This document shows, one piece after another, positions 1 through 27,714 of a stretch of DNA of 27,714 nt (positions within the stretch are counted from its first letter, which is position 1; each line of letters begins with the position of its first letter). Position numbers and translations under genes: made by a program. Where the stretch lies: IMG/VR virus record IMGVR_UViG_2778261035_000014. The stretch is one strand, 5' to 3'. The notes under the pieces are model-generated. The model was given only the letters and a program-made list of their open reading frames with translations, had not been told where the DNA came from and ran no database searches. This DNA is from a virus (Duplodnaviria > Heunggongvirae > Uroviricota > Caudoviricetes).

Positions 1-552
1 TTACGTGGGTAGGATCAGAACTCCATCCAGTCGTTTGGGGTTGCTAATGACGTCCTGCATCCGCTTAATCTGGTCGGGCGTAGACATATAATCCCACAGG
101 GTGAGCAGAACCTTTTTTGCGGCTACACTATTTCCCTGATCTGATACTAATGCCATATAGCCCCATAAACTATCCCTCAGCCAGACAGCATCATAGTGGG
201 TTTCTGCCGCTGTTTTGTCATCTTCGAAAGTAGAAGCAAGAATAAATGTTCCCCAGGGTTTCTCCGTCAACGTTAACTTTCGTGTGTTTTCTGTTAATGT
301 TAACAACCCTTGAATTTCGTCTTTGGTATAGTGGCTCTTTATTTCATTTTTTAATTTGGCTGAGTGAATCAGAAGACGATAATTAGGGTACTTATCTGGA
401 TTTAACGATAAATAACTTTTATCTGTTGCTGCCCCCGTGGAATTAAGAATGTTAAATACAGATTCACTCGTCACTTCTGCCCCTGTCGCCTGGCATGTGC
501 CGCACGAAAATATACCAGCGAGCAGAAGAGTTAATGCAGATTTCCCTTTCAT
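1..552 (-). CDS. Exported protein of unknown function, probably chromosomal flank
   Basis: Complete ORF with a stop at the window edge. The ORF-track start (594) is GTG; the ATG at 552 (alternative 564) gives a canonical signal peptide MKGKSALTLLLAGIFSCGTCQATGA. Moderate GC. Lies outside the first att repeat. Confidence 0.55.
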   Translation of the reverse strand: MKGKSALTLLLAGIFSCGTCQATGAEVTSESVFNILNSTGAATDKSYLSLNPDKYPNYRLLIHSAKLKNEIKSHYTKDEIQGLLTLTENTRKLTLTEKPWGTFILASTFEDDKTAAETHYDAVWLRDSLWGYMALVSDQGNSVAAKKVLLTLWDYMSTPDQIKRMQDVISNPKRLDGVLILPT

Positions 553-785
553 AAAATAATCCATCAATCGTTTGTTAAAAGCGTAGATAACCACTTATTC
601 AACAACTTGAAAATAAGGTATTTTACCTGGGTTGTTACAAAAGGATTGCATTGCGTAAACGCTTTTTATTTACAAAAAAATGGGGAAGTGTTACAGCGAT
701 TGCGAAAAGCCTGAAGCGGTTGAATTAAGATAATATAGAAAATCAGATACAGCAAAAATGGCAGATTGATCAGGTGAAGATAAAT

Positions 786-832
786 TGGAGCGGGCGAAGG
801 GAATCGAAAAGGCTTGCTCTAAGCACCGGAAA
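786..832. repeat. Left att junction: 22-bp core tggagcgggcgaagggaatcga (786-807) plus 16-bp motif ctctaagcaccggaaa (817-832)
   Basis: The core is identical to 14043-14064 and the 16-mer to 13978-13993. The core's reverse complement TCGATTCCCTTCGCCCGCTCCA has a T-loop, acceptor 3' strand and CCA, matching my recollection of tRNA-Gly (glyU-type). The adjacent sequence does not fold into a full tRNA. Confidence 0.6.
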
Positions 833-900
833 AGATAAACCAAACAGACGTTTACGTAAATCCACGGTAACTAGTAGCGGTAGCTTACTAGGTTAAGACC

Positions 901-2115
901 ATGACGATCAAGGGCAAAGGAACAAATTATCTTTACGTAAACAGTGACGGGATTTATATCATCCAGCTTCATATTCCCGTTTACATGCGCCACCTCTGGA
1001 ACGGTCGCAAGATGCTTAAAAAATCAACAGGCACTCGCGATCTTGTGTTGGCTCGTAGGTTTCGTGATCAGTACCTGATGGAGTTCAGAAGGCTACAGGC
1101 GCAATTCAACCCAAATGCTTATCTCCTCAAGATTCAGTCAGCCATTACCGATCTACGTTTCGTTGGTGCTGCATCTACTAATCTCGTTCCAGATTTTCAG
1201 ACAGCCACCAAAGGGAAACCTTCAACGCCAAAGTTAAAAGACCTTTGCGACGAATACATGAAGGTGTATTCAGACAGGCGGAGCTACTCCACTTTGCAAA
1301 AGTCTGCCCGTGCTGTCGAGGCGTTTACGAAATCCATAAAAAGACCAGCGATTACAATTGGCAGTATTGGTCGCCGTATGGTGACGGAGTTCCTGGAGGC
1401 TAACCAAGGCAAGTTTTCACCTCAAACGTTGCAGAACTGGCTAACCTCTTTGGGGAGTCTGTACGAATTCGCCAAACGTCGATATGACGCAATCCCGGAC
1501 AGTAACCCGTTTCACGGTCACAACCTCGAAGCACGGCGCACCATTGAAAGTTATCAACCGTTTGAAGCCAATCAACTGGATACCCTTATCAGAGAAGCGG
1601 ATGACGTTCTACGCGATGTCATATTAATTGGGCTGTATTCAGGAATGCGACTTGATGAGATCGCCAGCATTAAACGGGATGAGATTGTAATGTTGGAGGG
1701 TGTCAGATGTTTCTTTGTCAGCAAGTCCAAGACTGTAGCCGGGGTGCGGTATGTTCCGATCCACTCGCTACTGATGGGGATTGTTGATAAGCATCTGACA
1801 CAGAACAGTGGTGAATATCTTCTGGCACAGTCTAATAACATCATTCGGAAGGATGGCAAGCGAGGTCCGTGGTACAGCCAAAAGTTCACCCGGCTGCGTG
1901 ATAGCGTTTTGCCAACAGCTACAGATCGGCAGTGCTTCCACTCTTTGAGAGGGATGTTCATCACCTGCCTGGACCGGGCAGGAGTTCCCGAACAACGGAT
2001 CGGAGCCATTACGGGGCACACAGAGCAGAAAGCGAAAACTGAAGCATTCAGAACCTACAGCAAAGGCGCGGGGATGAAGGAACTATCAGAGTATGTGGAG
2101 TTGGTGAATTACTGA
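901..2115 (+). CDS. int: Tyrosine-type site-specific integrase (phage integrase family)
   Basis: 404 aa. C-terminal catalytic motifs are visible: SGMRLDE (Arg), HSLRGMF (His-x-x-Arg), GHTEQ...RTYS (His/Tyr). Its C-terminal half is about 70% identical to the 14141-15361 product. Confidence 0.9.
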   Translation: MTIKGKGTNYLYVNSDGIYIIQLHIPVYMRHLWNGRKMLKKSTGTRDLVLARRFRDQYLMEFRRLQAQFNPNAYLLKIQSAITDLRFVGAASTNLVPDFQTATKGKPSTPKLKDLCDEYMKVYSDRRSYSTLQKSARAVEAFTKSIKRPAITIGSIGRRMVTEFLEANQGKFSPQTLQNWLTSLGSLYEFAKRRYDAIPDSNPFHGHNLEARRTIESYQPFEANQLDTLIREADDVLRDVILIGLYSGMRLDEIASIKRDEIVMLEGVRCFFVSKSKTVAGVRYVPIHSLLMGIVDKHLTQNSGEYLLAQSNNIIRKDGKRGPWYSQKFTRLRDSVLPTATDRQCFHSLRGMFITCLDRAGVPEQRIGAITGHTEQKAKTEAFRTYSKGAGMKELSEYVELVNY

Positions 2116-2136
2116 AAAATAGGGGGCGAGCCCCCT
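2115..2136 (-). terminator. Intrinsic terminator hairpin between convergent genes
   Basis: Stem aggggg/ccccct (2121-2126 / 2131-2136) with loop cgag; on the minus strand it is followed by a T-run, 7 nt downstream of the 2143 stop. Confidence 0.4.
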
Positions 2137-2142
2137 AAAGTG

Positions 2143-2421
2143 TTATTTAGGCCATTGTTCTTTAATAAAATTAGCAACCTCTGCCGACAAGTTGAACCAA
2201 CTTGCAACATTGTTGCTTGCATCAACAACGATTAATTTATCGTCTGCATCCATAGATTTTCGCACAATTTCCGCAGCTTGCGAGGCGGTATAAGTTGAGT
2301 TCACATACCAGTTCGATTCTGTGACTTTTGCCCAAGCTCCTAATGATTGGATGGCTTTATGTACTGCCGGGTAGTCTTTGGTCTTGATCAGGTCGTAAGT
2401 TACAAAGAGGTTATTTGCCAT
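2143..2421 (-). CDS. Hypothetical protein (92 aa)
   Basis: ORF with ATG at 2421 (MANNLFVTYDLIK...) preceded by a GGAG Shine-Dalgarno; the longer ORF-track start is GTG. No family recognised. Confidence 0.55.
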   Translation of the reverse strand: MANNLFVTYDLIKTKDYPAVHKAIQSLGAWAKVTESNWYVNSTYTASQAAEIVRKSMDADDKLIVVDASNNVASWFNLSAEVANFIKEQWPK

Positions 2422-2610
2422 TTCGCTTCTCCATGAACGCCATAACACCGAATTTTTAACTACGTTAGCGTTATAGCGACTTCTAGCGACTTCCGTAAAC
2501 GGTCAGTTATCAAACAATTGACACTGGTCATAAAACCAGTAAAAACTTTTTTCCGAGCTTGCTAACTTTGCCGCTTCGCTTCTATCATAACCACTACATA
2601 TTGTGTTTAT

Positions 2611-2619
2611 TGATATAAT
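2611..2619 (+). promoter_or_regulatory. Extended -10 promoter element TGATATAAT
   Basis: Exact TGnTATAAT match about 45 nt upstream of the 2664 ATG; no good -35 needed. Confidence 0.35.
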
Positions 2620-2663
2620 AAATACAATATATCCAAACATCCATCCCGTGAATAGGTGTTGAA

Positions 2664-2912
2664 ATGGCGAACAATGATAAGCAATCCTCGAAAGATGTAG
2701 CACATCTGGCAGCAGAGACTCTAAACAACCCAAACGCCTCTGCGATTCAGAAAAGTTTAGCGGGTTCGGTGCTATCACAAGCAGGAACAAAAAATCAGAC
2801 TGGCGCAAACATGGAAGCCAAAGCATCCGCAGCATTGAAAAACCCACGCTCAAGCGAGGTTACTAAAACCTTAGCTGGTTCGGTTGTTTCCCAATCGAAT
2901 AAAAAGCGCTAA
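2664..2912 (+). CDS. Small hydrophilic protein with an internal repeat (stand-alone moron-like gene)
   Basis: 82 aa with AGGTG Shine-Dalgarno. Internal repeat (Q/T)K(S/T)LAGSV(L/V)SQ occurs twice. Has its own promoter and terminator. Confidence 0.55.
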   Translation: MANNDKQSSKDVAHLAAETLNNPNASAIQKSLAGSVLSQAGTKNQTGANMEAKASAALKNPRSSEVTKTLAGSVVSQSNKKR

Positions 2913-2946
2913 AAAAAAGCCGGGATTAACCCGGCTCTCATGTTTT
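2911..2946. terminator. Bidirectional intrinsic terminator
   Basis: A8 tract, then stem gccggg/cccggc (2919-2924 / 2930-2935) with loop attaa, then tgtttt. It reads as hairpin plus T-tract on both strands, between convergent stops at 2912 and 2938. Confidence 0.6.
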
Positions 2947-3150
2947 CAGCTTTCGTTGTCGCTGTTCGCTCAAGTAGTACCTGATAGCGCTGTCGAATCC
3001 ATGCGTATGGATGCGGTCAAGAAGGCTGGAACGACTACACTCAAGCCTGCGTGCTAACGCTGACATGTTGATGATCGCATCATCGCCTTTACCGTCCAGA
3101 ATCCACTGCATCAGCGGCATGTTGCCAGTACCGATCAAAGCTAATTTCAT
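2938..3150 (-). CDS. Small helix-turn-helix DNA-binding protein (70 aa)
   Basis: ATG at 3150 with a perfect AAGGAG Shine-Dalgarno 6 nt upstream. HTH-like segment MSALARRLECSRSSLLDRI. C-terminus AIRYYLSEQ resembles the 17329-17544 product (AVQYYVSKQ), and both sit just downstream of the capsid gene. Confidence 0.6.
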   Translation of the reverse strand: MKLALIGTGNMPLMQWILDGKGDDAIINMSALARRLECSRSSLLDRIHTHGFDSAIRYYLSEQRQRKLKT

Positions 3151-3263
3151 ATATATCTCCTTTCCTTTGCCTCCAGCACCGAAGGTGTCTCGCAATAGCG
3201 AGAGTGCTTCGCACCGTTAGCCTCGCCAGCAGCGGGGGCAATGCGCCCCCAAAATCCGCTGTC

Positions 3264-4280
3264 TTACGCCGCGTCATCCATCGTAATTTTCAAAACGAAG
3301 TCCGGACGCATTGGGATCTGAATTTGTGATAGCTCGCTGACCACCTCATAATTCATGAACTTATCACGCAGAACGTAATGGTAAGACGGATAAACCGGAC
3401 CATTAGCAACTTCTGCGTGGCGTGAGGCTGGCGTGCAGTAGGTCATATAAGGTGAAAGGTCGCCTTCAACAACATTGGAGAACGTCGCCAGCATGTAGCC
3501 TTCACCATCTGCAATGCCATATAGCGGATCGTCAACCTGCACCACTGTTACACGCCCGATGTTATATCGATCATATGCACCCAAAGTGTCAGGGAAAATG
3601 ATGTCACGGGACGTAGCACCAAACAGAGCCGCCTGATATGCGGTTGGGTTGCCTTGAATGGCGGTGAAAAGACTCGGACTCGCCAGCAGATAAACCTGCT
3701 TGATGCTGGAAGACCAGCCACCCAGATTTTTCTTCAGCAGCGTGACAGCGTTCTGCATCTCAGTAATGACGTTGGCACTGATGCCAGTTTTCACCACAGC
3801 AGACGGCTGGTTAATACCCCAGAAGGTTTGCCAGTTCAGATCAGGACCTTCACGTAGGTGTGTCGCCTCTACAGTATTGTGAAGCAGGCTCTGCGCCATG
3901 GCATATTCAACATCACGGCGGGTTTGCAGGTAGTGCTTCAGGGTATGATTAGCAACTACATCTTCAGCGGTCATCTGGCGATTTGTTCCCGGCTGACGTT
4001 TCCCCTGCCAATCCTGGCTGGTGATGGTTGAGCTGTAGACATGCAGTGGAGCCTGAACGGTCACGTTAGCCGCTTTAGGGAAGTTTAGACCCGACATTTC
4101 AGAACCATAACGGGCAACTGATTTAGTCACTTCACGCTGCACATCTTCAAGTGTGTCGAGTGCGATGATTTGCGTATCACTTGGACGGCTGGTAAAGATC
4201 CCCAGGCTGGACAGAAGGAACCCCTCGCCGCTTGGCTTCACGAATTGACCAGAAAGATTAGTAAAATCACTTAATTTCAT
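3264..4280 (-). CDS. Major capsid protein, lambda gpE-like (Phage_cap_E-type)
   Basis: 338 aa against about 341 for lambda E. By eye it shares block patterns with my recollection of gpE, such as a C-terminal RPDFVLKIT motif. Paralogous to 17665-18693 (DWQGKRQPG vs DVQGKRKPG). AAGGAG Shine-Dalgarno. Follows a ~115-aa gene, as in lambda D-E. Confidence 0.7.
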   Translation of the reverse strand: MKLSDFTNLSGQFVKPSGEGFLLSSLGIFTSRPSDTQIIALDTLEDVQREVTKSVARYGSEMSGLNFPKAANVTVQAPLHVYSSTITSQDWQGKRQPGTNRQMTAEDVVANHTLKHYLQTRRDVEYAMAQSLLHNTVEATHLREGPDLNWQTFWGINQPSAVVKTGISANVITEMQNAVTLLKKNLGGWSSSIKQVYLLASPSLFTAIQGNPTAYQAALFGATSRDIIFPDTLGAYDRYNIGRVTVVQVDDPLYGIADGEGYMLATFSNVVEGDLSPYMTYCTPASRHAEVANGPVYPSYHYVLRDKFMNYEVVSELSQIQIPMRPDFVLKITMDDAA

Positions 4281-4298
4281 ATTGTTATCTCTCCTTGA

Positions 4299-4643
4299 TT
4301 AGATTGCGGTGTTTGCGTCAGCAATACGGTTGCCTTGCTTAACAAGGGCAGCGTAAGCAGCATCTTTTGCAGCAGCCGCTACAACCAGACCTGATGGATT
4401 GAACACGCATTGGGTATCACTGATAACAAGGCTACGGGCATCACCAGCGACTTGATTTTGCAGAGCTACAGCACAGTTATCAGCATCTGCTGCAACGTAT
4501 GCCGCGCCAGTGGTCGGGTTAATCACATCACCACAAGTCACATCAGCAGCCAGATCAAGGATCACGGTGCGCTTATGAAAGATCGGTGAATCGGTATAAA
4601 CCAATACATCCTGTGGGGTTTTGCTTTCGTATTCGAATGCCAT
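4299..4643 (-). CDS. Putative head decoration protein (gpD-like by size and synteny)
   Basis: 114 aa from the ATG at 4643, which has a GGAGA Shine-Dalgarno (ORF-track start is 4658). Directly upstream of the capsid gene with an 18-nt gap. Paralog at 18712-19083. Product is assigned from size and position, not from clear sequence identity. Confidence 0.45.
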   Translation of the reverse strand: MAFEYESKTPQDVLVYTDSPIFHKRTVILDLAADVTCGDVINPTTGAAYVAADADNCAVALQNQVAGDARSLVISDTQCVFNPSGLVVAAAAKDAAYAALVKQGNRIADANTAI

Positions 4644-4694
4644 ATTTTGTATCTCCATACAGTTTTTATAATCCGGCGAATATGCCGGGTTGAG

Positions 4695-4722
4695 TTGAAA
4701 AAATACCGTCCATCGGACGGCA
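4695..4722 (-). terminator. Intrinsic terminator or attenuator upstream of the capsid operon
   Basis: Stem ccgtcc/ggacgg (4706-4711 / 4715-4720), followed on the minus strand by TATTTTTT. A second hairpin ccggc/gccgg at 4673-4688 lies between it and the start codon. Confidence 0.4.
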
Positions 4723-4996
4723 TTCTTCTATTCGTGTTCCAACAGAAAAAGACCAAGGCGAGAATATCCCGCCCGGTGTAGGTCAGTAGTTTTCTGATGG
4801 AGAGATTTGGAAAGCATGAGTGTGTTCACGCTTCAGGAATAAGGAGGCGGCAACGCTCCAAAGAATGGGTAAGGAGACCCAAAAACGTTGCCACCTGATG
4901 CCGTTAGTGTCCGGCTGACAGCCTTCCGAGGATGAAAGGGCTTTGGCAAATCTCCGATCCAAGGTCGGAGAAAATTCTTCTACACCCGTTTACGGG

Positions 4997-5016
4997 TTAG
5001 CAACATATGTTGCTAA
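4997..5016. promoter_or_regulatory. Perfect 20-bp palindrome ttagcaacatatgttgctaa (candidate operator)
   Basis: Exact dyad symmetry, preceded by hairpin cccgtttacggg (4985-4996). Sits in the 650-nt ORF-free gap between the tape-measure-like gene and the capsid genes. Confidence 0.4.
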
Positions 5017-5313
5017 TCGCTCTACGATACTTTTCTAATACAGCCAGCGGCAATGGCCTAACCTTCCCGTGAGAGAGTGCGGATTATTGGCTGTATGAGA
5101 AAAGGCCCGCACGGTGTTCACACAGGCACTTTAAGTAAGGAGAAGGAATGACAACGGCTGTTGTACGCACATACAATTTAAATCATCACCCTATGCAATT
5201 ATTTTAACACGAATGATTATCATTTGCAACAACAAAAACAATAACATGGCGAATTTAACGGCCCTCTCTCGTGTGGGCCAATTTACTACGTCATTTTTGA
5301 CGGAACGATGATT

Positions 5314-7482
5314 TTAGTCCGCAATCCCAAGGATGAGGTTATTCTGCGCCTGGTTGTTTTCCCTTATCTTGGTATCAATCAGACCGTTAATCGCACCATC
5401 ATTAACATTCACCTCAAGAGGCGCAAACTTGATCTCAGCTTCGCCAGTGACCGCAACAGGAATCGGCTGTCGTTGAACTATGCTATCAATTGTCGGAACC
5501 GTGAACGTTGGTTGCTGGGGTGTCAGATAGTTCAGGCCAGGAACATTCAACGCTAGTGCTGGATCGTTATACGCCATGCCTGAGCCGATATTGCTCGGAG
5601 CGGAACTATCCAGCCACGGGTAAATCTGCTTAAGCGTCTGACCGATGCTACGTGGATCAAAGCCGGTCTTTTCCTTAATCCAATCGGCAGCACCATTTGA
5701 GGAGTCATCTACCACGCTCGTATAAACCGCATCCGGCAATGTTGCGCCTTTCTTGAGTTCTTCACCGACTCGACCAGCGAAGGAAAGAATGTTGGTGGTT
5801 AGCTCACCAAGAGCAACGCCGAGGGCATCGGAAATTGGGATCAGTCCAGTCATATTCTGACGTAGAGTGTCAGTATTGGCAGCGTACTGCCCCAGGCCTT
5901 CAACAAACGAGGCTGAGAAGTGATCCGCAAGACTTGTTTGTACTCGGTTGTACTCAGCACCCAAAGCTGCCAGCTTATCAAGGTTGGCCTGCTGTGCATC
6001 AGATAGGGTCCATCCTTCAGAAGCGAGTTGATGCATACGGGCAATAACTTCATCACCTTCCCCACTGATACCCGCCATCAAGACCGATCCGTCATTGATC
6101 GCTTCCAAAAAATGACGCATGGAATTCTCTGTCCAGCCGAATTGTTTACCCAACTGCCGCACATAGGTAACGAAGGTCCCCATGTCCAATTTCTGAAGCT
6201 CGCCAATCACTTTTTGTGCTGTTCGCTGGTTGGTTTTGCTAAGAACTGCATTCACCAGATCGGCAAGTTCACCACCTCCGCTGAATGTTGTTACCCCTTG
6301 CTTGTTAGTTTTAAAGGAACCGGTATTCAGTAGCTCACCTGCTTTCTCGAAGTAATCCTTATTCATGGACGCATACTTATCTACGGTCAGGTCGTACCCT
6401 GTACGCTTCTGTACAACGTCATGGATAGCATTAAATTCAAGCTGGCTAATATCATACTGCCTTAATTGCTGCGCCTCTCTGGAGCGTTCAAGACTCCCCT
6501 GGAGGGTCTGACCAACACGAGCAACTCCCATTGAACCAATCAGGGATCCCCCTGCAATTACACCAGTGGCAGCGAGGCCACCATAACCACGTTCGCTACG
6601 TTCACGTCTCAAACGTTGAGCATTAACGCGCCCTGCTCGCTCTACTTTAGCCCGATCCTTAACCATCTGGCGGTTAATACGTGCCTGCCGCCTGGTTTCC
6701 AGAGTCGCTTTAGCAAGTTCATGGCGCATTTCTGCGATGGTATAACGCTGCTCGGAGTATCCCTTGGTAGCCTCTTTGATTGCCTGCACCGCTTTCATTT
6801 TGTCAGCCAGGCTGGCACCTTCGATATGGCTGATCGTTAAACTGGCGCGGCGTAGGGTGTCGTATGCAGTGCTCTGGCGCTTGAGGCTGGCTTCTTTCTC
6901 ACGCTGGCGCTTCTCTTCCAGGGCCATCGCCTTTTTGGTGGCTGCGATGTCAGCAGCAACAGCGCCGTGACCACGGTTCATTGCGTCAGTCTGACGGGAA
7001 ACAAGACCAGGATCGTAATGTTGACCGCCCATGTTAGGGTTGTAGGTCATCGCTCGTGATCTGGCTGCGGCCTGCACTTTTGCGGATATATTGGCTAAAC
7101 GGGCGTTTTGTCTCCGGATCTGTTCACTATCTGCCAATTGTTGAGCCTGCCCTCTGGCGTTAAGAGCCTGCATTTTCCGGGCGTGAGCCTCTTCCTGTTT
7201 TGCGATCTTTGCCTGGGCTTGGGCCTGGCGTTGTTGCTCTAGCGAAAGCTTTTGAGCCATTTTGAGGCGCTGTGTTTGAGCGCGGGCTGCTTCAAGGGCT
7301 GCTTTACCCTCACTCTGGGCGGTTCGCTTCTGAGCTTGCTCCAGCGCTTTAGCAGGTTTGGTAGTTAATTGCTGAAGTGACAGAATTTTCTTCTTCGCTG
7401 CTTCGTAACTAGAGCGGGAAATTTCCCAGCTTACGATATTGACGGTGCTCGTCACTATCTTGTTGGTTGTTCCACTACTCAT
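5314..7482 (-). CDS. Long coiled-coil protein with a glycine-rich hydrophobic segment (tape-measure-like, function unresolved)
   Basis: About 722 aa from the ATG at 7482 (MSSGTTNK...), which overlaps the upstream stop in ATGAGTAG. N-terminus is Ala/Gln/Lys/Arg-rich and helical. Central segment GYGGLAATGVIAGGSLIGSMGVARVG. Analogous to 15469-17310. Confidence 0.6.
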   Translation of the reverse strand: MSSGTTNKIVTSTVNIVSWEISRSSYEAAKKKILSLQQLTTKPAKALEQAQKRTAQSEGKAALEAARAQTQRLKMAQKLSLEQQRQAQAQAKIAKQEEAHARKMQALNARGQAQQLADSEQIRRQNARLANISAKVQAAARSRAMTYNPNMGGQHYDPGLVSRQTDAMNRGHGAVAADIAATKKAMALEEKRQREKEASLKRQSTAYDTLRRASLTISHIEGASLADKMKAVQAIKEATKGYSEQRYTIAEMRHELAKATLETRRQARINRQMVKDRAKVERAGRVNAQRLRRERSERGYGGLAATGVIAGGSLIGSMGVARVGQTLQGSLERSREAQQLRQYDISQLEFNAIHDVVQKRTGYDLTVDKYASMNKDYFEKAGELLNTGSFKTNKQGVTTFSGGGELADLVNAVLSKTNQRTAQKVIGELQKLDMGTFVTYVRQLGKQFGWTENSMRHFLEAINDGSVLMAGISGEGDEVIARMHQLASEGWTLSDAQQANLDKLAALGAEYNRVQTSLADHFSASFVEGLGQYAANTDTLRQNMTGLIPISDALGVALGELTTNILSFAGRVGEELKKGATLPDAVYTSVVDDSSNGAADWIKEKTGFDPRSIGQTLKQIYPWLDSSAPSNIGSGMAYNDPALALNVPGLNYLTPQQPTFTVPTIDSIVQRQPIPVAVTGEAEIKFAPLEVNVNDGAINGLIDTKIRENNQAQNNLILGIAD

Positions 7483-7858
7483 TGCCCCCCCCCTGCTGCT
7501 TGATGATATTGCCGTAACGATCAGGATCAGATTTTGCGAGTGCAGCAGCCGCTGCTTTAGCTTTCGCCAGCATTTCAGGATCGATATGGTCAGCGGTATG
7601 TGAGACAACCGGACGGCTATCAGCACCCAACGATTTTTTAATCCGTTGTTCAGCACCAAAGGTGTCTCGCATTGGTGAGAGGGCTTCGCCCTTTTTACCC
7701 GTGGGTGTGTCAGCCGGGGCTGATTTGAGCAACTCCGGATGTTGATCCAGAAAGTTATCGGTGACGCTCTTCAGATTGTCCCGCGCTTTTTGAAGTTCGT
7801 ATTCCTCCGGTGTCATGCCATGCATGGCGGCGAAAATCCGGTCTTTTATTGTGGTCAT
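7475..7858 (-). CDS. Hypothetical protein (127 aa)
   Basis: ORF with a GGAGA Shine-Dalgarno, translationally coupled to the downstream long gene. Contains the MRDTFGAE segment whose DNA (7655-7695) is about 85% identical to 3175-3217. Confidence 0.45.
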   Translation of the reverse strand: MTTIKDRIFAAMHGMTPEEYELQKARDNLKSVTDNFLDQHPELLKSAPADTPTGKKGEALSPMRDTFGAEQRIKKSLGADSRPVVSHTADHIDPEMLAKAKAAAAALAKSDPDRYGNIIKQQGGGNE

Positions 7859-8029
7859 TTTTATAGTATCTCCAGAGAAGGATGCTCCCGCCGATCAGGA
7901 CGTGACGAAGCGCCACCCAGCCCCAAGGCAGGAAAAAGATGTAATCAAGGTTCATTGGCCCCCGATGTGGGGTTGGGTCAGTGCATCGCAAGGCGATTAA
8001 CAGCAATTGCTGTTAACCCTTTCAGGGTG

Positions 8030-8608
8030 TTAGTAGTGCAGGCGTGGTGAACGTCGCTGCGGGTTCTTCTGTTTTCTGGCGACTGTTTCACGATAGGCCA
8101 CAAACAACGGATCAGTATGATCCGGCATTCGAGATGCCATTTCTTTTTCAGTGATTCCTTCACGCTTAAGCAGCGTCACCACGGTGAATAGAGGCAGTTG
8201 AAGGTCAGCACAGATTTTTGCCAGCATTGCGCCGGATTCGTAGTACATTCGGGCCATTCGCTTAGTGGCATACTGACTGGTATTGCTTATCTTACGACAG
8301 CGAGGATTCCACGAGTTATCGTAAAGGCCTTTTACCAGGTCATACGGCAAGCGTAGGAGCAGCGCCGTTTTGCCTGGGGTGTAACCATGCACGAGCATTT
8401 TTTTAGCAGTCTCGATCAGCGAAGAATCACGAGAGCGGGATTTGTAAAAACGTGACAAATCGGGGGTTTCAGCACCGGAGGTGTTTACCTCTGGTAAACT
8501 GCTTCGCACCGTAAGGGATTCAGCCGTCAGGCCGTTGGCTGTCTGGCTGATGCCAGTTACTTTCTCACACAATATTCCTCCAGTATCAAAAAGGGATCTC
8601 AGGATCAT
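8030..8608 (-). CDS. Hypothetical HTH-containing protein (possible regulator or small-terminase-like); start uncertain
   Basis: ORF of up to 199 aa whose 5' end overlaps the rep-like gene. HTH-like segment GAMLAKICADLQLPLFTVVTLLKREGI. No family recognised with confidence. Confidence 0.35.
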   Translation of the reverse strand: MILRSLFDTGGILCEKVTGISQTANGLTAESLTVRSSLPEVNTSGAETPDLSRFYKSRSRDSSLIETAKKMLVHGYTPGKTALLLRLPYDLVKGLYDNSWNPRCRKISNTSQYATKRMARMYYESGAMLAKICADLQLPLFTVVTLLKREGITEKEMASRMPDHTDPLFVAYRETVARKQKNPQRRSPRLHY

Positions 8609-9389
8609 CTTCATCGTAGTGATATACATCCGGCCCGTTAACTTGTTGCTTTACTGGCGCTGGTTCTGTTGCGGGTATATCGTCAGGCCGCATCTGTTCT
8701 CCTGGCTCACCCATATTGGTTTTGCCTTTCAGTTTCCATACAAGTTTGATCTCATCCTGCCAGGTTGTAGCACCATGGGATTGCGCCCAGCGTCGCGCCT
8801 CTGGAACCAAATCCCCACGAGAGGTAAACGAGTTGGCGAGCCATGGTATCCCGACAACATTTTCCCCAGCTGACTCACTCAGTGATGGATCATCACTATT
8901 GGATAAATCAACATCGACAGGAATATCCACAGCAGGTACGCCGTCTGGTTTTCCAGTAACAGGCGCGGCAGATGCCACCACGAAAGATTCCACAACAGGT
9001 TTTTGCTCATTCTTACCGCTCTCCTCGGTTTCCACTTTTCTATTACTCGCCTGCGCGGAATTATGATCGTCAAGAAAAACCATCAGCGATGGATCGAGTT
9101 CGACCGGAGAAATTTTGTGTGTACTCCCCTTCACTTCCTCAAAAGTGATCATTCCAGCTTCACGAAGCTTGTTCCTGAAATTGCGAACGGCTTCGGGCTT
9201 GCAGCCGCAACGTTTACCAATCGTGCCAACAGATTCGTAATAAGTTCTGCCTGTTTTGTCATAGCTGTAAACCAGAGATAACAAAATTTTCATGTTGCCA
9301 TTAATGGTCAGGCCGTTGTACTCGGTAAGGTCGAGAACGCTGTATTCAAGTTTTACAAAATCCTTACTGTCCCGGTTCTGTTTGCTCAT
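8586..9389 (-). CDS. Replication-initiator-like protein with N-terminal winged-helix DNA-binding domain
   Basis: 267 aa with a GGAGA Shine-Dalgarno. N-terminal segment KILLSLVYSYDKTGRTYYESVGTIGKRCGCKPEAVRNFRNKLREAGMIT is typical of phage or plasmid replication initiators. Acidic Pro-rich C-terminus. Positional analogue of 21938-22603. Confidence 0.55.
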   Translation of the reverse strand: MSKQNRDSKDFVKLEYSVLDLTEYNGLTINGNMKILLSLVYSYDKTGRTYYESVGTIGKRCGCKPEAVRNFRNKLREAGMITFEEVKGSTHKISPVELDPSLMVFLDDHNSAQASNRKVETEESGKNEQKPVVESFVVASAAPVTGKPDGVPAVDIPVDVDLSNSDDPSLSESAGENVVGIPWLANSFTSRGDLVPEARRWAQSHGATTWQDEIKLVWKLKGKTNMGEPGEQMRPDDIPATEPAPVKQQVNGPDVYHYDEDDPEIPF

Positions 9390-9567
9390 TCTGTTCTCCG
9401 TAAAGTGTCGCCTTGCTGGCTAATGCTGGTTTGATGTCTGGTGTGTTGTCGAAAATGTTCGCGGCAGTCTCCAAGATTTCATTACAGAGCCGTGCCAGGG
9501 GCTTGTCCTGCCTTTTGGCCTCAGCCAGTAGAGCCTGATAAACGTGCTGTTGAAATTTGATGTTCAT
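9364..9567 (-). CDS. Ribbon-helix-helix (CopG/Arc-like) DNA-binding protein
   Basis: 67 aa. MNIKFQQHVYQALLAEAKRQDKPLARLCNEILE is clearly homologous to the element-2 small ORF MNINFDSATYNALLNRAKAEGKSIPKLVNELLI. Overlaps the rep-like gene start. Confidence 0.55.
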   Translation of the reverse strand: MNIKFQQHVYQALLAEAKRQDKPLARLCNEILETAANIFDNTPDIKPALASKATLYGEQNEQTEPGQ

Positions 9568-9655
9568 TCAAGTTGTCCTCCTCGTTCTAGGTACAAAAGA
9601 CCTCCCGCCAGTGGTCGCCCAGAAGGCGAACCGGCTCAGGTTTTGTTCAGTGTTG

Positions 9656-10102
9656 TTAGGCTGCGGTTGCTGTCGGGAATTCGCCAGCCAGTGGATAACC
9701 GTAGGCTTCAAGTTCTTCTGCACCGCTGACAGCCACAAGCAGCATAATGATCTGCTCATGAGTCAGAGAAAGACCTAGCTTATCCAGATAAAGCTGTCGA
9801 TGGCCTTCCAGGATTGGACGAAGTATATCGGTCAACTCCATTCCAGCAGCGCGTTGATTACTCAGCGGCTTAAGGATGGTTTTAAACGCTCGCGCCTGCT
9901 TCGCCTTTTTGCGCTCCTGCTTCAGAATATGCAGGCAGACGGCAATCTGAGGAAGTCGGGCATGTACAGCGTCTGCCCCGCCGTTTCTACTAATGAAGGC
10001 CCACAAGGCTGATTTGGTGTATTTGCCGTTCAGGATGAGATCAGCGATCTGCTCGCCTGTCATAGTGGTCAGGTCGAGACGTTGGGATTTTGGTTTATTC
10101 AT
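9656..10102 (-). CDS. Hypothetical protein (148 aa), first gene of the leftward operon
   Basis: ORF with a GGAGA Shine-Dalgarno; no family recognised. Confidence 0.5.
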   Translation of the reverse strand: MNKPKSQRLDLTTMTGEQIADLILNGKYTKSALWAFISRNGGADAVHARLPQIAVCLHILKQERKKAKQARAFKTILKPLSNQRAAGMELTDILRPILEGHRQLYLDKLGLSLTHEQIIMLLVAVSGAEELEAYGYPLAGEFPTATAA

Positions 10103-10850
10103 TGGGTTCTCCGTTCTGTTAAAAGAATTATTCGCGGAGGTTCTATTTGTAACCCATTTTGTATTGCCGTGAGGTTGACAAGGAATGTCGTGATGACGGC
10201 AGAATTATTCGAGGATTCATAGGTAAATCATTACCCTACTAGAATCTATTGTATCAGATTTGTCTGTAAATAGCAATCATTATCATGTAGGATTTTATAA
10301 TGCATAATAATCACCATAACACTACAAGTTTACAAAATCTTTGTCAATAGTGCCAAGCCGTTCTATAACGCGTTCTGCGGGTACTTGTCACCATAGGAGT
10401 ACATACGTATCACCACCACCGTTTAAACGCCATAGAGAGGCTTTAAGGAGGTCTGTTAGTTAACCCGCGCCGCCCCGGAGTGAACCGGACAGATGCAAAG
10501 CAGTCCTCTACGCCGTGCTCCGCTCCACATATGGCGAACAAGTTCGCAGCTTCCACACAGAGTAAGAGCGTAGCTCTATGGCGTAGCCTGCCGGGTTACC
10601 CGAGTCACAGAGCGGAGCGATGTGTTAACGAGGGTTAGAAGGTCACGAGATGGCGTGGCTGTTTCACGTCAGCGAAGGTGAGCTTCTTACCACAAACATA
10701 TCTGAAGTGGCTGACCAGCCATTGCAGAGCGGAGCGATGCAGAAGCATCACTATTAAAACTAACAGAATGACCAACCGTCATTCCGTGCTCTCGACCTGG
10801 AGGTACTTTTCTTATCAGTTCTTTTATGGGGATTGTTATTTATTATTATT

Positions 10851-10932
10851 GTGCTCGAAAATCGACTACCCCCTACTCGAAAATCGTGCAGGTAGGTGCT
10901 CGAAAATCGAGGGGGTGGGTACACGAAAATCA
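10851..10932. repeat. Iteron-like array: four ~23-bp direct repeats with core CTCGAAAATCG
   Basis: gtgctcgaaaatcg (10851), tactcgaaaatcg (10875), gtgctcgaaaatcg (10896), acacgaaaatca (10921). Spacing is 22-24 bp, about two helical turns. The spacers ctaccccct and agggggtgg are complementary. Confidence 0.55.
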
Positions 10933-12213
10933 TGCAGGTATCACCGGGTGAGAATTTTCCAAGTCATCCACGCGACCAACGCACCGATGAAAACTTCCGG
11001 TTTGATATGTCCGCGTCATGCTTCAATGGCACAATCAACGGCAACACCTGAGGCGGTCCAAACACCTGATCCGCTCCGAGAATTGATCATCTCCCTCCCC
11101 TGCTTTCATCTGAAAGTACCGACCATTCTCCGCGCTGGCTGAAGATTGGCAACCCTATACTGATTTTCTGTCAAAATTTGGTGGATGATCTTTACCATTG
11201 GCTATCTTGTAAACAAAATAGATTAAATGCACCTCAAATAGCCCATAATCCGTAGTTAATCATGCTAAAGTGGTCACTATGCGTACAAATCAGAAGTCTG
11301 AACCTATGGGCGTTATGGTGTGATGTACATAACGAAGCCTTGCCAGCACTGGAAGCGTGAAATTTGGTGGCTGGTATCTGGATCAAGCAACACTCAATTT
11401 CTGAACCTTCGCTTCAAAAAAATAATAAAACAACACACAAAACCAAAACAGATGCCCTCTGGTGGCTGCTGTATCGCGCTGTGGGATGCTGTGGATTATC
11501 GGTATGTCAGTTCACGTTTGTGTAGAGATAACGCCGCTACGGGTTTCTGGTTGAGCGTAGGAGGGATTGGTGGGTTGGCTGTTTACATTGTTGTGGGAAA
11601 TGGTACGAAACAGTGGCGGCCTGGCTCGGTGAATATCACCAGGTGATGGCAGACCTTCAGCCCGTTGTGGTAACGTCGCCGTAGTAGCCCTATGTCTGCT
11701 GCGAATAGAAAAATGTGCTTTTATGGCATTTGATGCACTGTAAACTTCAAAGGCCTGAAACCTGAAATTGTGTGGTGACCAGCCAAACTCATCCAAAATC
11801 CTTGAACAAGAGAACTCACCTCAAATCCTCCTGAATGCTTTCCTTCTGTTGGTGAAATCGCTGTTGTGTACCACGCTTCGCATCAACGCTCCGAAAAGCA
11901 ATACCTGACTATTCCAGTCAAGTACATGTAAGATACAATATGTTAAATGGCTGTACAATTAGTGAACACAGGCACTTCAAAACATCAAGTTATCTCCCTT
12001 GCCTCAGCCCAAAGCAGCATTGTGTAACTGCACTGCTTGTTGCAGTGAGGCGTGTCGCTGAAGGCATCACGTAGCGATATTTGGCGAAGAAAAGCGCTTT
12101 TCACCGAGGGCCTGGGCTGACGGTCTAGCAGATCACCAACAGAGCTGGGGATATTTTCAACAGGAGAATGTAAACTTGGAAGATAAAGAGCCGGGACACT
12201 TACGGGGCAGGTT

Positions 12214-12429
12214 GTGGAAATGAAGAAAATTTTACTATTTGTTGTGGTACTGCTGCCGCTGGCGGCTCATGCAGGAAAAATCACCATAAGCAACCCCGAC
12301 GAACAAGAATTACAGGGCGGGAAAAGGCTTTGCACTTACGAAAACAGCATTTATCTGTTTACGCTGGTGACTCGCTCGCAATCCTGCCCTTTCTCAAAAA
12401 CGTTCGATACAAATGATAATGAAAAGTGA
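12214..12429 (+). CDS. Small secreted protein with two conserved Cys (paralog of 25846-26061)
   Basis: About 70 aa with signal peptide MKKILLFVVVLLPLAAHA. Conserved blocks GKITISNPDEQ, LCTYENS.YLFT, CPFSKTFDT are shared with the element-2 paralog. Confidence 0.6.
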   Translation: MEMKKILLFVVVLLPLAAHAGKITISNPDEQELQGGKRLCTYENSIYLFTLVTRSQSCPFSKTFDTNDNEK

Positions 12430-12442
12430 AACGGAATGTCTG

Positions 12443-12931
12443 CTAATGGGGTGCTTTGCCGATCATCTCCTTAAGATCTTTGAAGCGTTCTTTGATTATT
12501 CTTCCATTCTCGGCTAAACGATTCGCTTCAAACGCAGTGAATTGAGCAATATTTTCTATTTCTTCGCGGCTGATGCTCATAAAATTCTCATCAAGCTTAG
12601 AGAGCATATTTGTGACACCTTGTCTACTTTGTGTAAAGAAACCAAGGTTATCTCTGACACCCTTAAGAAGTTCTTTCTTACCATAAGGGTTCATATTTGT
12701 ACTCGTTTCTATAGACTTGATAAGCTCTTCCGTGTCACTACATATTCCACGGTAAACCAGTTCGACCTCACGAAGCTCTTTCACTGTATCAATTTTCATT
12801 TTCCTTAATGAATCATGCTCAGCATTTTTTCTTGATCGATAGGTGTTATACAGAGCAGTTATACTGACAACAAGTGCAATGAAAGAGAATAGAGCGCTAA
12901 AAAAAGGCAGCAATTCTTTTGACATTTTCAC
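12443..12931 (-). CDS. Membrane-anchored coiled-coil protein (cargo, unknown function)
   Basis: 162 aa with a GGAG Shine-Dalgarno. N-terminal TM helix LLPFFSALFSFIALVVSITALY, then a charged helical domain. Low GC. Confidence 0.6.
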   Translation of the reverse strand: MKMSKELLPFFSALFSFIALVVSITALYNTYRSRKNAEHDSLRKMKIDTVKELREVELVYRGICSDTEELIKSIETSTNMNPYGKKELLKGVRDNLGFFTQSRQGVTNMLSKLDENFMSISREEIENIAQFTAFEANRLAENGRIIKERFKDLKEMIGKAPH

Positions 12932-12953
12932 TCCAAATTTATTAGTCTAGAAG

Positions 12954-13652
12954 TTAACTTCTAAATTTTTGAAAACAACGTCGATCAATCTCTTGTGCCA
13001 ATCTAGTCCGCATCTCTCCATAGCTTAATCTTTCCATATCTGAGGCTATTTTCCAACCACAACCTTTGAAATTACATTTAATAATAGGAAATGGGACATA
13101 GTTATAGAGATCAACGCTGGAGTGTTGGCTAAGAAGGCCTCCACATTTAGGGCATCTCATGTGAAGATTTATTAAAGAGTACCCACTATCACCTAATGCT
13201 TTAGTCCATTCCCAAGAAACTATCATTTCATAAATATTATCCGAAGTATAATGCAAAAAACTGCCCTCTTGTCCTGTAGCTTTCGCTGCAATACGACGGC
13301 GCATTACAAATCCAACAGTAGGTAAAATTGCCAATAATAAAATCGATAAAATGAGGAGCATCCATAAGGGCATTGTGACTGGGAAGGTAAGGATGTCCAT
13401 TAACCAATGGAAGAACTGCTTAATGTAATTCCATAGCCACACAACGACGGCGATCCCACTTCCTCCAGTGACAAGTGCAACGATAACGCCCGATATGCTG
13501 TCTTTGCTAAGGTCTTTCAACCATGCCATAGAAATTCTTCTTATTAAGCTATTCTTTATGCTCAATTTTACAGCGAACCAGATTTTAGGCAATAGGAGCC
13601 ATAAAGCGCCGTGATGGGTACATCCATCGATCAGCGCCTTCAGGCGTGTCAT
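12954..13652 (-). CDS. Membrane protein with C-terminal 4-Cys zinc ribbon (cargo, unknown function)
   Basis: Up to 232 aa; the start may instead be the internal ATG at 13529. Two or three hydrophobic helices, then CPKC-(x25)-CNFKGC. Sits 22 nt upstream of the 162-aa gene, so probably an operon. Confidence 0.55.
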   Translation of the reverse strand: MTRLKALIDGCTHHGALWLLLPKIWFAVKLSIKNSLIRRISMAWLKDLSKDSISGVIVALVTGGSGIAVVVWLWNYIKQFFHWLMDILTFPVTMPLWMLLILSILLLAILPTVGFVMRRRIAAKATGQEGSFLHYTSDNIYEMIVSWEWTKALGDSGYSLINLHMRCPKCGGLLSQHSSVDLYNYVPFPIIKCNFKGCGWKIASDMERLSYGEMRTRLAQEIDRRCFQKFRS

Positions 13653-13977
13653 CAGATTTTCAGCGGTAACGATCAGTGAGTCAGGTGTGCATTTTCGTAT
13701 ACACGAAACGGGGTAGAGCCTGCCGCTTTCCCGGACAGGTTAGTAATCCCATCATATCGCCTGTTTATCCCGCGCTAAGGTCGTCGTAAGCGCCGCTGTT
13801 TCAGGAATGGTTTATAGCCATAGTGAAAGGCTTTGTTTTCTTGTTGGACTATCGCGGTAAGACACTGGAACGACCGCCAGCGTTTTGATAAGCTTCCTGA
13901 TCACTACTCACCAAATCGCGGTAGTTACCAAGGTAGAACGTCGAGAGGGTTCTCAACAGCGCTTACAGAGCGCCTCC

Positions 13978-14064
13978 CTCTAAGCACCGGAAACATAAAG
14001 ATTTTTTAGCTGATTTTAAGCGTAAAAAATCGCTGGAGCGGGCGAAGGGAATCGAGGAAACCCA
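13978..14064. repeat. Inter-element att junction: 16-bp motif (13978-13993) and 22-bp core (14043-14064)
   Basis: Same two motifs as at 786-832 but in the opposite order and with 49 nt between them. Confidence 0.6.
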
Positions 14065-14140
14065 TAATAACCTGCTGTAAAATAAAGATTTTGTGATCAA
14101 TCATAGGTAACTGATTACGTGATAATAGAGGATCATTATC

Positions 14141-15361
14141 GTGTCGATCAAGAGCCAAGCATACTTATTTAAAAGAAAAGATGGGATCTGGATGTTTCAG
14201 ATTTTTGTTCCTAAATACTTACGTCATCTTTACCCTTATAAGTTGTGGAGAAAAAGCACATCTACACGAGATCTGAATGAGGCGAGAAGATTCAGAAACC
14301 ATCTATTATTAGAATGGGAGGAACTAAAGCGAAAACATAATCCTGATAACCCCGAAAGGAGGTTACAAAAAGCTATTGAATCCTTACATTCAGAGGCAAG
14401 GGCCAATAAAAACACGCAAAGAGCCGTAAAACGCGGTTATGCACCGCCTTCCCTGTGCCTAATACGTGACGAATACGCCGAATGCTACAGAGAGCGTCGT
14501 TCATACTCAACACTACAGAAATCAGCAAGGGCCGTTGAGCTATTTTTACAAAGCATTCAGAAAGATGATATTCATATTGAGAAAATAGGCAGACGGCTTG
14601 TAACAGTATTCTTAGATGACCAGAAGCAACGAGGAGCAGCCGATCAATCTCGTCAAAACTGGCTTACATGCTTAGGATCGCTCTATGAATTTGCTAAACG
14701 CCGTTATGACGGAATACCAGACAATAACCCTTTTCACGGTCATAACCTCGAAGCACGTCGCACAATCGAGAGTTATCAACCGTTTACACCTGAACAAATG
14801 CAAAAGCTACTTGATGCAGCGGAGCCGGAGATCAGAAATATTATTTTAATGGGCTTGTTTTCAGGATGCAGATTAGACGAACTGGCAAGCCTGAAAAAGT
14901 CAGAGGTTGTAACTGTGGAAGGAATACGCTGTTTTTATATCAGCAAGAGTAAGACTAAAGCAGGGATCAGACACGTTCCGATACATTCGAGACTATCGAT
15001 TATTGTCGATGAATATTTAAATCATAATTATGGTGAATATTTGTTCCCTCACTCGAACAAAGTAAAAAGAATCGACGGCAAGAAAGGCCCGTTCTATTCT
15101 CAAGCATTCTCACGTTTACGTCGTAACGTCTTGCCAATCGCTACAGATAGACAATGCTTTCACAGCTTGCGCGGGATGTTTATCACTTGTCTTGATCGTG
15201 CCGGAGTGCCTGAACAGCGGATCGGAGCCATTACCGGACATACAGAGCAGAGAGCTAAAACAGAAGCCTTTCGCACCTACTCACAAGGGGCAAGCATTCC
15301 AGAATTAGCTGAATATGTAGAATTAGTAAAATATGAATTAAATATTGATTTTAAGGCGTAA
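14141..15361 (+). CDS. int: Tyrosine-type site-specific integrase (second, diverged copy)
   Basis: 406 aa with a GTG start and AGAGGA Shine-Dalgarno. Same catalytic motifs (SGCRLDE, HSLRGMF, GHTEQ...RTYS). N-terminus differs from integrase 1. Confidence 0.9.
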   Translation: MSIKSQAYLFKRKDGIWMFQIFVPKYLRHLYPYKLWRKSTSTRDLNEARRFRNHLLLEWEELKRKHNPDNPERRLQKAIESLHSEARANKNTQRAVKRGYAPPSLCLIRDEYAECYRERRSYSTLQKSARAVELFLQSIQKDDIHIEKIGRRLVTVFLDDQKQRGAADQSRQNWLTCLGSLYEFAKRRYDGIPDNNPFHGHNLEARRTIESYQPFTPEQMQKLLDAAEPEIRNIILMGLFSGCRLDELASLKKSEVVTVEGIRCFYISKSKTKAGIRHVPIHSRLSIIVDEYLNHNYGEYLFPHSNKVKRIDGKKGPFYSQAFSRLRRNVLPIATDRQCFHSLRGMFITCLDRAGVPEQRIGAITGHTEQRAKTEAFRTYSQGASIPELAEYVELVKYELNIDFKA

Positions 15362-15468
15362 AACAACGCCATAAACGTAATAAAAAGGCTTCCTTGTAAT
15401 GGGAGCCTCTTATATGCTTAATTCCTTACAAGAGTGTTTTAGATTGTGATTAAACATTCTCTTTATCA

Positions 15469-17310
15469 TTAACTTGGTGCTTGCCCAGACAGAGCCGCCA
15501 ACGTGAAACTACGTTCAAAATCTTGTTGGATACTTCCCACTTTGTAATCGAGGTATGATCCAAGCTGACTACCATCAGGGGCGATATTCACATCCACCTT
15601 GCTTTCCGGCACGTTTACGACGATGTTCGGTGCATACGTCATAGATGGGGTAGTGTTCAGATCACGGCTAACGTTCTGTTTCAGGGATTGCACGTTATCA
15701 GATGGGCTTGCATAGTTCTGAATTGCAGTTCCGCCAGTCGTTGGCTTGTCTTCCGTGCCAGGAATAGGATCTAAGCCTAAAGCACTACGACCCCAATCAA
15801 CCATACCACCTACAAACGAGTCCTTATAATACATACCGGACGAATCAAGGTTTTCATGCTTGTTCTCTGGGTTGATATTTTGGTATGCAGCAGTAAGCCA
15901 CGATACAGCACCAGCAAAGGCGCTCATCATTTCAGCCGTTGAGCTTCCAAGTTCTTTAAACAGAGGATTCAAATCTTTCAACATTTGCGCCCACTCTTCA
16001 CCAGCTTGAGCATCGAACTCTTCACCAAATCCAGTCATGATAGCTTTCTTACTACCTTCCCATGCCATATTCATATTTGCCTGTACCGCTTGCAGACGTT
16101 CGGCAGCGTCCAGATCCGCTTGTGTATAGGTGGCATTGGCCTTTTGCATCTTAACGATGGTCTTGTTTAGCTCTTCACCATTACGACTAAAGGCACCACG
16201 GAAATATTGCAAATCATTGCCCAGGTCTTCAAGGATGTGCCCGATTTCTTGATCTGATAATCCACGGCGTTCACCTTCTTTCACTACAGCGCCCAGGAAA
16301 CCTAAAGGATCAGTCTGGAAACCTTTAACCTGTTCAGGTGACCAGCCATATTTATTAAGGATGTTATCGACGGCACCATTACCGCCAGCCCAGCGACCTT
16401 TCTTAGCGTCCCATTTGGTATTCCCTACGGATTCACCTAAACGTTCCTGAACGTCTTTAAGGTTGTCTTGACGTTGGTCTACGGAACTATCAACACCGTG
16501 TTCTAAGCCGTACTGGTTGAGAGCTAACAGGGCGTTAGTGTTTACGTTGACAGCCTTTGCCTTGCGGTTAGTGTCTGTGATCTTGCTTGCCTGATCGGTT
16601 ACGGTATTGAATATCGCAGCACCGCCGAAAGTAGCAGCAGTGAGAGCGGCACCGCCTACCATTGCACCGACACCAGCGCCCATATGACCACCTTTAAGCT
16701 GTTTAGCCATATGTGGGTATTTACCGCCATCAGCCGCCACCTGGCGAGCTTTTACAGCAGCCGCACGGCGTTCTAACGTGATACGATCACGGATCAGGTG
16801 ATTCATCTTAGCCTGACTTATAGCGCCTTTCTCATACGCTGCCGTTTGTGCTTTGATGTATTGCAATGTTTTGTAGTACTGGGCGCTGTTCATACCGTCG
16901 CCCATACGCCCTTTTTTGATGCCTTCAAGCTGGCGGAAAGCTTGCTGGCGTTTAATCTCTGCCTTCTCTGCTATTGTCGCTTTAGCGCGGATCTGTTTAT
17001 CGGCAGCTATAGCGGCTTTAGCCTTCGCTTTAGCTTCTGCCTTTGCCACCTTATCAGCGTTCTTCTTGTCTGTTTGAGCTTGCTTGTCTGACGCTTTAAC
17101 ATCAGCTTTAGCCTGTGCAGCTTTACGAGCCTTTACCAGATCATGAGCATCGTCTATAGCTTTTTTAGCCTTCTTCCCTTTCAATGTTGGATTGGTCAGG
17201 TTTTCCATTTCTTTTTGAAATTTCTTCCCTGCATCGCGTGCTTTCTGCAATGATGCAAAATCAACTTTAAATACAACCTTGTTTGTTAAGGTTGAGATGT
17301 TTAAATCCAT
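15469..17310 (-). CDS. Long coiled-coil protein with glycine-rich hydrophobic segment (tape-measure-like, function unresolved)
   Basis: 613 aa with an AAGGA Shine-Dalgarno. TolA-like KAKAEAKAKAKAAIAADKQIRAK helix, then GGHMGAGVGAMVGGAALTAATFGGAAIF. Lies downstream of the capsid and HTH genes, unlike element 1. Confidence 0.6.
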   Translation of the reverse strand: MDLNISTLTNKVVFKVDFASLQKARDAGKKFQKEMENLTNPTLKGKKAKKAIDDAHDLVKARKAAQAKADVKASDKQAQTDKKNADKVAKAEAKAKAKAAIAADKQIRAKATIAEKAEIKRQQAFRQLEGIKKGRMGDGMNSAQYYKTLQYIKAQTAAYEKGAISQAKMNHLIRDRITLERRAAAVKARQVAADGGKYPHMAKQLKGGHMGAGVGAMVGGAALTAATFGGAAIFNTVTDQASKITDTNRKAKAVNVNTNALLALNQYGLEHGVDSSVDQRQDNLKDVQERLGESVGNTKWDAKKGRWAGGNGAVDNILNKYGWSPEQVKGFQTDPLGFLGAVVKEGERRGLSDQEIGHILEDLGNDLQYFRGAFSRNGEELNKTIVKMQKANATYTQADLDAAERLQAVQANMNMAWEGSKKAIMTGFGEEFDAQAGEEWAQMLKDLNPLFKELGSSTAEMMSAFAGAVSWLTAAYQNINPENKHENLDSSGMYYKDSFVGGMVDWGRSALGLDPIPGTEDKPTTGGTAIQNYASPSDNVQSLKQNVSRDLNTTPSMTYAPNIVVNVPESKVDVNIAPDGSQLGSYLDYKVGSIQQDFERSFTLAALSGQAPS

Positions 17311-17328
17311 AATATTTTCCTTTACCTT

Positions 17329-17544
17329 TTATTTATTCTGTTTTGATACGTAATATTGCACTGCTTCCATAGCGGAACAGCCTGTAGCAAAAATTCTTTG
17401 ACGTACAGCGGTATTAGAGATCCCTAAAAACTTACATACTTGTGAGATATTTAGAATATCTTCCGGTAAGGTGGAAACAGCTTTCAGGATTTCAACGGGA
17501 TTGTTATTTTGTGTGTTCATGGTTTTCTCACTTTTATTCGACAT
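17329..17544 (-). CDS. Small helix-turn-helix DNA-binding protein
   Basis: 63-71 aa. HTH-like ILNISQVCKFLGISNTAVRQRI. C-terminus homologous to the 2938-3150 product. Confidence 0.55.
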   Translation of the reverse strand: MSNKSEKTMNTQNNNPVEILKAVSTLPEDILNISQVCKFLGISNTAVRQRIFATGCSAMEAVQYYVSKQNK

Positions 17545-17664
17545 TAGAAAACAAAAAGGGCAAAGAGATCCGTTACTGTATTTGCTTTACAGGTTAGTTA
17601 ATCCCTTTTGCCCTTATTGCCTGTTTTATTTCCAGTCGCACAGGAAACGACTATTAACGCTTTA

Positions 17665-18693
17665 TTACGCTACTGTGATCTGTACAGTGAAGCCTACGCC
17701 GTGGTTTACAACCATCTGGCTATTCTCGGTAACTACGTTTACAGCGTCGTTACGTGCTGGGCTAAATGCATAGCTGTAATATTCAGCCGATCCAGAGTTC
17801 AGAAGGTCGAACGTTGAAGAAGGAGCGCCGAAAATGTTCTGATAGACGTTAGAGCCTTTAGCGAACTTCGGAACAGCCACCGCATCAGAAGTCATATGAG
17901 CCAGCAGCAGCGGATCGGTAACTTTGATCAGATCAATGTTAGTGCCTGGAATAGTGAAGGTAGTCACACCTGGCAGCAGGGAGCGCACACTATAAACGAT
18001 GTTTGCGTCATCGGTAGGGCTTGCATACTGGAACGCGTTAACCATGCCAGCACTGTAACGGATAGCGTTAAATGCAGCAGGTTTACAGAATACAACGATA
18101 CGCTCTACAGCAGCCGCCTGGCTTTGTGCTTTAGTAATAACGTCTGTATGCATCTGATCGAATTGCTGGAACACCATAGAAGGCGTGGTGCTTGATGCGT
18201 CGATGGTTGCAGTCAGCGGAACAGCACTAAACAGATCGCCCCACTGAATCAGCACATCGTCAGTTTTAGGGGTGTAGGTGCGACCACTAAACAGGGAAGC
18301 AGCCAGTACGCTTTCTTTAGTACGCTGGAAAGCAATGTGGTGCTTAGCAACATATTCCGCGTAGATATCTGTCAGAGTCTCTTCAACGGTAGCGCCTGGT
18401 TTACGTTTGCCTTGAACGTCTTGCGGCTTAATCATATCTTCACGCAGGAAGTAGGGGATCTCTACTAAAAATTCTTTACCCTGTTCACGTTTAGTCACGT
18501 TATGTTCAGAAGAGAAACGAGAGGTTTCTTTGTTGAACAGAGATTCGTTAGTTTCCACCAGTTGGCTAACAGCCACTTTATGAGAACTCACACCTACCGG
18601 ATCAGTGAAGTCCAGAGTAGTTAACAGGAAGTTGCGAGAGTCGTGCAGACTAAACAGCGGAGCCAGATCGACGGATTCATTACCAATAATCAT
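17665..18693 (-). CDS. Major capsid protein, lambda gpE-like (second copy)
   Basis: 342 aa with an AAGGA Shine-Dalgarno. Paralogous to the 3264-4280 product and preceded by the small partner gene. Confidence 0.7.
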   Translation of the reverse strand: MIIGNESVDLAPLFSLHDSRNFLLTTLDFTDPVGVSSHKVAVSQLVETNESLFNKETSRFSSEHNVTKREQGKEFLVEIPYFLREDMIKPQDVQGKRKPGATVEETLTDIYAEYVAKHHIAFQRTKESVLAASLFSGRTYTPKTDDVLIQWGDLFSAVPLTATIDASSTTPSMVFQQFDQMHTDVITKAQSQAAAVERIVVFCKPAAFNAIRYSAGMVNAFQYASPTDDANIVYSVRSLLPGVTTFTIPGTNIDLIKVTDPLLLAHMTSDAVAVPKFAKGSNVYQNIFGAPSSTFDLLNSGSAEYYSYAFSPARNDAVNVVTENSQMVVNHGVGFTVQITVA

Positions 18694-18711
18694 TATGTTT
18701 ATTCCTTTATA

Positions 18712-19083
18712 TTAAGATGTGAATACAGTGTTAAAACCAGCCATCTGGAAGCCTTTAGCAGCCAGAGCAGCAATAGCGGCTTCTTTAATAGCGCCTTCAA
18801 CATTCAGAGCATCAGACTTGATGCAAACCAGTCCGGCATTGCTACGCAGCACGTTAACGGTTTTAGCGTCGCCAGCGGATACCGCATCAGACACAACCAC
18901 AAGAACATCGCCGCCGCTTACATATTCAGCGCCGTTACTGGTAATCAGATCGCCGCATTCCACATCAACCGCCAGATCAACGGTAAAAGATTGCACACAA
19001 CCGAACTCATCAGTTGCATAGCTCACGATATCGGTAAATGATTTGCGAACTGGAAACAGATCGCTCATATTAATAATAGCCAT
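18712..19083 (-). CDS. Putative head decoration protein (gpD-like by size and synteny)
   Basis: 123 aa, 18 nt upstream of the capsid gene. Positional and size analogue of 4299-4643. Confidence 0.45.
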   Translation of the reverse strand: MAIINMSDLFPVRKSFTDIVSYATDEFGCVQSFTVDLAVDVECGDLITSNGAEYVSGGDVLVVVSDAVSAGDAKTVNVLRSNAGLVCIKSDALNVEGAIKEAAIAALAAKGFQMAGFNTVFTS

Positions 19084-19085
19084 AA

Positions 19086-19301
19086 TTAATAGTTTCCTTT
19101 TTTGGATTGTTTGATTTGTTCTGCTTTTGCTTTAATCAGATCCTGCATAGTAGGCTTCTGTTCATCAGCAGACTTAAAAAGCTTATCACAATGTTTTTTC
19201 AATTCTGTTGGAGTGATCCCCAACATATAAGCCGTAGCATTGAATGTTTCATCAGTGATAATCAATTCTTCGTTACCATTCTTTAGAATGAGATTTTGCA
19301 T
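19086..19301 (-). CDS. Hypothetical small protein (71 aa) leading the capsid operon
   Basis: ORF ending 2 nt before the decoration-like gene. Lys/Glu-rich. No counterpart in element 1. Confidence 0.45.
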   Translation of the reverse strand: MQNLILKNGNEELIITDETFNATAYMLGITPTELKKHCDKLFKSADEQKPTMQDLIKAKAEQIKQSKKGNY

Positions 19302-19330
19302 TGTTGCTTTACCTTTTCTAACATTCTTGT

Positions 19331-19361
19331 TTAGTGCTGATAAAATAAAACCGGAAGGGGA
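19331..19361 (-). terminator. Intrinsic terminator upstream of the capsid operon
   Basis: 7-bp stem ccggaag/cttccgg (19341-19347 / 19355-19361), followed on the minus strand by TTTTATTTTA. Confidence 0.55.
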
Positions 19362-20175
19362 AAACTTCCGGCTTTATGAATACAACATTTTGAAGGATGC
19401 GATAGAAGTGTTACTAAATCGTAGTTATATGCACTTAAAGAGGATAGGACATATAAGAATAAGATTGCTTATTGTTATATACCCTTGAGGGGTGAATAAC
19501 AGGCTTACAGGGAGTAGGCGCTTAGGAGGTCGCCCCCTTTGGAGAGGAATCTATAAACCTGTTATTCGTGCGATGGCTAATCGCTGTCGTCACAATGTGG
19601 ATGCATCGATCAGACGTTCAGGAATCACCTATTAACTTTCAAACCTTTTTGGATTCTCGTTTTAATAGGAGTGGTGCCGAGATGATTTCGGGGATCATCC
19701 ACGCTTTCGCGTTCTAAGATTGGCACCTTAATAAACACCAACAAACAAAAAACGTATTCAGCTTTAGGCTTAGTAGAATTGCTGTTAAGAAACAGATATA
19801 CACCGTTATTTGTTTATACGGGGTTTATAGACACTGTAAACAGTGTTTTTAGAAAGTGTTTCATGCTTCACAGTTGGTTAAAAAGATGAGGGGCCAAGTC
19901 CATAGCCCCTGCATTCTTAAGACACAATTTTGATAAAGCAATAAGGAAAATAAAATGAAACTATTAACGAGGGAAACAATTTCTAAAAATCACTGTAAAG
20001 GGAAAGCGAGGTAGGTTAGATAGGGCGCGACCCCTTGAGGTCTACCCCGCTTTCGTGTAGGATTAAAATCTGGAGAAGGATTAACGCCAGCTAACACCTG
20101 TTTTAGATTATTTCCTCTACATTTCTTATTATATAACATTTCTGTTATAAAGTCAATAGTTAAATCAAAGTTTTT

Positions 20176-20388
20176 TCAATTCTTTTCGGTTGTTAACTGC
20201 CACTCACCAAATACGCAATTACCATCTAAAACAATTGTTTGTTCGTTACCGTTATCATCGGTTACGTGCATAAGGCGGGTGTAAGTGTCGAGTAAGCCAG
20301 TATACACTTTACCTACTGTGAAACATTGGCACGCTTTACCTTCTTCTGTAAGTGCCAGTAAACGGGCACGTTTGGTTTTTACTGTCAT
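20176..20388 (-). CDS. Hypothetical small protein (70 aa)
   Basis: ORF overlapping the upstream gene by 4 nt in a tightly packed operon. Confidence 0.5.
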   Translation of the reverse strand: MTVKTKRARLLALTEEGKACQCFTVGKVYTGLLDTYTRLMHVTDDNGNEQTIVLDGNCVFGEWQLTTEKN

Positions 20389-20693
20389 TGGTTAACCTTA
20401 TCGATTAGTTCTGCTATGAGTGGTTGCAAATCTGCTACCGCTTCTTGCATGATTTCTGTGGTGTCGTTGATGACGATGATCAGATTAGAAAGGTCGTCGG
20501 CTTCAATCATTGCACCTTCTGATTGATCACAAGCTTCAATAAGCAATTGCAGTGCTTCCCGCGTCGATTCCAGATTAATAACCGCCTGTGTAATGGTTAG
20601 CTCGCTTGGAAAGGTCAGAGCCGCGTTCACTGCTTTCTGTAAATCAATAACCAGATCCATCATTTGAATAGTTACGGTGTGAACTTCGCTCAT
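20385..20693 (-). CDS. Small highly acidic protein (102 aa)
   Basis: About 18 Asp/Glu against 3 Lys/Arg. Start overlaps the upstream stop. Confidence 0.5.
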   Translation of the reverse strand: MSEVHTVTIQMMDLVIDLQKAVNAALTFPSELTITQAVINLESTREALQLLIEACDQSEGAMIEADDLSNLIIVINDTTEIMQEAVADLQPLIAELIDKVNQ

Positions 20694-20914
20694 TATGCCA
20701 CTTCCTCTAATTGTTCTAATTGTTGTTGTGCTTCACGTGCTTTCTTCATAGCAATAGTGAGCGGGATTTTATAAGTTGCAATGTTGTCTATAATATCATC
20801 GAGTAAACCGAGATCGTTTTCTTCCTGTGCACATTCAATCAGGCTTATGAAACATTCAGAAAGAAGCTTAAGATCATGAAAAGTGGTTGTCTCTAAAATT
20901 GCTTTGTTAATCAT
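20693..20914 (-). CDS. Small acidic protein (73 aa)
   Basis: ORF in the same operon with an acidic composition. Confidence 0.5.
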   Translation of the reverse strand: MINKAILETTTFHDLKLLSECFISLIECAQEENDLGLLDDIIDNIATYKIPLTIAMKKAREAQQQLEQLEEVA

Positions 20915-20955
20915 TTTATTTTCCTTTTGTTAAGGGTTATATTCAGCAAACGCTG

Positions 20956-21336
20956 TTAATCGTCGATTTTTATTGCACTGAGCAGAAGTAATTCTGTCTC
21001 TGTCACACCTGCATATTTCAGACTGTTAAGAGCCATGTAGCCACGAAAATGATTCATATCCTGGAAGCCTAAACACTGCCATCTTTTAAGAAGACTACTA
21101 TCAATGATTGTTGTTTTACGTGGGCGCGGATTGAAGTAAACACCATCCATACTTTGAATGATTGATAATTCTTCGTCTGTCAATTCTGGGCTTGGTTCTT
21201 CAAGTATAAAGATCAATTCCTCGCCTGGTTGTGCATCATGCTCATAATTATATTTGCGAGGATTGTTTAACGCATACTGATCACATGCTTCGCCAATAGT
21301 TGTTATTACGTTTTTCTTGCCTTTTTTCTTGCTCAT
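20956..21336 (-). CDS. Hypothetical protein (126 aa)
   Basis: ORF with a Lys-rich N-terminus MSKKKGKK. Confidence 0.5.
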   Translation of the reverse strand: MSKKKGKKNVITTIGEACDQYALNNPRKYNYEHDAQPGEELIFILEEPSPELTDEELSIIQSMDGVYFNPRPRKTTIIDSSLLKRWQCLGFQDMNHFRGYMALNSLKYAGVTETELLLLSAIKIDD

Positions 21337-21464
21337 TGCTTCCCCTTCGTTTTGTTTTTCTTGTTGCAGTGTTAAAAAAGGAAGCGATCATAAATACTAA
21401 GAAAAATATTAAGCTTTCCATTGTTTCACCCTTCAAGATGTTTGATAGTTGTTTGTTGTTTGTT

Positions 21465-21683
21465 TTAAGCTACAGAGTCGATTCTGAATGCTTTCATATG
21501 AGTTTTTGTATACTGCAATAATCCTTGTTTACTTAGGTTATCGAGAAGAGCATATAAAAATTGCTCACCTACCACACCGGAAAACTCAGAATCAAACAGA
21601 ATCATTCCCGTTCTTTCCCGTAAATATTGCAGAAAGATTTCTTGTGAAAATTCGCCATCGAATATGATCACAGTGTCATCCAC
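21465..21683 (-). CDS. Hypothetical small protein (72 aa)
   Basis: ORF overlapping the upstream gene by 16 nt. Confidence 0.45.
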   Translation of the reverse strand: MDDTVIIFDGEFSQEIFLQYLRERTGMILFDSEFSGVVGEQFLYALLDNLSKQGLLQYTKTHMKAFRIDSVA

Positions 21684-21925
21684 AATTCAAACGGGTTTAC
21701 CTCGAGCAAACGGAACGTCTGACTATTCACAGCTTCATACTGAATTACCCCAAAATGGCTTAGGTGATTTAGCCAATGCTGTGTGTGTTCTTTACTGTGC
21801 GGTAACTCCTGAAAGCTGATAATCGCGGGTAGCTCATAATTGCTATCAGCGATCTGTTTTGCCAGTGTGTAGCCGCTTTCTGTAATTTCGAATGTTCGTT
21901 TGTTTAATGTCAGGTTGTATTTCAT
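21668..21925 (-). CDS. Hypothetical small protein (85 aa)
   Basis: ORF immediately downstream of the rep-like gene. Confidence 0.45.
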   Translation of the reverse strand: MKYNLTLNKRTFEITESGYTLAKQIADSNYELPAIISFQELPHSKEHTQHWLNHLSHFGVIQYEAVNSQTFRLLEVNPFELWMTL

Positions 21926-21937
21926 TTTTTATTCTCC

Positions 21938-22603
21938 TTAAAATGGTATTGAGTCATAGATTTCACTTTCTTTTCTCAGGGCTATCATCAGTGCATTAAA
22001 AGCATCATCTTCAAGAATTATCCTCTTCGAGGTCAGTGCACGTTTTATAAAATTTTCTGTTTCTTCTTGCATAGGCTTTTGGCTGTCTATGGAAATAAGC
22101 CATGTAAAAAGATCAGATTGTTCCGTGATTTCTGCCTGTGTTTCCTGCTCAATAGAGTGTGTCGCTTCTAACGGTTCCTGTGTTTCAGGTGCAGGCTGTT
22201 CTACGTTTACAGAGGTTTTTACGTCTTCCGGTGGTGTGATGTGTGCATCTGTAAATGGTAATGCTTTATAGAGTGATGTTTGCCCGTCCCGTGCCTCTAC
22301 AGAAAGAACACCCATATCAATAAACATATTTATAATATTACGCACCTGACGATCACTAACCATTCCAATATTAGCTAATGTTTTTTGATTGGCGTAACAT
22401 TCTTGCCCTTGTTCATTGAACCCAGCTACGTAACTGTAGATTTCAACGGCTGGAAGTGTCGCGGTGTATTCCTTACCTGACGGTGAGAACCACTTTTTAA
22501 ACATCTTCAGCCATTGTTCAACTACTACATATGTTTGTTTACTATCTTTCTTATTGAGGCATTGCGCTTTTGCTTCGGCAATTGTTTTGGTGTTTTGGTT
22601 CAT
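21938..22603 (-). CDS. Replication-initiator-like or winged-helix DNA-binding protein
   Basis: 221 aa. Segment ECYANQKTLANIGMVSDRQVRNIINMFIDMGVLSV. Acidic C-terminal half. AAGGAGG Shine-Dalgarno lies inside the upstream ribbon-helix-helix ORF. Confidence 0.5.
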   Translation of the reverse strand: MNQNTKTIAEAKAQCLNKKDSKQTYVVVEQWLKMFKKWFSPSGKEYTATLPAVEIYSYVAGFNEQGQECYANQKTLANIGMVSDRQVRNIINMFIDMGVLSVEARDGQTSLYKALPFTDAHITPPEDVKTSVNVEQPAPETQEPLEATHSIEQETQAEITEQSDLFTWLISIDSQKPMQEETENFIKRALTSKRIILEDDAFNALMIALRKESEIYDSIPF

Positions 22604-22727
22604 TTAGTTCCTCCTTTGTAAGGACTGTAATTAGTAATTCATTAACAAGTTTTGGAATTGATTTCCCTTCTGCCTTTGCACGATTTAACAACGCGTTATA
22701 AGTTGCAGAATCAAAATTAATATTCAT
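22551..22727 (-). CDS. Ribbon-helix-helix DNA-binding protein (58 aa, absent from the ORF track)
   Basis: Hand-translated: MNINFDSATYNALLNRAKAEGKSIPKLVNELLITVLTKEELNEPKHQNNCRSKSAMPQ. GGAGAA Shine-Dalgarno. Homologous to the 9364-9567 product. Overlaps the rep-like start in another frame. Confidence 0.5.
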   Translation of the reverse strand: MNINFDSATYNALLNRAKAEGKSIPKLVNELLITVLTKEELNEPKHQNNCRSKSAMPQ

Positions 22728-22750
22728 TTGGTTTTCTCCTTCTCCTGTTA

Positions 22751-22933
22751 TTATTCTTTCTCTGCTTCTGCCTTACGCAGTTCATCAATAATTTTTAGTG
22801 CATCGTCAAAGCATTTTTCACGCTCTGGATAACCACAGCGCCGCGCTGTGTTCCTGTTCATCCTTACTTGATGTCGTGTTAGCTCACCTTTTTTAAATGC
22901 CTCTACGACGTGTTCCGGTGTATACCATTTCAT
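22751..22933 (-). CDS. Small basic protein (60 aa), first gene of the leftward operon
   Basis: ATG at 22933 with AAGGAG Shine-Dalgarno 7 nt upstream (MKWYTPEHVVEAFKK...). Confidence 0.5.
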   Translation of the reverse strand: MKWYTPEHVVEAFKKGELTRHQVRMNRNTARRCGYPEREKCFDDALKIIDELRKAEAEKE

Positions 22934-23917
22934 AAAAAACTCCTTATTTAGATAAAAGAAAAACACACCTTGCAGCCTGACGGCTCAAAGTGCAGTGTTC
23001 TGTGATTTGATTATTTAGATGGAGAGAGATGTTTCTCCCCTCCCTACTTACAATACTACATAACGGCGGCTTTGTCAACCCTCTTTTATAAAAAATTTGA
23101 TCATTTTCAATTTCTTATAATTTTTCTTAGCTTTTTGTGCTGCCTACTCTGGTACAATTCTTCCCTGTTGCCTAAAACGCTCTCAATCGCACTCTGACGG
23201 GGTTTTGATAAAAACAATACATTCCCTTATGTAGAGGTTGTTTATCTCGTCAGAGGCTTATTTAAGGGGCTTATTTTTGATTTATCAGATGATGGAAAGA
23301 TGGTGGATAGATAAATTCTGATTTCAGACATCTTATAAAATACCTGCAAAGTTCTCAGAAGCTCTGTAACGAGCTAATCTATTACCGCTAAGGTGTTTCC
23401 CTTACATTACCCTGTTTAGCTCGCCTACGGCTTGATTTAAGCGGTAGAATCTTATTTAACCTTCAACTACAAAAACCATTCTTTCTTTTTTGTTGTTGGT
23501 TGTTTTGTCATGTTATGCGTTAGCATCCCCAAAGGGTAACGCGACACTAACAACCATTCGCTTACGCTCAGGTTATTGCACAAGTAAATTTCAATCGTTA
23601 GATGGTAGTTAGTTAATTATCGTTCTGCGCACAGCGCAAGACTATTAGCCATACGCAAGCCGTAGGCTATTTGCACATAGTAGATTACATATTCGTTGTG
23701 AGCGGAAAGCGAACATAGATCAGCTAACTACTAACAAAAAACAAAAAACAAAAACTATCTGTTATGACAAGCATCAGTCTAACTTGTGCAAGGTTCTGGC
23801 GAATGCCAATAGATTAAGGGATAGTCGAAGACTCCCTAACGGGTATCCCTATAATTATTCTTTAAAAGATAAAAGAATTTATAAAAGATAGTTTAATTGT
23901 AGTTTAATTATAGTATT

Positions 23918-23969
23918 GTAGGAACTCATTTCCTGGGTAGGTAGGAACTCATTTCCTGGGTAGGTAGGG
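23918..23969. repeat. Tandem direct repeat, 2.3 copies of 23-bp unit gtaggaactcatttcctgggtag
   Basis: Exact copies at 23918-23940 and 23941-23963, then a partial copy; preceded by duplicated agtttaatt. Confidence 0.7.
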
Positions 23970-25092
23970 AAACCGCACTATACACTGGTAAGTGTCTTGC
24001 ACAGAAAAAGGTATCAAAAATGTCTAAAGCCCCTTTAGATAAAAATGATACCTTTATACATGCGCTAATAGCGCGCATAACAATAACCTACTAACAACTA
24101 ACTAACTAAAAAGTAAGAAGATGTTGTTATGATTAGTGTATCGCTCAACGCTCACATCTATCTCTGATCTATAAATTGGTAACTGTCTAACAACAACAAA
24201 CAACTATTACATGCAAAACAGCCTTACGGCTGCATAGAGATGATTGGCTAACCTTCGGTTGCTACGCATAGCCATATCTATGAGAAGATAAAAGAGATTT
24301 AAAGGTTAGTTTGTTGTTGATCTAACCAACATTCGCTATACGCTCATACAATCTACATTACACATTAACTATCAAACTACAATCTAACGATATATAGAAT
24401 CTATATCCACTCATTATCATTCGTGCAATGATCACATTGATAGTTCGCTATACGCTCACCTCAATTATGTGCAATGGCTTTTCAGGCAACGCGTTAGCGT
24501 ATTCTTGCGAATGCCTGATCTCCAAAGCCGGAATTAAACAGCAAGAATATCTCGTGTAAATCGTAGAATATTCATAGTTTATTCCGTGTAATTCCATACT
24601 AAAAAATGCAATGAAAAGTAGCTTCAAAGTGCAATTCTTACTTTCTTCACTTTTACATTATCATCAGCAAAGCCTTATGTAATGCGGCATATAGCGTATC
24701 ACTGCAAAATTGTTGCTCAATAAATGTTCTACCATTTGTTGAACGAATGTTCACTCGTGCACATCTCAAAGAGAATAATCATTTGTCATACAATTCCATA
24801 ATAAGAATTATTATCACTTATAATGCAATACAACCCAGATTCGATACACTTTAGCAAAGTGTATTCTGTAACTTACTGATCTTTATATACTCAGGCATAT
24901 ATAGACCATTTATCGCTATTTATTGGCTATTTTTCATCTGCCGAAAATAAATTTCTTGACAAGACAAATCATTTGTGAACAACTTGCATAAAATAAATTT
25001 ACTTATAAATCAACAAGATATTTCATATTTGTGCCTGCATCAGATCGGGAGGCTTGATCTTTGTGTTCAACGATGGTGACGGACGCACCTAA

Positions 25093-25172
25093 ATTAAATC
25101 GGTTTTAATCGCCTTTAATACCTTTTAATCAGTCTTAATCACCTTTTAATAGCCCTTTAATCACTTTTGATC
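25093..25172. repeat. About eight phased ~10-bp repeats with core TTTAATC
   Basis: ggttttaatc / gcctttaata / ccttttaatc / agtcttaatc / accttttaat / agccctttaatc / acttttgatc. About 10-bp periodicity, ending 100 nt upstream of the recombinase start. Confidence 0.6.
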
Positions 25173-25273
25173 ATTTAGTGCTCTCAACCATAAAACGTAT
25201 CGTGCAACATATTGAAAATGATCGTTTTATGATCAAAACTACTTTCATTGAAACGAATAAGGAGAGTATAAAG

Positions 25274-25852
25274 ATGAAAGGTATTAGCCAAGCCCTCAAG
25301 AATGTAGACGAGGTAAAAACAGTAGCAGCAGAGCTACAGCGCAATAGTAAAACCAACCTGTTTTATTGCTTATGGGTGTTTATGTATGAAAGCGGGTTGC
25401 GTGTCTCTGACGTACTCAAGCTAAAATATCAGGATGTTGAGGGGCAATCTCATTTGAAGATAAAGCAGGAGAAAACCGGAAACGTAGTAAGGCCAAAAGT
25501 TACCCCCGCCATGTTGTCAGTGGTGGCACAACGCAAGGCAGAGCAAACGAAGATGCCTGTAGCTACAGATTTTATTTTCAGTGCTGGCACATTACGCAGT
25601 AAAGGCGAAGCCGTAACCCGTAACACGGTATTCACTGAATTTGGGAAAATGGGACGTAGAGCCGGATTCTCTAATGTGGGATGCCATACGCCACGTAAAA
25701 GTCGGGGCCGTGTGATGTTTGATGCAGGGGTAGCTATAGAGACAATAGCCCATTTCCTGGGACAGACAGATCCGCGCTCTACTATGTATTACATCGGGTA
25801 TGGTCAGGATGTGCAGGACGATTTAGCAGAGGAGTTTTCTTTAGAATGGTGA
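25274..25852 (+). CDS. Small tyrosine recombinase, FimB/FimE-like (catalytic domain only, 192 aa)
   Basis: AAGGAG Shine-Dalgarno 9 nt upstream. Motifs ESGLRVSDV (Arg), HTPRKSRG (His-x-x-Arg), and C-terminal LGQTDPRSTMYY (Tyr). Size and motif spacing resemble my recollection of FimB. Stop overlaps the next start in ATGGTGA. Confidence 0.65.
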   Translation: MKGISQALKNVDEVKTVAAELQRNSKTNLFYCLWVFMYESGLRVSDVLKLKYQDVEGQSHLKIKQEKTGNVVRPKVTPAMLSVVAQRKAEQTKMPVATDFIFSAGTLRSKGEAVTRNTVFTEFGKMGRRAGFSNVGCHTPRKSRGRVMFDAGVAIETIAHFLGQTDPRSTMYYIGYGQDVQDDLAEEFSLEW

Positions 25853-26061
25853 TCCAAATTAAAAGCTTATTTGTGCTGACGTTGGCGCTATTGCCTGTCC
25901 TATCGAATGCCGGACAGATAACAATGGTCAACCCACAGGAAGAACAGACGGAGAATGGAAAAACGCTGTGCACGTATCAGAACAGCAATTATCTGTTCAC
26001 TTACGTAACTAAGGGGAAATGCCCTTATACAAAAACATTTGACACTTCCGCCAAAGAATAA
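25846..26061 (+). CDS. Small secreted protein with two conserved Cys (paralog of 12214-12429)
   Basis: 71 aa with signal peptide MVIQIKSLFVLTLALLPVLSNA. Conserved blocks GQITMVNPQEE, LCTYQNSNYLFT, CPYTKTFDT. Confidence 0.6.
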   Translation: MVIQIKSLFVLTLALLPVLSNAGQITMVNPQEEQTENGKTLCTYQNSNYLFTYVTKGKCPYTKTFDTSAKE

Positions 26062-26066
26062 CGATT

Positions 26067-26486
26067 TTAACGGGATTTTGGATAAATGCTGTTTCTGCAA
26101 TTAATGCAATACCAACTCGCGGAGTATTGACCAACGGCACGCGAAAAAACCATGTGTGTTTGCACCTTATCAACTTCAAAGCATTTGGGACAGTAGGCTG
26201 TTTCATCGCCTTCTTTCCAGTAAAGTCCATCTTTGAAAGTGAAGGTGTGCTTATCCTTTAGCTGATCTTCAAGCTGCTTATTTTTCTGTTCAGCCTCAAA
26301 AAGAAGTGCTTGGGTTGTGATTACTTCCATCTTCACACTTGCAAGTTCGCTCATGAGGTTAGCAAGCTCAAGTTTAAGCGTTGCTTTATCAAGTTCGCCG
26401 CCATCATCAGCGAGCTTCTTTGCAATACCTACAGCTTTGTCAATGATACCTACAGCCGCCGCTGTACTTGCCAACACTCCAGACAT
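26067..26486 (-). CDS. Coiled-coil protein with C-terminal zinc ribbon (cargo, unknown function)
   Basis: 139 aa. Central heptad-like region, then CPKC-(x24)-CINC. Last gene of the leftward three-gene operon. Confidence 0.55.
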   Translation of the reverse strand: MSGVLASTAAAVGIIDKAVGIAKKLADDGGELDKATLKLELANLMSELASVKMEVITTQALLFEAEQKNKQLEDQLKDKHTFTFKDGLYWKEGDETAYCPKCFEVDKVQTHMVFSRAVGQYSASWYCINCRNSIYPKSR

Positions 26487-26508
26487 ATTGCCCCTAATTT
26501 TAACAAGT

Positions 26509-27144
26509 TCACTTTATAAAAGCTAAAGCCCTAAGAACGGTTTTTAACCGCGTTACCTGCTCAGGCTTTTCAAGTTCATCCAAATTAACATTAATTTTAT
26601 CTAAACAGATGGCTATACGTGACATAACCTCGCCATGAATCTGCTTCAAACCTTCGCCATATTGAGTGGCAATATGGTAAGTCTGTTCTAAATTAAAACG
26701 ATGGATATCTTTCTGCGTTTCATGAAATATGGTTTGAAGTTTAGCTAAGTCCTCTAAAACCTGATTATTCATTCTGAAAGTATCAACCAGACTCCTTGCT
26801 GAGCCATAACAAATAACAATTGCCTTCATTGTCTCTTCATTAACAGAAGTTAATGCGAAAGAGTTGCTTTCATAGAATGAGAAATAATTTTGAGTCAACG
26901 GAAAGATGCTTTCAAAAGGTTTACCACCTTCATAATTTTCAAGAGAATCGTAAATTCTGGCTTTATAAAGTTCCAGAAGCGTTTCGACTTCTGCTTTTAT
27001 TCCAATCAAGACACTCTTTTGCTTATCCTTTGCTTCATTAAATGAAGCTCTGTCTTGCCTACGTCCATCGATCAGAGTACCCCACAGGGTGAACAATCCC
27101 CCTATCAAGGCACCAACTAAACCAGAAATCAGTTCACTTCCCAT
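26509..27144 (-). CDS. Membrane-anchored protein (cargo, unknown function)
   Basis: About 211 aa from the ATG at 27144 (ORF-track start is TTG at 27159). N-terminal TM helix ELISGLVGALIGGLFTLWGTLI. Begins 16 nt after the upstream stop. Confidence 0.55.
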   Translation of the reverse strand: MGSELISGLVGALIGGLFTLWGTLIDGRRQDRASFNEAKDKQKSVLIGIKAEVETLLELYKARIYDSLENYEGGKPFESIFPLTQNYFSFYESNSFALTSVNEETMKAIVICYGSARSLVDTFRMNNQVLEDLAKLQTIFHETQKDIHRFNLEQTYHIATQYGEGLKQIHGEVMSRIAICLDKINVNLDELEKPEQVTRLKTVLRALAFIK

Positions 27145-27159
27145 GTTGCCCCCTAACAA

Positions 27160-27714
27160 TCATTTTTGACAGCAATGATCCCATTGCTCAGTAGTCCTTG
27201 CAACTCGATCACTGATTGCAAAGTTATTCAGCAACGAATCATAAGCGTACACTTTGCTTTTATCATCTGCTGTCATCAACTTACCATCAGGTTTCAACTT
27301 TGGCGAAAGCAAGTATGTACCGTTTAAACGGTTAGCTTTGAAGCTATCAACATGCAACGTTACTTCAGCACTTCCCAGCACACGTAAAGAACCTATTCTG
27401 CCATTCTTTATTGTTGCTATCGAATACTGACATAGATAAGTTTTCACAATTGAAGCTGCGTTTTTTTCGGCAATCTTCGCTGATGGAGAATCCAAAGAGG
27501 ATTTGGGGATTGAACTATGAAGAGAAGATGACGGATAAGAGTAATGTTGATAAGTAGAAGATGAGCGCGAACTACCTCCACATGTTTTCCATGCCGCAAT
27601 ACACGAATTACCACACGGTATACCTTTCTTGCAATTCTTCGCGTATGCAGAGAACGACAACCCAGCTAATAGAAATATACCAATGGTTATCCTAACCAGC
27701 GAAGACCAACCCAT
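27160..27714 (-). CDS. Secreted Cys-rich and Ser-rich protein (cargo, unknown function)
   Basis: 184 aa with the ATG exactly at the window edge. Signal peptide with AYA cleavage site, then CKKGIPCGNSCIAAWKTCGG, a Ser-rich linker, and a C-terminal domain. Confidence 0.5.
   Translation of the reverse strand: MGWSSLVRITIGIFLLAGLSFSAYAKNCKKGIPCGNSCIAAWKTCGGSSRSSSTYQHYSYPSSSLHSSIPKSSLDSPSAKIAEKNAASIVKTYLCQYSIATIKNGRIGSLRVLGSAEVTLHVDSFKANRLNGTYLLSPKLKPDGKLMTADDKSKVYAYDSLLNNFAISDRVARTTEQWDHCCQK

What the first reader, a model, noticed from the sequence alone, without database searches (positions are those of the whole stretch)
786..14064. Two diverged integrative elements in tandem at one tRNA-like att site
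Identical 22-bp cores (786-807 and 14043-14064) are each followed about 80-100 bp later by an integrase gene in the same orientation. The two integrases are clearly homologous in the catalytic half but differ in the N-terminal half. A 16-bp second motif recurs at both junctions in different arrangements. Tandem occupancy of one site by related elements suggests repeated acquisition and possible competition or co-mobilisation. The complete tRNA and the third att copy are not in the window.
Basis: partly seen in the sequence, partly recalled or inferred. Interest (0 to 1): 0.6.

Follow-up and report, generated by a model that had tools for sequence, protein, structure and literature searches.

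The report
Two satellite-like elements tandem at glyU
Two distantly related ~13-14 kb mobile elements sit one after the other at the 3' end of the E. coli tRNA-Gly gene glyU; tandem insertion at a tRNA gene is ordinary, but each element carries phage capsid, decoration and tape-measure genes without any packaging or tail machinery, so they look like an undescribed family of phage satellites.

Summary
The exact 22-mer is at 786-807 and 14034-14055, not 14043-14064. It is the reverse complement of the 3' end of tRNA-Gly(CCC) glyU.

Complete E. coli genomes show every state of the site with breakpoints exactly at the core. These states are empty (K-12), element 1 alone, element 2 alone, and the tandem pair (RM10740). 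In RM10740 the intact tRNA and a third core lie about 510 bp past the window end.

The tandem interpretation is therefore supported. Such arrays are a known phenomenon.

The 16-mer "second motif" is not shared by the two junctions. Both copies belong to element 1, one at each end, so they would flank the core in its excised attP.

The more interesting result is what the elements are. Each encodes:
- an integrase;
- a lambda-O-like replication initiator with iterons;
- a capsid protein plus a gpD-like decoration protein;
- a tape-measure protein homologous to those of phi92/rV5-like virulent myoviruses.

Neither encodes a portal, terminase, tail tube or lysis genes. Each also has a conserved, covarying structured non-coding element next to the tRNA.

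They fit none of the four defined satellite families (P4-like, PICI, cfPICI, PLE). Helper dependence is inferred, not shown.

The parts
1..594 (-). Chromosomal flank: truncated ygeQ (edge of the ETT2 region)
   Evidence: RefSeq annotation of the identical stretch in RM10740 and TW10690
786..807 (-). Core copy 1. This is the displaced 3'-end fragment of glyU (read on the - strand) and the distal boundary of element 1.
   Evidence: Exact 22-mer. The same flank|core junction is present in K-12, TW10690 and SCU-102.
808..14033 (.). Element 1 (E1). Core-to-core spacing is 13,248 bp.
   Evidence: Found alone between core and tRNA in at least 9 complete genomes, with the match ending exactly at 14055
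817..832 (+). 16-mer CTCTAAGCACCGGAAA, copy at the left end of E1. Putative arm-type integrase site (inferred).
901..2115 (+). int1, a tyrosine integrase (DUF6538 N-terminus plus Phage_integrase)
   Evidence: Pfam and PHROG 1. Catalytic motifs intact.
2143..3150 (.). Three small genes of unknown function (2143-2421 -, 2664-2912 +, 2938-3150 -)
   Evidence: PHROG 1090 and 5079, unknown function
3264..4280 (-). E1 major capsid protein (HK97 fold, lambda-E-like)
   Evidence: PHROG 29 at 5.7e-10 and weak Phage_cap_E. About 24% identity over the full length to myovirus capsid proteins. PDB Sf14 and Bas63 capsid proteins at E about 1e-3.
4299..4643 (-). E1 head decoration protein (gpD-like)
   Evidence: Weak Pfam HDPD hit. 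34% identical to the E2 homolog, whose model matches decoration proteins.
5314..7482 (-). E1 tape-measure-like protein, 722 aa
   Evidence: PHROG tape-measure families at 3e-10. 27-30% identity to segments of tape-measure proteins of E. coli and Klebsiella myoviruses of about 137-141 kb. That these are rV5-like Vequintavirinae is from memory.
7475..8572 (-). Two unknown genes (127 aa, overlapping the tape-measure start, and 180 aa)
   Evidence: No family hits
8586..9389 (-). E1 replication initiator (HTH_36, lambda-O/DnaD-like; the counterpart in L019 is annotated DUF6945)
10103..12219 (.). ORF-poor 2.1 kb with three 23-bp tandem repeats at 10874-10940. Putative iterons and origin (inferred).
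   Evidence: No annotated CDS.
12220..12429 (+). Small secreted protein (signal peptide, 2 conserved Cys). It is the most conserved protein of the family.
   Evidence: 75-99% identity across Enterobacterales. 48.5% identity to the E2 copy.
12443..13529 (-). E1 variable cargo (160 aa, 191 aa), function unknown
   Evidence: No PADLOC or Pfam hits
13575..13905 (.). Conserved structured non-coding element. Strand unresolved, with the + strand slightly favoured.
   Evidence: Alignments and covariation. No Rfam match.
13978..13993 (+). 16-mer copy at the right end of E1
14034..14055 (-). Core copy 2, the E1/E2 boundary
14056..27714 (.). Element 2 (E2), cut about 510 bp before its tRNA-proximal end. 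Its full length in SCU-102 is 14,198 bp core to core.
   Evidence: 99.9% identical to the solitary element of SCU-102 from 14034 onward
14141..15361 (+). int2, a tyrosine integrase (DUF6538 plus Phage_integrase)
15469..17310 (-). E2 tape-measure protein, 613 aa
   Evidence: PDB phi92 gp134 at E=8.5e-51. PHROG 16051 at 6e-67. About 30% identity to Phapecoctavirus and Justusliebigvirus tape-measure proteins.
17665..18693 (-). E2 major capsid protein
   Evidence: Pfam Phage_cap_E above its cutoff. PDB Pakpunavirus P7-1 capsid at 3e-11 and phi92 gp124 at 5e-7. dN/dS about 0.1.
18712..19083 (-). E2 head decoration protein
21938..22603 (-). E2 replication initiator (HTH_36, O-like)
22967..25177 (.). 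ORF-poor, AT-rich 2.2 kb with an exact 23-bp tandem repeat at 23918-23968 and 21-bp repeats at 25103-25173
25178..26061 (+). Small (192-224 aa) tyrosine recombinase plus the 71-aa secreted protein
   Evidence: Pfam PF00589 at 1e-15..
26067..27714 (-). E2 variable cargo (139, 216, 184 aa), function unknown
   Evidence: PHROG families of unknown function and one faint AbiEi hit

Best explanation
The window is the glyU locus of an E. coli chromosome. It carries two independently acquired members of one family of ~13-14 kb integrative elements, inserted head-to-tail by tyrosine-integrase recombination within the last 22 bp of tRNA-Gly(CCC).

Each integration regenerates the tRNA 3' end and leaves a displaced core copy. 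The array therefore reads ygeQ flank | core | E1 | core | E2 | core + rest of glyU, with the last core just outside the window.

The chromosomal background matches that of strains carrying E1 alone. The simplest history is that E2 entered the regenerated tRNA of an E1 carrier (inferred).

Each element has its own integrase and its own pair of direct repeats flanking the core in the reconstructed attP. Those repeats are candidate arm sites (inferred).

The elements themselves are most likely phage satellites (inferred from gene content):
- they can integrate and excise (integrase);
- they can replicate (O-like initiator plus iterons);
- they supply their own capsid shell protein, a gpD-like cement protein and a tape-measure protein;
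- they must take portal, terminase, tail tube, sheath, baseplate and lysis functions from a helper.

The closest relatives of the structural proteins are in large virulent myoviruses: phi92/phAPEC8-like for E2 and rV5-like for E1.
For: Shown:
- The core is exact and non-random and equals the glyU 3' end.
- The empty, E1-only, E2-only and tandem states all have boundaries exactly at the core.
- The third core lies inside an intact tRNA-Gly in RM10740.
- Both integrases are intact and 60% identical.
- The two elements share an architecture but are deeply diverged: capsid proteins 23%, decoration proteins 34%, tape-measure proteins 23%, replication initiators 24%.
- Further family members sit at thrW and at tRNA-Gly, tRNA-Thr and tRNA-Leu genes in many Enterobacterales.

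Gene content:
- Capsid proteins.
- Tape-measure proteins.
- Decoration fold.
- Replication initiators.
- No portal, terminase, tube, sheath or lysis family in any ORF.
- The largest unassigned ORFs are at most 216 aa.

Other:
- The capsid gene is under purifying selection, with dN/dS about 0.1.
- phi92 has the same adjacent decoration-then-capsid gene order.
Against: - There is no direct evidence of excision, replication or packaging. No circular or virome-derived copy was found; every contig examined was integrated.
- No helper is identified. Identity to any sequenced phage protein is only 24-31%, and no DNA similarity to any phage record was found for window 10100-14140.
- No lambda or P2 cos site is present.
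- Why a satellite would need its own tape-measure protein is unexplained.
- The order of acquisition is inferred from flanks only.
- The arm-site role of the repeats is inferred. A GGTAACT-like motif occurs in the arms of both elements, so their arm specificities may overlap.
Confidence: 0.75

Rival explanations
1. The elements are anti-phage islands, not transmissible satellites. On this view the capsid, decoration and tape-measure homologs act as dominant-negative decoys that poison head and tail assembly of infecting rV5/phi92-like phages. The elements would spread by other means or only vertically.
For: - The structural homologs are only 24-31% identical to those of phages.
- A variable cargo region lies next to the att site, as in defence hotspots.
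- A very conserved small secreted protein could act at the envelope.
- Satellites and islands that interfere with tail assembly are known (title and abstract of PMC11364771, listed).
Against: - An integrase, replication initiator and iterons are conserved in every member.
- A complete capsid-plus-cement pair under purifying selection is kept over a wide divergence, which is more than a decoy needs.
- No PADLOC model matches.
- Interference and transfer are not exclusive; known satellites do both (my own knowledge).
Confidence: 0.15
2. The elements are decayed remnants of ordinary prophages that happen to share an integrase type and site.
For: - They carry phage structural genes but lack most virion genes.
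- Deletion and IS-disrupted variants exist (L022 and L026).
Against: - The same ~13-14 kb gene set and order recur in deeply diverged members, at three different tRNA genes and in many genera.
- All ORFs are intact, and the capsid gene has dN/dS about 0.1.
- A conserved structured non-coding element shows compensatory changes.
- The nearest structural relatives are virulent myoviruses of about 94-155 kb. Such phages are not known to lysogenise (my own knowledge).
Confidence: 0.05
3. The region 786 to the tRNA is one composite island with an internal att-like repeat and moves only as a unit.
For: Only one of 5,426 complete genomes shows the same E1-E2 junction. The outer cores could in principle recombine.
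Against: - Each half exists alone at the same site with boundaries exactly at the core.
- Each half has its own intact integrase.
- E2 in RM10740 is a mosaic variant of E2 in the window, while E1 is identical.
Confidence: 0.03

Closest known systems
Tandem arrays of tRNA-gene-integrated genomic islands or satellites (Islander/TIGER-type islands; tandem satellites noted by SatelliteFinder)
   Same: - A tyrosine integrase and a crossover in the 3' end of a tRNA gene.
- A regenerated tRNA plus displaced core copies marking each boundary.
- Successive insertions at one site.
- Tandem satellites are explicitly handled in PMC10085698.
- glyU is a known hotspot, with ETT2 and GI-glyU.
   Different: Nothing in kind. 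Here the two occupants are distant relatives of one family whose integrases keep the same core specificity.
Capsid-forming PICIs (cfPICI)
   Same: A small integrative element (about 10-15 kb) that encodes its own HK97-fold capsid protein and depends on a helper for the rest. It has an integrase and a replication module.
   Different: - cfPICI core genes for portal, head-tail connector and adaptor, and terminase are absent here. Protease and alpA (from memory) and a pri-rep type primase-replicase (named) were also not found.
- A tape-measure (tail) gene is present. Tail genes are 'forbidden components' in the cfPICI and PICI models.
- The capsid relatives are virulent myoviruses.
P4-like satellites
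   Same: An enterobacterial ~11-13 kb element integrated at a tRNA gene with a variable cargo hotspot. P4 Psu decorates capsids (my own knowledge).
   Different: No P2-type cos site was found. No hit suggesting an alpha primase-helicase turned up in the general Pfam, PHROGs and NCBIfam scans, and no P4-specific models (psu, delta, sid, alpha) were run. The integrase has a DUF6538 N-terminus. The element encodes its own capsid protein instead of an external scaffold.
PLE of Vibrio cholerae / PICMI (satellites of virulent phages)
   Same: If the helper inference is right, this is an integrated satellite that exploits a virulent myovirus and builds small capsids.
   Different: PLE remodels the helper's coat protein with TcaP (title and abstract of PMC10945586) rather than encoding a capsid protein. 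No detectable sequence homology was seen, and the hosts differ.

Membership tests
tRNA-gene-integrated island (tyrosine-integrase integrative element) | Direct repeats equal to the 3' part of a tRNA gene bound the element, with an intact tRNA at one end | tested here: met
   Cores are at 786 and 14034. The third core lies inside an intact tRNA-Gly in RM10740. The junctions were compared.
tRNA-gene-integrated island (tyrosine-integrase integrative element) | Element-encoded tyrosine recombinase with catalytic R, HxxR, H and Y | tested here: met
   Pfam PF00589 in both. Motifs located.
tRNA-gene-integrated island (tyrosine-integrase integrative element) | Presence/absence polymorphism with breakpoints at the repeats | tested here: met
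   Empty, E1-only, E2-only and tandem genomes
tRNA-gene-integrated island (tyrosine-integrase integrative element) | Excision to a circle with attP | not testable with these tools
   Needs outward PCR or read-level data. No circular contig was found.
cfPICI | Own portal, head-tail connector and adaptor, protease and terminase genes beside the capsid gene | tested here: not met
   No such family in any ORF. No unassigned ORF is longer than 216 aa.
cfPICI | No tail genes (forbidden component in the model) | tested here: not met
   Tape-measure homologs in both elements. The rule is quoted from PMC10085698.
P4-like satellite | psu, delta, sid and alpha genes and a P2-type cos site | tested here: not met
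   No P2 cos within 3 mismatches. No hit suggesting a P4 alpha-type primase-helicase in the general Pfam, PHROGs and NCBIfam scans. No P4-specific models were run.
PICI (classical) | int plus alpA plus pri-rep, with terS or capsid-remodelling genes and no capsid or tail genes | tested here: not met
   No Pfam or PHROG hit to an AlpA-type or terminase small-subunit family in any ORF scanned, and capsid and tape-measure genes are present
Phage satellite (generic: depends on a helper virion for transfer) | Lacks an essential part of the virion and packaging genes but keeps integration and replication functions | tested here: met
   Gene inventory
Phage satellite (generic: depends on a helper virion for transfer) | Induced and packaged by a helper phage | not testable with these tools
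   Experimental. Only distant protein similarity points to phi92/rV5-like phages.

The most novel reading that the evidence does not exclude
E1 and E2 are members of an undescribed, widespread enterobacterial family of phage satellites that parasitise large virulent rV5-, phAPEC8- or phi92-like myoviruses.

The family would build its own small decorated capsid, supply its own tape-measure protein, and carry a family-specific ~170-260 nt structured RNA or DNA element beside the att site, plus a highly conserved small secreted protein.

A tandem pair with capsid and tape-measure modules of different lineages would give one host two satellites tuned to different helper subfamilies.
Probability: 0.4. 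Interest if true: 0.75.

Novelty: new variant of a known kind. Interest (0 to 1): 0.5.

Why it matters
The tandem array itself only illustrates a known route of island accretion at tRNA genes. The elements matter more.

If they are satellites, they extend the known repertoire in E. coli and relatives to a type that detection tools built on the four defined families would miss, because tail genes are exclusion criteria there. They would also point to satellites of large virulent myoviruses that are often isolated as candidates for phage therapy.

A satellite-encoded tape-measure protein would be a new way of using a helper's tail.

The conserved structured element and the small secreted protein are concrete, testable handles. 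So is the natural pair of integrases, which share a core site but have diverged N-terminal domains and different flanking repeats.

Tried and rejected
- **tRNA scan of the window:** nothing found. The tRNA lies outside.
- **Rfam, whole window, E <= 0.1:** nothing.
- **Lambda and P2 cos searches:** chance-level or no matches.
- **blastn of 10100-14140 against 50,697 phage records:** no match.
- **PADLOC on the cargo genes:** only a faint AbiEi hit.
- **NCBIfam:** only weak, sub-threshold Xer-type recombinase hits for the two integrases, and nothing for the structural or replication proteins.
- **Literature (10 searches):** no paper in the held library describes such elements. This does not show that none exists.
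- **Search for excised or virome copies through IMG/VR, Logan and ENA contigs:** every contig examined was integrated and none had terminal repeats.
- **Inversion of the ORF-poor region next to the small recombinase:** none seen among the loci.
- **The 69-aa conserved protein as an excisionase:** rejected. It has a signal peptide and two conserved cysteines.
- **Pairwise similarity of the E2 decoration protein and 71-aa protein to phi92 gp123 and gp133:** none. The decoration assignment rests on the fold.
- **RNAalifold on raw MAFFT alignments:** missed the helices because of misalignment. They were recovered with motif-anchored extraction.
- **First hypothesis that the ~500-bp right arms are integrase arm regions:** weakened, because the conserved part is also present in the thrW element, which has a different integrase.

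Full report
**1. Observation**

The 22-mer TGGAGCGGGCGAAGGGAATCGA occurs exactly twice in the window, at 786-807 and 14034-14055. No further copy appears with up to three mismatches, and none appeared in 100 shuffles.

Each copy is followed on the + strand by an integrase ORF. These are 901-2115 (93 bp downstream) and 14141-15361 (85 bp downstream).

The integrases are 60% identical overall. Identity is 40% over residues 1-115 and 69% over 116-404, and both keep the R, HxxR, H and Y catalytic motifs.

The 16-mer CTCTAAGCACCGGAAA is exact at 817-832 and 13978-13993. ARAGORN finds no tRNA in the window.

**2. Where the window comes from and what the core is**

The first 14.2 kb is 100% identical to E. 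coli RM10740 (NZ_CP043821), and 5,269 of 5,426 complete E. coli genomes match part of it. The left flank is a truncated ygeQ. In RM10740 the region is followed by tRNA-Gly, actS and xdhA, which is the glyU locus (K-12 annotation).

The core is the reverse complement of the last 22 nt of glyU. In K-12 the sequence reads flank-TGGAGCGGGCGAAGGGAATCGA-ACCCTCGTATAGAGC.... glyU is a documented insertion hotspot, with ETT2 and 'GI-glyU'.

**3. The tandem array is real**

The junctions line up exactly:

| Genome | Arrangement |
|---|---|
| K-12 | flank, core, tRNA body |
| TW10690 | flank, core, E1, core, tRNA body |
| SCU-102 | flank, core, E2, core, tRNA body |
| Window and RM10740 | flank, core, E1, core, E2, core, tRNA body |

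- In RM10740 the third core is at L001 45392, inside an intact tRNA-Gly. That corresponds to about 510 bp beyond the window end.
- Nine complete genomes match the window from base 1 to exactly 14055. In the one inspected, TW10690, E1 is alone between core and tRNA.
- About 200 genomes carry an int2-type left end, and their matches start exactly at 14034.
- The E1-E2 junction itself is present in only one complete genome.
- The window's E2 is 99.9% identical to the solitary E2 of SCU-102. RM10740's E2 is a mosaic variant, 94-99% identical with the capsid-decoration segment not aligning.
- No genome in the collection is the exact source of the window.
- The chromosomal flank (IS3 plus truncated ygeQ) is that of the E1-only strains. 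E2 therefore probably entered the regenerated tRNA of an E1 carrier. This is an inference.

**4. The second motif**

Both 16-mer copies lie inside E1. One is 9 bp after the left core and one is 40 bp before the right core. In an excised E1 circle they would be direct repeats flanking the attP core.

E2 has its own pair, ATAGGTAACTG, which lies 47 bp after and 53 bp before its cores in SCU-102. These are plausible arm-type integrase sites. Together with the diverged N-terminal domains, they suggest that each integrase recognises its own arms while both share the core. This is inference. A GGTAACT-like motif occurs in both elements' arms, so cross-recognition is not excluded.

**5. What the elements are**

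E1 (13,248 bp) and E2 (14,198 bp in SCU-102) share one architecture. The integrase gene is on the + strand at the tRNA-distal end. Most of the remaining genes are on the - strand.

Shared components:
- **Major capsid protein.** E1: PHROG 29 and weak Phage_cap_E. E2: Phage_cap_E above its cutoff.
- **Small protein immediately upstream of the capsid gene.**
- **Large tape-measure-like protein.**
- **Lambda-O/DnaD-like HTH_36 initiator**. The counterpart in a third member is annotated DUF6945.
- **A ~2 kb ORF-poor stretch with 23-bp tandem repeats**.
- **A small conserved + strand gene.**
- **Variable cargo.**
- **A ~500 bp non-coding end.**

Detectable E1-E2 homology is limited to the integrases (60%), capsid proteins (23%), decoration proteins (34%) and the 69/71-aa proteins (48.5%), plus marginal tape-measure and initiator matches.

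Evidence on the structural proteins:
- The E2 tape-measure protein matches phi92 gp134 in the PDB at E = 8.5e-51. It is about 30% identical over 380 residues to the tape-measure proteins of phAPEC8, ESCO5 and phi92-type phages.
- The E2 capsid protein matches the Pakpunavirus P7-1 capsid (9zbi) and phi92 gp124. It is 24-26% identical over its full length to capsid proteins of ~150 kb myoviruses.
- The E1 tape-measure protein matches tape-measure segments of E. coli and Klebsiella myoviruses of about 137-141 kb at 27-30%. That these are rV5-like Vequintavirinae is from memory.
- phi92 has the same adjacent decoration-then-capsid gene order.

No ORF matches a portal, terminase, protease, scaffold, tube, sheath, baseplate or lysis family. 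No unassigned ORF exceeds 216 aa.

The capsid gene is under purifying selection, with dN/dS about 0.1 against relatives of 75-79% identity. dS is saturated, so the ratio is approximate.

**6. It is a family**

- A third member with a different integrase sits at tRNA-Thr in strain 2016C-3878.
- E2-type capsid proteins occur in Escherichia, Klebsiella, Citrobacter, Enterobacter, Cronobacter, Dryocola, Serratia and Pantoea.
- Metagenome contigs show the same gene order with alternative replication modules.
- The exact E1 capsid protein is on record in 2,556 assembly blocks.

**7. Comparison with known kinds**

The elements are not P4-like, classical PICI, cfPICI or PLE. See the membership table.

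SatelliteFinder treats tail proteins as forbidden components for PICI and cfPICI. [quoted passage not shown] These elements would therefore be missed or rejected by it.

Ten full-text searches found no description of such elements. This is absence of evidence within one library only.

**8. Mechanism proposed**

Shown: site-specific insertion at the glyU 3' end, twice.

Inferred:
- Each element excises with its own integrase and replicates from the iteron region with its O-like initiator.
- During infection by a helper, it assembles a small capsid from its own capsid and decoration proteins on helper portal and scaffold.
- It is packaged by the helper terminase.
- It receives helper tails into which its own tape-measure protein may be built.

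The main alternative is that the structural homologs act as assembly poisons, so that the island functions in defence. The two readings are not exclusive.

Nothing here shows excision, packaging or a helper.

**9. Things seen in passing**

*(a) Structured non-coding element.* A conserved structured non-coding element lies at 13575-13905. E2's copy is just past the window end.
- It is present in all family members examined, including the thrW element.
- A motif scan found 27 copies that also carry the downstream CCTGTTT motif, nearly all in Enterobacterales genomes. In 21 of them a tRNA-Gly(CCC), tRNA-Thr(CGT) or tRNA-Leu(CAA) gene on the opposite strand lies about 450-515 bp downstream.
- Three helices show compensatory changes.
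- On a 19-sequence alignment, 93.5% of cells pair, against 30-51% when partners are slid. Seven pairs and 26 cells have double-sided changes. The covariation score is 0.21 against 0.113 in shuffles, with 0 of 500 shuffles reaching it.
- The structure was derived from these same sequences, so the slid controls flatter it.
- Rfam has no match.
- The strand is unresolved. G-U counts lean towards the + strand, and alifold energy leans towards the - strand.

*(b) The 69/71-aa protein.* It is a signal-peptide protein with two conserved cysteines and is 75-99% identical across genera. That is far more conserved than the structural genes.

*(c) Small tyrosine recombinase.* E2 carries a second, FimB-sized tyrosine recombinase. 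No inversion polymorphism was seen.

**10. Verdict**

The content of the two elements is the unusual part and deserves experimental follow-up.

Noticed in passing
window 13575-13905 (E1). E2's copy is at L017 16225-16565, just past the window end. Also L019 16560-16905 and 27 genome-contig loci.: A conserved ~170-260 nt structured non-coding element beside the tRNA-proximal att site of every family member. It has invariant blocks (CAATAGNAGCCATAAAGC, CTTATCAGG, ACCTGTTTA) and three helices with compensatory changes, and some members carry inserted hairpins. Rfam has no match. The strand and function (ncRNA, pac or ori signal, or leader) are unknown.
   Followed up: partly
window 12220-12429 (+) and 25846-26061 (+): A small secreted protein (signal peptide, mature part about 50 aa, two invariant Cys; PHROG 4641, unknown function). 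It is 75-99% identical across Enterobacterales and is much more conserved than the capsid or tape-measure genes of the same elements.
   Followed up: partly
window 25178-25852 (+): A second, short (192-224 aa, FimB-sized) tyrosine recombinase in E2-type elements, next to a 2.2 kb AT-rich ORF-poor region with several inverted repeats (for example 23594-23619 / 24366-24391). No inversion variant was found among the loci compared.
   Followed up: partly
window 10874-10940, 23918-23968 and 25103-25173: Tandem 23-bp repeats (three copies in E1; 2.2 exact copies in E2) and 21-bp repeats inside the ~2 kb ORF-poor regions. They are likely iterons for the O-like initiators, that is, origins.
   Followed up: no
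window ~716-785: About 70 bp between ygeQ and the first core is present in the window, TW10690 and SCU-102 (all occupied sites) but absent from K-12 (empty site). It could be a deletion in K-12 or a scar of an earlier element.
   Followed up: no
window 17631-19288 and 23983-24587 versus L001: E2 in RM10740 is a mosaic of the window's E2. The capsid-decoration segment does not align at megablast level and part of the ORF-poor region is replaced, while E1 and the flank are identical. This indicates module exchange or independent acquisition of E2 variants.
   Followed up: partly
L022 and L026 (E1 copies in other genomes): Degraded E1 variants exist. One lacks the tape-measure-to-initiator segment and one has IS2 in the integrase gene.
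   Followed up: no
window 4644-5313 and 19302-20175: 0.7-0.9 kb gaps without annotated genes immediately upstream (in the direction of transcription) of the decoration-capsid gene pair in both elements. They may be a regulated late promoter region.
   Followed up: no

Follow-up and report, generated by a model that had tools for sequence, protein, structure and literature searches.

The window analysed in this study is a stretch of 27,714 nucleotides (IMG/VR record IMGVR_UViG_2778261035_000014; such records are proviral predictions within larger contigs) and contains two elements in tandem. Element 1, an integrative island of E. coli at a tRNA-Gly gene, is 13,248 bp between exact 22-nt direct repeats at positions 786–807 and 14034–14055, which agrees with the size of ~13 kb given in a first-pass annotation of this DNA. 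The left att repeat, TGGAGCGGGCGAAGGGAATCGA, is the reverse complement of the 3' end of tRNA-Gly, and the right one also serves as the left att repeat of element 2; neither has a strand. The same att core borders the related elements L019 and L020. ARAGORN identified no tRNA gene inside the window, and an Rfam scan of the window gave no match. Next to the left repeat, on the plus strand, is a gene for a 404-aa tyrosine integrase (901–2115) that matched Pfam Phage_integrase above the cut-off (1.1e-8) and was named tyrosine-type recombinase/integrase by PGAP.

The capsid operon of element 1 occupies positions 2938–4658 on the minus strand, where its three ORFs were found just as first annotated. 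[quoted passage not shown] The MCP homologue of 338 aa follows at 3264–4280, and a small gene at 2938–3150, whose mechanical ORF reaches 3195, encodes 70 aa from an ATG at 3150 preceded by the strong RBS GGAAAGGAG. The description of this operon as compact was borne out by a distance of 18 nt from the partner gene to the MCP gene, a promoter of its own and a strong terminator after the last stop codon. This intrinsic terminator (minus strand, 2905–2936) runs from 2936 to 2905, immediately beyond the small gene's stop codon, and consists of the hairpin AGCCGGG-TTAA-CCCGGCT followed by T8. The promoter and an untranslated leader of ~560 nt are at 4644–5229 on the minus strand, with a promoter-like TTGCAA-17-TAAAAT at 5229–5201 and terminator-like hairpins at 5127–5105, 4774–4756 and about 4720–4700. 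Blocks of this leader were conserved in 10 related loci and the layout in element 2 was the same, while no shared copy of the leader motif TCCTTCTCC was found in relatives and phages. The small gene always follows the MCP gene and is conserved in both types of element described below. Its first label, HTH, is tentative, as all of its matches to generic HTH models were sub-threshold.

Profile comparison identified the 338-aa protein as an MCP homologue of the HK97-fold gpE/phi92 gp124 type. Pfam Phage_cap_E (PF03864) matched it end-to-end (positions 19–328 of 329, E = 3.7e-4) with 20.1 bits, which is below the curated cut-off of 22.9 bits, and PHROG 29 'major head protein' matched it at 5.7e-10. 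The MCP family profile aligned along the whole of gp124, the phi92 capsid protein with a solved structure (E = 1.5e-26), and also matched the MCPs of PhiTE, Bas63, Sf14 and ICP1. Moreover, hhalign of the element 1 MCP with the MCP of Phapecoctavirus gave a probability of 99.5%, and PGAP annotated the gene as 'major capsid protein'. The AF2 model was poor, with a pLDDT of 50.4 that is below the level for firm fold claims; the top 21 Foldseek matches of this low-confidence model were all phage capsid structures, at TM scores of only about 0.35, with encapsulin and engineered cages lower in the list. BLASTP identified no match between the MCP and lambda-like gpE or the capsid homologue of EcCICFT073. 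Thus, the 'gpE-like capsid' of the first-pass annotation is a real capsid gene, but one that is closest to the MCPs of phi92/phAPEC8-type phages rather than to lambda gpE itself. The dN/dS values ranged from 0.05 to 0.13 for the MCP, indicating strong purifying selection, and from 0.08 to 0.21 for the partner.

The partner of the MCP is a probable but unproven head decoration or stabilisation protein. Its earlier label, gpD-like, agrees with the position of the gene directly upstream of the MCP gene, which is the place of the decoration gene in Stephanstirmvirinae. At the sequence level the label is less secure: Pfam HDPD (PF02924) matches were sub-threshold in 9 of 36 members of the partner family (best, 2.5e-5), the partner in the window scored 21.4 bits against a cut-off of 29.1, and the best PDB profile match was a weak one to the phiTE decoration protein (E = 0.025). 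Pairwise and hhalign comparisons with lambda-like gpD, the EcCICFT073 decoration protein and two decoration proteins of Stephanstirmvirinae were negative. An exhaustive profile search of 1.84 billion representatives identified 41 relatives of the partner and no bridge to a curated decoration family. The AF2 model of the partner was unusable (pLDDT 45), and Foldseek found nothing with it.

Element 1 had been described as capsid-only and without tail genes. Neither description held, as both elements of the window also encode tape-measure protein (TMP) homologues on the minus strand. That of element 1 is at 5314–7482 (722 aa with the start chosen by PGAP, within an ORF of 781 aa that extends to 7659). 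It matched PHROG tape-measure families at 3e-10 and was 27% identical to the gene in the tape-measure position of Klebsiella phage FBKp34 (E = 1e-27); with the TMP family profile, the E values were 7.4e-77 for the solved phi92 gp134 and 4.9e-9 for the tape measure of phiTE. On these matches, the product of 5314–7482 is a tail tape-measure homologue of the myophage phi92 gp134 type, and element 1 therefore carries a tail gene. A P4 alpha-like primase was also considered for the 781-aa ORF and was rejected, given that the ORF contained no primase or helicase domains and was a tape-measure homologue instead. The TMP homologue of element 2 (15469–17310, 613 aa) matched phrog_16051 at 6e-67 and was 28% identical end-to-end to the tape measure of Phapecoctavirus anhysbys (E = 1e-62). 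In tblastn it matched only 134 records, and those among the matches listed were Stephanstirmvirinae-type phages of ~140–156 kb. The TMPs of three of the putative satellites each matched 134 phage records with a near-identical breakdown by organism, again with Stephanstirmvirinae-type phages of ~140–156 kb among the matches listed. In about 45 relatives, the tape-measure gene is directly followed by a Dit-like gene (Pfam Dit_like, 3.4e-29) whose product was 58–72% identical to Phapecoctavirus gp253; this gene is absent from both elements of the window.

These tail genes bear on the proposal that the locus might be an unusual self-contained particle-forming system, for which no support was found. 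Metagenomes have led to the proposal of small HK97-fold entities that lack both portal and tail genes (bioRxiv 10.1101/2025.06.18.659913), and the capsid module stands alone in some element-1-type relatives (L030 and L031), as might be expected of a helper-free, portal-less compartment such as an encapsulin-like shell or a mini-virus. However, the MCP is of the typical tailed-phage gpE/phi92 type, its structural matches are phage capsids with encapsulins far down the list, no cargo-loading or packaging function was found, and a tape measure, whether or not a Dit-like protein accompanies it, is sensible only with a tail. A self-sufficient particle of this kind is therefore very improbable.

The remaining genes of element 1 include a gene of 127 aa immediately before that for the tape measure (7475–7858, minus strand), which is conserved in element-1-type loci and whose counterpart at the same position in L031 and L032 is Pfam Phage_phiTE_211/phrog_2970. 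A conserved protein of 180–199 aa (8030–8629, minus strand) is also found in element-1-type loci and had no match in HMM searches. The 267-aa product of 8586–9389 (minus strand) resembles a replication initiator, with matches to Pfam HTH_36 (1.2e-4) and to PHROG replication initiation, O-like and DnaD-like families (9e-6 to 2e-3). A candidate replication origin or control region (10103–11615, no strand assigned) is conserved and ORF-free, contains four iteron-like repeats at 10851–10940 with a spacing of 22–23 nt, and its DNA was 75–87% identical to the equivalent ORF-less region of L003, L004, L026 and L027. We infer a role in replication for this initiator and iteron array. A 71-aa ORF with a signal-peptide-like or lipoprotein-like N-terminus (12214–12429, plus strand) also has a phage counterpart, Phapecoctavirus anhysbys gp209, to which its product was 34% identical and those of relatives up to 53% identical. 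PADLOC identified nothing significant among the cargo genes. Finally, a small recombinase kept by relatives has been lost from element 1, so that this element may be partly decayed.

Element 2 adjoins element 1 in tandem and has the same gene set. On the minus strand, it encodes an MCP of 342 aa (17665–18693), which scored above the cut-off for Phage_cap_E (1.7e-10, 41 bits), and upstream of it a partner of 123 aa (18712–19083). The identities between elements 1 and 2 were 23% for the MCP and 33% for the partner. The element 2 MCP matched 244 phage records; the E. coli and Klebsiella phages among them were of the phi92/phAPEC8 type, and 138 of the 244 were Pseudomonas phages. A third element starting from 25178–26061 was considered and rejected because synteny in relatives places the small recombinase and the 71-aa ORF at the far end of element 2.

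The same gene set was found in about 100 loci of other Enterobacteriaceae, which fall into two types of element with 23% MCP identity and a shared gene order. By sequence comparison, the set combines an integrase of the tyrosine type, an O-like replication initiator together with iterons, regulators and some of the virion genes; it contains no genes for terminase, portal, protease or scaffold, neck, tube, sheath or baseplate. A 70-aa ORF of the family resembles Phapecoctavirus gp057. The tape-measure gene was present in all 53 element-2-type loci and in 18 of the 27 element-1-type loci. The element-2-type capsid module was found in 394 of 5,426 complete E. coli genomes and was always chromosomal. 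In 12 elements, the length between the att repeats ranged from 12.0 to 13.9 kb, even where the tape-measure gene was missing. No description of this family was found in the open-access literature searched, although one may exist elsewhere.

The absence of most virion genes, together with the loss of the small recombinase from element 1 and of the tape-measure gene from some relatives, is what an eroded prophage would leave, with capsid and tape-measure genes as functionless survivors of deletion. Several observations argue against such a remnant and make it highly unlikely. The compact architecture recurs in >100 loci across genera and in two types that share only 23% MCP identity, element size is uniform, and the dN/dS values of the MCP are 0.05–0.13. 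Moreover, the relatives of the structural genes are virulent phages of ~150 kb without an integrase and hence not sources of prophages.

The first-pass annotation was correct in that a terminase, portal or protease is lacking: no ORF of either element matched one in Pfam, PHROGs or NCBIfam. Nor did a Pfam scan of 10 recurrent ORF clusters without matches, taken from the 107 clusters of 108 loci, identify any terminase, portal or protease. Searches of the window elements for sheath, tube and baseplate proteins gave no match. No TerS-like gene, pac site or cos site was recognised, and a DNA-level search against the whole Phapecoctavirus (anhysbys) genome for a shared pac or cos site gave no match. 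Among 21 whole metagenome contigs and two Logan contigs near element size, no overlap indicative of a circular assembly was found; the sole end overlap in these 23 contigs, 29 nt in L032, was its tRNA att repeat. The sequences gave no evidence of excision, replication or encapsidation. The P4-like set (psu, delta, sid, alpha primase-helicase and epsilon) was without an ORF match in PHROGs, Pfam and NCBIfam, and the marks of Gram-negative PICIs (AlpA, primase and D5/helicase) were without a match in either element of the window.

The latter result matters for the possibility that these elements are classical Gram-negative PICIs with a temperate lambdoid helper, in which the capsid and decoration homologues would be accessory as in EcCICFT073. 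EcCICFT073 pairs a capsid homologue with a head decoration gene and has neither terminase nor portal (PMC6092414); it is similar in size to the present elements, an integrase is found in both, and Pfam places the present MCP in the gpE family. Besides the unmatched AlpA and primase-replicase models, BLASTP revealed no similarity to c1499/c1500 of EcCICFT073, lambda-like gpE or gpD, the order of probable decoration gene and MCP gene is that of myophages and the reverse of that in EcCICFT073, and both tail proteins, the tape measure and the Dit-like one, are of the type found in the myophage phi92. A lambdoid PICI is thus improbable.

The phage matches of MCP and TMP converge on the same virulent myophages of ~150 kb, the Stephanstirmvirinae. 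Comparisons of their sequences trace the descent of the virion genes, i.e., MCP, partner, TMP and, in many relatives, the Dit-like gene, to virulent myophages of the phi92/phAPEC8 type. Given that capsid and tape-measure genes are both related to these phages, the island is most likely an undescribed kind of satellite. The helper-dependent satellite suggested by the first-pass annotation is accordingly the best explanation of the comparative data, although the 'capsid-only' premise from which it started was wrong. We consider it rather probable, on comparative grounds, that the family consists of satellites of phi92/phAPEC8-like phages whose particle is completed by the helper. The identities between elements and phages were low for MCP and TMP (21–37%), suggesting that the link to these phages is ancient and that the present helper could be another, unsampled group.

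The same structural homologues could also serve a defence or interference island that is not packaged, with MCP, TMP and Dit homologues acting as dominant-negative decoys against the assembly of capsids and tails by infecting phi92/phAPEC8-type phages; this would shield the cell population, and the element would spread by other means. They are divergent versions of the very proteins by which phage assemblies are nucleated or sized, neither a packaging signal nor a TerS was found, and tail assembly is known to be blocked by some mobile elements (Tai systems, PMC11364771). In EcCICFT073, deletion of capsid and decoration genes left lambda plaque formation on the carrier abnormal, and the role of these homologues is unexplained because the deletions did not restore lambda plaques (PMC6092414). 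Yet element length stays within 12.0–13.9 kb despite variable cargo and tape-measure loss; so narrow a range suggests a limit set by packaging, and an island that served defence alone would have no need of one. The elements also carry an integrase, their own initiator and iterons, and both MCP and partner are full-length and under strong purifying selection, as for a working shell. Satellite transfer and interference can also coexist, and an island with defence as its sole function appears rather unlikely.

If the elements are phage satellites, infection by a Stephanstirmvirinae-type helper would trigger excision, and the excised element would replicate from its own origin and read through the terminators in the leader of the capsid operon. 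Its MCP and partner would then assemble on the portal and scaffold of the helper into a small shell for about 13 kb, which would be filled by the helper terminase. Helper tails built around the tape measure of the satellite, with or without the Dit-like protein, would complete a particle able to transfer the element. The same satellite proteins would probably divert helper assembly and thereby interfere with the helper. We give an even chance to the more specific proposal that these are unrecognised, widespread satellites in Enterobacteriaceae of virulent Stephanstirmvirinae, which bring their own shell and tail core (the tape measure, in many relatives together with the Dit-like tube initiator) and take everything else, from portal and terminase to tube, sheath and baseplate, from the helper.

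Phages of the phi92/phAPEC8 type are common isolates and serve as therapeutic coliphages with a broad host range. If the elements, which occur in about 7% of complete E. coli genomes as well as in Klebsiella, Enterobacter, Citrobacter and other carriers, hijack or sabotage them, therapy outcomes and gene transfer would be affected. The satellites of E. coli would then extend from those of temperate helpers (P2/P4 and lambdoid PICIs) to those of large virulent myophages. To our knowledge, no satellites of virulent coliphages have been known so far, and this 'shell plus ruler' strategy would be new. Of the virion, the elements carry the two components that determine its dimensions (capsid protein and tail ruler) and lack the rest, and we know of no characterised satellite class that keeps only these two. 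For this reason, they would offer a clean system in which to study what specifies capsid size and tail assembly and how both can be subverted, and carrier strains and candidate helper phages exist in public collections.

Satellite-encoded capsid homologues have been described before, namely c1499/c1500 of EcCICFT073 and Ccm of SaPIbov5 (PMC6092414). Similar to the present elements, EcCICFT073 and other Gram-negative PICIs are E. coli chromosomal islands of about 10–15 kb with an integrase, and EcCICFT073 has the capsid homologue c1499 and the decoration homologue c1500 without terminase or portal, with helper dependence presumed (PMC6092414). Different from EcCICFT073, the present elements have an O-like initiator without an AlpA or primase-replicase match, no similarity to c1499/c1500, a reversed gene order, a tape measure and, in some, a Dit-like gene, and their structural genes come from virulent phi92/phAPEC8-type myophages rather than lambdoid phages. 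SaPIbov5, in the account of Ccm given in PMC6092414, has its own HK97-fold MCP homologue, which redirects capsid size, and uses helper portal and terminase for small capsids, a use that is proposed here for the present elements. SaPIbov5 is, however, a Gram-positive cos-type PICI without a tape measure; at the level of families, Ccm and the element MCP are unrelated in sequence, and the function of Ccm has been demonstrated whereas that of the element MCP is a proposal.

The 11-kb EPIPs of Mycolicibacterium are also small satellites with an MCP, a tape measure, an integrase and an HTH protein; for a satellite, having a tape measure is considered unusual (PMC12822802). Different from the present family, EPIPs have genes for TerS, for an adaptor and a stopper between head and tail, for a scaffold and for an integrase of the serine type (PMC12822802); they have been obtained as free particles, and the helper that they induce is temperate. 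The present family has a tyrosine integrase, virulent-myophage relatives and no match to TerS, adaptor or stopper. Similarly, cf-PICIs are satellites of Enterobacteriaceae that build capsids themselves and take only a part of the virion from the helper (PMC10085698). They are defined by MCP, portal, protease, TerS, TerL and head-tail connectors, of which only the MCP was found here, and they carry no tape measure, whereas the present elements do.

PLE of Vibrio cholerae, with its helper ICP1, and PICMI resemble the present elements in a virulent helper (here a proposed myophage), an integrated state, their own replication module and the interference with the helper that would be expected. A tape-measure-like protein has been proposed for PLE11, as mentioned in PMC12822802 and bioRxiv 10.1101/2025.01.29.635557. 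However, PLE uses the helper coat protein with the external scaffold TcaP and has no MCP of its own (PMC10945586), PICMI has no capsid genes and is packaged as concatemers (PMC10803314), and neither has a sequence relationship to the present elements. Finally, Stephanstirmvirinae (phi92, phAPEC8, anhysbys and FBKp34) share with the elements a homologous pair of (in the elements, probable) decoration and MCP genes, a tape measure and, in relatives, a Dit-like gene, all in the same local order. Different from the elements, these phages are 140–150 kb in size, virulent and equipped with complete virion and replication sets, of which the elements keep only three to four structural genes, at 21–72% identity, in a 13-kb integrative backbone.

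The window is E. coli chromosomal DNA, matching strains RM10740, 90-1 and others at 100% identity, and contains two elements inserted in tandem at a single att site adjoining the ygeQ pseudogene. A 22-nt exact direct repeat, TGGAGCGGGCGAAGGGAATCGA, which we take to be the reverse complement of the tRNA-Gly 3′ end, is present at 786–807 and 14034–14055. These two copies delimit element 1 (13,248 bp), and element 2 begins at the second copy and extends beyond the window end. The int genes of the two elements are related, with 74% identity over a 170-nt internal stretch. A truncated ygeQ and an IS3 copy lie beside the tandem elements (window 1–594 and 16726–18465 of L001, the comparison locus from E. 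coli RM10740). A third element downstream was considered and rejected; the third "integrase" listed by PGAP belongs to element 2.

The capsid genes of element 1 are all on the minus strand. A promoter-like site (5229–5201; TTGCAA-17-TAAAAT, with a TG extension) precedes a leader of ~560 nt with three terminator-like hairpins (within 4644–5229), a small partner gene (4643–4299, 114 aa) and, after an 18-nt gap, the gene for the major capsid protein (MCP; 4280–3264, 338 aa). A GC-rich hairpin and a strong RBS then lead to a 70-aa HTH-like gene (3150–2938), which is followed by a terminator with a hairpin and T8 (2936–2905). With promoter, close-packed genes and terminator on one strand, the compact operon that the first-pass annotation placed at 2938–4658 is therefore real. 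The small HTH gene of that annotation is also present and its HTH-like pattern is kept in both element types, but matches of its product to HTH models were sub-threshold only. Both capsid operons have a near-consensus sigma-70 promoter; that of element 2 is TTGACT-17-TATAAT (20156–20128), in a leader region at 19302–20156 (−). The leaders of both operons are untranslated, are 0.55–0.85 kb in length and possess several terminator-like hairpins each; conserved blocks of leader sequence occur in 10 relatives, and in both element types the capsid operon is set off by terminators behind its own promoter. The predicted leader layout resembles that of an antitermination-controlled late operon. In the L001 annotation, PGAP calls a 65–71-aa ORF at 19086–19301 "ACP S-malonyltransferase", which looks like a misnomer. 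In addition, a 39-nt repeat, from which two small hairpins are possible, has copies of 87% identity at 3174–3212, between the MCP and HTH genes, and at 7651–7689, inside a 127-aa gene upstream of the tape-measure gene, where, compared with the related locus L004, it appears to be inserted.

The 338-aa protein, described earlier as gpE-like, is by homology a major capsid protein. It aligned with 19–328 of the 329 positions of Pfam Phage_cap_E (E = 3.7e-4, slightly below the curated cut-off) and matched PHROG 29, "major head protein", at 5.7e-10. A profile of 19 family members matched phi92 gp124, a solved capsid protein, over its full length (1.5e-26), as well as the MCPs of PhiTE, Bas63, Sf14 and ICP1. 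Comparison with the MCP of Phapecoctavirus anhysbys by hhalign gave a probability of 99.5% over 320 columns. The AF2 model of the MCP was poor (pLDDT 50); its best 21 Foldseek matches were all phage capsid structures, but with low TM scores, so the claim of a capsid fold rests on homology rather than on the model. In this phage supergroup, the MCPs assemble into T=13 heads that carry decoration trimers of the beta-tulip type (phiTE, PMC11972413).

The upstream partner had been regarded as gpD-like. The gene is present and occupies the position of a decoration gene, but the label is weak: matches to Pfam HDPD were sub-threshold and found in 9 of 36 family members, and nothing was obtained from hhalign with single sequences, from the AF2 model (pLDDT 45) or from Foldseek. 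The best PDB match of a broadened partner profile was the "head stabilization/decoration protein" of phiTE (E = 0.025). The strongest support comes from gene position, as a decoration gene of 132–133 aa precedes the MCP gene by ~20 nt in Stephanstirmvirinae.

The first-pass annotation also described a capsid-only element devoid of terminase, portal, protease and tail genes. Pfam, PHROGs and NCBIfam searches of all sizeable ORFs of both elements, together with tblastn of all element proteins against a complete Phapecoctavirus genome, indeed found no terminase, portal or protease. Element 1 does carry a tail gene, however, and is thus not capsid-only. The product of 5314–7482 (−), 722 aa from the PGAP start in an ORF spanning 5314–7659, is by homology a tail tape-measure protein: it matched PHROG tape-measure families (3e-10) and shared 27% identity (E = 1e-27) with the gene that Klebsiella phage FBKp34 has in the tape-measure position, flanked by tail chaperones and baseplate. 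The 613-aa protein of element 2 aligned end to end with the anhysbys tape measure (E = 1e-62), and the family profile matched the solved phi92 gp134 (7.4e-77) and the phiTE tape measure (4.9e-9). Between two element-2-type elements (window 15469–17310 and 11322–13151 of locus L005), the tape measures were ~25% identical and the adjacent MCPs 77%, suggesting that the tape measure is either exchanged between elements or evolving very fast. PGAP labels the element 1 homolog in L001 "chemotaxis protein", apparently another misnomer. In some element-1-type relatives (L031, 7610–7972; L032, 4682–5032), the tape-measure position is preceded by a member of Pfam PF26210 (Phage_phiTE_211) that also matches phrog_2970 in the ~50 N-terminal positions of that family; the 127-aa protein of the window is no more than distantly related.

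Element 2 has the same gene set as element 1 (partner, MCP, HTH gene, tape measure, integrase and O-like initiator), with identities between the two of 23% for MCP, 33% for the partner and 23% for the tape measure. The synteny was repeated in 19 IMG/VR loci, 7 GTDB genomes (from Enterobacter, Dryocola, Pseudocitrobacter, Kluyvera, Silvania and Pantoea), 2 Logan contigs and 80 metagenome contigs, and homologs were found by database name in Klebsiella, Raoultella, Citrobacter, Cronobacter, Leclercia and Aeromonas. The element-2-type module was found in 394 of 5,426 complete E. coli genomes, in up to 3 copies and always on the chromosome, and the element-1 type in 12–15 genomes. Carrier strains of E. 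coli include RM10740, 90-1, SCU-102 and APEC O1. Among loci with enough flanking sequence, the tape-measure gene was present in all 53 of the element-2 type and 18 of the 27 of the element-1 type. Capsid-only variants therefore exist (L024, L030 and L031), and the window elements are not among them.

Each element also contains an ORF-free stretch of ~1.5–2 kb. That of element 1 (10103–11615) shares 75–87% DNA identity with relatives and contains four iteron-like repeats at 10851–10940, with a spacing of 22–23 nt and the core CTCGAAAATCG, and is a likely origin and control region for the O-like initiator; that of element 2 (22967–25177) has tandem 23-mers at 23918–23963. A small tyrosine recombinase (224 aa; Pfam Phage_integrase, 1.2e-15) at 25178–26061 (+) is paired with a 71-aa lipoprotein-like ORF, and the pair forms a conserved far end of the elements; element 1 retains the 71-aa ORF (12214–12429 (+)) and has lost the recombinase. 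The cargo beside the integrase or far end differs among relatives (window 12443–13652 (−) and 26067–27714 (−); L032, 9675–11826; L048, 153–1601; L017, 368–1114). Relatives encode, for example, a DNA methylase together with an NmeDI-like nuclease, an AAA_15/AbiEii-like ATPase, an HNH endonuclease or an EAL protein; PADLOC and Pfam matched none of the cargo genes of the window itself.

Several genes connect the elements with Stephanstirmvirinae-type phages, which are virulent, ~150 kb in size and encode the functions missing from the elements, in the order TerL, portal, protease or scaffold, decoration, MCP, neck, sheath, tube, chaperone, tape measure, Dit-like and baseplate. By tblastn, the element 2 MCP matched 244 phage records, of which those of E. 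coli and Klebsiella were phi92/phAPEC8-type; 138 were Pseudomonas phages, and MCPs of this type thus extend beyond a single subfamily. With each of three different satellite tape measures, 134 phage records were matched, with a near-identical organism breakdown; those listed were ~140–156-kb phages and belonged to Stephanstirmvirinae wherever taxonomy was checked. Moreover, in ~45 element-2-type relatives a gene of 222–237 aa (Pfam Dit_like, 3.4e-29) directly follows the tape-measure gene (L005, 13183–13896; L088, 10279–10992; L018, 13254–13928). It is 58–72% identical to the gene next after the tape measure in Phapecoctavirus, far closer than MCP or tape measure, and is absent from both window elements. 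The 71-aa lipoprotein-like ORF resembles Phapecoctavirus gp209 (34–53% identity), and a 70-aa ORF of element 2 (20176–20388 (−)) shares 41% identity (E = 1e-12) with gp057, an early-region protein of Phapecoctavirus anhysbys (phrog_27862), and is a further gene common to the elements and their putative helpers.

Judged from these comparisons, the elements are fairly probably phage satellites with the capsid protein and tail ruler of a virulent myophage lineage, and their helpers would be Stephanstirmvirinae-type phages. The satellite reading of the first-pass annotation is thus retained in part, without its capsid-only component. The element's own MCP and partner, together with helper portal, scaffold and terminase, would form capsids sized for ~13 kb; T=4 shells, as in P4 and SaPI1, accommodate 11–15 kb. 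Helper tail parts would then be assembled round the satellite tape measure, with or without the element's own Dit-like protein, and an own ruler might skew tail assembly to the satellite, interfere with the helper or evade injection blocks. The main rival explanation, which we regard as improbable, is an interference island that is not packaged. Neither a packaging-specificity gene nor a pac site was recognized in the elements. The att-repeat spacing of 12 elements was 12.0–13.9 kb, and L031, which has other cargo and no tape-measure gene, is 12.6 kb; dN/dS was 0.05–0.13 for MCP and 0.08–0.21 for the partner, and a single pair of tape measures gave 0.25. These values speak against decay and in favor of a functional shell under a size limit.

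Full-text searches of open-access papers found no published description of this family, which, given their scope, is absence of evidence and no more. The family is of interest because it is frequent in E. coli, bears on phages used in therapy and is directly testable. A capsid homolog in a satellite without terminase or portal has precedents in EcCICFT073 (c1499/c1500) and SaPIbov5 (Ccm) (PMC6092414), so the core idea of the first-pass annotation is not new in kind. The EPIP preprint called a tape measure in a satellite notable and cited PLE11 as the sole other case (PMC12822802). The gene set of the present family differs from those that define PICI, cf-PICI, P4-like elements and EPIP.

Follow-up and report, generated by a model that had tools for sequence, protein, structure and literature searches.

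The gap that precedes the head genes of element 1 in the stretch of viral DNA analysed here (27,714 nt, IMG/VR record IMGVR_UViG_2778261035_000014; hereafter the window) encodes, judged from comparative sequence evidence, a conserved structured RNA in which compensatory changes keep the helices paired even on alignments made blind to structure. This RNA is previously uncatalogued. Its predicted body occupies nt 4698 – 5194 of the minus strand, measuring ~450 nt to the first of two tandem terminators (T1) and ~500 nt to the second (T2). With moderate confidence we read it as a capsid-operon leader, in which termination and a segment complementary to a ribosome binding site (anti-RBS) would block expression by default, and read-through forced by a factor would open it.

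The gap lies between the decoration gene and the stop codon of a 781-aa ORF (nt 5314 – 5316, minus strand), and the RefSeq record annotates no features between them. An earlier note on this DNA had described an untranslated gap of ~650 nt before the capsid genes (nt 4660 – 5313), which is indeed present; its length comes to 655 nt when the ATG at nt 4658 is taken as the decoration start codon, and to 670 nt when the start is placed at nt 4643, as in RefSeq. The RefSeq start is correctly spaced from a GGAGA ribosome site, and the translation start region (nt 4641 – 4662, minus strand; from the RefSeq CDS start and RBS comparison) reads CUGUAUGGAGAUAC followed by the ATG at nt 4643 – 4641. The gap is kept in relatives regardless of the identity of the upstream gene. 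The element encodes capsid and decoration proteins, its head genes being homologs of lambda D and E, and is without a recognisable portal, terminase or scaffold. Where the note saw untranslated sequence with separate hairpins, there is a conserved, covariation-supported structured RNA with a promoter motif of its own. The note had overlooked terminator T1 (nt 4777 – 4743), the promoter (nt 5229 – 5201) and the fact that the folded RNA lying between the two is conserved.

When folded, the minus strand of the gap gave -220.6 kcal/mol (z = -8.76), compared to a z score of -4.11 for the plus strand. In a sliding scan of the minus strand of element 1, windows within the gap had a mean z of -3.76, against -0.26 ± 1.22 elsewhere, and the three strongest folding windows in all of element 1 lie within the gap. 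There are five terminator-like sites in the region, where shuffled sequences have 1.4 ± 1.3. The pairing itself is preserved by covariation. For the central domain, 93.3% of the cells are paired on a structure-blind alignment, falling to 26–43% when the partners are slid, with double-sided changes in 9 of 14 pairs, and none of 500 shuffles was as good. On the alignment fitted to our covariance model, R1, the corresponding values are 92.1% and 32–57%, with 17 of 22 pairs showing compensatory changes. RNAalifold agrees with the fold in the central domain and also, on the structure-blind alignment, in the 5' domain. G-U pairs make up 61 of the 661 paired cells of the model alignment, and since these would be mismatches if the plus strand were folded, the minus strand is the folded one.

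Model R1 matches the central domain (nt 4831 – 4945, minus strand) with 72.9 bits (E ~4e-26), the only strong match in the window. Related enterobacterial loci each carry exactly one copy (n = 41, 50–110 bits), and all 41 precede the capsid gene, with the side, strand and distance the same throughout. The negative controls, 57 loci from a 16-mer scan of viral contigs and almost all chance matches, yielded two R1 matches only, both apparently true members. Distinct sequences of the RNA number ~31. The RNA is mosaic among relatives, with domains swapped or inserted. Nowhere in the window did an Rfam 15 family reach its gathering score, and between nt 4500 and 5500 nothing was seen at E ≤ 10 except a chance match to AS-traI (E 9.7). 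A search for tRNA and tmRNA genes found none, and the literature search found no account of the RNA or of the protein accessions of the element.

The RNA can be followed on the minus strand from its 5' end. Transcripts are predicted to start near nt 5194, and the early transcribed motif (A/G)GGTGA(T/A) is conserved in relatives. The first element, a terminator-like hairpin (T0, nt 5105 – 5129), was recovered by RNAalifold on the structure-blind alignment, and its tail, CUUUUCU, is also the 5' strand of the long helix I1 (nt 5030 – 5104; arms nt 5104 – 5088 and 5046 – 5030). This inverted repeat has 16 predicted pairs, several with compensatory changes, and encloses the conserved sequence CUCUCACGGGAAGG. 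Hairpin B (UCUCCGACCUUGGAUCGGAGA, nt 4951 – 4971) is conserved in most relatives, while hairpin C (nt 4922 – 4939) has a variable stem, four of its five pairs showing double-sided changes on the structure-blind alignment, and a conserved loop of the CUCCUC type. Then follows an H-type pseudoknot, UGUC[A GCCG]GACA CUAA CGGC (nt 4900 – 4920), which could be parsed in 28 of 30 variants; both stems covary, and stem 2 was found independently by RNAalifold. The long hairpin E (nt 4845 – 4896), with GGGU-CUCCUU-ACCC at its apex, shows compensatory changes in 9 of the 10 pairs of its main helix and is followed by a pyrimidine tract, CCUCCUUAUUCCU (nt 4847 – 4835). In the RNA, UCUCC is enriched 4.6-fold and GGAG depleted 3.3-fold, and the four to seven UCUCC motifs are placed in loops of the predicted fold.

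Upstream of the RNA, a consensus scan predicts a sigma-70 promoter (nt 5201 – 5229, minus strand), consisting of a -35 hexamer TTGCAA, a 17-nt spacer and an extended -10 element, TGTTAAAAT. Among relatives, 27 distinct upstream regions were compared, and 22 of them contain the pattern TTGnnA-17-TGnTAAAAT. Direct reading of the spacer shows a dyad, AATGATAATCATT (nt 5212 – 5224, minus strand), a candidate operator that is present in W-type relatives, occurs as a symmetric variant, GAATGGTTACCATTC, in locus L032, and is missing from the other promoter variants. This promoter-overlapping dyad agrees, by eye, at 14 of 19 positions with the 19-bp Fur-box consensus (GATAATGATAATCATTATC), and the L032 variant departs from that consensus while remaining symmetric.

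At the other end of the RNA, T1 (nt 4743 – 4777, minus strand) is a GC-rich hairpin followed by CUUUUUCUG; it is found in nearly all 29 variants, with a mean hairpin energy of -16.5 kcal/mol. T2 (nt 4698 – 4721, minus strand) is the terminator that had been reported at nt 4695 – 4722 and reads GCCGTCCGATGGACGGTATTTTTT from nt 4721 to 4698; relatives have a hairpin and U-run in the same place, with different stems. In both, a GC-rich hairpin leads directly into a U-run, as is typical of intrinsic terminators, and the stems vary between variants. The second hairpin of the earlier note, CCGGCATATTCGCCGG, was likewise confirmed at nt 4688 – 4673, minus strand, and is conserved in most relatives (hairpin 3). 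In nearly all of the 29 distinct relatives, T1 and T2 stand in tandem after the sole recognisable promoter and ahead of the capsid genes. An antiterminator of the riboswitch or attenuator type was considered for T1 and rejected, as upstream sequence pairs with the T1 5' arm at a mean best energy of -15.0 kcal/mol, no better than the -15.9 kcal/mol of shuffled arms (29 variants). Given tandem terminators and no alternative pairing to undo them, expression of the capsid genes plausibly requires read-through promoted by a trans-acting factor. In outline, this supports the proposal that antitermination gates these genes. No antiterminator-like proteins were recognised in the element. The U-tracts of T0 and T1 double as strands of conserved helices, and these hairpins could therefore be mainly structural.

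Between the central domain and T1 lies the anti-RBS segment, AAUCUCUCCAUCAGAAAA (nt 4790 – 4807, minus strand), in which UCUCUCC was invariant in the first alignment of eight sequences. The conserved anti-RBS sequence, UCUCCAUCAG, can pair either with CUG(N)AUGGAGA at the decoration RBS or with an RBS look-alike just after T1, here called the decoy (UUUUCUGUUGGAAC, nt 4736 – 4749, minus strand; inverted repeat I3), which shows paired changes across variants. The duplexes average -13.4 kcal/mol with the decoration RBS and -13.1 kcal/mol with the decoy, compared with -3.9 kcal/mol for random windows, although some of this pairing reflects the complementarity that any CUCC has to Shine-Dalgarno sequences in general. 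Paired changes involving the anti-RBS are seen in loci L012, L015, L019 and L020. The RBS of the capsid gene, GGAGAGAU, was also considered as a partner of the invariant UCUCUCC, and was rejected because the RBS variants GGAGUGAU, GGAGCGAU and GGAACGAU are uncompensated.

These features suggest how a leader of this kind could operate. The carrier would be a small integrative, satellite-like element, and transcription of the minus strand from the near-consensus sigma-70 promoter would produce the leader of an operon carrying the decoration and then the major capsid gene. By default, polymerase would stop at T1 and T2, so that the folded RNA would accumulate and the capsid genes would not be transcribed. 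The 3' part of this RNA would expose the anti-RBS immediately before the T1 hairpin and its U-tail, an arrangement resembling a typical base-pairing small RNA, and the anti-RBS would block the decoration ribosome site on leaky transcripts. A factor from a helper phage, or from the element itself, would force polymerase through both terminators, and the capsid genes would then be transcribed; on such read-through transcripts the decoy would pair with the anti-RBS in cis and leave the real ribosome site free. The large central fold, with its pseudoknot and CUCC loops, may be where the factor docks. Efficient termination, induced read-through and the working of the anti-RBS and decoy are all inferred from the arrangement of the motifs.

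It is also conceivable, if somewhat unlikely, that the RNA acts in trans as an independent non-coding RNA, with T1 and T2 forming its 3' end and an insulator, and that the capsid genes have a late promoter of their own, dependent on an activator and located downstream of T2. Such an RNA might interfere with a helper, titrate a protein or Shine-Dalgarno sequences through its UCUCC loops, or act as a scaffold. Its own strong predicted promoter and terminators, and its large, complex and conserved fold, would suit this role, as would the excess of UCUCC and scarcity of GGAG, which fit the display of unpaired motifs. All 41 copies, however, are beside capsid genes and none occurs elsewhere, with side, strand and distance constant, and the conserved complementarity between anti-RBS, decoy and RBS points to the adjacent gene. 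For the late promoter, hairpin 3 (CCGGC-N6-GCCGG) would be the activator site, and the window has a TATAAA box 17 nt downstream from where this dyad starts, but the box is not kept in loci L004, L005, L007 and L015, which do retain hairpin 3.

The earlier note drew attention to a perfect 20-bp palindrome at nt 4997 – 5016 and suggested that one of the HTH or RHH proteins of the element binds it to repress the capsid genes. The palindrome exists (TTAGCAACATATGTTGCTAA, no mismatches), and the chance expectation for such a sequence in 655 nt is only ~6e-4, so that its improbability, together with a half-site, TTAGCAA, that is kept wherever the surrounding sequence occurs, speaks for an operator. 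We nevertheless regard this role as very unlikely. The palindrome is the middle hairpin of a portable module of three hairpins (nt 4983 – 5029, minus strand), and is situated ~190 nt downstream of the predicted promoter, where a repressor operator would be expected as a conserved, fixed site overlapping or adjoining it. In relatives the module is found at -214, +29 or ~+100 nt from a fixed landmark, is present twice in some and is missing from many, and in locus L006 the same module has a different middle hairpin. The palindrome is perfect in the window only; elsewhere its central four bases are ATAT, GTAT, GCAT, ACAT, CAAG, CCCA or AAAA. Among relatives its closing pair changes from C-G to U-A to U.G, a covariation that suits an RNA stem and not a DNA dyad. 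The module is also found in the non-coding DNA of unrelated virulent phages, the match to Seunavirus phages being 92.5% over 40 nt. Of the gating that had been proposed, repression through the palindrome is not supported, and the tandem terminators behind the sole recognisable promoter remain.

That the gap instead serves at the level of DNA, for example as an origin or for packaging as a cos or pac site, with hairpins that are protein-binding dyads or structures of single-stranded DNA, seems highly improbable. Lambda-like genomes do have cos just upstream of the head genes, and the element must carry a packaging signal, none having been located. Against this, it is the pairing that is preserved and not the sequence, the G-U pairs are specific to one strand, the region is framed by a promoter and terminators, no similar phage cos region was found, and the iterons typical of an origin are elsewhere (nt 10851 – 10940). 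In searches of phages and plasmids, phage late regions and cos included, the 40-nt module was the sole similarity, and the gap was accordingly rejected as a copy of a helper phage late promoter or cos region. None of a collection of 50,697 phages has a similar leader, and a tblastn search of these records with the capsid protein gave no match and identified no helper. Missed small protein-coding genes are scarcely credible, for although ORFs of 25–115 codons can be drawn in every variant and an SD-like AAGGUGAU follows the transcript start, their position, frame and length differ between close relatives, no ORF is conserved, the conserved GCGTACTACTGCC block lies in differing frames or lacks an ATG, and conservation tracks base pairing rather than codons.

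Read as a capsid-operon leader, the region has parallels in phage late control. The PR'/6S/tR'/Q system of lambda shares with it a constitutive-looking promoter and a short terminated RNA upstream of the head genes, and in both cases structural genes would be expressed only if polymerase ignores terminators. One or more terminators between a constitutive promoter and head genes are what is expected of a target of a Q-type protein, but there is neither similarity to a phage late leader nor a conserved -10-like pause in the first ~25 bases; no TAnnnT-type hexamer after the start site is common to all variants. The element also has no Q gene. Compared with the 6S leader, the gap RNA is 2–3 times longer, has a conserved fold with a pseudoknot, two or three terminators, and the anti-RBS and decoy. 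The P1 c4 and P4 CI RNAs (Rfam C4), from a phage and a satellite, are regulators located in the leader of the operon they control, where they match by complementarity a ribosome site or leader sequence farther downstream, and they couple a translation block with termination, much as is proposed here. The leader segment complementary to a downstream RBS of the same operon is a functional resemblance only, as the C4 RNAs are ~70–80 nt, are cut from the leader and have a defined fold, whereas the gap RNA is ~450–500 nt and of unrelated architecture, and the C4 model does not match it even at E ≤ 10. The HK022 put, EAR and LoaP leaders, RNAs that act in cis in processive antitermination, are similar in layout, with a structured leader RNA before terminators in a phage-related operon; put differs in being ~70 nt, with two stem-loops and constitutive read-through.

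Among large structured RNAs, ROOL, GOLLD, OLE, HEARO and raiA are likewise multi-domain RNAs of several hundred nt that have covariation support and an association with mobile elements; ROOL and GOLLD occur in prophages. The gap RNA differs in being tied to one gene neighbourhood, in its mosaic build and in carrying terminators and an anti-RBS, and neither the models of these families nor others of Rfam 15 match it. Few large bacterial RNAs are clearly supported by covariation; this one has ~31 distinct sequences, and its build is modular and includes a pseudoknot. A conserved fold of 350 nt far exceeds the needs of a terminator gate, which hints at a further function. More speculatively, and in our opinion doubtfully, the RNA could represent a new class of large structured RNA of capsid-encoding, satellite-like elements, whose fold works beyond the terminators, either in sensing infection by a helper or in the assembly or loading of the element's own capsid. 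In the former case, it would bind a helper or element protein and render polymerase resistant to terminators, like HK022 put but inducibly.

Element 2 of the window also has a structured gap with terminators before its head genes (nt 19302 – 20156), as does an Aeromonas relative. Neither gap shows homology to the RNA of element 1 by blastn or by R1, and the layout of promoter, long structured RNA, terminator(s) and head genes is common to three elements that are unrelated in sequence. This design may be general in a poorly described group of elements. The arrangement of anti-RBS, decoy and RBS predicts that control would be restored by compensatory mutations. As the RNA is placed where a parasitic element must time the production of its own capsid, it would offer a way into how capsid-encoding satellites set that timing relative to their helper.

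Between the tape-measure-like gene (781 aa; 5314–7659, minus strand) and the gpD-like decoration gene (4299–4643/4658, minus strand) of element 1, RefSeq carries no annotation at all. For the decoration gene, the RefSeq ATG at nt 4643 is the most likely start (114 aa; GGAGA 8 nt upstream); the ATG of its longest ORF, nt 4658, falls within the ribosome-binding sequence. The earlier note described an untranslated gap here, with a terminator, a second hairpin and a perfect palindrome. All of these are present: the gap measures 655 nt (670 nt with start codon 4643), the terminator, T2, is GCCGTCCGATGGACGGTATTTTTT at 4721–4698, the second hairpin is CCGGCATATTCGCCGG at 4688–4673, and the palindrome lies at 4997–5016. 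Three things had been overlooked, namely a promoter within the gap, a second terminator (T1), and a conserved fold between promoter and terminators. We consider it very likely that the gap specifies an RNA of conserved structure, furnished with a promoter and terminators of its own.

The window derives from an E. coli chromosome. Strain 90-1 and nine other genomes carry the gap and its flanks at 100% identity; among 5,426 complete genomes of the species, only 13 contain the sequence. Element 1 (901–13652) also carries a tyrosine integrase (901–2115, plus strand), a lambda gpE-like major capsid gene (3264–4280, minus strand) and a replication-initiator-like gene (8586–9389, minus strand). No portal, terminase, protease or scaffold gene is recognisable in it. 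The capsid protein points to no helper, as tblastn finds nothing like it among 50,697 phage genomes. It is an unusual and poorly described sort of satellite-like element. A 2.1 kb stretch without annotated genes in the RefSeq records (10102–12220), with iterons (four to five copies of 22–23 bp with a CTCGAAAATCG core, 10851–10940) and further short repeats, is probably its replication origin; windows at 10561–10880 are also unusually structured.

The folding of the gap is clearly non-random (z = -8.76 for the minus strand vs -4.11 for the plus strand). Across minus-strand windows of 160 nt covering element 1, the gap has a mean z of -3.76, compared with -0.26 ± 1.22 elsewhere, and the three most extreme windows of the element all lie within it. 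Related loci were gathered by capsid-protein searches of reference genomes (seven loci: Enterobacter, Dryocola, Pseudocitrobacter (two), Kluyvera, Silvania and Pantoea), and from viral contigs (2), assemblies (12) and metagenomes (26). In every locus, whatever the upstream gene, 450–850 nt without a conserved ORF precede the decoration gene, and these stretches all fold far below shuffled controls. Nucleotide identity among the loci is patchy despite 75–100% identity of the capsid proteins, a divergence which makes them useful for testing structure. In one metagenome relative (L040, ~1–1900), transposase-like sequence has taken the place of the RNA together with the first part of the decoration gene; this looks like disruption by an insertion sequence.

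The aligned relatives share a hairpin (C) with a conserved CUCCUC loop and a variable stem, an H-type pseudoknot directly 3' of it, a long hairpin (E), and a pyrimidine tract. The pseudoknot reads UGUC[AGCCG]GACA-CUAA-CGGC in the window, CAUC[UUGUCAC]GAUG-GAAA-CUGACAA in the related locus L004 and CGUC[UUGCCA]GACG-AAAA-CUGGCA in another, L009. When 25 distinct sequences are aligned by plain MAFFT, blind to structure, the bases of three helices pair in 93.3% of cases, and shifting the 3' partners by 1–3 columns lowers this to 26–43%; 9 of 14 pairs show two-sided changes, the covariation score is 0.41 (0.08–0.12 for slid controls), and none of 500 shuffles matched the observed values. An alignment fitted to the structure, and by construction biased toward it, gives 99.7% paired and 14/18 compensatory pairs. 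A covariance model of the central domain (R1, 116 positions) has a single strong match in the window (4831–4945, minus strand, 72.9 bits) and 41 strong matches over 100 sources (50–110 bits), one per related locus and each, without exception, 5' of the capsid gene and in the same orientation. Among control loci chosen by a chance 16-mer it matched only two, both apparently true members. Aligned to the model, 31 distinct sequences show pairing in 92.1% of cells (32–57% when slid) and compensatory changes at 17 of 22 pairs, and RNAalifold independently finds hairpin C, stem 2 of the pseudoknot and helix E. By our count, 61 of the 661 paired cells are G-U; since these would be C-A mismatches on the opposite strand, the fold belongs to the minus-strand transcript. 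The 5' domain has support too: from 11 sequences aligned blind to structure, RNAalifold recovers a terminator-like hairpin, T0, and a 16-bp helix that includes pairing between the U-run following T0 and an AGAAAAG further 3'; 9 of 22 pairs are compensatory. R1 also has a weak recurrent match within the capsid gene (3732–3831, minus strand; ~2953–3049 in the loci; 15–21 bits) that includes the AAACUGGCA motif, probably a chance similarity kept because the gene is conserved.

A protein-coding reading of the region fails, as ORF position, frame and length vary between close relatives. The RNA, with a central fold of 350 nt, has no Rfam 15 match at gathering score, and a permissive scan of 4500–5500 returned one entry only, a chance match (E = 9.7). 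By motif counts, UCUCC is 4.6-fold enriched in the RNA and GGAG 3.3-fold depleted; the location of the UCUCC motifs in loops suggests that they bind something.

The minus strand of the gap contains a predicted, near-consensus promoter (TTGCAA, 17 nt, TGTTAAAAT; 5229–5201). Of 27 distinct regions 5' of the RNA, 22 carry the pattern TTGnnA-17-TGnTAAAAT, with (A/G)GGTGA(T/A) 8–12 nt beyond it. As an operator for this promoter, the palindrome does not hold up. It forms the central one of three hairpins that make up a module (AUCG-N5-CGAU, UUAGCAAY-N4-RUUGCUAA, CCCG-UAAA-CGGG; 4983–5029) whose position shifts relative to the putative anti-RBS, a conserved segment near the 3' end: 214 or 207 nt 5' of it in the window, L026 and L009, 29 nt 3' in L010, L011, L028, L049 and others, and ~100 nt 3' in L004, L005 and L007. 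The module is duplicated in L034 and L035, missing from many variants, and has a different middle hairpin in L006. The central four bases of the palindrome vary; its perfect symmetry over 20 bp in the window is thus incidental, resulting from an AUAU loop. The closing pair is C-G, U-A or U.G across variants. The module also occurs, at 92.5% over 40 nt, in non-coding DNA of two virulent Salmonella phages of the rV5-like Seunavirus group, NINP13076 (L024, 1495–1545) and SalP219 (L025). Its shifting position, variable centre, RNA-type closing pairs and phage copies thus mark it as a portable RNA-level element. A better operator candidate, should the gap contain one, would be the dyad in the promoter spacer, AATGATAATCATT (5224–5212), found in the window and its closest relatives. 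It resembles the core of the Fur-box consensus (14 of 19 positions), and L032 has a symmetric variant, GAATGGTTACCATTC; other promoter variants are without a dyad. This hints at repression of the RNA in this subgroup only, possibly iron-dependent.

At the 3' end, T1 (4777–4743) is a second predicted intrinsic terminator some 50 nt upstream of T2. Just 5' of T1 is the near-invariant putative anti-RBS AAUCUCUCCAUCAGAAAA (4807–4790), and starting in the U-run of T1 is a putative decoy, UUUUCUGUUGGAAC (4749–4736), a ribosome-binding-site look-alike of the form CUG-N1-3-UGGA. Over 24 variants, the predicted duplex of the anti-RBS with the decoy averages -13.1 kcal/mol and that with the ribosome region of the decoration gene (CUGUAUGGAGAUAC, 4662–4649) -13.4 kcal/mol, compared with -3.9 kcal/mol for random windows of the same RNAs. 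Changes in the three segments move together: L020 has anti-RBS CCGUCAG and decoy CUGACGG, L015 has CCUGUCAG and CUGACAUGG, L012 has CCAACAG and CUGUCUGG with RBS CUGUAUGG, and in L019 decoy and RBS are identical (CUGAUGGA). From this layout, a transcript stopped at T1 ends like a base-pairing small RNA (free seed, hairpin, U-tail), while a read-through transcript brings its own decoy. Pairing of the anti-RBS with the RBS of the capsid gene was also considered, and receives no support from covariation.

In the mechanism that seems most likely, the RNA serves as leader to the capsid operon; transcription would begin at a predicted strong promoter and end at the tandem terminators, leaving the capsid genes silent by default. 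Read-through decided by an alternative hairpin is unlikely, as no upstream segment pairs with the 5' arm of T1 better than shuffled arms. With two or three terminators to pass and no alternative structure, read-through would instead depend on a factor acting in trans, probably a processive one; element 1 has no recognisable antiterminator. Read-through would also cancel the anti-RBS by way of the decoy. Judged from sequence, gating of capsid-gene expression by termination and read-through is somewhat favoured, the anti-RBS and decoy step is more tentative, and the combination of structured RNA, gating and anti-RBS/decoy stands at about even.

Similar arrangements occur elsewhere. Element 2, which lies in the same window and is unrelated in sequence, has a long ORF-free stretch 5' of its capsid-gene cluster (19302–20156, minus strand, z = -7.5), with a promoter (TTGACT-17-TATAAT, 20156–20128, minus strand) bearing a dyad in its spacer, and terminator-like hairpins at 19910–19889 and ~19376–19351. 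Strain 90-1 has a tRNA-Gly gene where element 2 starts in the window (~14030–14141); the window as a whole contains no tRNA according to ARAGORN. The tRNA-Gly attachment site is probably taken up by element 2, which would put it in tandem with element 1. In an Aeromonas veronii element (L109, 586–5023), a distant relative, the tape-measure-like gene is likewise separated from the head genes by a structured gap, here of 502 nt (z = -7.8) and including a terminator. Its capsid protein is 28% identical, and an S78-family prohead protease gene and a phiTE_211-like gene precede the decoration and capsid genes. The element-2 stretch has no homology to the element-1 RNA by blastn or R1, and R1 finds nothing in the Aeromonas gap; both are analogues, not detectable homologs. 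The lambda PR'/6S/tR'/Q system is closest in its working, but the element-1 RNA fails the sequence and pause-element tests. The leader antisense RNAs of P1 (c4) and P4 (CI) have a similar logic, but the element-1 RNA is six times their size and does not match their Rfam model. Large RNAs such as ROOL and GOLLD are of comparable size, but the element-1 RNA matches no such model and carries expression-platform features. It would thus appear to be a cis-regulatory leader of a phage-related late operon, and to represent an RNA family so far uncatalogued.

Follow-up and report, generated by a model that had tools for sequence, protein, structure and literature searches.

The 722-aa protein encoded at positions 5314 to 7482 of the window (the whole stretch of 27,714 nucleotides that was analysed) is, as judged by its sequence, a true homologue of phage tape measure proteins (TMPs), and its gene lies on a 13.3-kb island of the Escherichia coli chromosome that is bounded by 22-bp tRNA-Gly att repeats. 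We refer to the protein as TMP1 and to the island as island 1, which, having both an integrase and att sites, is a discrete integrative element. Our best reading is that TMP1 is a satellite TMP that takes the place of the helper's TMP in chimeric contractile tails; both the dependence on a helper and the incorporation into virions are what we infer. More specifically, we hold, with slightly better than even confidence, that TMP1 is a functional TMP of the phi92 gp134 type and that the island which carries it integrates, replicates on its own and lives as a satellite of large virulent myoviruses of the phi92/rV5-like kind (Stephanstirmvirinae and relatives). Island 1 probably parasitises large lytic phages and assembles hybrid virions. 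It belongs to a family that is undescribed so far, no account of it having emerged from our literature searches. The Logan contig L003 equals island 1, whose features are as follows:

786..807: att repeat at the left end, a 22-bp direct repeat equal to the tRNA-Gly 3' end
901..2115, plus strand: tyrosine integrase (Pfam, PHROG, RefSeq)
2938..3150, minus strand: 70-aa protein that follows the capsid gene, possibly with an HTH; kept in related loci
3264..4280, minus strand: putative major capsid protein (MCP1), lambda gpE-like (Pfam, PHROG 29, RefSeq name)
4299..4658, minus strand: putative head decoration protein (Dec1), lambda gpD-like (Pfam)
4659..5313, minus strand: conserved noncoding spacer between TMP1 and the decoration gene
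5314..7482, minus strand: TMP1, 722-aa TMP homologue (ORF, PHROG, FBKp34 and phi92 homology)
7475..7858, minus strand: 127-aa gene coupled to TMP1 by an 8-nt overlap
8030..8572, minus strand: conserved 180-aa protein (RefSeq, related loci), without a family match in Pfam, NCBIfam or PADLOC
8586..9389, minus strand: replication initiator-like protein (HTH_36; Pfam and PHROG replication-initiation families)
10851..10944, no strand: tandem repeats of 22-23 bp, iteron-like, probable origin
14034..14055: att repeat at the right end and at the junction with the second island, a 22-bp direct repeat

TMP1 is read on the minus strand from an ATG at 7482 to a stop at 5314, and the RefSeq annotation of E. 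coli strain 90-1 contains the same two coding sequences, of 722 and 127 aa. The dN/dS values of 0.15-0.27 obtained against five homologues, together with a protein length that stays at 700-727 aa throughout the TMP1 clade, indicate that TMP1 is a real gene under purifying selection. An initial annotation of this DNA had described a long helical N-terminus rich in Ala, Gln and Arg, and this description holds: there are 24 Ala, 18 Gln and 11 Arg per 100 residues in the stretch 51-150, the N-terminal region is also rich in Lys, and AlphaFold2 predicts helices at residues 23-144, 158-218, 225-243 and 249-297. The Gly-rich hydrophobic segment that it had reported was found at residues 301-324, with the most hydrophobic 19-mer, LAATGVIAGGSLIGSMGVA (residues 303-321), lying within it. 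Likewise, the translational coupling that it had proposed agrees with an 8-nt overlap between the stop of the 127-aa ORF and the start of TMP1 (ATGAGTAG), with a G-run just 5' of the ATG, and a stop/start overlap of the TMP gene with a small upstream gene is kept in four related islands. The 127-aa gene occupies the position of a phage tail assembly chaperone gene. Its assignment as such a chaperone is unsupported, the family being confined to these islands (82 clusters) and the AlphaFold2 model (pTM 0.29), in which a variable, disordered linker joins two helical ends, not being chaperone-like.

The identification of TMP1 draws on several comparisons. Its N-terminus is matched by the PHROG TMP families 5255 and 36805 (E about 1e-10), and PHROG matches across the TMP superfamily (16051-2854-5255-36805) are to TMP families without exception. 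TMP1 is 26% identical over 437 aa (E 1e-32) to gp168 of the Klebsiella phage FBKp34, the gene of which lies at the TMP position, and an alignment shows it to be colinear with phi92-like myovirus TMPs over its whole extent. A superfamily profile of 25 relatives, with the query TMP1 among them, matched phi92 gp134 (PDB 21vq_V) at E 5e-81, and gp134 is a trimeric TMP that has been located in the baseplate by cryo-EM (PMC13450770). A single-sequence phmmer search of the PDB with TMP1 gave no match, and a Foldseek search of the PDB with its AlphaFold2 model returned coiled-coil matches only, all of them non-significant; among predicted viral structures, the best named matches to the model are all TMPs. 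It should be kept in mind that the closest phage TMP is only 26-27% identical to TMP1, and that the identity is 17-24% across the whole alignment.

The island TMPs (613-722 aa) and the Stephanstirmvirinae TMPs (647-659 aa; phi92 gp134, FBKp34 gp168 and the phAPEC8/ESCO5-type proteins) are homologous over their full length and have the same domain order. An N-terminal motif, charged helices, a Gly-rich hydrophobic segment, an SGGGExAD motif and a Pro-rich/beta C-terminus are common to TMP1, FBKp34 gp168 and TMP2, the TMP homologue of the second island described below. In all three proteins the Gly-rich segment follows immediately on the charged helical region; its first residue is 301 in TMP1, about 208 in TMP2 and about 248 in gp168. 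The N-terminal helical region of TMP1 is about 50 residues longer than in the Stephanstirmvirinae TMPs. The C-termini of TMP1 and phi92 gp134 are colinear to the end, and the C-terminal region of TMP1 aligns with the part of gp134 that is seen as a trimer inside the phi92 baseplate. The identity there is low and the TMP1 clade is 8 residues short, the missing residues falling in the C-terminal segment that docks in phi92. This sequence homology clearly favours the tape measure reading of the 722-aa protein over the scaffold and ejection options, which the initial annotation had left open in calling the protein tape-measure-like. A relaxase, a secretion component or any other unrelated family, the outcome it had named as speaking against its proposal, was not matched with confidence in Pfam, NCBIfam, PADLOC or Foldseek, and the 722-aa, 127-aa, 180-aa and 148-aa proteins matched nothing in Pfam, NCBIfam and PADLOC.

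The setting of TMP1 is a chromosomal island without tube, sheath, chaperone or hub neighbours, in contrast to the 140-150-kb genomes of the Stephanstirmvirinae phages. That tube, sheath and baseplate genes do not accompany it had been noticed before, and searches of island 1 with Pfam, PHROG, NCBIfam and, by tblastn, the structural modules of phi92 and FBKp34 agree. Portal, terminase, protease and scaffold genes were not recognised in island 1 either (Pfam, PHROG, tblastn against phi92/FBKp34), and no tail assembly chaperone or hub gene is recognisable in either island of the window. A TMP gene position between chaperone and hub, downstream of tube and sheath, is therefore not seen, such genes being absent island-wide. 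Only capsid, decoration and TMP genes were detected as virion genes in each island, and tblastn matches to phi92 and FBKp34 in both islands are limited to the capsid and TMP genes. A virion gene set that is incomplete to this extent implies that a helper would be required.

The capsid assignment of MCP1 comes from a full-length match to Pfam Phage_cap_E (E 4e-4) that, at 20.1 bits, is below the curated cutoff of 22.9 bits, from a match to PHROG 29 (E 6e-10) and from the RefSeq name 'major capsid protein'. MCP1 is colinear with the major capsid proteins of phi92 and FBKp34 at 21% identity, and a tblastn search of 50,697 phage records with MCP1 and Dec1 gave no match. Dec1 was assigned from Pfam HDPD at an E value of 3e-4, which is likewise below the curated cutoff, and the decoration gene always lies directly upstream of the capsid gene.

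Directly beside island 1, in tandem, lies a very divergent second island (island 2) that carries this capsid-plus-TMP kit too, with the genes in another order:

14141..15361, plus strand: integrase, 60% identical to that of island 1
15469..17310, minus strand: TMP2, 613-aa TMP homologue (PHROG 16051 TMP, E 6e-67)
17665-18693, minus strand: putative capsid gene, 342 aa
18712-19083, minus strand: putative decoration gene (Dec2), 123 aa

TMP2 is 30-32% identical to the TMPs of Phapecoctavirus and Justusliebigvirus and 23% identical to TMP1, and it had no match in IMG/VR; Dec1 and Dec2 are 33% identical. A 71-aa protein with a weak HTH match, encoded after the capsid gene of island 2, is the positional equivalent of the 70-aa protein of island 1, to which BLASTP found no similarity. 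The initial annotation had not remarked that island 1 is bounded and integrative, that it has capsid and decoration genes of its own, or that a divergent second island adjoins it.

Related islands that share this kit were found across the Enterobacteriaceae. Among 5,426 complete E. coli genomes, island 1 is present in 38 and island 2 in 53, and parts of island 2 match in 743, where the match may be little more than a related integrase. A genome scan with a narrower TMP alignment gave five loci only. The island size is constant at about 13.1-13.8 kb in many genera, and synteny is kept in loci L004-L012, the capsid module of which is mosaic. Small islands are also where more distant TMP1 relatives are found, and these islands carry in addition a gene for a Dit-like (distal tail protein) tube initiator, adjoining the TMP gene in L013 and L017, or for a phiTE-type head-tail adaptor. 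We considered whether the many island-sized contigs (13.1-13.7 kb) are free circular or packaged copies and rejected this, as the contigs simply end at the att repeats; the 30-nt terminal overlap of L016 equals the assembler's k-1, and the IMG/VR matches sit within 28-62-kb contigs, which are uninformative on packaging.

According to the satellite reading, infection by a helper phage would lead to replication of the island, and small shells would be made from its capsid and decoration proteins by way of the helper's portal and packaging machinery. A trimer of the satellite TMP would dock through its C-terminus into the helper's baseplate hub, and the helper's tube and sheath would polymerise around it; the satellite ruler would thereby determine how long the resulting chimeric tail becomes. 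At about 1.5 Å per residue, the 722 aa of TMP1, compared with 647-659 aa, would make the tail roughly 9-11 nm (about two tube rings) longer, and the 613-aa TMP of island 2 would make it about 7 nm shorter. On infection of a new cell, the TMP with its Gly-rich hydrophobic segment would leave first and help the DNA across the envelope. The 127-aa protein would probably be a chaperone that acts together with the TMP, or a factor that favours the satellite TMP over that of the helper. It should be noted that the island has no portal, scaffold, protease or small terminase of its own, and that it would be demanding to draw the full set from a helper with a capsid protein of only about 21-25% identity. 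The wider proposal, to which we give a little less than even confidence, is that these islands form a widespread undescribed satellite family of E. coli, Klebsiella, Enterobacter, Cronobacter and relatives, which deploys a minimal "shell plus ruler" kit of capsid protein, decoration protein and TMP against phi92/phAPEC8/rV5-like myoviruses to give particles chimeric in both head and tail, the TMP and its 127-aa partner committing the helper's tail parts.

By analogy, the PLE satellites of Vibrio cholerae, whose helper is ICP1, appear to be the best mechanistic model for island 1. They too are small integrative islands that lack tube, sheath and most baseplate genes but encode a TMP, which is a distant relative of the one in a large virulent myovirus. 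Island 1 differs in that it encodes a capsid and a decoration protein of its own and a tyrosine integrase, while a chaperone or hub is not recognisable in it; the likeness is drawn from gene content. PLEs use a serine recombinase and remodel the ICP1 capsids with TcaP. Besides their TMP, they encode a tail assembly chaperone and some variants also encode a baseplate hub, and the PLE11 virions contain ICP1-encoded capsid proteins; the PLE TMP, about 20% identical to that of ICP1, enters chimeric tails and shortens them by 10 nm (PMC12987554). The EPIP satellites of Mycolicibacterium, of about 11 kb, carry both a major capsid protein and a TMP and form particles with small heads and altered tail length (PMC12822802). 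They resemble the islands by description, but differ in having a serine integrase, TerS, scaffold, head-tail adaptors, a siphovirus-type prophage helper and an actinobacterial host. The cf-PICIs likewise are enterobacterial islands; they measure 10-15 kb and carry a major capsid gene of their own. However, they carry int-alpA-pri and a complete head and packaging set (MCP, portal, protease, connectors, TerS), and of these no alpA, primase, portal, protease or terminase was found in our islands with Pfam and PHROG. The P4-like psu-delta-sid capsid-hijack module and alpha primase were also not found (Pfam, PHROG). Ccm of SaPIbov5, a satellite homologue of the helper's major capsid protein, redirects helper capsid size and so offers a route to small capsids; it is one added subunit of a staphylococcal cos-type SaPI, with no decoration protein or TMP.

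An alternative that we consider unlikely is that the island TMP is an interference decoy, a dominant-negative copy absent from virions. By attaching to hub, chaperone or tube proteins of the helper it would block or derail the helper's tail assembly, either protecting the bacterial population or favouring the satellite. Tail assembly is a common target of satellites and prophages, as exemplified by Rta of PLE11, which targets the ICP1 TMP, and by the Tai systems; the absence of a chaperone and hub from the island and the strong divergence of TMP1 from phage TMPs would also fit. A decoy would, however, not need a conserved full length (700-727 aa) and the end-to-end colinearity with functional TMPs at both termini, and the tube initiator or adaptor added in related islands points to building rather than blocking. 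In the PLEs, moreover, the satellite TMP is structural, and decoy and structural roles can coexist.

It is improbable that TMP1 acts instead on the capsid side, as a TMP-derived internal scaffold or ejected internal protein of the island's small capsids that was recruited for its long helices. The TMP1 gene does lie just upstream of the decoration and capsid genes, which is the place of the scaffold gene in phi92 and FBKp34, and island 1 has no recognisable scaffold, but in island 2, L013 and L016 the TMP gene is downstream of the capsid gene. Furthermore, tblastn found no similarity of TMP1 to the phi92/FBKp34 scaffold genes, and two parts of the protein are typical of TMPs, namely the hydrophobic segment and the C-terminal region that aligns with the hub-docking part of gp134. 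More improbable still is that the TMP, capsid and decoration genes are relics of a decaying prophage without a current role. Such decay could be read from the mere three virion genes left and from the related locus L011, which is rearranged and has a truncated TMP; against it stand the intact att repeats, integrase and replication module, the uniform size in many genera, the kept synteny and the purifying selection. In addition, the related phages, which are large virulent myoviruses, do not form lysogens, and two divergent islands retain exactly the same subset of genes. The label 'chemotaxis protein', which NCBI gives to many TMP1 homologues, and the chemoreceptor coiled-coils among the non-significant Foldseek matches in the PDB (E 3-6) might suggest a chemotaxis or other coiled-coil cellular protein, but we regard this as effectively refuted, its probability being negligible, as Pfam and NCBIfam find no chemotaxis domain, all significant homology is to TMPs and the gene is always within a mobile island.

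The TMP assignment corrects this recurrent misannotation, and the satellite reading, if true, has wider implications. Before 2025-2026, satellites were viewed as stealing complete tails, and the V. cholerae PLEs are so far the sole shown case of a satellite tape measure in chimeric tails. An unrelated and common family in E. coli, Klebsiella and Enterobacter would show tail manipulation to be general and would make E. coli a second system, and a genetically tractable one, in which to study chimeric tail assembly. It would also constitute a hidden resistance and transduction factor with respect to phi92-, phAPEC8- and rV5-like phages, which are therapy candidates.

As for the remainder of island 1, the initiator-like protein and the iteron-like repeats would form a replication module, assigned by homology only. 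Rfam gave no match in the window, and the noncoding region 10100-12214, compared with phages for cos/pac mimicry, had no match. The spacer between TMP1 and the decoration gene, in which a small RNA is a candidate, combines a promoter-like site with a terminator hairpin that shows covariation and with one more conserved stem; in the same comparison its single match was a 40-nt double hairpin at 4985-5024, which it shares with Seunavirus phages.

The gene for TMP1, the tape measure protein (TMP) homologue of island 1 (the 13.3-kb integrative element between att repeats), overlaps a smaller upstream ORF:

7482 (ATG) to 5314 (stop), minus strand: TMP1 ORF of 722 aa, by ORF reading
7858-7475, minus strand: upstream ORF of 127 aa, ending in TAG

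This TAG overlaps the ATG of TMP1 within ATGAGTAG, with a G run immediately before it, and RefSeq calls the same two coding sequences (127 and 722 aa) in the identical island of E. coli strain 90-1, in agreement with the ORF of about 722 aa and the translational coupling proposed in the initial annotation. A 781-aa version starting from TTG at 7659, the longest mechanical ORF, has an unlikely start and runs into the upstream gene. The Ala/Gln/Arg-rich helical N-terminus and the Gly-rich hydrophobic segment described in that annotation were also recovered: Ala, Gln and Arg make up about half of residues 51-150, AlphaFold2 predicts near-unbroken helices for residues 23-297, and hydrophobicity peaks in the Gly-rich LAATGVIAGGSLIGSMGVA (residues 303-321). 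Purifying selection acts on the TMP1 gene (dN/dS of 0.15-0.27 against five homologues), and the length of the protein ranges from 700 to 727 aa within its clade.

The proposal that TMP1 is tape-measure-like is upheld by sequence comparisons. No Pfam or NCBIfam model matches TMP1, and its N-terminus falls in two PHROG tape-measure families (E about 1e-10). Compared by tblastn with 50,697 phage records, residues 318-576 match two Klebsiella phages (E 3e-22), one of which, FBKp34, is a classified member of the Stephanstirmvirinae. Pairwise BLASTP of TMP1 against FBKp34 gp168 (647 aa) gives 26% identity across 437 residues (E 1e-32), and gp168 occupies the tape-measure position in that phage, where the gene order is sheath, three small unannotated genes in the tube/chaperone positions, gp168 and then the baseplate genes. 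HMMER, run exhaustively against 1.84 billion representative proteins, yielded just 57 clusters related to TMP1. Twenty-three full-length relatives from this search, together with TMP1 and TMP2 (the homologue in island 2, the divergent tandem neighbour), form a 25-sequence set for which a PHROG scan returned tape-measure families exclusively among all families matched, and whose profile matches PDB chain 21vq_V, phi92 gp134 (E 5e-81). Cryo-EM of phi92 identified gp134 as a trimeric tape measure, of which residues 631-656 are resolved within the baseplate (PMC13450770). TMP1, its island relatives, FBKp34 gp168, phi92 gp134 and TMP2 align colinearly, starting at the N-terminal motif and continuing to the C-terminus, and the order of parts is common to TMP1, TMP2 and gp168. 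The best named Foldseek matches among predicted viral structures are likewise tape measure proteins, and Foldseek gave no significant match for TMP1 in the PDB. A PDB sequence search with TMP1 alone does not reach gp134, and the link between the two therefore passes via intermediate sequences. Judged by sequence, TMP1 belongs to the phi92-type TMP superfamily, the genomic context being the only feature that does not fit.

The window is a piece of E. coli chromosome: positions 1-14055 are 99.9% identical to E. coli strain 90-1, and the inter-repeat stretch of island 1 coincides exactly with a public contig of 13,284 bp. The ends of the island and the repeats that it shares in kind with island 2 are as follows:

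786-807 and 14034-14055: 22-bp direct repeat, the 3' end of tRNA-Gly, at the ends of island 1
10851-10944 (island 1) and 23918-23963 (island 2): iteron-like tandem repeats of 22-23 bp, in the ORF-poor stretch of about 2 kb of each island

The iteron-like repeats are probably replication origins served by the initiator-like protein of each island. Apart from TMP1 and its 127-aa partner, island 1 encodes a tyrosine integrase, a lambda-E-like major capsid protein (MCP), a lambda-D-like decoration protein (Dec), a replication-initiator-like protein (Rep), conserved proteins of 180, 67 and 148 aa, and a few cargo genes. As already noted in the initial annotation, tube, sheath and baseplate genes were undetected in island 1, and so were portal, protease, scaffold, terminase and neck genes, also by direct tblastn of every island ORF against the structural modules of phi92 and FBKp34. 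With its own integration and replication genes and an incomplete virion set, island 1 has, on its gene content, the predicted anatomy of a phage satellite.

The tRNA-Gly site of island 1 carries a second, highly divergent island (14056-27714), built like the first and lying in tandem with it; its right end lies outside the window. Besides an integrase 60% identical to that of island 1, it encodes a decoration protein and a replication initiator, and it contains iterons. TMP2 (613 aa) matches the phi92-type TMP PHROG (E 6e-67) and shares 30-32% identity with its counterparts in Phapecoctavirus and Justusliebigvirus phages, and the full-length capsid protein aligns at about 25% identity with the capsid proteins of these phages. 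Between the two islands, identity is 23% for the capsid protein, 33% for the decoration protein and 23% for the TMP, and the TMP gene precedes Dec-MCP in island 1 whereas it follows them in island 2. Both islands encode homologous proteins of 71 aa whose N-termini resemble signal peptides (plus strand, 12214-12429 and 25846-26061); the two share 47% identity and are encoded in the cargo region, close to the tRNA-proximal end. The island-2 cargo region also contains a 224-aa tyrosine-recombinase-like gene (25178-25852) distinct from its main integrase.

Homologues of TMP1 with 73-100% identity occur in Escherichia, Enterobacter, Klebsiella, Cronobacter, Raoultella and Serratia, and more distant ones in Citrobacter, Pseudenterobacter and Buttiauxella; this breadth in clinically important Enterobacteriaceae, together with a tractable host, gives the family its interest. 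A further nine loci repeat the order 148aa-67aa-Rep-180aa-127aa-TMP-spacer-Dec-MCP-70aa-integrase. Within the family, the capsid/decoration module is a mosaic: MCPs at 26-32% identity go with TMPs at 58-83%, and when L005, L006, L008, L009, L010 and L012 are compared with the window, the same MCP range accompanies TMP identities of 45-83%. This pattern suggests that modules are exchanged or that they adapt to different helpers. Relatives of TMP1 at 27-30% identity are again found in small islands, not phages. Among distant members, L013 (10001-12584) has Dec-MCP-TMP followed by a gene for a Dit-like (distal tail protein) tube initiator, L017 (8192-11294) has a Dit-like tube initiator adjoining the TMP, and L016, which is 13.7 kb long and has an integrase of this type too, carries a phiTE-type head-tail adaptor next to the TMP (6170-6643). 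Of 5,426 complete E. coli genomes, 38 contain island 1, with at least 80% query coverage in 11 of these. Island 2 is covered to at least 80% in 53 complete E. coli genomes; parts of it match 743, which may be little more than a related integrase.

The idea of satellite-encoded TMPs is already published. Every V. cholerae PLE encodes a TMP that shares about 20% identity with its counterpart in the helper ICP1 and is selectively incorporated in chimeric tails whose remaining parts come from ICP1. These tails are shorter by 10 nm, which fits the 95-residue difference between the TMPs (PMC12987554). The PLEs are the closest mechanistic precedent for island 1. By description, the gene set of island 1 differs from that of the PLEs, and both its integrase type and its gene set differ from those of the mycobacterial EPIPs. 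The PLEs also differ in integrase type, which in island 1 is a tyrosine integrase. Island 1 falls outside the cf-PICI, P4-like and classical PICI definitions, and no description of this island family was found in the literature searched.

Sequence relationships point to the phi92/phAPEC8/FBKp34 group, virulent myoviruses of 140-150 kb, as the putative donor lineage of the island capsid and TMP genes. By analogy with the PLE TMPs, we lean modestly towards a model in which island 1 forms chimeric tails with a putative helper. TMP1 would dock in the helper hub, template the polymerisation of helper tube and sheath, and set tail length. At 1.5 A per residue, a tail with TMP1 would be about 9-11 nm longer than one with the phage TMPs of 647-659 aa, and one with TMP2 about 7 nm shorter. 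The capsid and decoration proteins of the island would assemble into a small shell that matches a 13-kb genome in size. A structural role is weakened by the failure to find a tail assembly chaperone or hub gene in island 1, by the great divergence of the capsid and decoration genes, and by a 127-aa partner that is not chaperone-like. TMP1 could instead be a non-structural decoy acting in interference only; we regard this as rather unlikely, since the full length of the TMP is conserved, both termini are retained and related islands carry a tube initiator or adaptor. A capsid-side role for TMP1 is given a small chance. Smaller still is the probability that the island is a decaying remnant: two deeply diverged islands keep exactly these three virion genes, and this retention is the strongest argument for the trio as a functional unit and against debris. 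That TMP1 is a cellular coiled-coil protein is hardly credible, as no result suggests a chemoreceptor, and nothing points to the relaxase or secretion component named in the initial annotation as possible refutations; the 'chemotaxis protein' label widespread among TMP homologues in RefSeq/NCBI is a misnomer, most likely derived from the long coiled coil.

The 650-nt spacer between TMP1 and Dec (4659-5313, minus strand) is conserved noncoding DNA with the following features:

5229-5201, minus strand: promoter-like site
5127-5105, minus strand: terminator-like hairpin with T-run, with compensatory changes across loci
5104-5088 / 5046-5030, minus strand: conserved stem, with some covariation and compensatory changes
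4985-5024: double hairpin CCCGTTTACGGG TTAGCAAC....GTTGCTAA

The spacer has no Rfam match and may represent a small RNA or an element for regulation or packaging. Over 40 nt, the double hairpin shares 92.5% identity with intergenic DNA of NINP13076 and SalP219, Salmonella phages of the genus Seunavirus (Vequintavirinae), and just one further exact match was found in IMG/VR; it possibly hints at the helper group, or may be a shared regulatory site.

Follow-up and report, generated by a model that had tools for sequence, protein, structure and literature searches.

What a GC-rich stretch without a recognizable gene contributes to the element that carries it is the question raised by the segment at 10380–10800 of the window, that is, of the whole stretch of 27,714 nucleotides analysed here. 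The original prediction had described this segment as GC-richer than its surroundings, gene-free and equipped with a repeated 15-mer whose core has a complement upstream, and these sequence facts were confirmed. The GC content was 53.2% at 10380–10800, compared with 35.4% at 10140–10379, 28.3% at 10801–10860 and 43.9% for the whole window. The longest ORF starting inside encodes 52 amino acid residues; in addition, a 154-residue ORF with a GTG start exits the segment through the origin repeats. Neither is convincing. Comparison with homologues suggests, at a probability of roughly 0.55, that the segment belongs to a conserved non-coding block that folds as a single-stranded chain of hairpins, most likely as an RNA read rightward (+ strand). 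On sequence evidence, the segment is best read as part of a new structured RNA from the region in which control and replication of the element are located.

The 15-mer CAGAGCGGAGCGATG occurred exactly twice in the 27.7-kb window, at 10608–10622 and at 10725–10739, the latter having been placed one base too high (10726–10740). Allowing up to two mismatches still gave two matches, whereas shuffled sequences would be expected to give 0.04. Its core GAGCGGAGC was found at 10610 and 10727 on the + strand and as one reverse complement at 10517–10525. These three copies on both strands compare with 0.15 expected, and none of 100 shuffles reached three. The inverted pair ccatagag/ctctatgg was longer than had been noticed, covering 11 nt at 10427–10437 and 10574–10584 with 100% complementarity. 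Of the pair taacccg/cgggtta, TAACCCG was located at 10462–10468 as described, and CGGGTTA starts at 10592 rather than 10593.

Searches with nhmmer and tblastn found the block in Escherichia, Citrobacter, Enterobacter, Pseudocitrobacter, Dryocola, Buttiauxella and metagenomes. Klebsiella appeared only in matches to a neighbouring protein. The conserved block is ~380–420 nt long and extends from 10372 to 10754–10790, so that the segment first noticed covers most of it. The structured body (10372–10754, + strand) was 56–100% identical among ~30 distinct homologues; the nhmmer match ran from 10341 to 10786 and that of covariance model R1 from 10627 to 10793. In all 14 of the 14 E. coli genomes with the full block, RefSeq annotated nothing inside it. 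The Rfam scan that had been proposed as a check also returned nothing relevant. With Rfam 15 (4227 models) at the gathering threshold, the whole window gave no match; at E ≤ 10, 10100–11300 gave four chance-level matches to unrelated families; and among eight homologous loci the sole match was a flanking tRNA. A tRNA/tmRNA scan found nothing, and blastn with a word size of 11 matched the block to none of 50,697 phage records and none of 72,556 plasmid records.

The host of the block is an integrative element of ~12 kb that possesses an integrase, a lambda E-like capsid gene, a D-like decoration gene, a large protein of ~720 residues and an O-like initiator. The gene order was constant: capsid, decoration, 720-residue protein, initiator, 67-residue ORF and 148-residue ORF (reading leftward), followed by the block and then the iterons. 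The block was always found between the leftward early operon and the AT-rich/iteron origin; one of its edges lies immediately upstream of the leftward early promoters, the other 20–60 bp short of the origin. The 267-residue protein of the operon, named DUF6945 in RefSeq, weakly matched lambda O-like/HTH_36 initiator families. No Pfam, NCBIfam, PDB-sequence or Foldseek match was found for the 148-residue neighbour. Its structure model had a pLDDT of 86, no Foldseek match below E = 3.9 and no recognizable fold, and the absence of a protein repressor is therefore not firmly arguable. Apart from capsid and decoration genes of its own, which are lambda-like, the island has few genes, and it can occur in tandem arrays. 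A tblastn search for phage relatives of the capsid, as a lead to a helper, gave no match at E ≤ 1e-5 in the 50,697 phage records, and nothing specific to this type of satellite, or to an RNA associated with it, emerged from literature searches. A second element in the window showed neither BLAST similarity nor an R1 match to the block region, with which it shares only short motifs and the layout.

The position divergent from the early operon is where a repressor gene would be, and GC higher than that of the flanks would also suit a degraded protein-coding gene, such as a former repressor gene. However, no ORF inside exceeds the 52 residues given above, and the frame is not conserved. Indels of 1 nt occur in the best-conserved stretches, namely at the G of GCCATT(G)CAG in 10 of the 32 listed sequences and at the T of CTGTT(T)CAC, and the hairpin insertions that distinguish homologues are 47–66 nt long and not multiples of three. 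Moreover, conservation among the ~30 distinct sequences from several genera is blockwise rather than codon-like. The 1-nt indels rule coding out, and with the short ORFs they dispose of the degraded gene, which the original prediction had named as its own refutation; we regard it as by far the least credible reading. A − strand ORF starting from an AUG inside hairpin P5 was likewise rejected as coding, its frame being broken by the G indel.

What the block does possess are local hairpins with compensatory changes and hairpin insertions at fixed sites, besides the 1-nt indels. One unit of the module comprises a long hairpin, a CCACACA junction, a short P4-like hairpin, a CAGA-GC(GNA)GC-GAUG motif and a terminal hairpin. 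Class B elements contained one unit and those of class A, to which the window belongs, contained two. The 15-mer is the junction motif CAGA-GC(GNA)GC-GAUG, present once per duplicated module, and it therefore occurs twice in the window. The 5′ domain is class-specific and the 3′ unit almost invariant; copy 1 of the 15-mer is a vestigial variable hairpin and copy 2 is nearly invariant. A different class of 5′ domain tended to be accompanied by a different early module, with late genes still 91–97% identical (window versus homologue L030). L054 and L045 were exceptions, with a class A RNA but a 148-residue ORF only 29–31% identical.

The class-dependent 5′ domain occupies 10372–10531 (+ strand) and holds the conserved CGCCGCCCC at 10468–10476. 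It contains two mutually exclusive small helices, CCGG/CCGG at 10475–10488 and GGAC...GUCC at 10487–10506, the second of which is GGGUAAA/UUUGCCC in L003/L004, a compensatory replacement that includes a U·G. The complement of the 15-mer core, GCTCCGCTC at 10517–10525, lies in a variable segment of this domain, whose consensus structure is poorly supported. Hairpin H8 (GCGAA CAAG UUCGC, 10534–10547, + strand) follows and then the junction CCACACA at 10553–10559; other homologues have the stems GCCGC/GCGGC, GCGUG/CACGC or (GAC)GCGC/GCG(GUC) at the H8 site. Next is hairpin H1 (AGAGC GUA GCUCU, 10565–10577, + strand). Most homologues have the stem GAGAGC/GCUCUC there; L008 and L014 have an entirely different one, CAGCGU/ACGCUG, and L007 has GAGGGC/GCUCUC with one G·U. 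Copy 1 of the 15-mer (10608–10622, + strand) is the H7 site, where conserved flanks, ACAGA...GAUG, surround a hairpin that has shrunk to GC-GGA-GC in the window. Homologues carry five unrelated stems of 5–9 bp there: AGCCA/UGGCU, CAGCAACC/GGUUGUUG, ACCAGC/GCUGGU, ACAGGCU/AGCCUGU and GC GUAA GC.

The long hairpin of the middle domain (10633–10691, + strand) consists of P3a, 10633–10646 with 10678–10691, which encloses P3b, 10649–10655 with 10667–10673. In P3a and P3b 97% of the cells were paired, and AGAAG/CUUCU changed compensatorily to AUAGG/CCUAU in L006 and L058. After a second CCACA junction (10690–10698) comes hairpin P4 (CUGAA-G-UGGC, loop, GCCA-UU(G)-CAG; 10702–10727, + strand), which was nearly invariant in 30 of the 30 distinct homologues, with a loop varying in sequence and length and the G indel in its 3′ strand. 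Copy 2 of the 15-mer (10725–10739, + strand) covers the end of P4, a GC-GGA-GC mini-hairpin and the first bases of P5. No other stretch of the family is as conserved as this one (CAGAGC-NN-AGCGA), which no class A or class B sequence lacked; its relatives are GAGCG(K)AGCGA in class C and GAGCGGAAAGCGA at 23700 in the second element of the window. Hairpin P5 (GGAGCGAUGC AGAA GCAUCACU; 10731–10754, + strand) has a universal C·A opposition. Of its cells, 73% were paired, with 30 A·C against 8 G·U on the + strand, so that its strand or even its reality is uncertain. Just before the origin stands M7 (GAAUGAC CAACC GUCAUUC, 10766–10784), a hairpin or palindrome without an assigned strand. At its site, classes A and B together have at least six different stems, and class C adds three. 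M7 extends through G·U only on the − strand, on which it also scored as terminator-like. In L059 it is carried along with a second block of iterons, and M7 is probably part of the origin cassette, not of the RNA body.

Different stems at the same sites were thus found for H7, H1, H8 and M7. In the unbiased MAFFT alignment (A4), 91.2% of the cells paired, compared with 29–50% when the partners were slid, and five pairs had changes on both sides, a number reached by 11 of 500 shuffles. In the model-fitted alignment of 30 distinct sequences, which leans toward the structure, 12 pairs had changed on both sides and none of 500 shuffles reached any of the five measures. The strong conservation of the 3′ half leaves modest covariation in the unfitted alignment. 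On the + strand P3a and P3b together had 24 G·U and 2 A·C cells, and one P3b pair was of G·U type in 10 of 19 sequences. By the ratio of 24 to 2, the body belongs to the + strand and is read in the direction of the origin, with the proviso that tolerance of G·T does not discriminate RNA from single-stranded DNA. The last two hairpins, P5 and M7, had the opposite strand bias. Each H7 variant folded better on the + strand (−8.3 to −12.6 kcal/mol) than on the − strand (−5.4 to −9.5), and RNAalifold gave −58.6 on + versus −49.1 on − for the 3′ half. At full length (MAFFT alignment) it was slightly better on − (−150 versus −140), a result that is unstable, with similar strand energies and poorly supported long-range helices. 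The fold of the window itself had z-scores of −3.5 on + and −1.1 on −; in ten homologues the z-scores were modest, −0.5 to −5.6, and did not separate the strands.

The control region around the block contains conserved promoter-like sites for the early operon at 10248–10276 and 10319–10347. The former, found by consensus scan on the − strand, is probably the main early promoter, with −35 TTGCTA at 10276–10271, a 17-bp spacer and an extended −10, TGaTACAAT, at 10256–10248; the same TTGCTA-17-TG.TAYAAT arrangement was found in class A and class C homologues. It would probably give the 148-residue ORF, which starts at 10102, a leader of ~140 nt. A conserved box, CTTTGTCAAT, at 10339–10348 reads TTGTCA on the + strand and the consensus −35 TTGACA on the − strand, and an inverted copy, TTGACAAGG, lies at 10175–10183. 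The box was present in all class A sequences, one to three times in class B and as A/TTGTCAA in class C, as well as at ~23068 in the second element. A candidate rightward promoter (10342–10369, + strand) can be read from TTGTCA at 10342–10347, 16 bp and TATAAC at 10364–10369. It was not listed by the promoter scan and appears weak and uncertain, as its −10 is TGTAAC in most homologues; an alternative rightward −10 is the perfect TATAAT at 10296–10301. No intrinsic terminator was found on the + strand. The probable replication origin (10809–10940, unstranded) consists of an AT-rich stretch at 10809–10851 and four repeats of 22–23 bp at 10851–10940 with the core CTCGAAAATCG, the sequence of which differs between homologues, as that of iterons does.

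The prediction of a structured RNA held in so far as the block is a conserved non-coding element that bears the signs of single-strand folding and occupies a place suited to a regulatory or replication RNA; the long-range architecture from repeat to repeat did not hold. Across ~30 distinct homologues, the proposed complementarities fall to 4–6 nt. The complement of the 15-mer core was 8–9 nt only in the lineage of the window and 4–6 nt in 14 other class A homologues, and in L052, L035 and L042 this block was exchanged for a self-contained hairpin. The pairing of ccatagag with ctctatgg extended over 9–11 nt only in the lineage of the window, was 4 nt contiguous elsewhere, and competes with a local hairpin that covaries. 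Covariation among homologues was seen for local stems and not for the long-range pairs. A multi-site operator of two 15-mers is also unlikely, because copy 1 lies in a variable hairpin and is missing from homologues without the middle domain.

These results bear on the comparison with the P4 CI immunity RNA and the P1/P7 C4 antisense RNA, which are ~70–80 nt long, lie in the same-strand leader of the operon that they control and have short conserved complementarities. In P4 a non-coding RNA stands in for a protein repressor, and seqB pairs with seqA/seqC; immunity RNAs of this kind are processed by RNase P and terminate early transcripts prematurely. An immunity RNA, as originally suggested, is a possible reading of the block, but the P4/P1-type features that were looked for were absent. 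Similar to CI and C4, the block is a candidate non-coding RNA in the early control region of a mobile element, and the pairing of one block with two repeats follows the logic of seqB with seqA/seqC. The block, however, is ~400 nt long and on the strand opposite to the early operon. A functional − strand transcript, that is, a long leader or origin-proximal antisense RNA running into the early operon, in which the 15-mers and their complement pair and cause premature termination as in P4 immunity, would agree with the 2 + 1 complementary 9-mers of the window, with the full-length RNAalifold energies, and with P5 and M7, which fit the − strand better (C·A becomes U·G, and M7 with the U-rich run after it scored as terminator-like). 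On that strand, however, the G·U pairs of the body become 24 C·A mismatches, and the C4-type complementarity was neither conserved nor covarying in the 14 other class A homologues. Read along the − strand, the block is followed first by the promoter-like sites of the operon and then by the operon itself, from which an AT-rich gap of 140 nt separates it, a layout different from that of a same-strand leader. Moreover, neither the C4 covariance model nor any other relevant Rfam model matched 10100–11300 even at E ≤ 10. We therefore consider a − strand transcript improbable.

The main rival to a rightward RNA is that the hairpins act as single-stranded DNA, untranscribed and exposed by melting of the AT-rich region, as an origin accessory such as a priming or primosome-assembly signal or another unwinding-dependent structure. 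G4-type and PriA-type initiation signals, too, are clusters of hairpins that adjoin an origin and function on a single strand, and the block always abuts the AT-rich/iteron origin. In L059, M7 and the AACACC linker move with the iteron cassette, and separate use of the two DNA strands could explain why the G·T-type pairs of P5 and M7 are on the strand opposite to the body. The rightward promoter and a terminator are not convincing, and the conserved GC-GNA-GC core corresponds to d(GCGNAGC), a very stable type of DNA mini-hairpin that has been reported near some phage origins. However, known priming signals are ~60–140 nt long, and the block, at ~400 nt and with at least eight helices, domains that differ by class and one unit in duplicate, greatly exceeds them. 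Pairs of G·U type are frequent (at one P3b pair, 10 of 19 sequences) and suit RNA better, as does the GNRA loop variant (GUAA) at H7, and the block is similar neither to the phage records, including microviruses with G4-type origins, nor to the plasmid records with known signals. A single-stranded DNA signal is possible but clearly the less likely reading; it would be an unusually elaborate origin accessory. Protein-binding palindromes in double-stranded DNA, either operators and initiator or host-factor sites or a cos/pac site for a helper terminase, are a good deal less probable still. M7 is a perfect palindrome, and its two halves vary in concert like those of a dimer-binding site; elements that differ in other parts share a highly conserved block; and AACCCGCG...CCGCCCCG at 10463–10477 resembles the two flanks of lambda cosN. 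In the body, however, stems contain interruptions and bulges and are nested, with P3b inside P3a, G·U is tolerated on one strand only, loops vary freely, whole hairpins are inserted or swapped, and the first 15-mer is not conserved. A lambda-type cos site was rejected, since the cosN-like string lacks the central six bases and is missing from classes B and C and no searched phage genome showed BLAST similarity to the block.

The preferred reading, a rightward RNA, would have the RNA made from the divergent control region and running toward the origin. Beyond the conservation, the non-coding nature, the compensatory local stems, the strand bias of the body and the constant position, we infer transcription, the ends of the RNA and its function. 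The RNA would act through its own fold rather than through antisense pairing with the repeats, and would control early expression, occupying the position of a repressor in the switch, or origin firing, or both; we weight these two roles roughly equally. Duplex energies between the RNA and the early leader equalled those of shuffled controls, a crude test that pairs whole molecules and is therefore uninformative. More speculatively, and at a low probability, the large modular RNA may be the master control molecule of an undescribed family of capsid-encoding, phage-satellite-like islands, in the place of a repressor, with the class-specific 5′ domain setting specificity and the invariant 3′ unit engaging a conserved host, helper-phage or capsid factor, such that helper sensing would be coupled to origin firing.

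Similar to ColE1 RNA II/RNA I and to the marine RNA-based plasmid family (PMC3035462), the putative RNA would be a folded molecule of several hundred nucleotides running toward an origin and ending there, with structure rather than coding capacity conserved. The orientation given by the G·U bias and the adjacency to the AT-rich/iteron block fit this layout, and a sense/antisense pair of the ColE1 kind could explain the opposite strand bias at the 3′ end of the block, although no antisense promoter like that of RNA I was identified. However, such RNA-controlled replicons need no initiator protein or iterons, whereas the island has four iterons and an O-like initiator and showed no match in the 72,556 plasmid records. 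The put RNAs of HK022 and other lambdoid antitermination RNAs are likewise promoter-proximal folded RNAs in a lambdoid-type control region; put, however, consists of two hairpins in ~70 nt, and no similarity to the block was found. A transcript that might have to continue for ~1.4 kb, past the origin and as far as the + strand gene that comes next at 12214, could require an RNA of this kind.

If transcribed, the block would define a structured RNA family that is new and rather large, occurs in E. coli, Citrobacter, Enterobacter and related genera, is missed by both Rfam and genome annotation, and is located at the decision point between early promoter and origin in a little-known type of mobile island. 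To our knowledge, RNA-based control of satellites has so far been known mainly from P4, and the islands would add a second, unrelated and much larger example. The covariance model would also provide a handle for finding such islands.

A role as a CsrA sponge, suggested by the GGA loops, was rejected, as seven GGA were counted by hand in ~420 nt where ~6.6 are expected by chance. The GGA-loop hairpin GUGAACC-GGA-GGUUCAU recurs as an insertion at differing sites and could be a protein-binding module.

The segment 10380–10800, which makes up most of the proposed structured element (the block, ~10372 to 10754–10790), had a GC content of 53.2%, compared with 35.4 and 28.3% in its flanks, and contained only short ORFs and no RefSeq annotation. 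The original prediction of a GC-richer segment without a convincing ORF was thus borne out. The 15-mer CAGAGCGGAGCGATG was found at 10608–10622 and at 10725–10739, the second copy lying one base from its predicted position, and these remained its only matches when up to two mismatches were allowed across the window (0.04 expected). As predicted, its core GAGCGGAGC recurred as a reverse complement at 10517–10525, giving 3 matches vs. 0.15 expected. The predicted inverted pair ccatagag/ctctatgg proved to be a perfect 11-nt inverted repeat (10427–10437 with 10574–10584), and taacccg/cgggtta was also present, with CGGGTTA starting at 10592, one base from where it had been placed.

The window is E. 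coli chromosomal DNA: twelve genomes, strain RM10740 among them, carry an identical sequence, and two others match it at 94.6% identity; the full block was found in 14 of 5,426 complete genomes. The block lies within a 2.1-kb gene-free stretch (10102–12214) of an integrative element, whose size of ~13 kb follows from the duplicated TPP riboswitch that flanks it in strain TC24. Leftward from 10102, the early operon encodes 148-aa and 67-aa proteins of unknown function, a 267-aa protein (8586–9389; O-like/DUF6945) that weakly matches lambda O-like/HTH_36 initiator families, and three further proteins of unknown function, including one of ~720 aa. Its remaining products are a decoration protein resembling that of lambda (D-like) and a major capsid protein of the lambda E-like type; an integrase is encoded at the far end of the element. 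The 148-aa protein is predicted to be all-helical, and no recognisable relative of it was found. Directly right of the block are an AT-rich stretch (10809–10851, 28% GC) and four 22–23-bp direct repeats with the core CTCGAAAATCG (10851–10940), which together are probably an iteron origin for the O-like/DUF6945 initiator. The origin repeats of related elements were completely different.

Loci from other genera were retrieved via the neighbouring 148-aa protein, and viral and metagenomic contigs were scanned with the conserved pattern AGCCATT(N)CAGAGCNNAGCGA; filtering with nhmmer left ~33 sequences, of which ~30 were distinct. The order of early operon, block, short hairpin and iterons was constant among homologues, and the iterons differed between elements. 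Four classes could be distinguished. Class A is the window's type, with pairwise identities ranging from 54 to 100%. Class B has a different 5′ domain, built on GAGGGGGG-AGCGCCGCCCC-UCCAAGGGGGG, and lacks the middle domain (window 10561–10690) that is the seat of the first 15-mer; in three sequences, the class B 5′ part was joined to this middle domain. Class C comprises more distant loci that have only short motifs and the layout in common. Class D is the window's second element, with CTTTGTCAA at ~23068, AAAACGCTCTCAATCGC at ~23176 and GAGCGGAAAGCGA at 23700. The control region of the second element (22934–24939) has the same layout as at the block, including an AT-rich stretch and iterons (2.2 copies of a 23-bp repeat, 23918–23968). 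It showed no alignable similarity to the block, and R1, the covariance model of the 3′ part described below, detected nothing there; a distant counterpart of the structured element may be present in this region.

The clearest structural evidence was the swapping of unrelated stems at given sites between conserved flanks. At hairpin H7, the site of the first 15-mer, the flanks ACAGA...GAUG enclosed AGCCA/UGGCU, CAGCAACC/GGUUGUUG, ACCAGC/GCUGGU, ACAGGCU/AGCCUGU or GC-GUAA-GC, and in the window this hairpin was reduced to GC-GGA-GC. Hairpin H1 had the stems GAGAGC/GCUCUC vs. CAGCGU/ACGCUG, H8 had GCGAA/UUCGC, GCCGC/GCGGC or GCGUG/CACGC, and six or more alternatives were seen at M7 (10766–10784). 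The long hairpin P3a/P3b (10633–10691) was 97% paired among 19 sequences, in 2 of which AGAAG/CUUCU was replaced by AUAGG/CCUAU. When P3a, P3b and the hairpins P4 and P5 were aligned with MAFFT without fitting to the structure, 91.2% of the cells paired, compared with 29–50% when the partners were slid by 1–3 columns. Five pairs changed on both sides, a number reached by 11 of 500 shuffles, and the covariation score was matched by 24 of 500. The covariance model R1, built from this alignment, gave 33 matches, all in one orientation relative to the element, and none in the class C loci or the second element. In the model alignment of 30 distinct sequences, 12 pairs changed on both sides and no shuffle reached any of five measures, which is an upper bound because that alignment was fitted to the structure and laid class B H8 over P3a. 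RNAalifold support for the 5′ domain was weak. Around the invariant CGCCGCCCC, mutually exclusive helices were found in the window (CCGG/CCGG vs. GGAC/GUCC) and in the homologous locus L003 (CCCGA/UCGGG vs. GGGUAAA/UUUGCCC), both persisting despite sequence change, and a conformational switch in this domain is possible.

Two of the predicted long-range pairings did not hold outside the window lineage. Pairing of 10517–10525 with the 15-mer covered 8–9 nt in that lineage and 4–6 nt in the other 14 class A homologues, and several relatives had a self-contained hairpin, such as GGCUUC AUCG GAAGCC, in place of the 10517–10525 block. Similarly, ccatagag/ctctatgg paired over 9–11 nt in the window lineage and over 4 contiguous nt elsewhere, and it occupies bases of H1, which covaries. 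The pairing taacccg/cgggtta was kept at 6–7 nt in five lineages and limited to 3–5 nt in the rest; it could reflect a genuine but weak contact or arise secondarily from a local CGGG-UUA-CCCG hairpin.

Read by eye, the two 15-mer copies would be one junction in two copies of a single structural unit, consisting of a long hairpin (H8 or P3a), CCACACA, a short interrupted hairpin (CUG-CGGG UUA CCCG-CAG or P4) and CAGA-GC(GNA)GC-GAUG. On this reading, class B has one such unit and class A has two; in locus L018 the scan pattern occurred twice, 112 nt apart. Nowhere in the family is conservation higher than at copy 2; copy 1 is a shrunken form of a variable hairpin. The core GA-GC-GNA-GC-GA was found again in classes C and D, and the G and A residues that flank it could form tandem sheared G·A pairs. 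A near-identical hairpin, GUGAACC-GGA-GGUUCAU, was inserted at differing positions in L006, L020 and L004 (loop AGA in L004), and the H7 extension CAGCAACC-GGA-GGUUGUUG in L003, L004, L014, L017, L045 and L054 had the same C(GGA)G loop. The GGA-loop hairpin could be a transferable protein-binding module.

On the + strand, P3a and P3b contained 24 G·U vs. 2 A·C cells, the 24 being mismatches on the – strand. G·U pairs occurred on the + strand only in the H7 variants and in the hairpin that recurs as an insertion, both of which folded better there by 1–6 kcal/mol, and the + strand was also favoured by RNAalifold of the 3′ half and by the window's own fold. The z-scores of ten homologues did not separate the strands, and full-length RNAalifold slightly favoured the – strand. 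The two hairpins closest to the origin showed the opposite bias: in P5, a C·A was universal and A·C cells outnumbered G·U cells by 30 to 8, and M7 had a G·U extension on the – strand only, followed by a U-rich run on that strand. In the metagenomic locus L059 (6648–7268, – strand), a second origin cassette, comprising iterons, an AACACC linker and an M7-type hairpin, is inserted into the body of the structured element, so that one origin follows the 5′ half and another the 3′ half. Because M7 accompanies this second iteron block, it is probably part of the origin cassette. We conclude that the body as far as P4 lies on the + strand.

Two conserved promoter-like sites lie on the – strand between block and operon, TTGCTA-17-TGaTACAAT (10276–10248) and TTGACA-17-TAnnGT, the –35 of the latter being the conserved CTTTGTCAAT box. 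The + strand candidates are weak: TTGTCA followed by TATAAC, for which most relatives have TGTAAC, or alternatively TATAAT at 10296–10301, which is conserved but lacks a good –35. As no + strand terminator was found either, the case for transcription comes from structure rather than signals. An inverted pair, TTGACAAGG (10175–10183) and CTTTGTCAA (10339–10348), 153 bp apart, brackets the early promoter region, and in class B relatives TGTCAA occurs as three direct boxes spaced by ~40–50 bp. All of these boxes could function as operators in addition to –35 elements. In the 5′ UTR of the 148-aa ORF (10103–10143, – strand), CCUCCG...CGGAG can fold and pair the Shine-Dalgarno, and this hairpin is retained with a different loop in the distant loci L010–L013. 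The leader also has a 15-nt repeat, AGAATTATTCG(C/A)GGA, at 10124–10138 and 10201–10215.

We give a probability of about 0.55 to the block being an RNA, which would place it among the regulatory or replication RNAs that mobile elements carry. Through its fold, the + strand RNA would influence the early switch, origin firing or both, and we weight the two roles roughly evenly. A role in early expression is suggested by the location of the block, which diverges from the early operon at the place expected for a repressor gene, and by the 5′ domain, whose class tends to switch along with the early module while identity in the late genes remains at 91–97%; a crude test found no complementarity of the element to the early leader. 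A role at the origin is suggested by three features: the block always adjoins the AT-rich/iteron stretch, it is oriented toward the origin, and its conservation is highest in the origin-proximal part whatever the iteron type. In their logic, the nearest known systems are two immunity RNAs, CI of P4 and C4 of P1, together with RNA-controlled replicons. Those of their defining features that could be tested were not found in the block. The Rfam scan proposed with the original prediction matched no family, phage and plasmid records gave no match, the genome annotation at the block is blank, and literature searches uncovered no account of the element or of an RNA from it.

The strongest rival, unlikely in our view, is a role as single-stranded DNA at the origin, which explains the origin adjacency, the missing transcription signals and the split strand bias but accords poorly with the size, modularity and frequent G·U pairs, and with an element that has no similarity to phage or plasmid records. 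The data are fitted more poorly by a – strand leader or antisense RNA, which we regard as improbable, and by a double-stranded protein-binding or packaging site, which is more doubtful still. A decayed gene, also a poorer fit, is scarcely credible: no reading frame is conserved across homologues, a single G is present or absent within the best-conserved stretch, GCCATT(G)CAG, a T is gained or lost in CTGTT(T)CAC, and insertions of 47–66 nt, themselves hairpins, occur at fixed sites in L004, L006, L009, L020 and L058.

The window contains a tandem array of related small integrative elements (901–13650 and 14141–24939), and a third integrase fragment begins at 24939. In each element, a 2-kb gene-free control region accompanies genes for a tyrosine integrase, a large unknown protein (613–722 aa), a lambda E-like capsid protein (3264–4280; 17665–18693) and a D-like decoration protein (4299–4658; 18712–19083). 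The capsid had no match among 50,697 phage records (tblastn, E ≤ 1e-5), and there was no match to a portal, protease or terminase. The tandem elements may represent a kind of phage satellite not yet described. A gap of ~650 nt (4658–5314) that separates the decoration gene from the 720-aa gene is free of genes and is left unannotated by RefSeq too (L001 11544–12215). A further 1.3 kb without annotated genes (10950–12214) precedes a putative lipoprotein gene (12214–12429, + strand; 71 aa), and the blocks 11436–11640 and ~11650–11950, which matched neither phage records nor Rfam, were conserved in several genera.

Follow-up and report, generated by a model that had tools for sequence, protein, structure and literature searches.

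Within the 27,714-nt stretch of viral DNA analysed here (the window), three small genes, which we refer to as S, B and A, form a compact cassette in which S converges on the other two (Table 1). The first-pass annotation had described at this site a two-gene operon of low GC content and, across a 13-nt convergent gap, a secreted-protein gene, and this much is borne out: all three are present and under purifying selection, and with dN/dS values of 0.15-0.31 (A), 0.07-0.18 (B) and 0.21-0.23 (S) they are not chance ORFs. Their GC contents (39.8, 37.9 and 43.3% respectively) compare with 47.5-51.1% for the int, capsid, tape-measure-like and rep genes of the element in which they lie. No terminator-like hairpin was found in the gap between S and B, and the equivalent gap in a Citrobacter element is 3 nt. 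A and B are spaced by 28 nt, with a GGAG motif 5 nt ahead of the B ATG at 12925, an arrangement of spacing and Shine-Dalgarno sequence that fits co-transcription.

Table 1. Features of the S-B-A cassette, of the element that carries it and of a second slot of like layout (window coordinates)
Feature	Position	Strand	Description
Left att copy	786..807		22-bp perfect direct repeat matching the tRNA-Gly(CCC) 3' end; bounds Element 1 on the left
S-B-A block	12210..13614		1.4 kb; moves as one unit, by comparison with Citrobacter amalonaticus
S	12220..12429	+	69-aa secreted protein; 71 aa if the start is GTG 12214
S/B convergent gap	12430..12442		13 nt between stop codons (S stop 12429, B stop codon from 12443)
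B	12443..12925	-	160-aa protein; one TM helix and a three-helix bundle
A	12954..13529	-	191-aa protein; two TM helices, Trp-rich beta unit, predicted Cys4 zinc ribbon, basic C-terminal helix
att arm	13530..14033		Non-coding; between A and the att core
Promoter candidate	13565..13592	-	Sigma-70-like, candidate for the A-B transcript: TTGCCT, 16-nt spacer, TAAAAT; consensus match only; 36 nt upstream of the A ATG
Right att copy	14034..14055		Minus strand reads TCGATTCCCTTCGCCCGCTCCA; right boundary of Element 1
Second S-family gene	25846..26061	+	71 aa; marks a second cargo slot of like layout
Second-slot cargo	26067..27714	-	Convergent with the second S-family gene
139-aa protein	within 26067..27714	-	Coiled coil and C-terminal zinc ribbon
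216-aa protein	within 26067..27714	-	One TM helix and a helical domain
184-aa ORF	within 26067..27714	-	Cys-rich, secreted; runs to the window end

Gene A had been read as encoding 232 aa, which is too long: its homologues are 187-191 aa in 17 of 17 clusters, the RefSeq call is 191 aa, and the promoter candidate (13592-13565) falls within the N-terminal extension. We therefore place the start at 13529 (M42 of the 232-aa ORF). The protein had also been described as a multi-TM protein ending in a four-cysteine zinc ribbon. We count two TM segments (approximately residues 11-34 and 52-78 by hydropathy, the first helix being glycine-rich), and the predicted Cys4 ribbon is not terminal; the cytoplasmic part runs from a Trp-rich beta unit through this ribbon (CPKC...Cx4C) to a conserved C-terminal helix that contains EIDRRCFQ. 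All four ribbon cysteines (C126, C129, C152, C157) are unchanged throughout 17 close homologues, and C126, C129 and C157 remain invariant over 33 divergent members; CxxC...Cx(1-5)C is present in 125 of the 149 family representatives listed, and Cys and Trp residues are invariant in the family despite a mean column identity of 28%. The AF2 model of A is of moderate confidence (pLDDT 69), with the first zinc knuckle placed between well-predicted strands and residues 138-155, near the second knuckle, below a pLDDT of 50. Among solved structures the best matches to the ribbon are to Rpb9 and are marginal, with E values of 1e-3 to 3e-2 over some 45 residues only. As in Rpb9/TFIIS-type Cys4 ribbons, two CxxC-type knuckles are predicted to flank beta strands; A differs in also having a membrane anchor, the Trp-rich beta hairpin and the basic helix at its C-terminus.

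The AF2 model of B is more confident (pLDDT 86.4), with helices at residues 5-74, 80-114 and 120-157, so that the N-terminal TM helix (approximately residues 5-27) runs on into the cytoplasmic bundle; the positive-inside rule gives an N-out, C-in orientation. Both A and B are predicted to be inner-membrane proteins. Homologues of B were found in only five clusters, the named members of which are Enterobacter and Citrobacter. S has a signal peptide, MKKILLFVVVLLPLAAHA, followed by a 51-aa mature part with two Cys residues, and its residues 3-64 match positions 1-67 of the 68-position profile of phrog_4641 (E 1.5e-8), a full-length match to a family that has no assigned function.

That no known family is recognizable in A or B, as had been noted, is confirmed by Pfam, NCBIfam and PADLOC, which gave nothing significant for either protein or for S. 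PADLOC, one of the checks proposed with the first-pass annotation, had no model matching A, B or S at E<=1 in its version 2, the library of which may lack 2TM-1TM-TIR models. Matches to TssO, Reticulon and TcpD were weak and below the cut-off, being driven by TM and coiled-coil composition, and were discarded. Foldseek searches of the predicted folds against PDB and BFVD returned nothing below an E value of 0.1, with no more than a generic helical-bundle likeness for B. RefSeq annotates all three as hypothetical proteins only, and their accessions are not mentioned in the parts of the literature and of the DefensePredictor supplements that were accessible to us.

The 22-bp repeat occurs as two exact copies in the window, compared with none in 100 shuffles, and the copies, 13.25 kb apart, bound a 13.3-kb capsid-encoding integrative element, which we call Element 1. 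Its integrase gene occupies 901-2115, and the integrase gene of a further element (Element 2) begins at 14141, beyond the right att copy. The insertion site of Element 1 is E. coli glyU. The proposal that the cassette is tRNA-proximal needs qualification, since the window contains no tRNA gene, only the 22-nt copies of the tRNA-Gly 3' end; it holds for other genomes, in which the match to the window stops at the right att copy within an intact tRNA-Gly that the same cassette directly adjoins. Within the att arm, a 150-nt stretch (13583-13733) is approximately 84% conserved beside glyU in some 59 E. coli genomes with other islands.

Element 1 encodes its own major capsid protein (Phage_cap_E-like), a lambda-D-like decoration protein and a 781-aa tape-measure-like protein, and no portal, terminase or tail set could be recognized in it beyond these three virion proteins. 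Element 1 combines an integrase and att repeats with small size and only part of a virion gene set, features by which a phage satellite is recognized. The phage relatives of its capsid, tape-measure-like and S genes were found only in large (~137-154 kb) virulent myoviruses. Element 1 can be regarded as satellite-like, with a putative helper dependence for which its gene relatives point to large virulent (rV5/phiTE-like) myoviruses.

The cassette is rare and patchily distributed. Among 5426 E. coli genomes there were 12 full and three partial copies, and a search of 185,579 species-representative genomes found one genome with the cassette; tblastn against 50,697 phage and 72,556 plasmid records, in which a distant relative of A also served as a query, found no homologue of A or B. 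The S-B-A block is 89.5% identical to that of a Citrobacter amalonaticus sister element, whose flanks are far more divergent, and it occurs in two element types, one with a tyrosine integrase (here) and one with a serine recombinase (C. amalonaticus). The two minus-strand genes are not an obligate pair: A is found with B decayed or absent in Klebsiella, Enterobacter and Cronobacter, and B is found without A at L033, so a two-component mechanism is not required. A has also been retained beside the tRNA after deletion or decay of the rest of the element, both in strain PSJ-36, where an IS3 truncation is responsible, and in Cronobacter; a Klebsiella remnant comprises A, a 258-aa gene and a truncated integrase.

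The site occupied by A and B, between S and the right att copy, is a variable slot at the att-proximal end of the element. Its position is fixed, with an S-family gene on one side and the att site, integrase gene or tRNA on the other, in Element 1, in L009/L029, in L132 and at 25846-27714 of the window. Its contents are of four kinds: A with B; a 262-aa gene with a DUF4145 gene (PD-T7-4/RAZR), as found in a thrW sister element (PADLOC E 6e-102 for PD-T7-4); GmrSD, by RefSeq annotation, beside an S remnant in strain O104:H21; and the 139-, 216- and 184-aa proteins of the second slot. PADLOC gave no match for this second-slot cargo, and a relationship between its 216-aa single-TM protein and B was rejected, there being no sequence similarity. 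PD-T7-4 is a validated defence gene (PMC9519451), and is the same as RAZR, an abortive-infection RNase with a zinc-ribbon sensor of phage proteins (PMC13017515). The slot therefore combines a fixed, bounded position and varying content with known defence systems (PD-T7-4/RAZR and GmrSD) among the contents, as defence hotspots do. S is kept beside differing cargo (L009/L029, L132 and, as the second S-family gene, at 25846-26061), and is a backbone landmark at the inner edge of the slot, not part of the cargo.

A belongs to a large, unannotated family that, on sequence similarity, includes at least 148 clusters at 50% identity. At E<=1e-3 we recovered 231 such clusters; among the 149 listed, the zinc-ribbon domain is present in all but one (148), and 135 have the N-terminal and C-terminal halves together. 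Most of the distant members lie outside capsid-encoding elements. Distant members have been found beside TIR, PIN, KAP NTPase and AAA_21/RloB genes, beside AIPR, beside genes for Fic, an RVT_1 reverse transcriptase and an Eco57I restriction-modification methylase, and beside an integrase, DUF4145 and a resolvase; in a lambdoid prophage the family is represented near the integrase, in the interval from int to a cI-like repressor gene, with DUF2971 and DUF3644. Defence, conflict or mobile-element genes were adjacent in most of the well-flanked contexts of this survey, which covered about 16 contexts and had no background control. Several distant homologues are in tiny insertions among housekeeping genes, where no defence neighbour was recognizable. 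We also scanned metagenomes for DNA encoding WKDPVWSKVI, a stretch near the N-terminus of A, and obtained 82 ORFs, 17 of which are true members of the family; the other 65 have unrelated C-termini and few Pfam matches, and were left out of the context analysis. This stretch was accordingly rejected as a marker of the family, and is a generic N-terminal membrane leader of many proteins.

These observations make A and B a credible phage-defence candidate, given that the slot holds proven anti-phage genes in sister islands. The suggestion in the first-pass annotation of an accessory, defence-like module gains from the variable att-proximal slot, the defence genes of sister elements and the contexts of the A family, and has to be trimmed in that S lies outside the cargo and A and B can each occur alone. 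From their association with defence genes, A and B are probably anti-phage cargo, with the standing of a candidate, and it is likely that A is a membrane-anchored sensor-effector for which B is an optional partner. We envisage that A would be self-contained, with its cytoplasmic Trp-rich/Cys4 domain recognizing a phage-derived cue, most likely a phage protein by analogy with the zinc-ribbon sensor of RAZR. Recognition would lead to oligomerization of the glycine-rich two-TM hairpin, and the oligomer would then either collapse membrane integrity, giving abortive infection, or block entry or exit of the genome at the inner membrane. B, with its single membrane pass and cytoplasmic helical bundle, may restrain or tune A without being indispensable, and S would be periplasmic, part of the element backbone and outside the A-B module. 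Taken whole, with A and B as accessory anti-phage cargo that acts by this mechanism, held in the variable slot near att of a satellite-like, capsid-encoding element of 13.3 kb at E. coli glyU, the reading has in our judgement an even chance of being right.

Other explanations have to be weighed against it. The tight A-B operon, the small size of A with its two TM helices and glycine-rich first helix, and its persistence beside the tRNA in deleted or decayed elements (PSJ-36, Klebsiella, Cronobacter) would all suit an addiction module in which A is a small membrane toxin, B or another neighbour is the antidote, and the island is stabilized as a result. We think this unlikely. A is intact in three genera in which B is decayed or absent, which argues against obligate neutralization by B, since a toxin left unneutralized should tend to be lost; B, for its part, is found where A is missing, and the partners of A are very diverse. 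There is, moreover, partial overlap with the defence reading, many toxin-antitoxin-like modules being defence systems. A second group of functions, to which we give a similarly small chance, would have A, B and S act on the helper phage, through superinfection exclusion at the envelope, lysis timing or DNA entry and exit. All three are envelope proteins, the S-B-A block travels as a unit between two element types, and the phage relatives of S, the capsid and the tape-measure-like protein are confined to virulent myoviruses of ~137-154 kb. Sister elements with the same backbone, however, have RAZR or other genes where A and B would lie, so A and B are dispensable for the life cycle of the element, and most distant members of the A family are not in capsid-encoding elements at all. 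The cytoplasmic zinc-ribbon domain of A also speaks against this role; to our knowledge it is unusual among exclusion proteins such as Imm, SieA and HK97 gp15.

It is less probable still that the genes are unrelated to phages, serving envelope stress, signalling or colonization and merely riding in a recombination-prone att-proximal region. Such a role would accommodate the lack of homology to any defence family, the A homologues amid housekeeping genes and the sharing of the WKDPVWSKVI leader with many proteins of unrelated C-termini, but it sits poorly with the known defence genes in the slot elsewhere, the defence, conflict or mobile genes that adjoin A in most well-flanked contexts examined, and the low GC and very patchy distribution of the cassette. 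A reading of the ORFs as annotation noise, or as remnants without function, might be argued from their annotation as hypothetical proteins and from the 41-codon N-terminal extension of A, which is indeed spurious; with dN/dS of 0.07-0.31 across species, conserved lengths, Cys and Trp residues that stay invariant at so low a mean identity and a confident AF2 model of B, this explanation is effectively refuted and has a negligible chance of being correct.

A broader version of the defence reading is that A founds a widespread, unannotated class of bacterial immune proteins, numbering 150 or more clusters at 50% identity, in which a cytoplasmic Trp-rich/Cys4 sensor is wired to a two-TM effector that works alone or with swappable partners (B, the 258-aa CxxC protein, a KAP NTPase, AIPR or a reverse transcriptase), and that the capsid-encoding satellites whose defence slot carries it form a family not described before, for which gene relatives point to large virulent myoviruses as helpers. 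We offer this tentatively and regard it as somewhat doubtful. Should A, with or without B, prove protective, the membrane-associated defences, which are poorly understood, would gain a new family of fairly wide distribution. The slot between the S gene and att is a practical landmark for mining more defence genes in Enterobacteriaceae, and Element 1 may be a new kind of capsid-encoding satellite tied to large virulent phages used in therapy, which matters for attempts to predict phage resistance in E. coli and Klebsiella.

Capsid-forming phage satellites include the cf-PICIs and the Streptomyces satellites Mulch and Flayer. Element 1 is, like these, small and integrase-bearing with a capsid of its own; its gene order is unlike that of the cf-PICIs, and its 781-aa tape-measure-like protein and its closest phage relatives, large virulent myoviruses, distinguish it from capsid-forming satellites. 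The defence hotspots of P2 phages and P4 satellites, the contents of which include the 2TM-1TM-TIR system (Rousset et al. 2022, PMC9122126), resemble the slot described here in being variable, fixed in position, flanked by conserved genes and occupied in part by known defence systems; they differ in that elements of the Element 1 type encode capsid, decoration and tape-measure-like proteins and sit at glyU or thrW. The co-encoded two-TM A and one-TM B (hydropathy, AF2) recall 2TM-1TM-TIR in architecture only, and neither Pfam nor PADLOC gave a TIR match in the cassette, which consists of A, B and S.

Small inner-membrane abortive-infection or exclusion proteins of mobile elements, including RexB, the two-TM effectors of CBASS and retrons, T4 Imm, P22 SieA and HK97 gp15, depolarize the membrane or block DNA entry. 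A and B share with them their short length, mobile-element origin and, by prediction, inner-membrane location, while PADLOC and Foldseek found no similarity in sequence or fold, and we know of none among them with a cytoplasmic zinc-ribbon domain. A further parallel is PD-T7-4/RAZR, which is found at the corresponding place near att in the sister element at thrW and is likewise small, with a Cys4 Rpb9-like ribbon sensor fused to an effector, and typically near integrases. RAZR is, however, soluble, with a HEPN/DUF4145 RNase effector, whereas A has a two-TM hairpin and no HEPN; there is no DUF4145 match to A in Pfam, nor does A qualify as a HEPN RNase with an Rx4-6H motif. Homology between the two ribbons was rejected (hhalign probability 2.8%, A-family profile A3 against CS6L RAZR), and as the CPxC knuckle is the only likeness to RAZR that could be detected in A, the sensor reading of its ribbon is an analogy only. 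If A does protect against phage, with or without B, it would be the second minimal fusion of a zinc-ribbon sensor to an effector after RAZR, and one in which the effector is a membrane hairpin and not an RNase.

The window derives from the E. coli chromosome (99.9% identity with strain RM10740) and spans the glyU tRNA-Gly locus, with the ygeQ/IS3 remnant on one side and actS-xdhA on the other. The 3' end of tRNA-Gly occurs in it twice, each time as a perfect 22-bp copy, a match that arose in none of 100 shuffles, and Element 1 (~13.3 kb) is the segment that these repeats bound. The real tRNA-Gly is located beyond the window end, and no tRNA or other Rfam RNA was found within the window; the first-pass annotation, which placed the cassette at the tRNA-proximal end, is thus right if the term is read as att-proximal. 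In other complete genomes Element 1 is the sole insertion and its right end runs straight into an intact tRNA-Gly, while in the window Element 2, of the same family, begins immediately past the right repeat.

Features of the window discussed in the text
Feature	Coordinates	Strand	Remarks
Left 22-bp tRNA-Gly repeat	786-807
Tyrosine integrase gene, Element 1	901-2115
Phage_cap_E-like major capsid protein gene, Element 1	3264-4280
Lambda-D-like decoration protein gene, Element 1	4299-4658		weak likeness
Tape-measure-like protein gene, Element 1	5314-7659		781 aa
Replication-initiator-like HTH protein gene, Element 1	8586-9389
S (secreted protein gene)	12220-12429	+	69 aa; RefSeq coordinates
B (single-TM protein gene)	12443-12925	-	160 aa
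A (2-TM zinc-ribbon protein gene)	12954-13529	-	191 aa
Right 22-bp tRNA-Gly repeat	14034-14055
Integrase gene, Element 2	start 14141
Capsid gene, Element 2	17665-18693
Short tyrosine-recombinase ORF	25178-25852		224 aa
Second S-family gene	25846-26061		71 aa

Elements 1 and 2 (786-14055, and 14056 onward) form one family of small integrative elements, each encoding Phage_cap_E-like capsid, decoration-like, tape-measure-like (600-800 aa) and rep-like HTH proteins, with no recognizable portal, terminase or tail genes in either. The only phage relatives of the capsid, tape-measure-like and S proteins are in 137-154-kb virulent myoviruses (Klebsiella FKP3, KP13-26, KP2025 and FBKp34; E. coli rV5-like ECP26; the phiWec phages), and such phages may be the helper lineage. 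No description of capsid-encoding satellites of this type was found in the literature searched, and the host element is apparently undescribed so far. The ~2.1 kb of Element 1 at 10103-12213 has no ORF longer than ~150 aa and no Rfam match, is partly kept in sister elements (88% in CS6L over 11312-12425; 80% in Citrobacter over 11470-11948), and may serve as an origin or for packaging, or may encode an RNA. Within the att arm, 150 non-coding nt (13583-13733) are ~84% conserved in ~59 E. coli genomes with different glyU islands, where the counterpart sits ~340 bp from tRNA-Gly; the stretch may be a regulatory element, or a place where a recombinase or RDF binds.

All three cassette ORFs are present where first described, and the original description stands except for the gene model of A. 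The 13-nt gap between the convergent stops of S and B was measured again, with no terminator found in it; the low GC content of A and B (38-40%, vs 47.5-51.1% in Element 1 core genes) was borne out, and Pfam, NCBIfam and PADLOC likewise recognize no family for A, B or S. The S protein, with a signal-peptide-like N-terminus and two cysteines in its mature part, matches phrog_4641, a family of unknown function. B starts at ATG 12925, preceded by GGAG, and has a single N-terminal hydrophobic helix followed by RSRK, which by the positive-inside rule places its helical domain in the cytoplasm; in the AF2 model, a confident one (pLDDT 86), the TM helix is continuous with a three-helix bundle. The ORF proposed for A is real, but at 191 aa rather than 232, as in the RefSeq model and consistent with all homologue clusters (187-191 aa); a promoter-like site, TTGCCT-16-TAAAAT, falls within the supposed 41-codon extension. 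Two hydrophobic segments (residues 11-34 and 52-78) are followed by RRR...K, a beta-rich region (strands 96-134) and the knuckles CPKC (126-129) and Cx4C (152-157); the protein ends not in the ribbon but in a helix with the motif EIDRRCFQ beyond the second knuckle. Between-species dN/dS ranges from 0.15 to 0.31 in A, from 0.07 to 0.18 in B and from 0.21 to 0.23 in S. A and B are conserved proteins, predicted to lie in the inner membrane with cytoplasmic domains, and their spacing and Shine-Dalgarno sequence are compatible with co-transcription from a predicted att-arm promoter.

S belongs to the backbone; the cargo is A-B. In strains CS6L and LWY24, a sister element located at tRNA-Thr (thrW) retains S together with its upstream DNA (88% identity over window 11312-12425, rising to 95.6% in the 600 nt that end at 12407), and between S and the tRNA has a 262-aa gene and a DUF4145 gene in place of A-B. 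The DUF4145 protein matches the PADLOC PD-T7-4 model over its full length (E 6e-102). PD-T7-4 was discovered by functional selection and, according to its authors, 'often overlaps an integrase gene' (PMC9519451); since renamed RAZR, it is an abortive-infection HEPN RNase whose phage sensor is an N-terminal Rpb9-like Cys4 zinc ribbon (PMC13017515). In E. coli O104:H21 (NZ_CP023541, 3017560-3031720) an island at the thiM riboswitch, flanked by two TPP riboswitch copies, carries a truncated, unannotated S-family remnant; 10 nt separate it from a GmrSD restriction gene in convergent orientation, whose neighbour is a tyrosine integrase gene. The second S-family gene of the window is again convergent with minus-strand cargo, which extends to 27714 and encodes a 139-aa coiled-coil protein with a C-terminal zinc ribbon, a helical protein of 216 aa with one TM segment, and a Cys-rich secreted ORF of 184 aa. 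This S-family gene overlaps the end of the short recombinase ORF, and the 139-aa protein resembles a 142-aa ORF downstream of A in an Enterobacter locus (L010, 8343-8771). The layout thus recurs with four different contents, two of them established defence genes, which by the criteria used for P2/P4 elements (Rousset et al., 2022) makes it a defence hotspot; in other elements, defence genes occupy the slot in which A-B lies.

The cassette moves as a block and also comes apart. A sister element in Citrobacter amalonaticus (L030/L031, 6117-9705) has S-B-A (window 12210-13614) as a single 1.4-kb unit, 89.5% identical. Its integration site adjoins holE, and its enzyme is a large serine recombinase of 580 aa, not a tyrosine integrase; integration module and cargo have been exchanged between elements. 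Of 5426 complete E. coli genomes, 12 have the whole cassette and three more have partial copies, among them an IS3 truncation of B. In E. coli PSJ-36 an IS3 insertion deleted the whole element save A and a truncated B beside tRNA-Gly; in the other strains this IS3 copy borders the ETT2 remnant (ygeQ). A close homologue of A occurs in only one of 185,579 species-representative genomes; close homologues (53-99% identity) form 18 clusters, those with a source name coming from Cronobacter, Klebsiella and Enterobacter, and B homologues only five. In Klebsiella michiganensis tRNA-Gly is followed by A (63% identical), then by a soluble CxxC protein of 258 aa and a truncated integrase gene. That partner recurs at 72% identity beside an A-like protein, P0027, only 36% identical to the Klebsiella A, indicating that the genes have been shuffled by recombination. 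The soluble protein (258/260 aa; L005, 8592-9368, and L011, 6561-7343) carries CxxC...H...CxxC motifs in its N-terminal part, is matched by nothing in Pfam or PADLOC, and may be a separate defence candidate. Enterobacter has A (83%) followed by three other small genes, Cronobacter an intact A with a decayed B, and a metagenomic contig (L033) a 72% B homologue after the tRNA arm, without A; of the two, A is thus found more widely, and B is an optional neighbour.

Searched with a profile of A, 1.84 billion representative proteins yielded 231 clusters at E<=1e-3. Among the 149 representatives listed (median length 186 aa) the zinc-ribbon half is present in 148 and both halves in 135, and 33 divergent members share invariant W56, Y94, W106, C126, C129, C157 and R183, positions covered by no Pfam family. 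Distant members lie in a defence island (in order, DNA methylase, TIR, PIN, the A-like gene, KAP NTPase and AAA_21/RloB), immediately downstream of an AIPR abortive-infection gene, beside Fic, an Eco57I-type restriction-modification methylase and an RVT_1 reverse transcriptase, and in a lambdoid prophage, at the integrase-proximal end, after DUF2971 and DUF3644 genes in the interval from int to a cI-like repressor gene; an A-like gene at glyU neighbours integrase, DUF4145 and resolvase genes, and some members lie in insertions of one to three genes amid housekeeping genes. These neighbourhoods are suggestive of defence, as guilt by association rather than controlled enrichment. Foldseek gave no significant match in PDB or BFVD; Rpb9-type zinc ribbons are a weak match to the profile of A (E 1e-3), and it was to this type that the RAZR sensor was likened by its authors (PMC13017515); A and RAZR have no detectable homology. 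The N-terminal WKDPVWSKVI of many members is a generic membrane leader. With its TM segment it is widespread in metagenome and viral contigs (L036-L131), joined to C-terminal domains of many unrelated kinds (TIR_2, ankyrin, pentapeptide repeats, LMWPc and, repeatedly, a ~340-aa domain without Pfam match); 17 of 82 such ORFs are A-family members.

We give an anti-phage function of A-B roughly an even chance. Under a specific scheme that is much less likely than this function as such, the cytoplasmic Trp-rich/zinc-ribbon domain of A would sense a phage component, its glycine-rich 2-TM hairpin would act as effector, depolarizing the membrane or blocking genome entry at a membrane step, and B would modulate A. 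It is unlikely that the pair is instead an addiction module, and just as unlikely that it serves the satellite life cycle or a helper-directed function; cargo unrelated to phages is quite improbable. That the ORFs are non-functional is effectively excluded by dN/dS values of 0.07-0.31 across A, B and S.

Compared with known systems, the cassette has no TIR gene and so is not the 2TM-1TM-TIR system, and has no HEPN domain and so is not RAZR; no PADLOC model matches it, and it lies outside every described system. We regard A-B as a new candidate of a known kind, namely the defence cargo that phage-related elements carry in hotspots. Candidates of this type are numerous, and interest is accordingly moderate, but A-B stands out for its apparently undescribed capsid-encoding host, the large unannotated A family and the parallel with the minimal zinc-ribbon sensor of RAZR.

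Follow-up and report, generated by a model that had tools for sequence, protein, structure and literature searches.

P4 is an island of ~11 kb at a tRNA gene. Its Psu protein decorates and stabilises the capsid, its late genes are switched on by the helper, and it replicates with the alpha primase-helicase. It is not known to encode a major capsid protein (MCP) or a tape-measure protein (TMP). The two islands described here, element 1 (E1) and element 2 (E2), are unlike P4 in that no ORF had a PHROG or Pfam match to Psu, Delta, Sid, the alpha primase or epsilon.

An MCP of their own is found in the capsid-forming PICIs (cf-PICIs), small integrative islands that depend on a helper phage for their remaining virion parts (Alqurainy et al. 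2023, as relayed in de Sousa et al. 2023, PMC10085698). According to that account, cf-PICIs carry protease, portal, adaptor/connector, TerS, TerL, AlpA and pri-rep genes, and the SatelliteFinder models of both PICIs and cf-PICIs do not allow tail genes (PMC10085698). E1 and E2 resemble cf-PICIs in being small integrative islands that encode an MCP. They differ in that PHROG, Pfam and six-frame searches found no portal, adaptor/connector, protease, TerS or TerL in either element and no AlpA or primase match, while their Rep is O-like, a TMP is present, and the MCP is of the lambda-E/phi92 type with a partner of predicted gpD fold. The SatelliteFinder PICI and cf-PICI models would reject this island family, which has probably been under-counted because tail genes are forbidden there.

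The PLEs are satellites of a virulent myovirus of ~125 kb that have no MCP and use the helper coat, remodelled by TcaP (PMC12987554; PMC10945586). In PLE11, a TMP, a chaperone and a hub protein replace those of ICP1 in chimeric tails, and tmp genes in other satellites were noted in the same paper (PMC12987554). E1 and E2 each have a TMP homologue, and two relatives (L002 and L014) have TMP and Dit, for which we propose incorporation into tails by analogy with PLE11. The identities of PLE proteins to their helper counterparts (20% for TMP and 41% for BhuB; PMC12987554) resemble the values between islands and phages (about 30% for TMP and 57% for Dit). Unlike the PLEs, the islands encode their own MCP, and no Rta-like anti-helper protein was identified in them. 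EPIP satellites of Mycolicibacterium are reported to have an MCP, a TMP, an HTH protein and an integrase, and to form small capsids with altered tail length (preprint, PMC12822802). The same four genes are carried by E1 and E2, whereas EPIPs also have TerS, a scaffold, head-tail adaptors and a serine integrase, and have an actinobacterial host and a temperate helper (PMC12822802). We did not find a description of the island family in the literature, of which our coverage was incomplete, and an earlier description is possible.

Two tandem islands at a tRNA-Gly gene

The window, by which we mean the whole stretch of 27,714 nucleotides that was analysed (IMG/VR record IMGVR_UViG_2778261035_000014), holds E1 and E2 as two small mobile islands in tandem at one tRNA-Gly att site in E. 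coli (Table 1). An exact 22-bp repeat, for which the chance expectation is none, has copies at 786 and 14034, and the same 22 bp form the tRNA-Gly 3′ end in E. coli SCU-102. In SCU-102 (NZ_CP051753), a single-element strain that carries E2, the DNA match begins exactly at the second copy. The two tyrosine integrases are 60% identical (E 2e-174), and an NCBIfam search returned matches for integrase only. Both islands are att-bounded integrative elements with their own recombinase, as expected of phage satellites. No Rfam family reached its gathering score in the window.

Table 1. Positions of the principal features of E1 and E2 in the window.
Feature	Positions	Strand	Remarks
E1 att repeat	786..807		TGGAGCGGGCGAAGGGAATCGA; same letters as tRNA-Gly 3′ end
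E1 tyrosine integrase	901..2115	+	404 aa; integrase HMM match
E1 HTH protein	2938..3195	-	probable start ATG 3150, about 70 aa
E1 MCP	3264..4280	-	338 aa; Phage_cap_E E 3.7e-4, below Pfam threshold
E1 decoration protein	4299..4658	-	119 aa, gpD-like; HDPD E 3.3e-4, below threshold
E1 head-module leader ("650-nt gap")	4659..5313	-	non-coding
E1 TMP homologue	5314..7485	-	723 aa from ATG 7485 (probable start); ORF reaches TTG 7659
E1 127-aa gene	7475..7858	-	precedes TMP; kept upstream of TMP in type-B relatives
E1 replication initiator	8586..9389	-	O-like/DnaD-like, 267 aa; PHROG replication-initiator families E 9e-6 to 1e-4
E1 iteron-like tandem repeats	10851..10940		about 4 x 23 nt; candidate origin
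att repeat between E1 and E2	14034..14055		second exact 22-bp copy
E2 tyrosine integrase	14141..15361	+	406 aa; convergent to E2 gene row
E2 TMP homologue	15469..17310	-	613 aa
E2 HTH protein	17329..17544	-	71 aa
E2 MCP	17665..18693	-	342 aa; Phage_cap_E E 1.7e-10, above threshold
E2 decoration protein	18712..19083	-	123 aa; predicted gpD fold, AF2 model pLDDT 85
E2 71-aa leader gene	19086..19301	-	divergent family directly upstream of decoration gene in type-A elements
E2 leader	19302..20175	-	non-coding, 874 nt, upstream of 71-aa gene; equivalent to E1 gap
E2 70-aa gene	20176..20388	-	homologues almost only in Phapecoctavirus phages
E2 replication initiator	21938..22603	-	O-like, 221 aa
E2 perfect tandem repeat	23918..23963		2 x 23 nt; candidate iterons

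The survey of the family, which included a genome-collection scan with an integrase alignment, covered ~25 related loci of the integrase/Rep type across Enterobacterales and Aeromonas; the matches from IMG/VR are prophage-style predictions from genomes and not virome particles. Members of the family are 11–13 kb in size (E2 is ~11 kb) and occur in arrangements A, B, C and no-TMP. The nearest relatives of E1 are Klebsiella elements with MCPs that are 84–96% identical. Over 10.7 kb, E1 itself was 100% identical among 10 E. coli genomes of seawater, chicken, human, sheep and pig origin, and it adjoined differing E2 alleles in differing strains. RM10740 is one carrier of E1.

The islands do not carry the full complement of virion, packaging and lysis genes; scans of every ORF with PHROG and Pfam agreed on this. 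In a six-frame search with 40 structural proteins of phages ESCO5 and FBKp34, only MCP and TMP were matched, and neither element had remains of genes for the portal, terminase, scaffold, sheath or tube. No packaging gene and no pac or cos site was identified in the islands, and within the family only the Aeromonas members have a protease, which E1 and E2 lack. Phage-like genes that lie beside a tRNA gene and an integrase, together with many ORFs annotated as hypothetical, could be taken as the remnants of decaying prophages that have no present function. We consider this highly improbable, based on several observations that run against it. The related phages are virulent and had no integrase in the regions examined, and the six-frame search met no pseudogene remains of further structural genes. 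In addition, a compact architecture recurs across Enterobacterales and Aeromonas, purifying selection acts on the genes for MCP and decoration protein (with dS saturated), the att sites are intact, and the E1 copies do not differ between strains.

The head module and the position of the tape-measure gene

The sequence-only reading had proposed that E1 and E2 are close relatives that share one decoration, capsid and HTH module with rearranged neighbours. The shared module and its different neighbours were confirmed. The transcription order in E2, on the minus strand, is 71-aa leader gene, decoration, MCP, HTH and TMP, and the ORF coordinates (19301 to 15469) agree with the earlier placing of the 71-aa gene first and of the TMP-like gene after the HTH gene. 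In E1, the minus-strand order is 127-aa gene, TMP, gap, decoration, MCP and HTH; the TMP does lie upstream of the head genes across a gap put at ~650 nt, which measured 655 nt (5313–4659). The pairwise alignments by which the proposal was to be checked showed that the supposed paralogs are truly homologous, but distant (E 2e-7 to 1e-11 for decoration and MCP). The identities between E1 and E2 are 23% for MCP (E 1e-11), 33% over 78 aa for the decoration protein (E 2e-7), 31% for the HTH protein (E 6e-6) and 24% for TMP (E 3e-6, 36.6 bits). With structural proteins only 23–33% identical, and with E1 and E2 in different deep MCP and decoration clades, the description of the two as close relatives had to be given up. 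Judged by these alignments, they are deep lineages of one island family rather than near kin.

The E1 gap is present as described but is not empty. It contains a sigma70-like, promoter-like site (5229–5201), terminator-like hairpins at 5127–5105, 4774–4756 and about 4723–4699, and a leader block (4846–4659) that is 90–95% conserved in relatives with compensatory changes in its hairpins. No decayed structural gene was detectable in the gap by the six-frame search with the 40 phage structural proteins. The equivalent leader in E2 has a near-consensus promoter (20156–20128, 11/12 positions) and terminator-like hairpins at 19910–19889 and about 19377–19345 (dG -16.8, z -5.3), and gave no match to phage DNA. 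A hairpin followed by a T-run was located 22–170 nt upstream of the first head gene in 16 of 19 family members.

The comparison of arrangements did help to define a minimal unit, as had been suggested, since the decoration and MCP genes are present and adjacent in all of the ~25 loci. A long leader with terminators usually precedes this pair, and a small HTH gene is usually next after it. The MCP can be assigned by homology to the phi92/lambda-E type of the Phage_cap_E family. Relative to the family threshold of 22.9 bits, the E2 MCP scored 41 bits and the E1 MCP 20.1 bits; the latter also matched phrog_29 (E 5.7e-10), and a profile of the island MCP family matched phi92 gp124 over its full length (E 2.6e-31). 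A Foldseek search with the model of the E2 decoration protein identified the capsid decoration proteins of Bas63, Sf14 and PhiTE (probability 1.0, TM 0.55–0.60), as well as SHP and lambda gpD, and the E1 decoration protein belongs to the same family as the modelled E2 protein. The protein adjoining the MCP is thereby predicted to be a decoration protein of gpD/SHP fold, for which the support from sequence alone is weak. This fold and the TMP homology uphold the decoration and tape-measure labels given earlier.

The dN/dS values were 0.04–0.05 for the E1 MCP, 0.14 for the E2 MCP and 0.16 for the E2 decoration protein, all of which are approximate as dS was saturated. Within that limit, the decoration-MCP pair appears to be a stable core under purifying selection. 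Neighbor-joining trees (midpoint-rooted, with two phage sequences per protein) were congruent for MCP and decoration protein, and the island clades lay apart from the two phage sequences included.

The TMP gene behaves differently from this core. Its position varies, being after the HTH gene (type A, as in E2), before the leader (type B, as in E1), or on the opposite strand, and in some loci it is absent. The E2 TMP matched phrog_16051 (E 6e-67), and its C-terminal 380 aa share 30–32% identity with TMPs in 134 phage records, almost all of which belong to Phapecoctavirus/Stephanstirmvirinae; the match to the ESCO5 TMP in the six-frame search had an E value of 1.7e-55. The E1 TMP matched phrog_5255 and phrog_36805 (about E 1e-10) and is 26–27% identical to the TMP of FBKp34, a Klebsiella phage of the Stephanstirmvirinae (E 1.2e-32). 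In bit scores, the E2 TMP reached 171–196 to Phapecoctavirus and the E1 TMP 108–125 to FBKp34. The TMPs of otherwise close elements can also be very different: E2 and its relative L002 have MCPs that are 77% identical but TMPs that are 29% identical, and for E1 and L008 the values are 86% and 29% (with 41% for the N-terminal 166 aa alone). In the neighbor-joining tree, which had two phage sequences and was midpoint-rooted, the phage TMPs nest inside those of the satellites, and there was no systematic difference in length between satellite (596–723 aa) and phage (647–662 aa) TMPs. In some relatives, the TMP is accompanied by a small upstream gene or a Dit-like protein, and in Aeromonas by a prohead protease and a mini-scaffold. 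The Dit gene follows TMP in L002, L014 and L023 (Dit_like E 3e-29), while no Dit gene was found in E1 or E2. The TMP is an exchangeable cassette that has been replaced repeatedly by alleles related to the TMPs of virulent Stephanstirmvirinae.

The different arrangements had been attributed to module shuffling, in which one ancestral TMP was translocated within the element and the arrangements are permutations of the same genes. We regard true shuffling as unlikely, even though homology between the two TMPs extends over about 400 aa, the integrases are 60% identical and the att site is common to both islands. A 39-nt direct repeat (3174–3212 and 7651–7689, 87% identical) that brackets the E1 TMP, gap, decoration and MCP genes is also a possible recombination scar. 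Against shuffling, each TMP has a much nearer counterpart in a different phage than in the other element, otherwise closely related elements differ by TMP replacement at an unchanged position, the arrangement type follows deep MCP clades rather than recent events, and TMP is missing in some lineages. Since the two TMPs are nearer to different phages and TMPs are swapped in place, a better account of the difference between E1 and E2 is that an exchangeable tail cassette has taken a different place in each lineage. A single ancient translocation of TMP followed by allele replacement is possible.

Candidate helpers and the defence alternative

The MCP, the TMP and the 70-aa gene product of E2 all have homologues in Stephanstirmvirinae (phAPEC8/phi92) phages. 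Type A is colinear with the order decoration-MCP...TMP-Dit of phi92, phAPEC8, ESCO5 and FBKp34, and homology to these phages extends to MCP, TMP, Dit, protease and the N-terminus of the scaffold. The Dit of L002 is 57% identical to the Dit-like gene product encoded after the ESCO5 TMP, and the protease of the Aeromonas relatives is 53% identical to ESCO5 gp256. Unlike the islands, Stephanstirmvirinae phages are virulent, have genomes of ~140–150 kb and encode the full range of virion proteins. Identities between island and phage proteins are 24–57%, and the island MCP and decoration proteins form clades of their own.

We lean slightly towards an explanation in which each island is a satellite that builds a capsid shell from self-encoded proteins and whose TMP is swapped into the tails of a phAPEC8/phi92-type helper. 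Infection of an island carrier by such a phage would be followed by excision of the island and its replication from the candidate iteron origin, and transcription would read past the leader terminators. The island coat and decoration proteins would then build a small capsid for which the helper would supply portal, scaffold, protease and terminase. The island TMP, with Dit where present, would supplant that of the helper in otherwise helper-made tails, as in Vibrio PLE11. A satellite lifestyle, the identity of the helper, small capsids, chimeric tails and antitermination are what we infer from these data. The fit of the island MCP to the portal and scaffold of the helper is uncertain, because the E2 MCP is only 24–26% identical to Phapecoctavirus MCPs and Pseudomonas phages are similarly close. 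Other points that count against the satellite explanation are that the searches identified neither a packaging gene nor a pac or cos site, that satellite and phage TMPs do not differ systematically in length, and that the IMG/VR matches come from genomes rather than from particles.

The diverged MCP, decoration protein and TMP could instead be dominant-negative decoys that disrupt the capsid or tail assembly of infecting Stephanstirmvirinae, encoded by an assembly-interference (defence) island that shields the population and is not itself packaged. That the structural genes are homologous to, yet highly diverged from, those of one virulent phage group would be in keeping with such an island, as would the lack of packaging genes in the PHROG, Pfam and six-frame searches, and defences that target tail assembly or the TMP are known (Tab, PMC10884400; Tai, PMC11364771; PLE11 Rta, PMC12987554). 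A decoy, however, would not need a full-length, co-evolving decoration-MCP pair under purifying selection in >10 genera. PADLOC gave no meaningful match for the TMP, MCP, decoration or cargo ORFs, and the identical E1 copies in unrelated strains and the tandem arrays point to efficient horizontal transfer. We therefore consider a dedicated defence island to be rather improbable. A defensive effect would nonetheless be compatible with the satellite model, by analogy with known satellites that also interfere with their helpers.

Should the islands prove to be satellites of phages of the phAPEC8/phi92 type, no earlier parasite of this kind would be known from that group of large virulent enterobacterial phages, members of which are often isolated for use in phage therapy and biocontrol. 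The islands could then cut phage yield, explain strain-specific resistance, and move chromosomal DNA among E. coli, Klebsiella and relatives. Their strategy would be midway between those of the PICIs, which steal everything, and the cf-PICIs, which make a whole head, in that the islands would contribute the coat, a cement protein and the tail ruler, and the chimeric-tail principle of PLE11 would extend to Enterobacterales. More tentatively, the family may represent undescribed, widespread satellites whose helpers are virulent Stephanstirmvirinae phages of E. coli and Klebsiella. Such satellites would provide only a shell and a helper-matched TMP, form chimeric heads and tails, and repeatedly recapture TMP from current helpers in an arms race.

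Small genes of the module

The small HTH proteins had weak, generic HTH matches only, and no match placed them as Xis, TerS or a class of regulator. The family of the 71-aa leader gene has an HTH-like stretch, which could be aligned (E 1.2e-4) to the HTH family encoded downstream; a fold search with its AF2 model (pLDDT 70) gave no match. Two other candidate assignments of this gene were rejected. It was not supported as a homologue of the E1 127-aa gene (hhalign E 0.43), and its likeness to a CpmB-like mini-scaffold was confined to a C-terminal resemblance of 15 residues to the ESCO5 scaffold (E 0.077), for which the HTH alignment was better.

The E1 127-aa gene occupies the slot of the phage tail-assembly chaperone. 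The 127-aa/TE211 group was tried as a tail-assembly chaperone and rejected, having no similarity to the ESCO5 chaperone; some of its members have a motif that also occurs at the N-terminus of the scaffold protein of the phages. The product of the E2 70-aa gene matched phrog_27862 (E 3e-13) and is 41% identical to a hypothetical protein of phAPEC8, and it was matched in 71 phage records, nearly all of which were Phapecoctavirus.

Gene layout and divergence of E1 and E2

Our ORF map reproduced the gene order that had been claimed for element 1 (E1) and element 2 (E2), the two integrase/Rep islands lying side by side in E. coli. The long open reading frame of the E1 tape-measure homologue (TMP) aligns with the E2 TMP from an internal ATG at 7485, and the E1 protein is therefore probably 723 aa. 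The sequence-only reading had regarded the two elements as close relatives. Their modules are homologous but not close: the major capsid proteins (MCPs) share 23% identity in pairwise alignment, the decoration proteins 33% over 78 aa, the small helix-turn-helix (HTH) proteins 31% and the TMPs 24% (36.6 bits). The integrases, at 60% identity, are the sole close pair.

Coordinates of features of E1, E2 and flanking DNA
Feature	Position	Strand	Remark
E1	786-14033		bounded by 22-bp repeats
E1 integrase	901-2115	+	
E1 cargo genes	2143-2448, 2664-2912		between integrase and HTH gene
E1 HTH gene	3195-2938	minus	
E1 MCP gene	4280-3264	minus	338 aa
E1 decoration gene	4658-4299	minus	119 aa
E1 gap	5313-4659	minus	655 nt
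E1 double hairpin	4985-5024		palindrome 4997-5016
E1 sigma70-like promoter	5229-5201		in gap
E1 TMP long ORF	7659-5314	minus	
E1 127-aa gene	7858-7475	minus	
39-nt direct repeat	3174-3212, 7651-7689		copies 87% identical
E1 iteron-like repeats	10851-10940		~23 nt, four copies
E1 distal cargo	12214-13652		
E2	14034 onwards		
E2 integrase	14141-15361	+	head/TMP genes convergent to it
E2 TMP gene	17310-15469	minus	613 aa
E2 HTH gene	17544-17329	minus	71 aa
E2 MCP gene	18693-17665	minus	342 aa
E2 decoration gene	19083-18712	minus	123 aa
E2 leader gene	19301-19086	minus	71 aa
E2 leader hairpins	19910-19889, ~19377-19345		second: dG -16.8, z -5.3
E2 promoter	20156-20128		near-consensus
E2 iteron-like repeats	23918-23963		~23 nt, two perfect copies
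Integrase-domain ORF	25178-25852		224 aa, another type
Region past E2	25846-27159		

The E2 MCP scored above threshold for Pfam Phage_cap_E, both MCPs matched phrog_29, and a combined profile of the two types matched phi92 gp124, whose structure is solved, along its full length (E 2.6e-31). The E2 613-aa protein matched the tape-measure family phrog_16051 (E 6e-67). Support for the decoration protein from sequence alone was weak; an AlphaFold model built with 26 homologues (pLDDT 85) matched the capsid decoration proteins of Bas63, Sf14 and PhiTE, phage 21 SHP and lambda gpD. This family is small: a set of 1.84 billion representative proteins contained just 73 clusters of it at 50% identity, and the named members among the first 120 matches are all labelled "hypothetical protein". 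The HTH protein had generic HTH matches only. The 71-aa leader is one member of a divergent protein family (66-93 aa), and the middle part of it aligns with the HTH family (E 1.2e-4).

The window is E. coli chromosome from the ETT2/GH15 region to tRNA-Gly, with the tRNA gene itself outside. Identical 22-bp repeats at 786 and 14034 correspond to the tRNA-Gly 3' end, so that E1 and E2 are tandem insertions at a single att site. An O-like replication initiator is encoded in both, and large non-coding regions past the Rep genes hold iteron-like tandem repeats that are candidate replication origins. No portal, terminase, scaffold, sheath, tube or lysis genes, or relics of them, were found in either element. 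Of 5426 complete E. coli genomes, 52 have elements like E2 (at least 80% query cover). E1 is present in 10 of those genomes, its copies being 100% identical and the sources unrelated; in RM10740, E1 adjoins another E2 allele. These identical copies and the different neighbour argue for recent horizontal movement.

The 39-nt repeat flanks the E1 TMP-gap-decoration-MCP block. One copy is just 5' of the HTH gene ribosome-binding site and the other, within the 127-aa gene, forms an 18-aa insertion relative to the Kluyvera homologue (L025); the repeat may have been left by recombination or may form a small regulatory hairpin. The E1 cargo includes a 101-aa protein with 70% identity to one encoded in the variable locus of P2-EC53 and phage R18C (phrog_1090), and an 82-aa protein with internal repeats (phrog_5079). 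A 71-aa protein that looks secreted (47% identity) and one more related ORF are common to the distal E1 cargo and the stretch past E2. ORFs of ~200 aa like the 224-aa integrase-domain ORF, which is near the tRNA-proximal end, occupy the equivalent place in two Klebsiella elements (L004, L009).

A conserved head core and an exchangeable tape-measure gene

Neighbourhoods of MCP homologues and an integrase-anchored scan (one genome per species), annotated by iterated HMMs, yielded ~25 related loci in Escherichia, Klebsiella, Citrobacter, Enterobacter, Kluyvera, Kosakonia, Pantoea, Phytobacter, Scandinavium, Biostraticola and Aeromonas. Decoration and MCP genes are present and adjacent at all of them, usually with the HTH gene next. 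The TMP gene is downstream of the HTH gene in type A (E2, L002, L014, L004, L013b, L016, L018, L029; L002 and L014 also have a Dit-like gene), where the leader family lies immediately 5' of the decoration gene in every relative. It is upstream across a non-coding stretch in type B (E1, L008/L009, L025, Aeromonas L011/L012), on the opposite strand in type C (L028, L010b) and absent from L007, L010a, L022 and L030. Aeromonas veronii L011/L012 (6586-11023) has a fuller head set, in the order TMP, gap, XkdF-type protease, 98-aa protein, decoration, MCP, with the integrase at the other side of the element. Tandem or adjacent family pairs were found in Citrobacter sp. NCU1 (L013/L018), Klebsiella L009, Pantoea cypripedii L010 and RM10740.

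MCP and decoration trees are congruent, with the ESCO5 and FBKp34 phage proteins apart from the islands, and dN/dS is 0.04-0.16 for the head core (dS saturated). The TMP behaves differently. E2 and L002 share 77% identity in MCP and 65% in decoration versus 29% in TMP, 27% in HTH and 28% in leader; E1 and L008 share 86%, 90% and 87% in MCP, decoration and HTH versus 29% in TMP, where similarity is confined to the first 166 residues. Phage TMPs are nested within island TMPs in the tree, the E2 TMP matching those of Phapecoctavirus (171-196 bits) and the E1 TMP that of FBKp34 (108-125 bits). Low TMP identity despite similar MCPs, together with these phage affinities, means that E1 and E2 do not differ through the shuffling between close relatives that had been proposed; TMPs have been replaced between otherwise similar elements, the E1 and E2 TMPs are each nearer to the TMP of a different phage than to one another, and the earlier interpretation is supported in part. 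Comparison of these sequences indicates that the difference is a lineage-typical placement of a cassette repeatedly exchanged with phages. A single ancient TMP translocation followed by allele replacement is a less likely explanation.

The type of integrase does not follow that of the structural module, and the modules are mosaic at several levels: the MCP of relative L003 is 77% identical to that of E2, its integrase just 35%. Four islands (L017, L019, L020, L021) with integrases 66-68% identical to that of E2 contained no MCP, decoration or TMP homologues, and the E2-type integrase family serves other cargo as well.

Leaders of the head modules

The E1 gap contains terminator-like hairpins, the last ~40 nt 5' of the decoration ATG; the final ~190 nt show 90-95% conservation among relatives, and two hairpins there carry compensatory changes. 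E2 has an equivalent leader 5' of the 71-aa gene. A hairpin with a T-run lies 22-170 nt 5' of the first head gene in 16 of 19 family members, in unrelated sequences, and the head module thus looks terminator-gated, with the TMP gene outside the gated unit in E1 and inside it in E2. Gating may be by antitermination or a helper-specific promoter. The operator-like 40-nt double hairpin of E1, TTAGCAAC-ATAT-GTTGCTAA plus CCCGTAAACGGG, shares 92.5% identity (E 2e-6) with an intergenic site of two Salmonella phages in the genus Seunavirus (Vequintavirinae); of the fetched loci, just E1 and L107, a 95% relative of it, have the hairpin.

A proposed satellite model and likely partner phages

The best-supported model, towards which we lean slightly, is that the family is a phage satellite, best classed as one that combines a core of coat and decoration genes with an exchangeable cassette for the tape measure. 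The island would provide its own coat, cement protein and tape measure, and a helper phage would provide all remaining virion parts. For the tail, the nearest experimentally established analogue is PLE11, whose TMP, chaperone and hub protein take the place of those of ICP1 in chimeric tails; its authors pointed out tmp genes in further satellites (PMC12987554). EPIPs have been reported with MCP and TMP together (PMC12822802). The cf-PICIs make whole heads and have portal, terminase and connector genes without tail genes (PMC10085698). By membership tests, the family belongs with neither cf-PICIs, PICIs nor P4. Our literature search found no published description of it, which, as coverage was incomplete, does not prove absence.

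Several independent genes point to the Stephanstirmvirinae, virulent myoviruses of ~140-150 kb, as likely partners. Both the MCP and TMP of E2 show this affinity, homologues of an E2 70-aa gene are almost confined to Phapecoctavirus, and the E1 TMP matches FBKp34, likewise of this subfamily. The product of the Dit-like gene 3' of the ESCO5 TMP gene has 57% identity to the L002 Dit, the Aeromonas XkdF-type protease is 53% identical to ESCO5 gp256, and the Aeromonas 98-aa protein carries a phage scaffold N-terminal motif. The phage order decoration-MCP...TMP-Dit is colinear with type A.

Two names in the public ESCO5 record look like annotation errors. The "DNA methyltransferase" (5544-6023), encoded between the portal and scaffold genes, shares 53% identity with a Peptidase_S78_2 protease and so is probably the prohead protease, and what is named a "tail fiber protein" (16014-16715), 3' of the TMP gene, is a Dit_like protein (E 9e-27). 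In RefSeq, the E1 TMP of RM10740 (20529-22697) is named "chemotaxis protein" and the small leader gene of its E2 variant (34318-34515) "ACP S-malonyltransferase", names that our analyses did not support.

Follow-up and report, generated by a model that had tools for sequence, protein, structure and literature searches.

The 27,714-nt window analysed here (IMG/VR record IMGVR_UViG_2778261035_000014) carries a run of six small open reading frames (ORFs) on its minus strand between positions 20,176 and 21,925, which we name after the lengths of their products in amino acids. In the order of transcription they are g85 (21668..21925), the first gene 3' of a replication gene; g68 (21465..21671); g126 (20956..21336), whose product is basic at the N-terminus and contains a conserved core; the acidic g73 (20693..20914) and g102 (20385..20693); and g70 (20176..20388), the last gene of the operon. 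These are real genes. All six are present where the first-pass annotation had drawn them, and all six are annotated in RefSeq by PGAP. A Shine–Dalgarno sequence is recognisable for five of them, with only a weak one for g68; PGAP starts this gene at GTG 21671, and a longer, 72-aa form (21465..21683) starts at GTG 21683. Measured against relatives that are 87–93% identical, five of the six genes are under purifying selection (dN/dS 0.10–0.24); listed gene by gene, the values are 0.12–0.24 for both g126 and g73, 0.10–0.37 for g102 and 0.12–0.17 for g70. The exception is g68, for which selection cannot be judged because its 97.6–100% nucleotide identity in relatives leaves too few changes. Among 5,426 complete E. 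coli genomes, 76 were found to carry the six-gene region.

The block had been described as tightly overlapping, by 1–16 nt throughout. Of its five junctions, three do overlap and two are open gaps. The g85 and g68 genes overlap by 4 nt (GTGA), or by 16 nt if the longer g68 start is used, g73 and g102 by 1 nt, and g102 and g70 by 4 nt. In every variant examined, the g73 stop overlaps the g102 start by 1–4 nt. A 41-nt gap separates g126 from g73, and the 128-nt gap between g68 and g126 holds a candidate 46-aa ORF (21281..21421, minus strand) that has its own ribosome-binding site and overlaps the start of g126. Its putative product combines a hydrophobic, helical N-terminus with a basic tail. 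PGAP did not annotate this ORF, and its coding status is unproven because it differs by at most one nucleotide from any relative.

Three further minus-strand genes precede the block in the same operon, encoding a 60-aa protein (22751-22933), a 58-aa ribbon-helix-helix-like protein (p58; 22551-22727) and a 221-aa HTH_36 replication-initiator-like protein (p221; 21938-22603), with assignments from Pfam and PHROG. A promoter scan found a sigma-70-like promoter on the same strand (TTGACA-17-TATTGT, 23050..23078; 10/12 matches), which is likely the start of the operon, and a scan for minus-strand terminators between this promoter and the g70 stop found none. On the 3' side the operon is bounded by a second minus-strand promoter (TTGACT-17-TATAAT, 20156-20128). 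It is followed by a predicted structured non-coding RNA of ~240 nt (about 19878-20122, minus strand) with an intrinsic terminator at 19910-19889. The candidate RNA folds with a minimum free energy of -67.3 kcal/mol (z = -3.2), its -35 hexamer and stems are kept in four elements, and it has no match in Rfam.

Element 2 and its relation to Stephanstirmvirinae phages

The element that hosts the six genes, Element 2, is a ~14.2-kb E. coli island integrated at tRNA-Gly. Its 23-bp att repeats, the left copy of which (14033-14055) reproduces the 3' end of the tRNA-Gly, bracket elements of 13.5–14.2 kb in 11 loci. Element 2 encodes a tyrosine integrase on the plus strand (14141-15361; Phage_integrase) and a late, structural module on the minus strand (15469..19301), with genes for a 71-aa protein, a 123-aa decoration-like protein, the major capsid protein, a 63-aa protein and a 613-aa tape-measure-like protein (p613). 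The module was identified through Pfam Phage_cap_E, phrog_16051 (6e-67) and tblastn matches to Stephanstirmvirinae tape-measure and capsid proteins; some relatives of Element 2 also carry a Dit-like baseplate gene. Searches of the Element 2 proteins against Pfam and PHROGs found no small terminase, portal, prohead protease or head–tail connectors. Element 2 thus shows the general features of a satellite, namely a discrete integrative element with att repeats and an incomplete set of virion genes.

The earlier view that the genes sit on a mobile element that lives with a helper phage is borne out by the att repeats, the integrase, the element's own capsid genes, and DNA and protein shared with Stephanstirmvirinae. 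Positions 22248-22508 are 90% identical in DNA to gene 154 of phage muut (p221 and muut gp154 share 75% protein identity), and positions 22575-22741 are 96% identical in DNA to bas60_0101 of phage PaulScherrer (86% protein identity for p58). Both of these phage genes head an early operon. The phage relatives of p613, and those that match the capsid protein over its full length, are Stephanstirmvirinae-type myoviruses of ~145–152 kb; the capsid protein also has partial matches to Pseudomonas phages of ~91–93 kb. The GC content of the six genes (38.8%) lies near that of muut (37.4%). Judged by these sequence relationships, Element 2 has the look of a satellite whose helpers are large virulent coliphages, although the similarity to helper genes could instead reflect common ancestry or recombination without present dependence. 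In the literature on satellites of Stephanstirmvirinae, phi92 and rV5 phages and on the glyU/ETT2 island, covered for the most part outside subscription journals, the element is undescribed.

To our knowledge, virulent phages have few well-characterised satellites, chiefly the Vibrio PLE and PICMI; a 2026 study reportedly describes satellites of Streptococcus thermophilus that virulent phages induce. PLE (phage-inducible chromosomal island-like elements), the satellites of the virulent myovirus ICP1 in Vibrio cholerae, are likewise integrative islands, of 13–18 kb, and depend on a virulent myovirus, as Element 2 may. They likewise carry operons of many small orphan proteins after a replication gene, and those small proteins include helper-directed regulators and inhibitors. 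However, family-library searches, as opposed to direct comparison with PLE proteins, revealed no similarity, and host genus and helper family differ. PLE also remodels the coat protein of its helper, whereas Element 2 encodes capsid, decoration and tape-measure-like proteins of its own. The capsid-forming PICIs (cfPICIs) of Enterobacteria are, like Element 2, found as E. coli chromosomal islands with an integrase and their own HK97-fold major capsid protein, but the small terminase, portal, protease and connector genes that define them are the ones absent from Element 2. Unlike cfPICIs, Element 2 has a tape-measure-like gene, and some relatives add the Dit-like gene; its structural genes are related to those of virulent Stephanstirmvirinae, those of cfPICIs to temperate siphoviruses. 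The early region of P4 (epsilon, orf151, alpha; CI RNA) offers another E. coli satellite that mixes replication with small helper-directed proteins, and there too a small structured RNA adjoins the early region, much as the candidate RNA at 19878-20122 does here. Even so, psu, delta, sid, alpha and epsilon are unmatched in Element 2 (Pfam, PHROG, NCBIfam), the helper is of another type, and Element 2 carries its own capsid gene. Classical PICIs are without virion structural genes, in contrast to the capsid, decoration and tape-measure-like genes here, and no master repressor of the classical PICI type or alpA was recognised in Element 2.

Homology and conservation of the six genes

When the six proteins and divergent variants were compared with the family libraries Pfam, NCBIfam, PHROGs and PADLOC, the only real match was that of g70 to phrog_27862 (E 3e-13 over residues 1–64 of 70; 1.5e-15 for a variant). 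Weak matches to AATF-Che1, ZorA, BrxA and PspA fell far under the cut-offs and were rejected. Sequence and profile searches of the PDB with all six families found nothing. The five genes other than g70 are Escherichia orphans, with distant g126 homologues also in Pseudenterobacter and Enterobacter. A tblastn search of 50,697 phage records with the five orphans and neighbouring small proteins, concatenated, matched the 58-aa protein and nothing else, and phmmer and hmmsearch found no remote homologues of the orphans among muut ORFs or the early proteins of three helper-type phages.

The phage relatives of g70 are clearer. Its family matches phAPEC8 gp032 at 3e-22 (local HMM), and tblastn places it in 71 phage records, all below 60% identity, with phAPEC8 best at 41.7% and other listed Phapecoctavirus at ~41%. 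In phAPEC8, gp032 sits in a run of small early genes with a helicase downstream. Thus, g70 is a member of the phrog_27862/phAPEC8 gp032 family, whereas the acidic g73 and g102 stand outside it.

Within the slot, the gene most widely conserved across genera is g126, with homologues of 32–55% identity at the same position in related elements that include those of Pseudenterobacter and Enterobacter. Sequence and profile searches gave no family or PDB match for g126; its homologues share the core PGE..I.E...GV.(F/W).PR.RK..I...L..Q.LGF..H..G. In wider relatives (Escherichia sp., Pseudenterobacter), an acidic, helical protein of 112–121 aa comes next after the g126 homologue, and the two genes overlap; the Enterobacter contig ends before this position. 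We compared these acidic proteins with g102 and g73 by hhalign, and since the E-values were only 0.086 and 0.75, homology is not demonstrated and we treat them as positional analogues.

The first-pass annotation also stated that the corresponding slot of Element 1 is filled by other genes. This is correct, in that tblastn finds none of the six in positions 1-13900 of the window and the same position is taken by ORFs of 199 and 127 aa. The broader statement that the region is variable stands in part. The alleles form the most diverged stretch of the element, a pattern that arms-race genes, anti-defence genes included, would also show, and both g126 and g70 are optional, g126 being missing from the relatives L004 and L016. 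On the other hand, gene order and families persist. The order g85-g68-(g126)-g73-g102-(g70) is kept across elements whose replication module is of either the HTH_36 or the helicase kind and which, between them, have three types of capsid and two different integrases and are inserted at two sites. Because of this persistence, the block behaves as core rather than as swappable cargo. The cargo hotspot of these elements is the tRNA-proximal end (~25.9–27.7 kb), which in one relative holds the known defence gene PD-T7-4.

Predicted folds and acidity

The structural model of g85 consists of a beta-hairpin and a winged-helix fold, in which the topology of helix, strand, recognition helix and beta-hairpin wing matches solved winged-helix domains; the matches include ORC/Cdc6, RPA32C and the winged-helix domain of a plasmid initiator. 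The protein has a pI of 5.9 and few basic residues, and some winged-helix domains bind proteins rather than DNA. A helix-wing motif of 22 residues is common to g85 and g68 (BLASTP E=1e-3 over 22 aa). We also considered g85 as a paralogue of the HTH_36 domain of the initiator, and no similarity was seen.

As had been noted, two of the products are strongly acidic: g102 (pI 4.05, net charge -15) has 18 D+E against 3 K+R, and g73 has a pI of 4.32 and a net charge of -8. Homologues at only 26–33% identity stay acidic, with pI values of 4.05–4.13 for g102 and 4.26–4.49 for g73 (4.26–4.34 in 67-aa g73 homologues of 30–33% identity), and this retention marks acidity as a trait under selection. Such acidity is nothing out of the ordinary here, however, since 8 of 52 small early proteins of three Stephanstirmvirinae phages likewise have a pI below 4.6. 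The AF2 model of g102 (pLDDT 88.8) is a generic three-helix bundle with helices at residues 3–27, 31–57 and 65–101. Its best PDB matches in Foldseek are syntaxin-type bundles; none reaches E<=1e-3, and no DNA mimic is among the best 50 listed. Particular polar residues are kept across g102 homologues (Q10, D13, Q19, N23 and D88-L-Q-P-L). An exhaustive profile search of 1.84 billion representatives returned seven matches, comprising family members, fragments and one repetitive protein that we judged spurious, and a scan of IMG/VR with the g102 alignment found no relative; g102 is known from Escherichia only. The allele types of g73 and g102 assort independently (in relatives L014, L015, L016 and L017), which counts against a tightly co-evolving heterocomplex.

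These data bear on the suggestion of the first-pass annotation that the acidic products are DNA mimics or anti-defence factors, according to which g102, g73 or both would shield the DNA of the satellite, and perhaps of its helper, from restriction-modification or further defences of the host on entry into a new cell. Anti-defence genes have been reported on many mobile elements, satellites included (bioRxiv 10.1101/2024.08.21.608784). The strong and evolutionarily conserved negative charge, the small size of the proteins, their place among the early genes of a mobile element and the hyperdiverged alleles all fit such a function, and known mimics such as T7 Ocr, ArdA and T4 Arn are likewise small, acidic (pI about 4), expressed early (a timing that we infer for g102 and g73) and drawn from mobile elements. 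Nonetheless, no anti-restriction or anti-defence entry was matched by the six proteins in Pfam, NCBIfam, PHROG, PADLOC or the PDB, and neither the sequence searches nor the fold matches listed turned up a known mimic. The g102 model is a compact bundle, the D+E content of 18–19% is rather low by the standard of known mimics, and g102 conserves specific polar residues beyond mere charge. In addition, anti-defence genes usually spread among unrelated elements, whereas this family is limited to one Escherichia satellite lineage. It holds a core-like, syntenic position away from the cargo hotspot, and comparably acidic small proteins are common in helper early regions. Taken alone, the six proteins are uncharacterised orphans, and the DNA-mimic idea is without positive support; we consider an anti-defence role unlikely.

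A proposed early role and its alternatives

Most likely, the six proteins belong to the core early functions of the element, as regulators and as factors that bind helper or host components. In the reading we favour, to which we assign a probability of about 0.4, the genes form the distal early operon of an integrative satellite dependent on a virulent Stephanstirmvirinae myovirus of the Phapecoctavirus/Justusliebigvirus type, and encode core life-cycle factors rather than cargo. Transcription would run from the sigma-70-like promoter near 23078 and reach the block after the ribbon-helix-helix-like and HTH_36 initiator-like genes, with translational coupling probable at three of the five junctions. 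The g85 protein, and probably g68, would be small winged-helix regulators or adaptors, g126 a conserved factor, and g70 the carrier of an early-gene function common to satellite and helper phages. Co-translated from overlapping genes, g73 and g102 would be acidic and helical, and would bind, and probably sequester, a basic surface on some protein of the helper or host, such as one that interacts with nucleic acids. The timing of expression, all of the molecular targets and the direction of the effect, be it hijack, interference or regulation, are what we infer here.

We regard a more ambitious form of this reading as somewhat less probable. Here, the operon would be the helper-takeover toolkit of an undescribed family of Enterobacteriaceae satellites that parasitise large virulent Stephanstirmvirinae, phages employed in phage therapy, while supplying capsid, decoration and tape-measure proteins themselves. 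The g73 and g102 proteins would then be a new class of inhibitor directed at a nucleic-acid-binding protein of helper or host, and g85 and g68 would reprogramme transcription. If Element 2 is a true satellite, it would be a case from E. coli directed at phages of the Phapecoctavirus/Justusliebigvirus type, which are frequent members of collections for phage therapy. Its six small proteins would be obvious candidates for sensing, exploiting or blocking the helper, as well as a source of new small protein inhibitors.

Other roles within the life cycle of the satellite appear improbable. The proteins might be replication accessories, such as winged-helix cofactors that bind the origin, proteins that load or recruit the helicase, or acidic mimics of the SSB tail that draw in parts of the helper or host replisome. 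The block lies directly 3' of the replication gene in every variant, and the resemblance of g85 to ORC/Cdc6, RPA32C and a plasmid initiator would suit such a function. However, a single block serves two unrelated replication modules, built on the 221-aa HTH_36 protein or on a ~495-aa DEAD-like helicase, and searches of Pfam, PHROG and NCBIfam linked none of the proteins to DnaC, DnaT, loaders of the P type or SSB. We rate this role as unlikely.

Less probable still is a function in capsid assembly, with g102, g70 or g73 acting as scaffold-like or size-determining proteins for the satellite capsid or else blocking the assembly of helper capsids. Small size, helical structure and acidity are typical of scaffolding and redirection proteins, SaPI CpmB among them. 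The allele types of g102 and g70 always switch together with the capsid and decoration module (type A in the window and L012–L014, B in L015 and L016, C in L017), and a PHROG with the annotation virion structural protein is weakly matched by the g70 family (1e-4 with the variant from L015, 3e-3 with the protein of the window). Physical linkage alone could explain this co-variation, though, and the late operon is set apart from the block by the operon end, a strong promoter, the terminated RNA and ~0.9 kb. Moreover, the usual place of a scaffold, upstream of the decoration and capsid genes, is held by the 71-aa gene.

Finally, a toxin or abortive-infection module, in which the optional 46-aa membrane-peptide ORF and g126 would form a moron that acts against phages other than the helper or keeps the element stable, is very improbable: the two are gained and lost together as one block, and the hydrophobic helix and basic tail of the candidate peptide recall small membrane toxins, but PADLOC gave no match, coding of the 46-aa ORF is unproven, and no other gene of the slot is conserved across genera as widely as g126.

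The six-gene region

We infer that the six small genes of Element 2, the second of two tandem integrated islands in the window, belong to the core early gene set of a satellite and are not cargo. As the first-pass annotation had described, six successive ORFs occupy 20176-21925; they lie on the minus strand and encode proteins of 85, 72 (68 with the shorter start), 126, 73, 102 and 70 aa, referred to here as g85, g68, g126, g73, g102 and g70. All six are annotated in RefSeq as hypothetical proteins, and a Shine-Dalgarno sequence is correctly spaced in five of the six, that of g68 being weak. E. coli SCU-102 is 100% identical over 20100-22000. Relative to elements at 87-93% nucleotide identity, dN/dS is 0.10-0.24 in five genes, g68 being left out of this reading because it has just five substitutions among relatives. 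The tight overlaps claimed for the whole operon are present at three junctions (GTGA at g85/g68, 1 nt at g73/g102 and ATGA at g102/g70), whereas the other two are gaps of 128 nt (g68 to g126) and 41 nt (g126 to g73). The 128-nt gap holds an unannotated candidate ORF of 46 aa (21281-21421, minus strand) with its own RBS. Its product would start with a hydrophobic helix and end in a basic tail; the ORF overlaps the g126 start and differs by at most 1 nt from any relative. Two products are indeed strongly acidic, g102 (pI 4.05, net charge -15) and g73 (pI 4.32, net charge -8). The GC content of the six genes is 38.8%, compared with 37.4% for the Justusliebigvirus phage muut.

A satellite-like element and its likely helpers

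The window belongs to the E. coli chromosome, with ETT2 type III secretion genes on one side and tRNA-Gly/actS on the other. The 3' end of tRNA-Gly recurs as a 23-bp copy at positions 786-808 and 14033-14055, and the window therefore contains two tandem, different elements, with the intact tRNA-Gly just beyond its end. Element 1 (808-14033; ~13.2 kb, 47% GC) and Element 2 (14033 to about 28.2 kb; ~14.2 kb, 40% GC) have integrases that are 60% identical, and eleven other loci carry 13.5-14.2-kb elements flanked by the same repeat. Element 2 begins with a tyrosine integrase gene, followed by a minus-strand structural module (15469-19301) encoding a 613-aa protein with a match (6e-67) to a tape-measure PHROG, then a 63-aa protein, the lambda-E-type major capsid protein, a decoration-like protein and a protein of 71 aa. 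About 0.9 kb of non-coding DNA separates this module from the six small genes, past which lie three genes, for an HTH_36 initiator-like protein (221 aa), a ribbon-helix-helix-like protein (58 aa) and a 60-aa protein. The element then continues with ~2.2 kb of non-coding DNA rich in repeats and with a few cargo genes. We detected no terminase, portal or protease among the Element 2 genes; some relatives additionally encode a Dit-like baseplate protein (L015:2119-2796). This gene content is satellite-like. Element 2 falls outside the definitions of P4, PICI, cfPICI and PLE. Its own capsid, decoration-like protein and tape-measure homologue, without terminase, portal or protease, are an unusual combination for a satellite, one for which the searchable literature yielded no description. 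Element 1 parallels this design: it encodes capsid and decoration proteins, a tape-measure-like protein of 781 aa and an HTH_36 initiator-like protein (5314-7659 and 8586-9389), and is a second, more distantly related representative of this type of element. The gene slot differs between the two, as first noted, and all six small genes are absent from Element 1.

The helpers are likely to be virulent phages of the Stephanstirmvirinae/Justusliebigvirus type. Two stretches of the Element 2 early operon are nearly identical to DNA of virulent Justusliebigvirus phages: 22248-22508 (90% identity to muut gene 154, encoding an HTH_36 and MUG113-domain protein) and 22575-22741 (96% to bas60_0101 of phage PaulScherrer). 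Each of these phage genes heads an early operon, and the shared stretches indicate that the island and Justusliebigvirus phages have recently exchanged genes. Phage matches of the 613-aa protein are solely tape-measure proteins of ~145-152-kb Stephanstirmvirinae-type myoviruses, and the capsid protein has full-length phage relatives at 24-26% identity in the same group, along with partial matches to ~91-93-kb Pseudomonas phages. In addition, g70 belongs to phrog_27862 and matched 71 phage records by tblastn, all below 60% identity; the best, in the Phapecoctavirus phAPEC8 (41.7%), belongs to a series of small early genes situated upstream of a helicase. We found no paper on satellites of such phages, within incomplete literature coverage.

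Possible functions of the six proteins

The best-supported model, to which we assign a probability of roughly 0.4, is that the region encodes winged-helix regulators or adaptors together with protein-binding factors, which would act early in infection on either the helper or the host. A recognition-helix and wing motif is common to g68 and g85 (pairwise E = 1e-3), and g68 is probably a shorter paralogue of g85; these winged-helix proteins would be the regulators or adaptors. The acidic helical pair g73/g102, g126 and the helper-derived g70 would be the protein-binding factors.

The first-pass annotation had suggested that g102 and g73 may be DNA mimics or anti-defence factors, which we consider unlikely. 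That proposal retains some plausibility because the acidic charge is conserved and the alleles are diverse, but it found no support in any database or fold test. None of the six proteins matched PADLOC, and g85, g68, g126, g73 and g102 also lacked matches in Pfam, NCBIfam, PHROGs and PDB sequences. The AlphaFold2 model of g102 is a three-helix bundle (pLDDT 88.8). Foldseek against the PDB matched it only to generic bundles, syntaxin Habc domains among them; no match reached E<=1e-3, and the 50 best matches listed included no DNA mimic. Moreover, specific polar residues are conserved in the proteins, which are restricted to a single satellite lineage, and small proteins of similar acidity occur commonly in the early regions of helpers. 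Large-database searches with g102, g126 and g85 matched only unnamed Escherichia proteins, and an exhaustive profile search with the g102 family over 1.84 billion representatives gave seven matches, mostly family members and fragments; one, a repeat protein, was judged spurious. The largely correct observation came with an unsupported functional guess. Further alternatives are that the six proteins are replication accessories or capsid-assembly factors.

Gene order, cargo and non-coding regions

The six-gene region is present in 76 of 5,426 complete E. coli genomes. Across the seven related elements compared, the order rep - g85 - g68 - (g126) - g73 - g102 - (g70) - non-coding - late operon is constant, whether the replication module is an HTH_36 protein or a ~495-aa DEAD-like helicase, with any of three capsid types, and also in L016, an element that has a different integrase and occupies a second integration site. 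Homologues of g73 (67 aa, 30-33% identity) and g102 (26%) keep the pI and the overlapping stop-start, and 20100-21300 is the most diverged stretch of elements otherwise 95-99% identical. Some members lack g126 and the 46-aa ORF, which are gained and lost jointly, and another lacks g70. Distant relatives (IMG/VR, Escherichia sp., Pseudenterobacter) have a g126 homologue (32-55% identity), and the gene after it, which overlaps it, encodes an acidic helical protein (112-121 aa, pI 4.4-4.5) at the same position ahead of the capsid operon; an Enterobacter contig stops before the position of the acidic protein, whose homology to g102 or g73 was not demonstrated on comparison.

Variable cargo occupies the tRNA-proximal end (window 25178-27714; L013:14383-15003 and L032:2376-2663 in relatives). 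This hotspot holds a truncated integrase-like gene and three unknown genes in the window, the defence gene PD-T7-4 in strain E10 (PADLOC 6e-90), an Imm_superinfect protein gene on a Logan contig and, in other relatives, a gene for a YecR family lipoprotein or a Hok/Gef family protein. A candidate origin or packaging site is the adjoining AT-rich non-coding region of 2.2 kb (22967-25177), which contains several iteron-like repeat families and, at 23918-23963, a perfect tandem repeat of 23 bp.

Directly after the g70 stop (19878-20156, minus strand), a near-consensus promoter (TTGACT-17-TATAAT) precedes a predicted non-coding transcript of ~240 nt ending at an intrinsic terminator (19910-19889). 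Its predicted fold has an MFE of -67.3 kcal/mol (z = -3.2), and the -35 hexamer and stems are kept in four elements, with only one compensatory pair and no match in Rfam; lying between the early and late operons, it is a candidate for a regulatory RNA. In many assemblies (Logan/ENA) the contigs that carry g102, g126 and g85 proteins measure 13.2-14.6 kb, roughly the length of the element. One of 13,668 bp (SRR28159019) has no integrase gene within the ~10.6 kb retrieved, which includes the usual integrase position, and terminates just past the g70 homologue. Such contigs could be excised or episomal forms, or the assembly could have broken where the conserved RNA lies.
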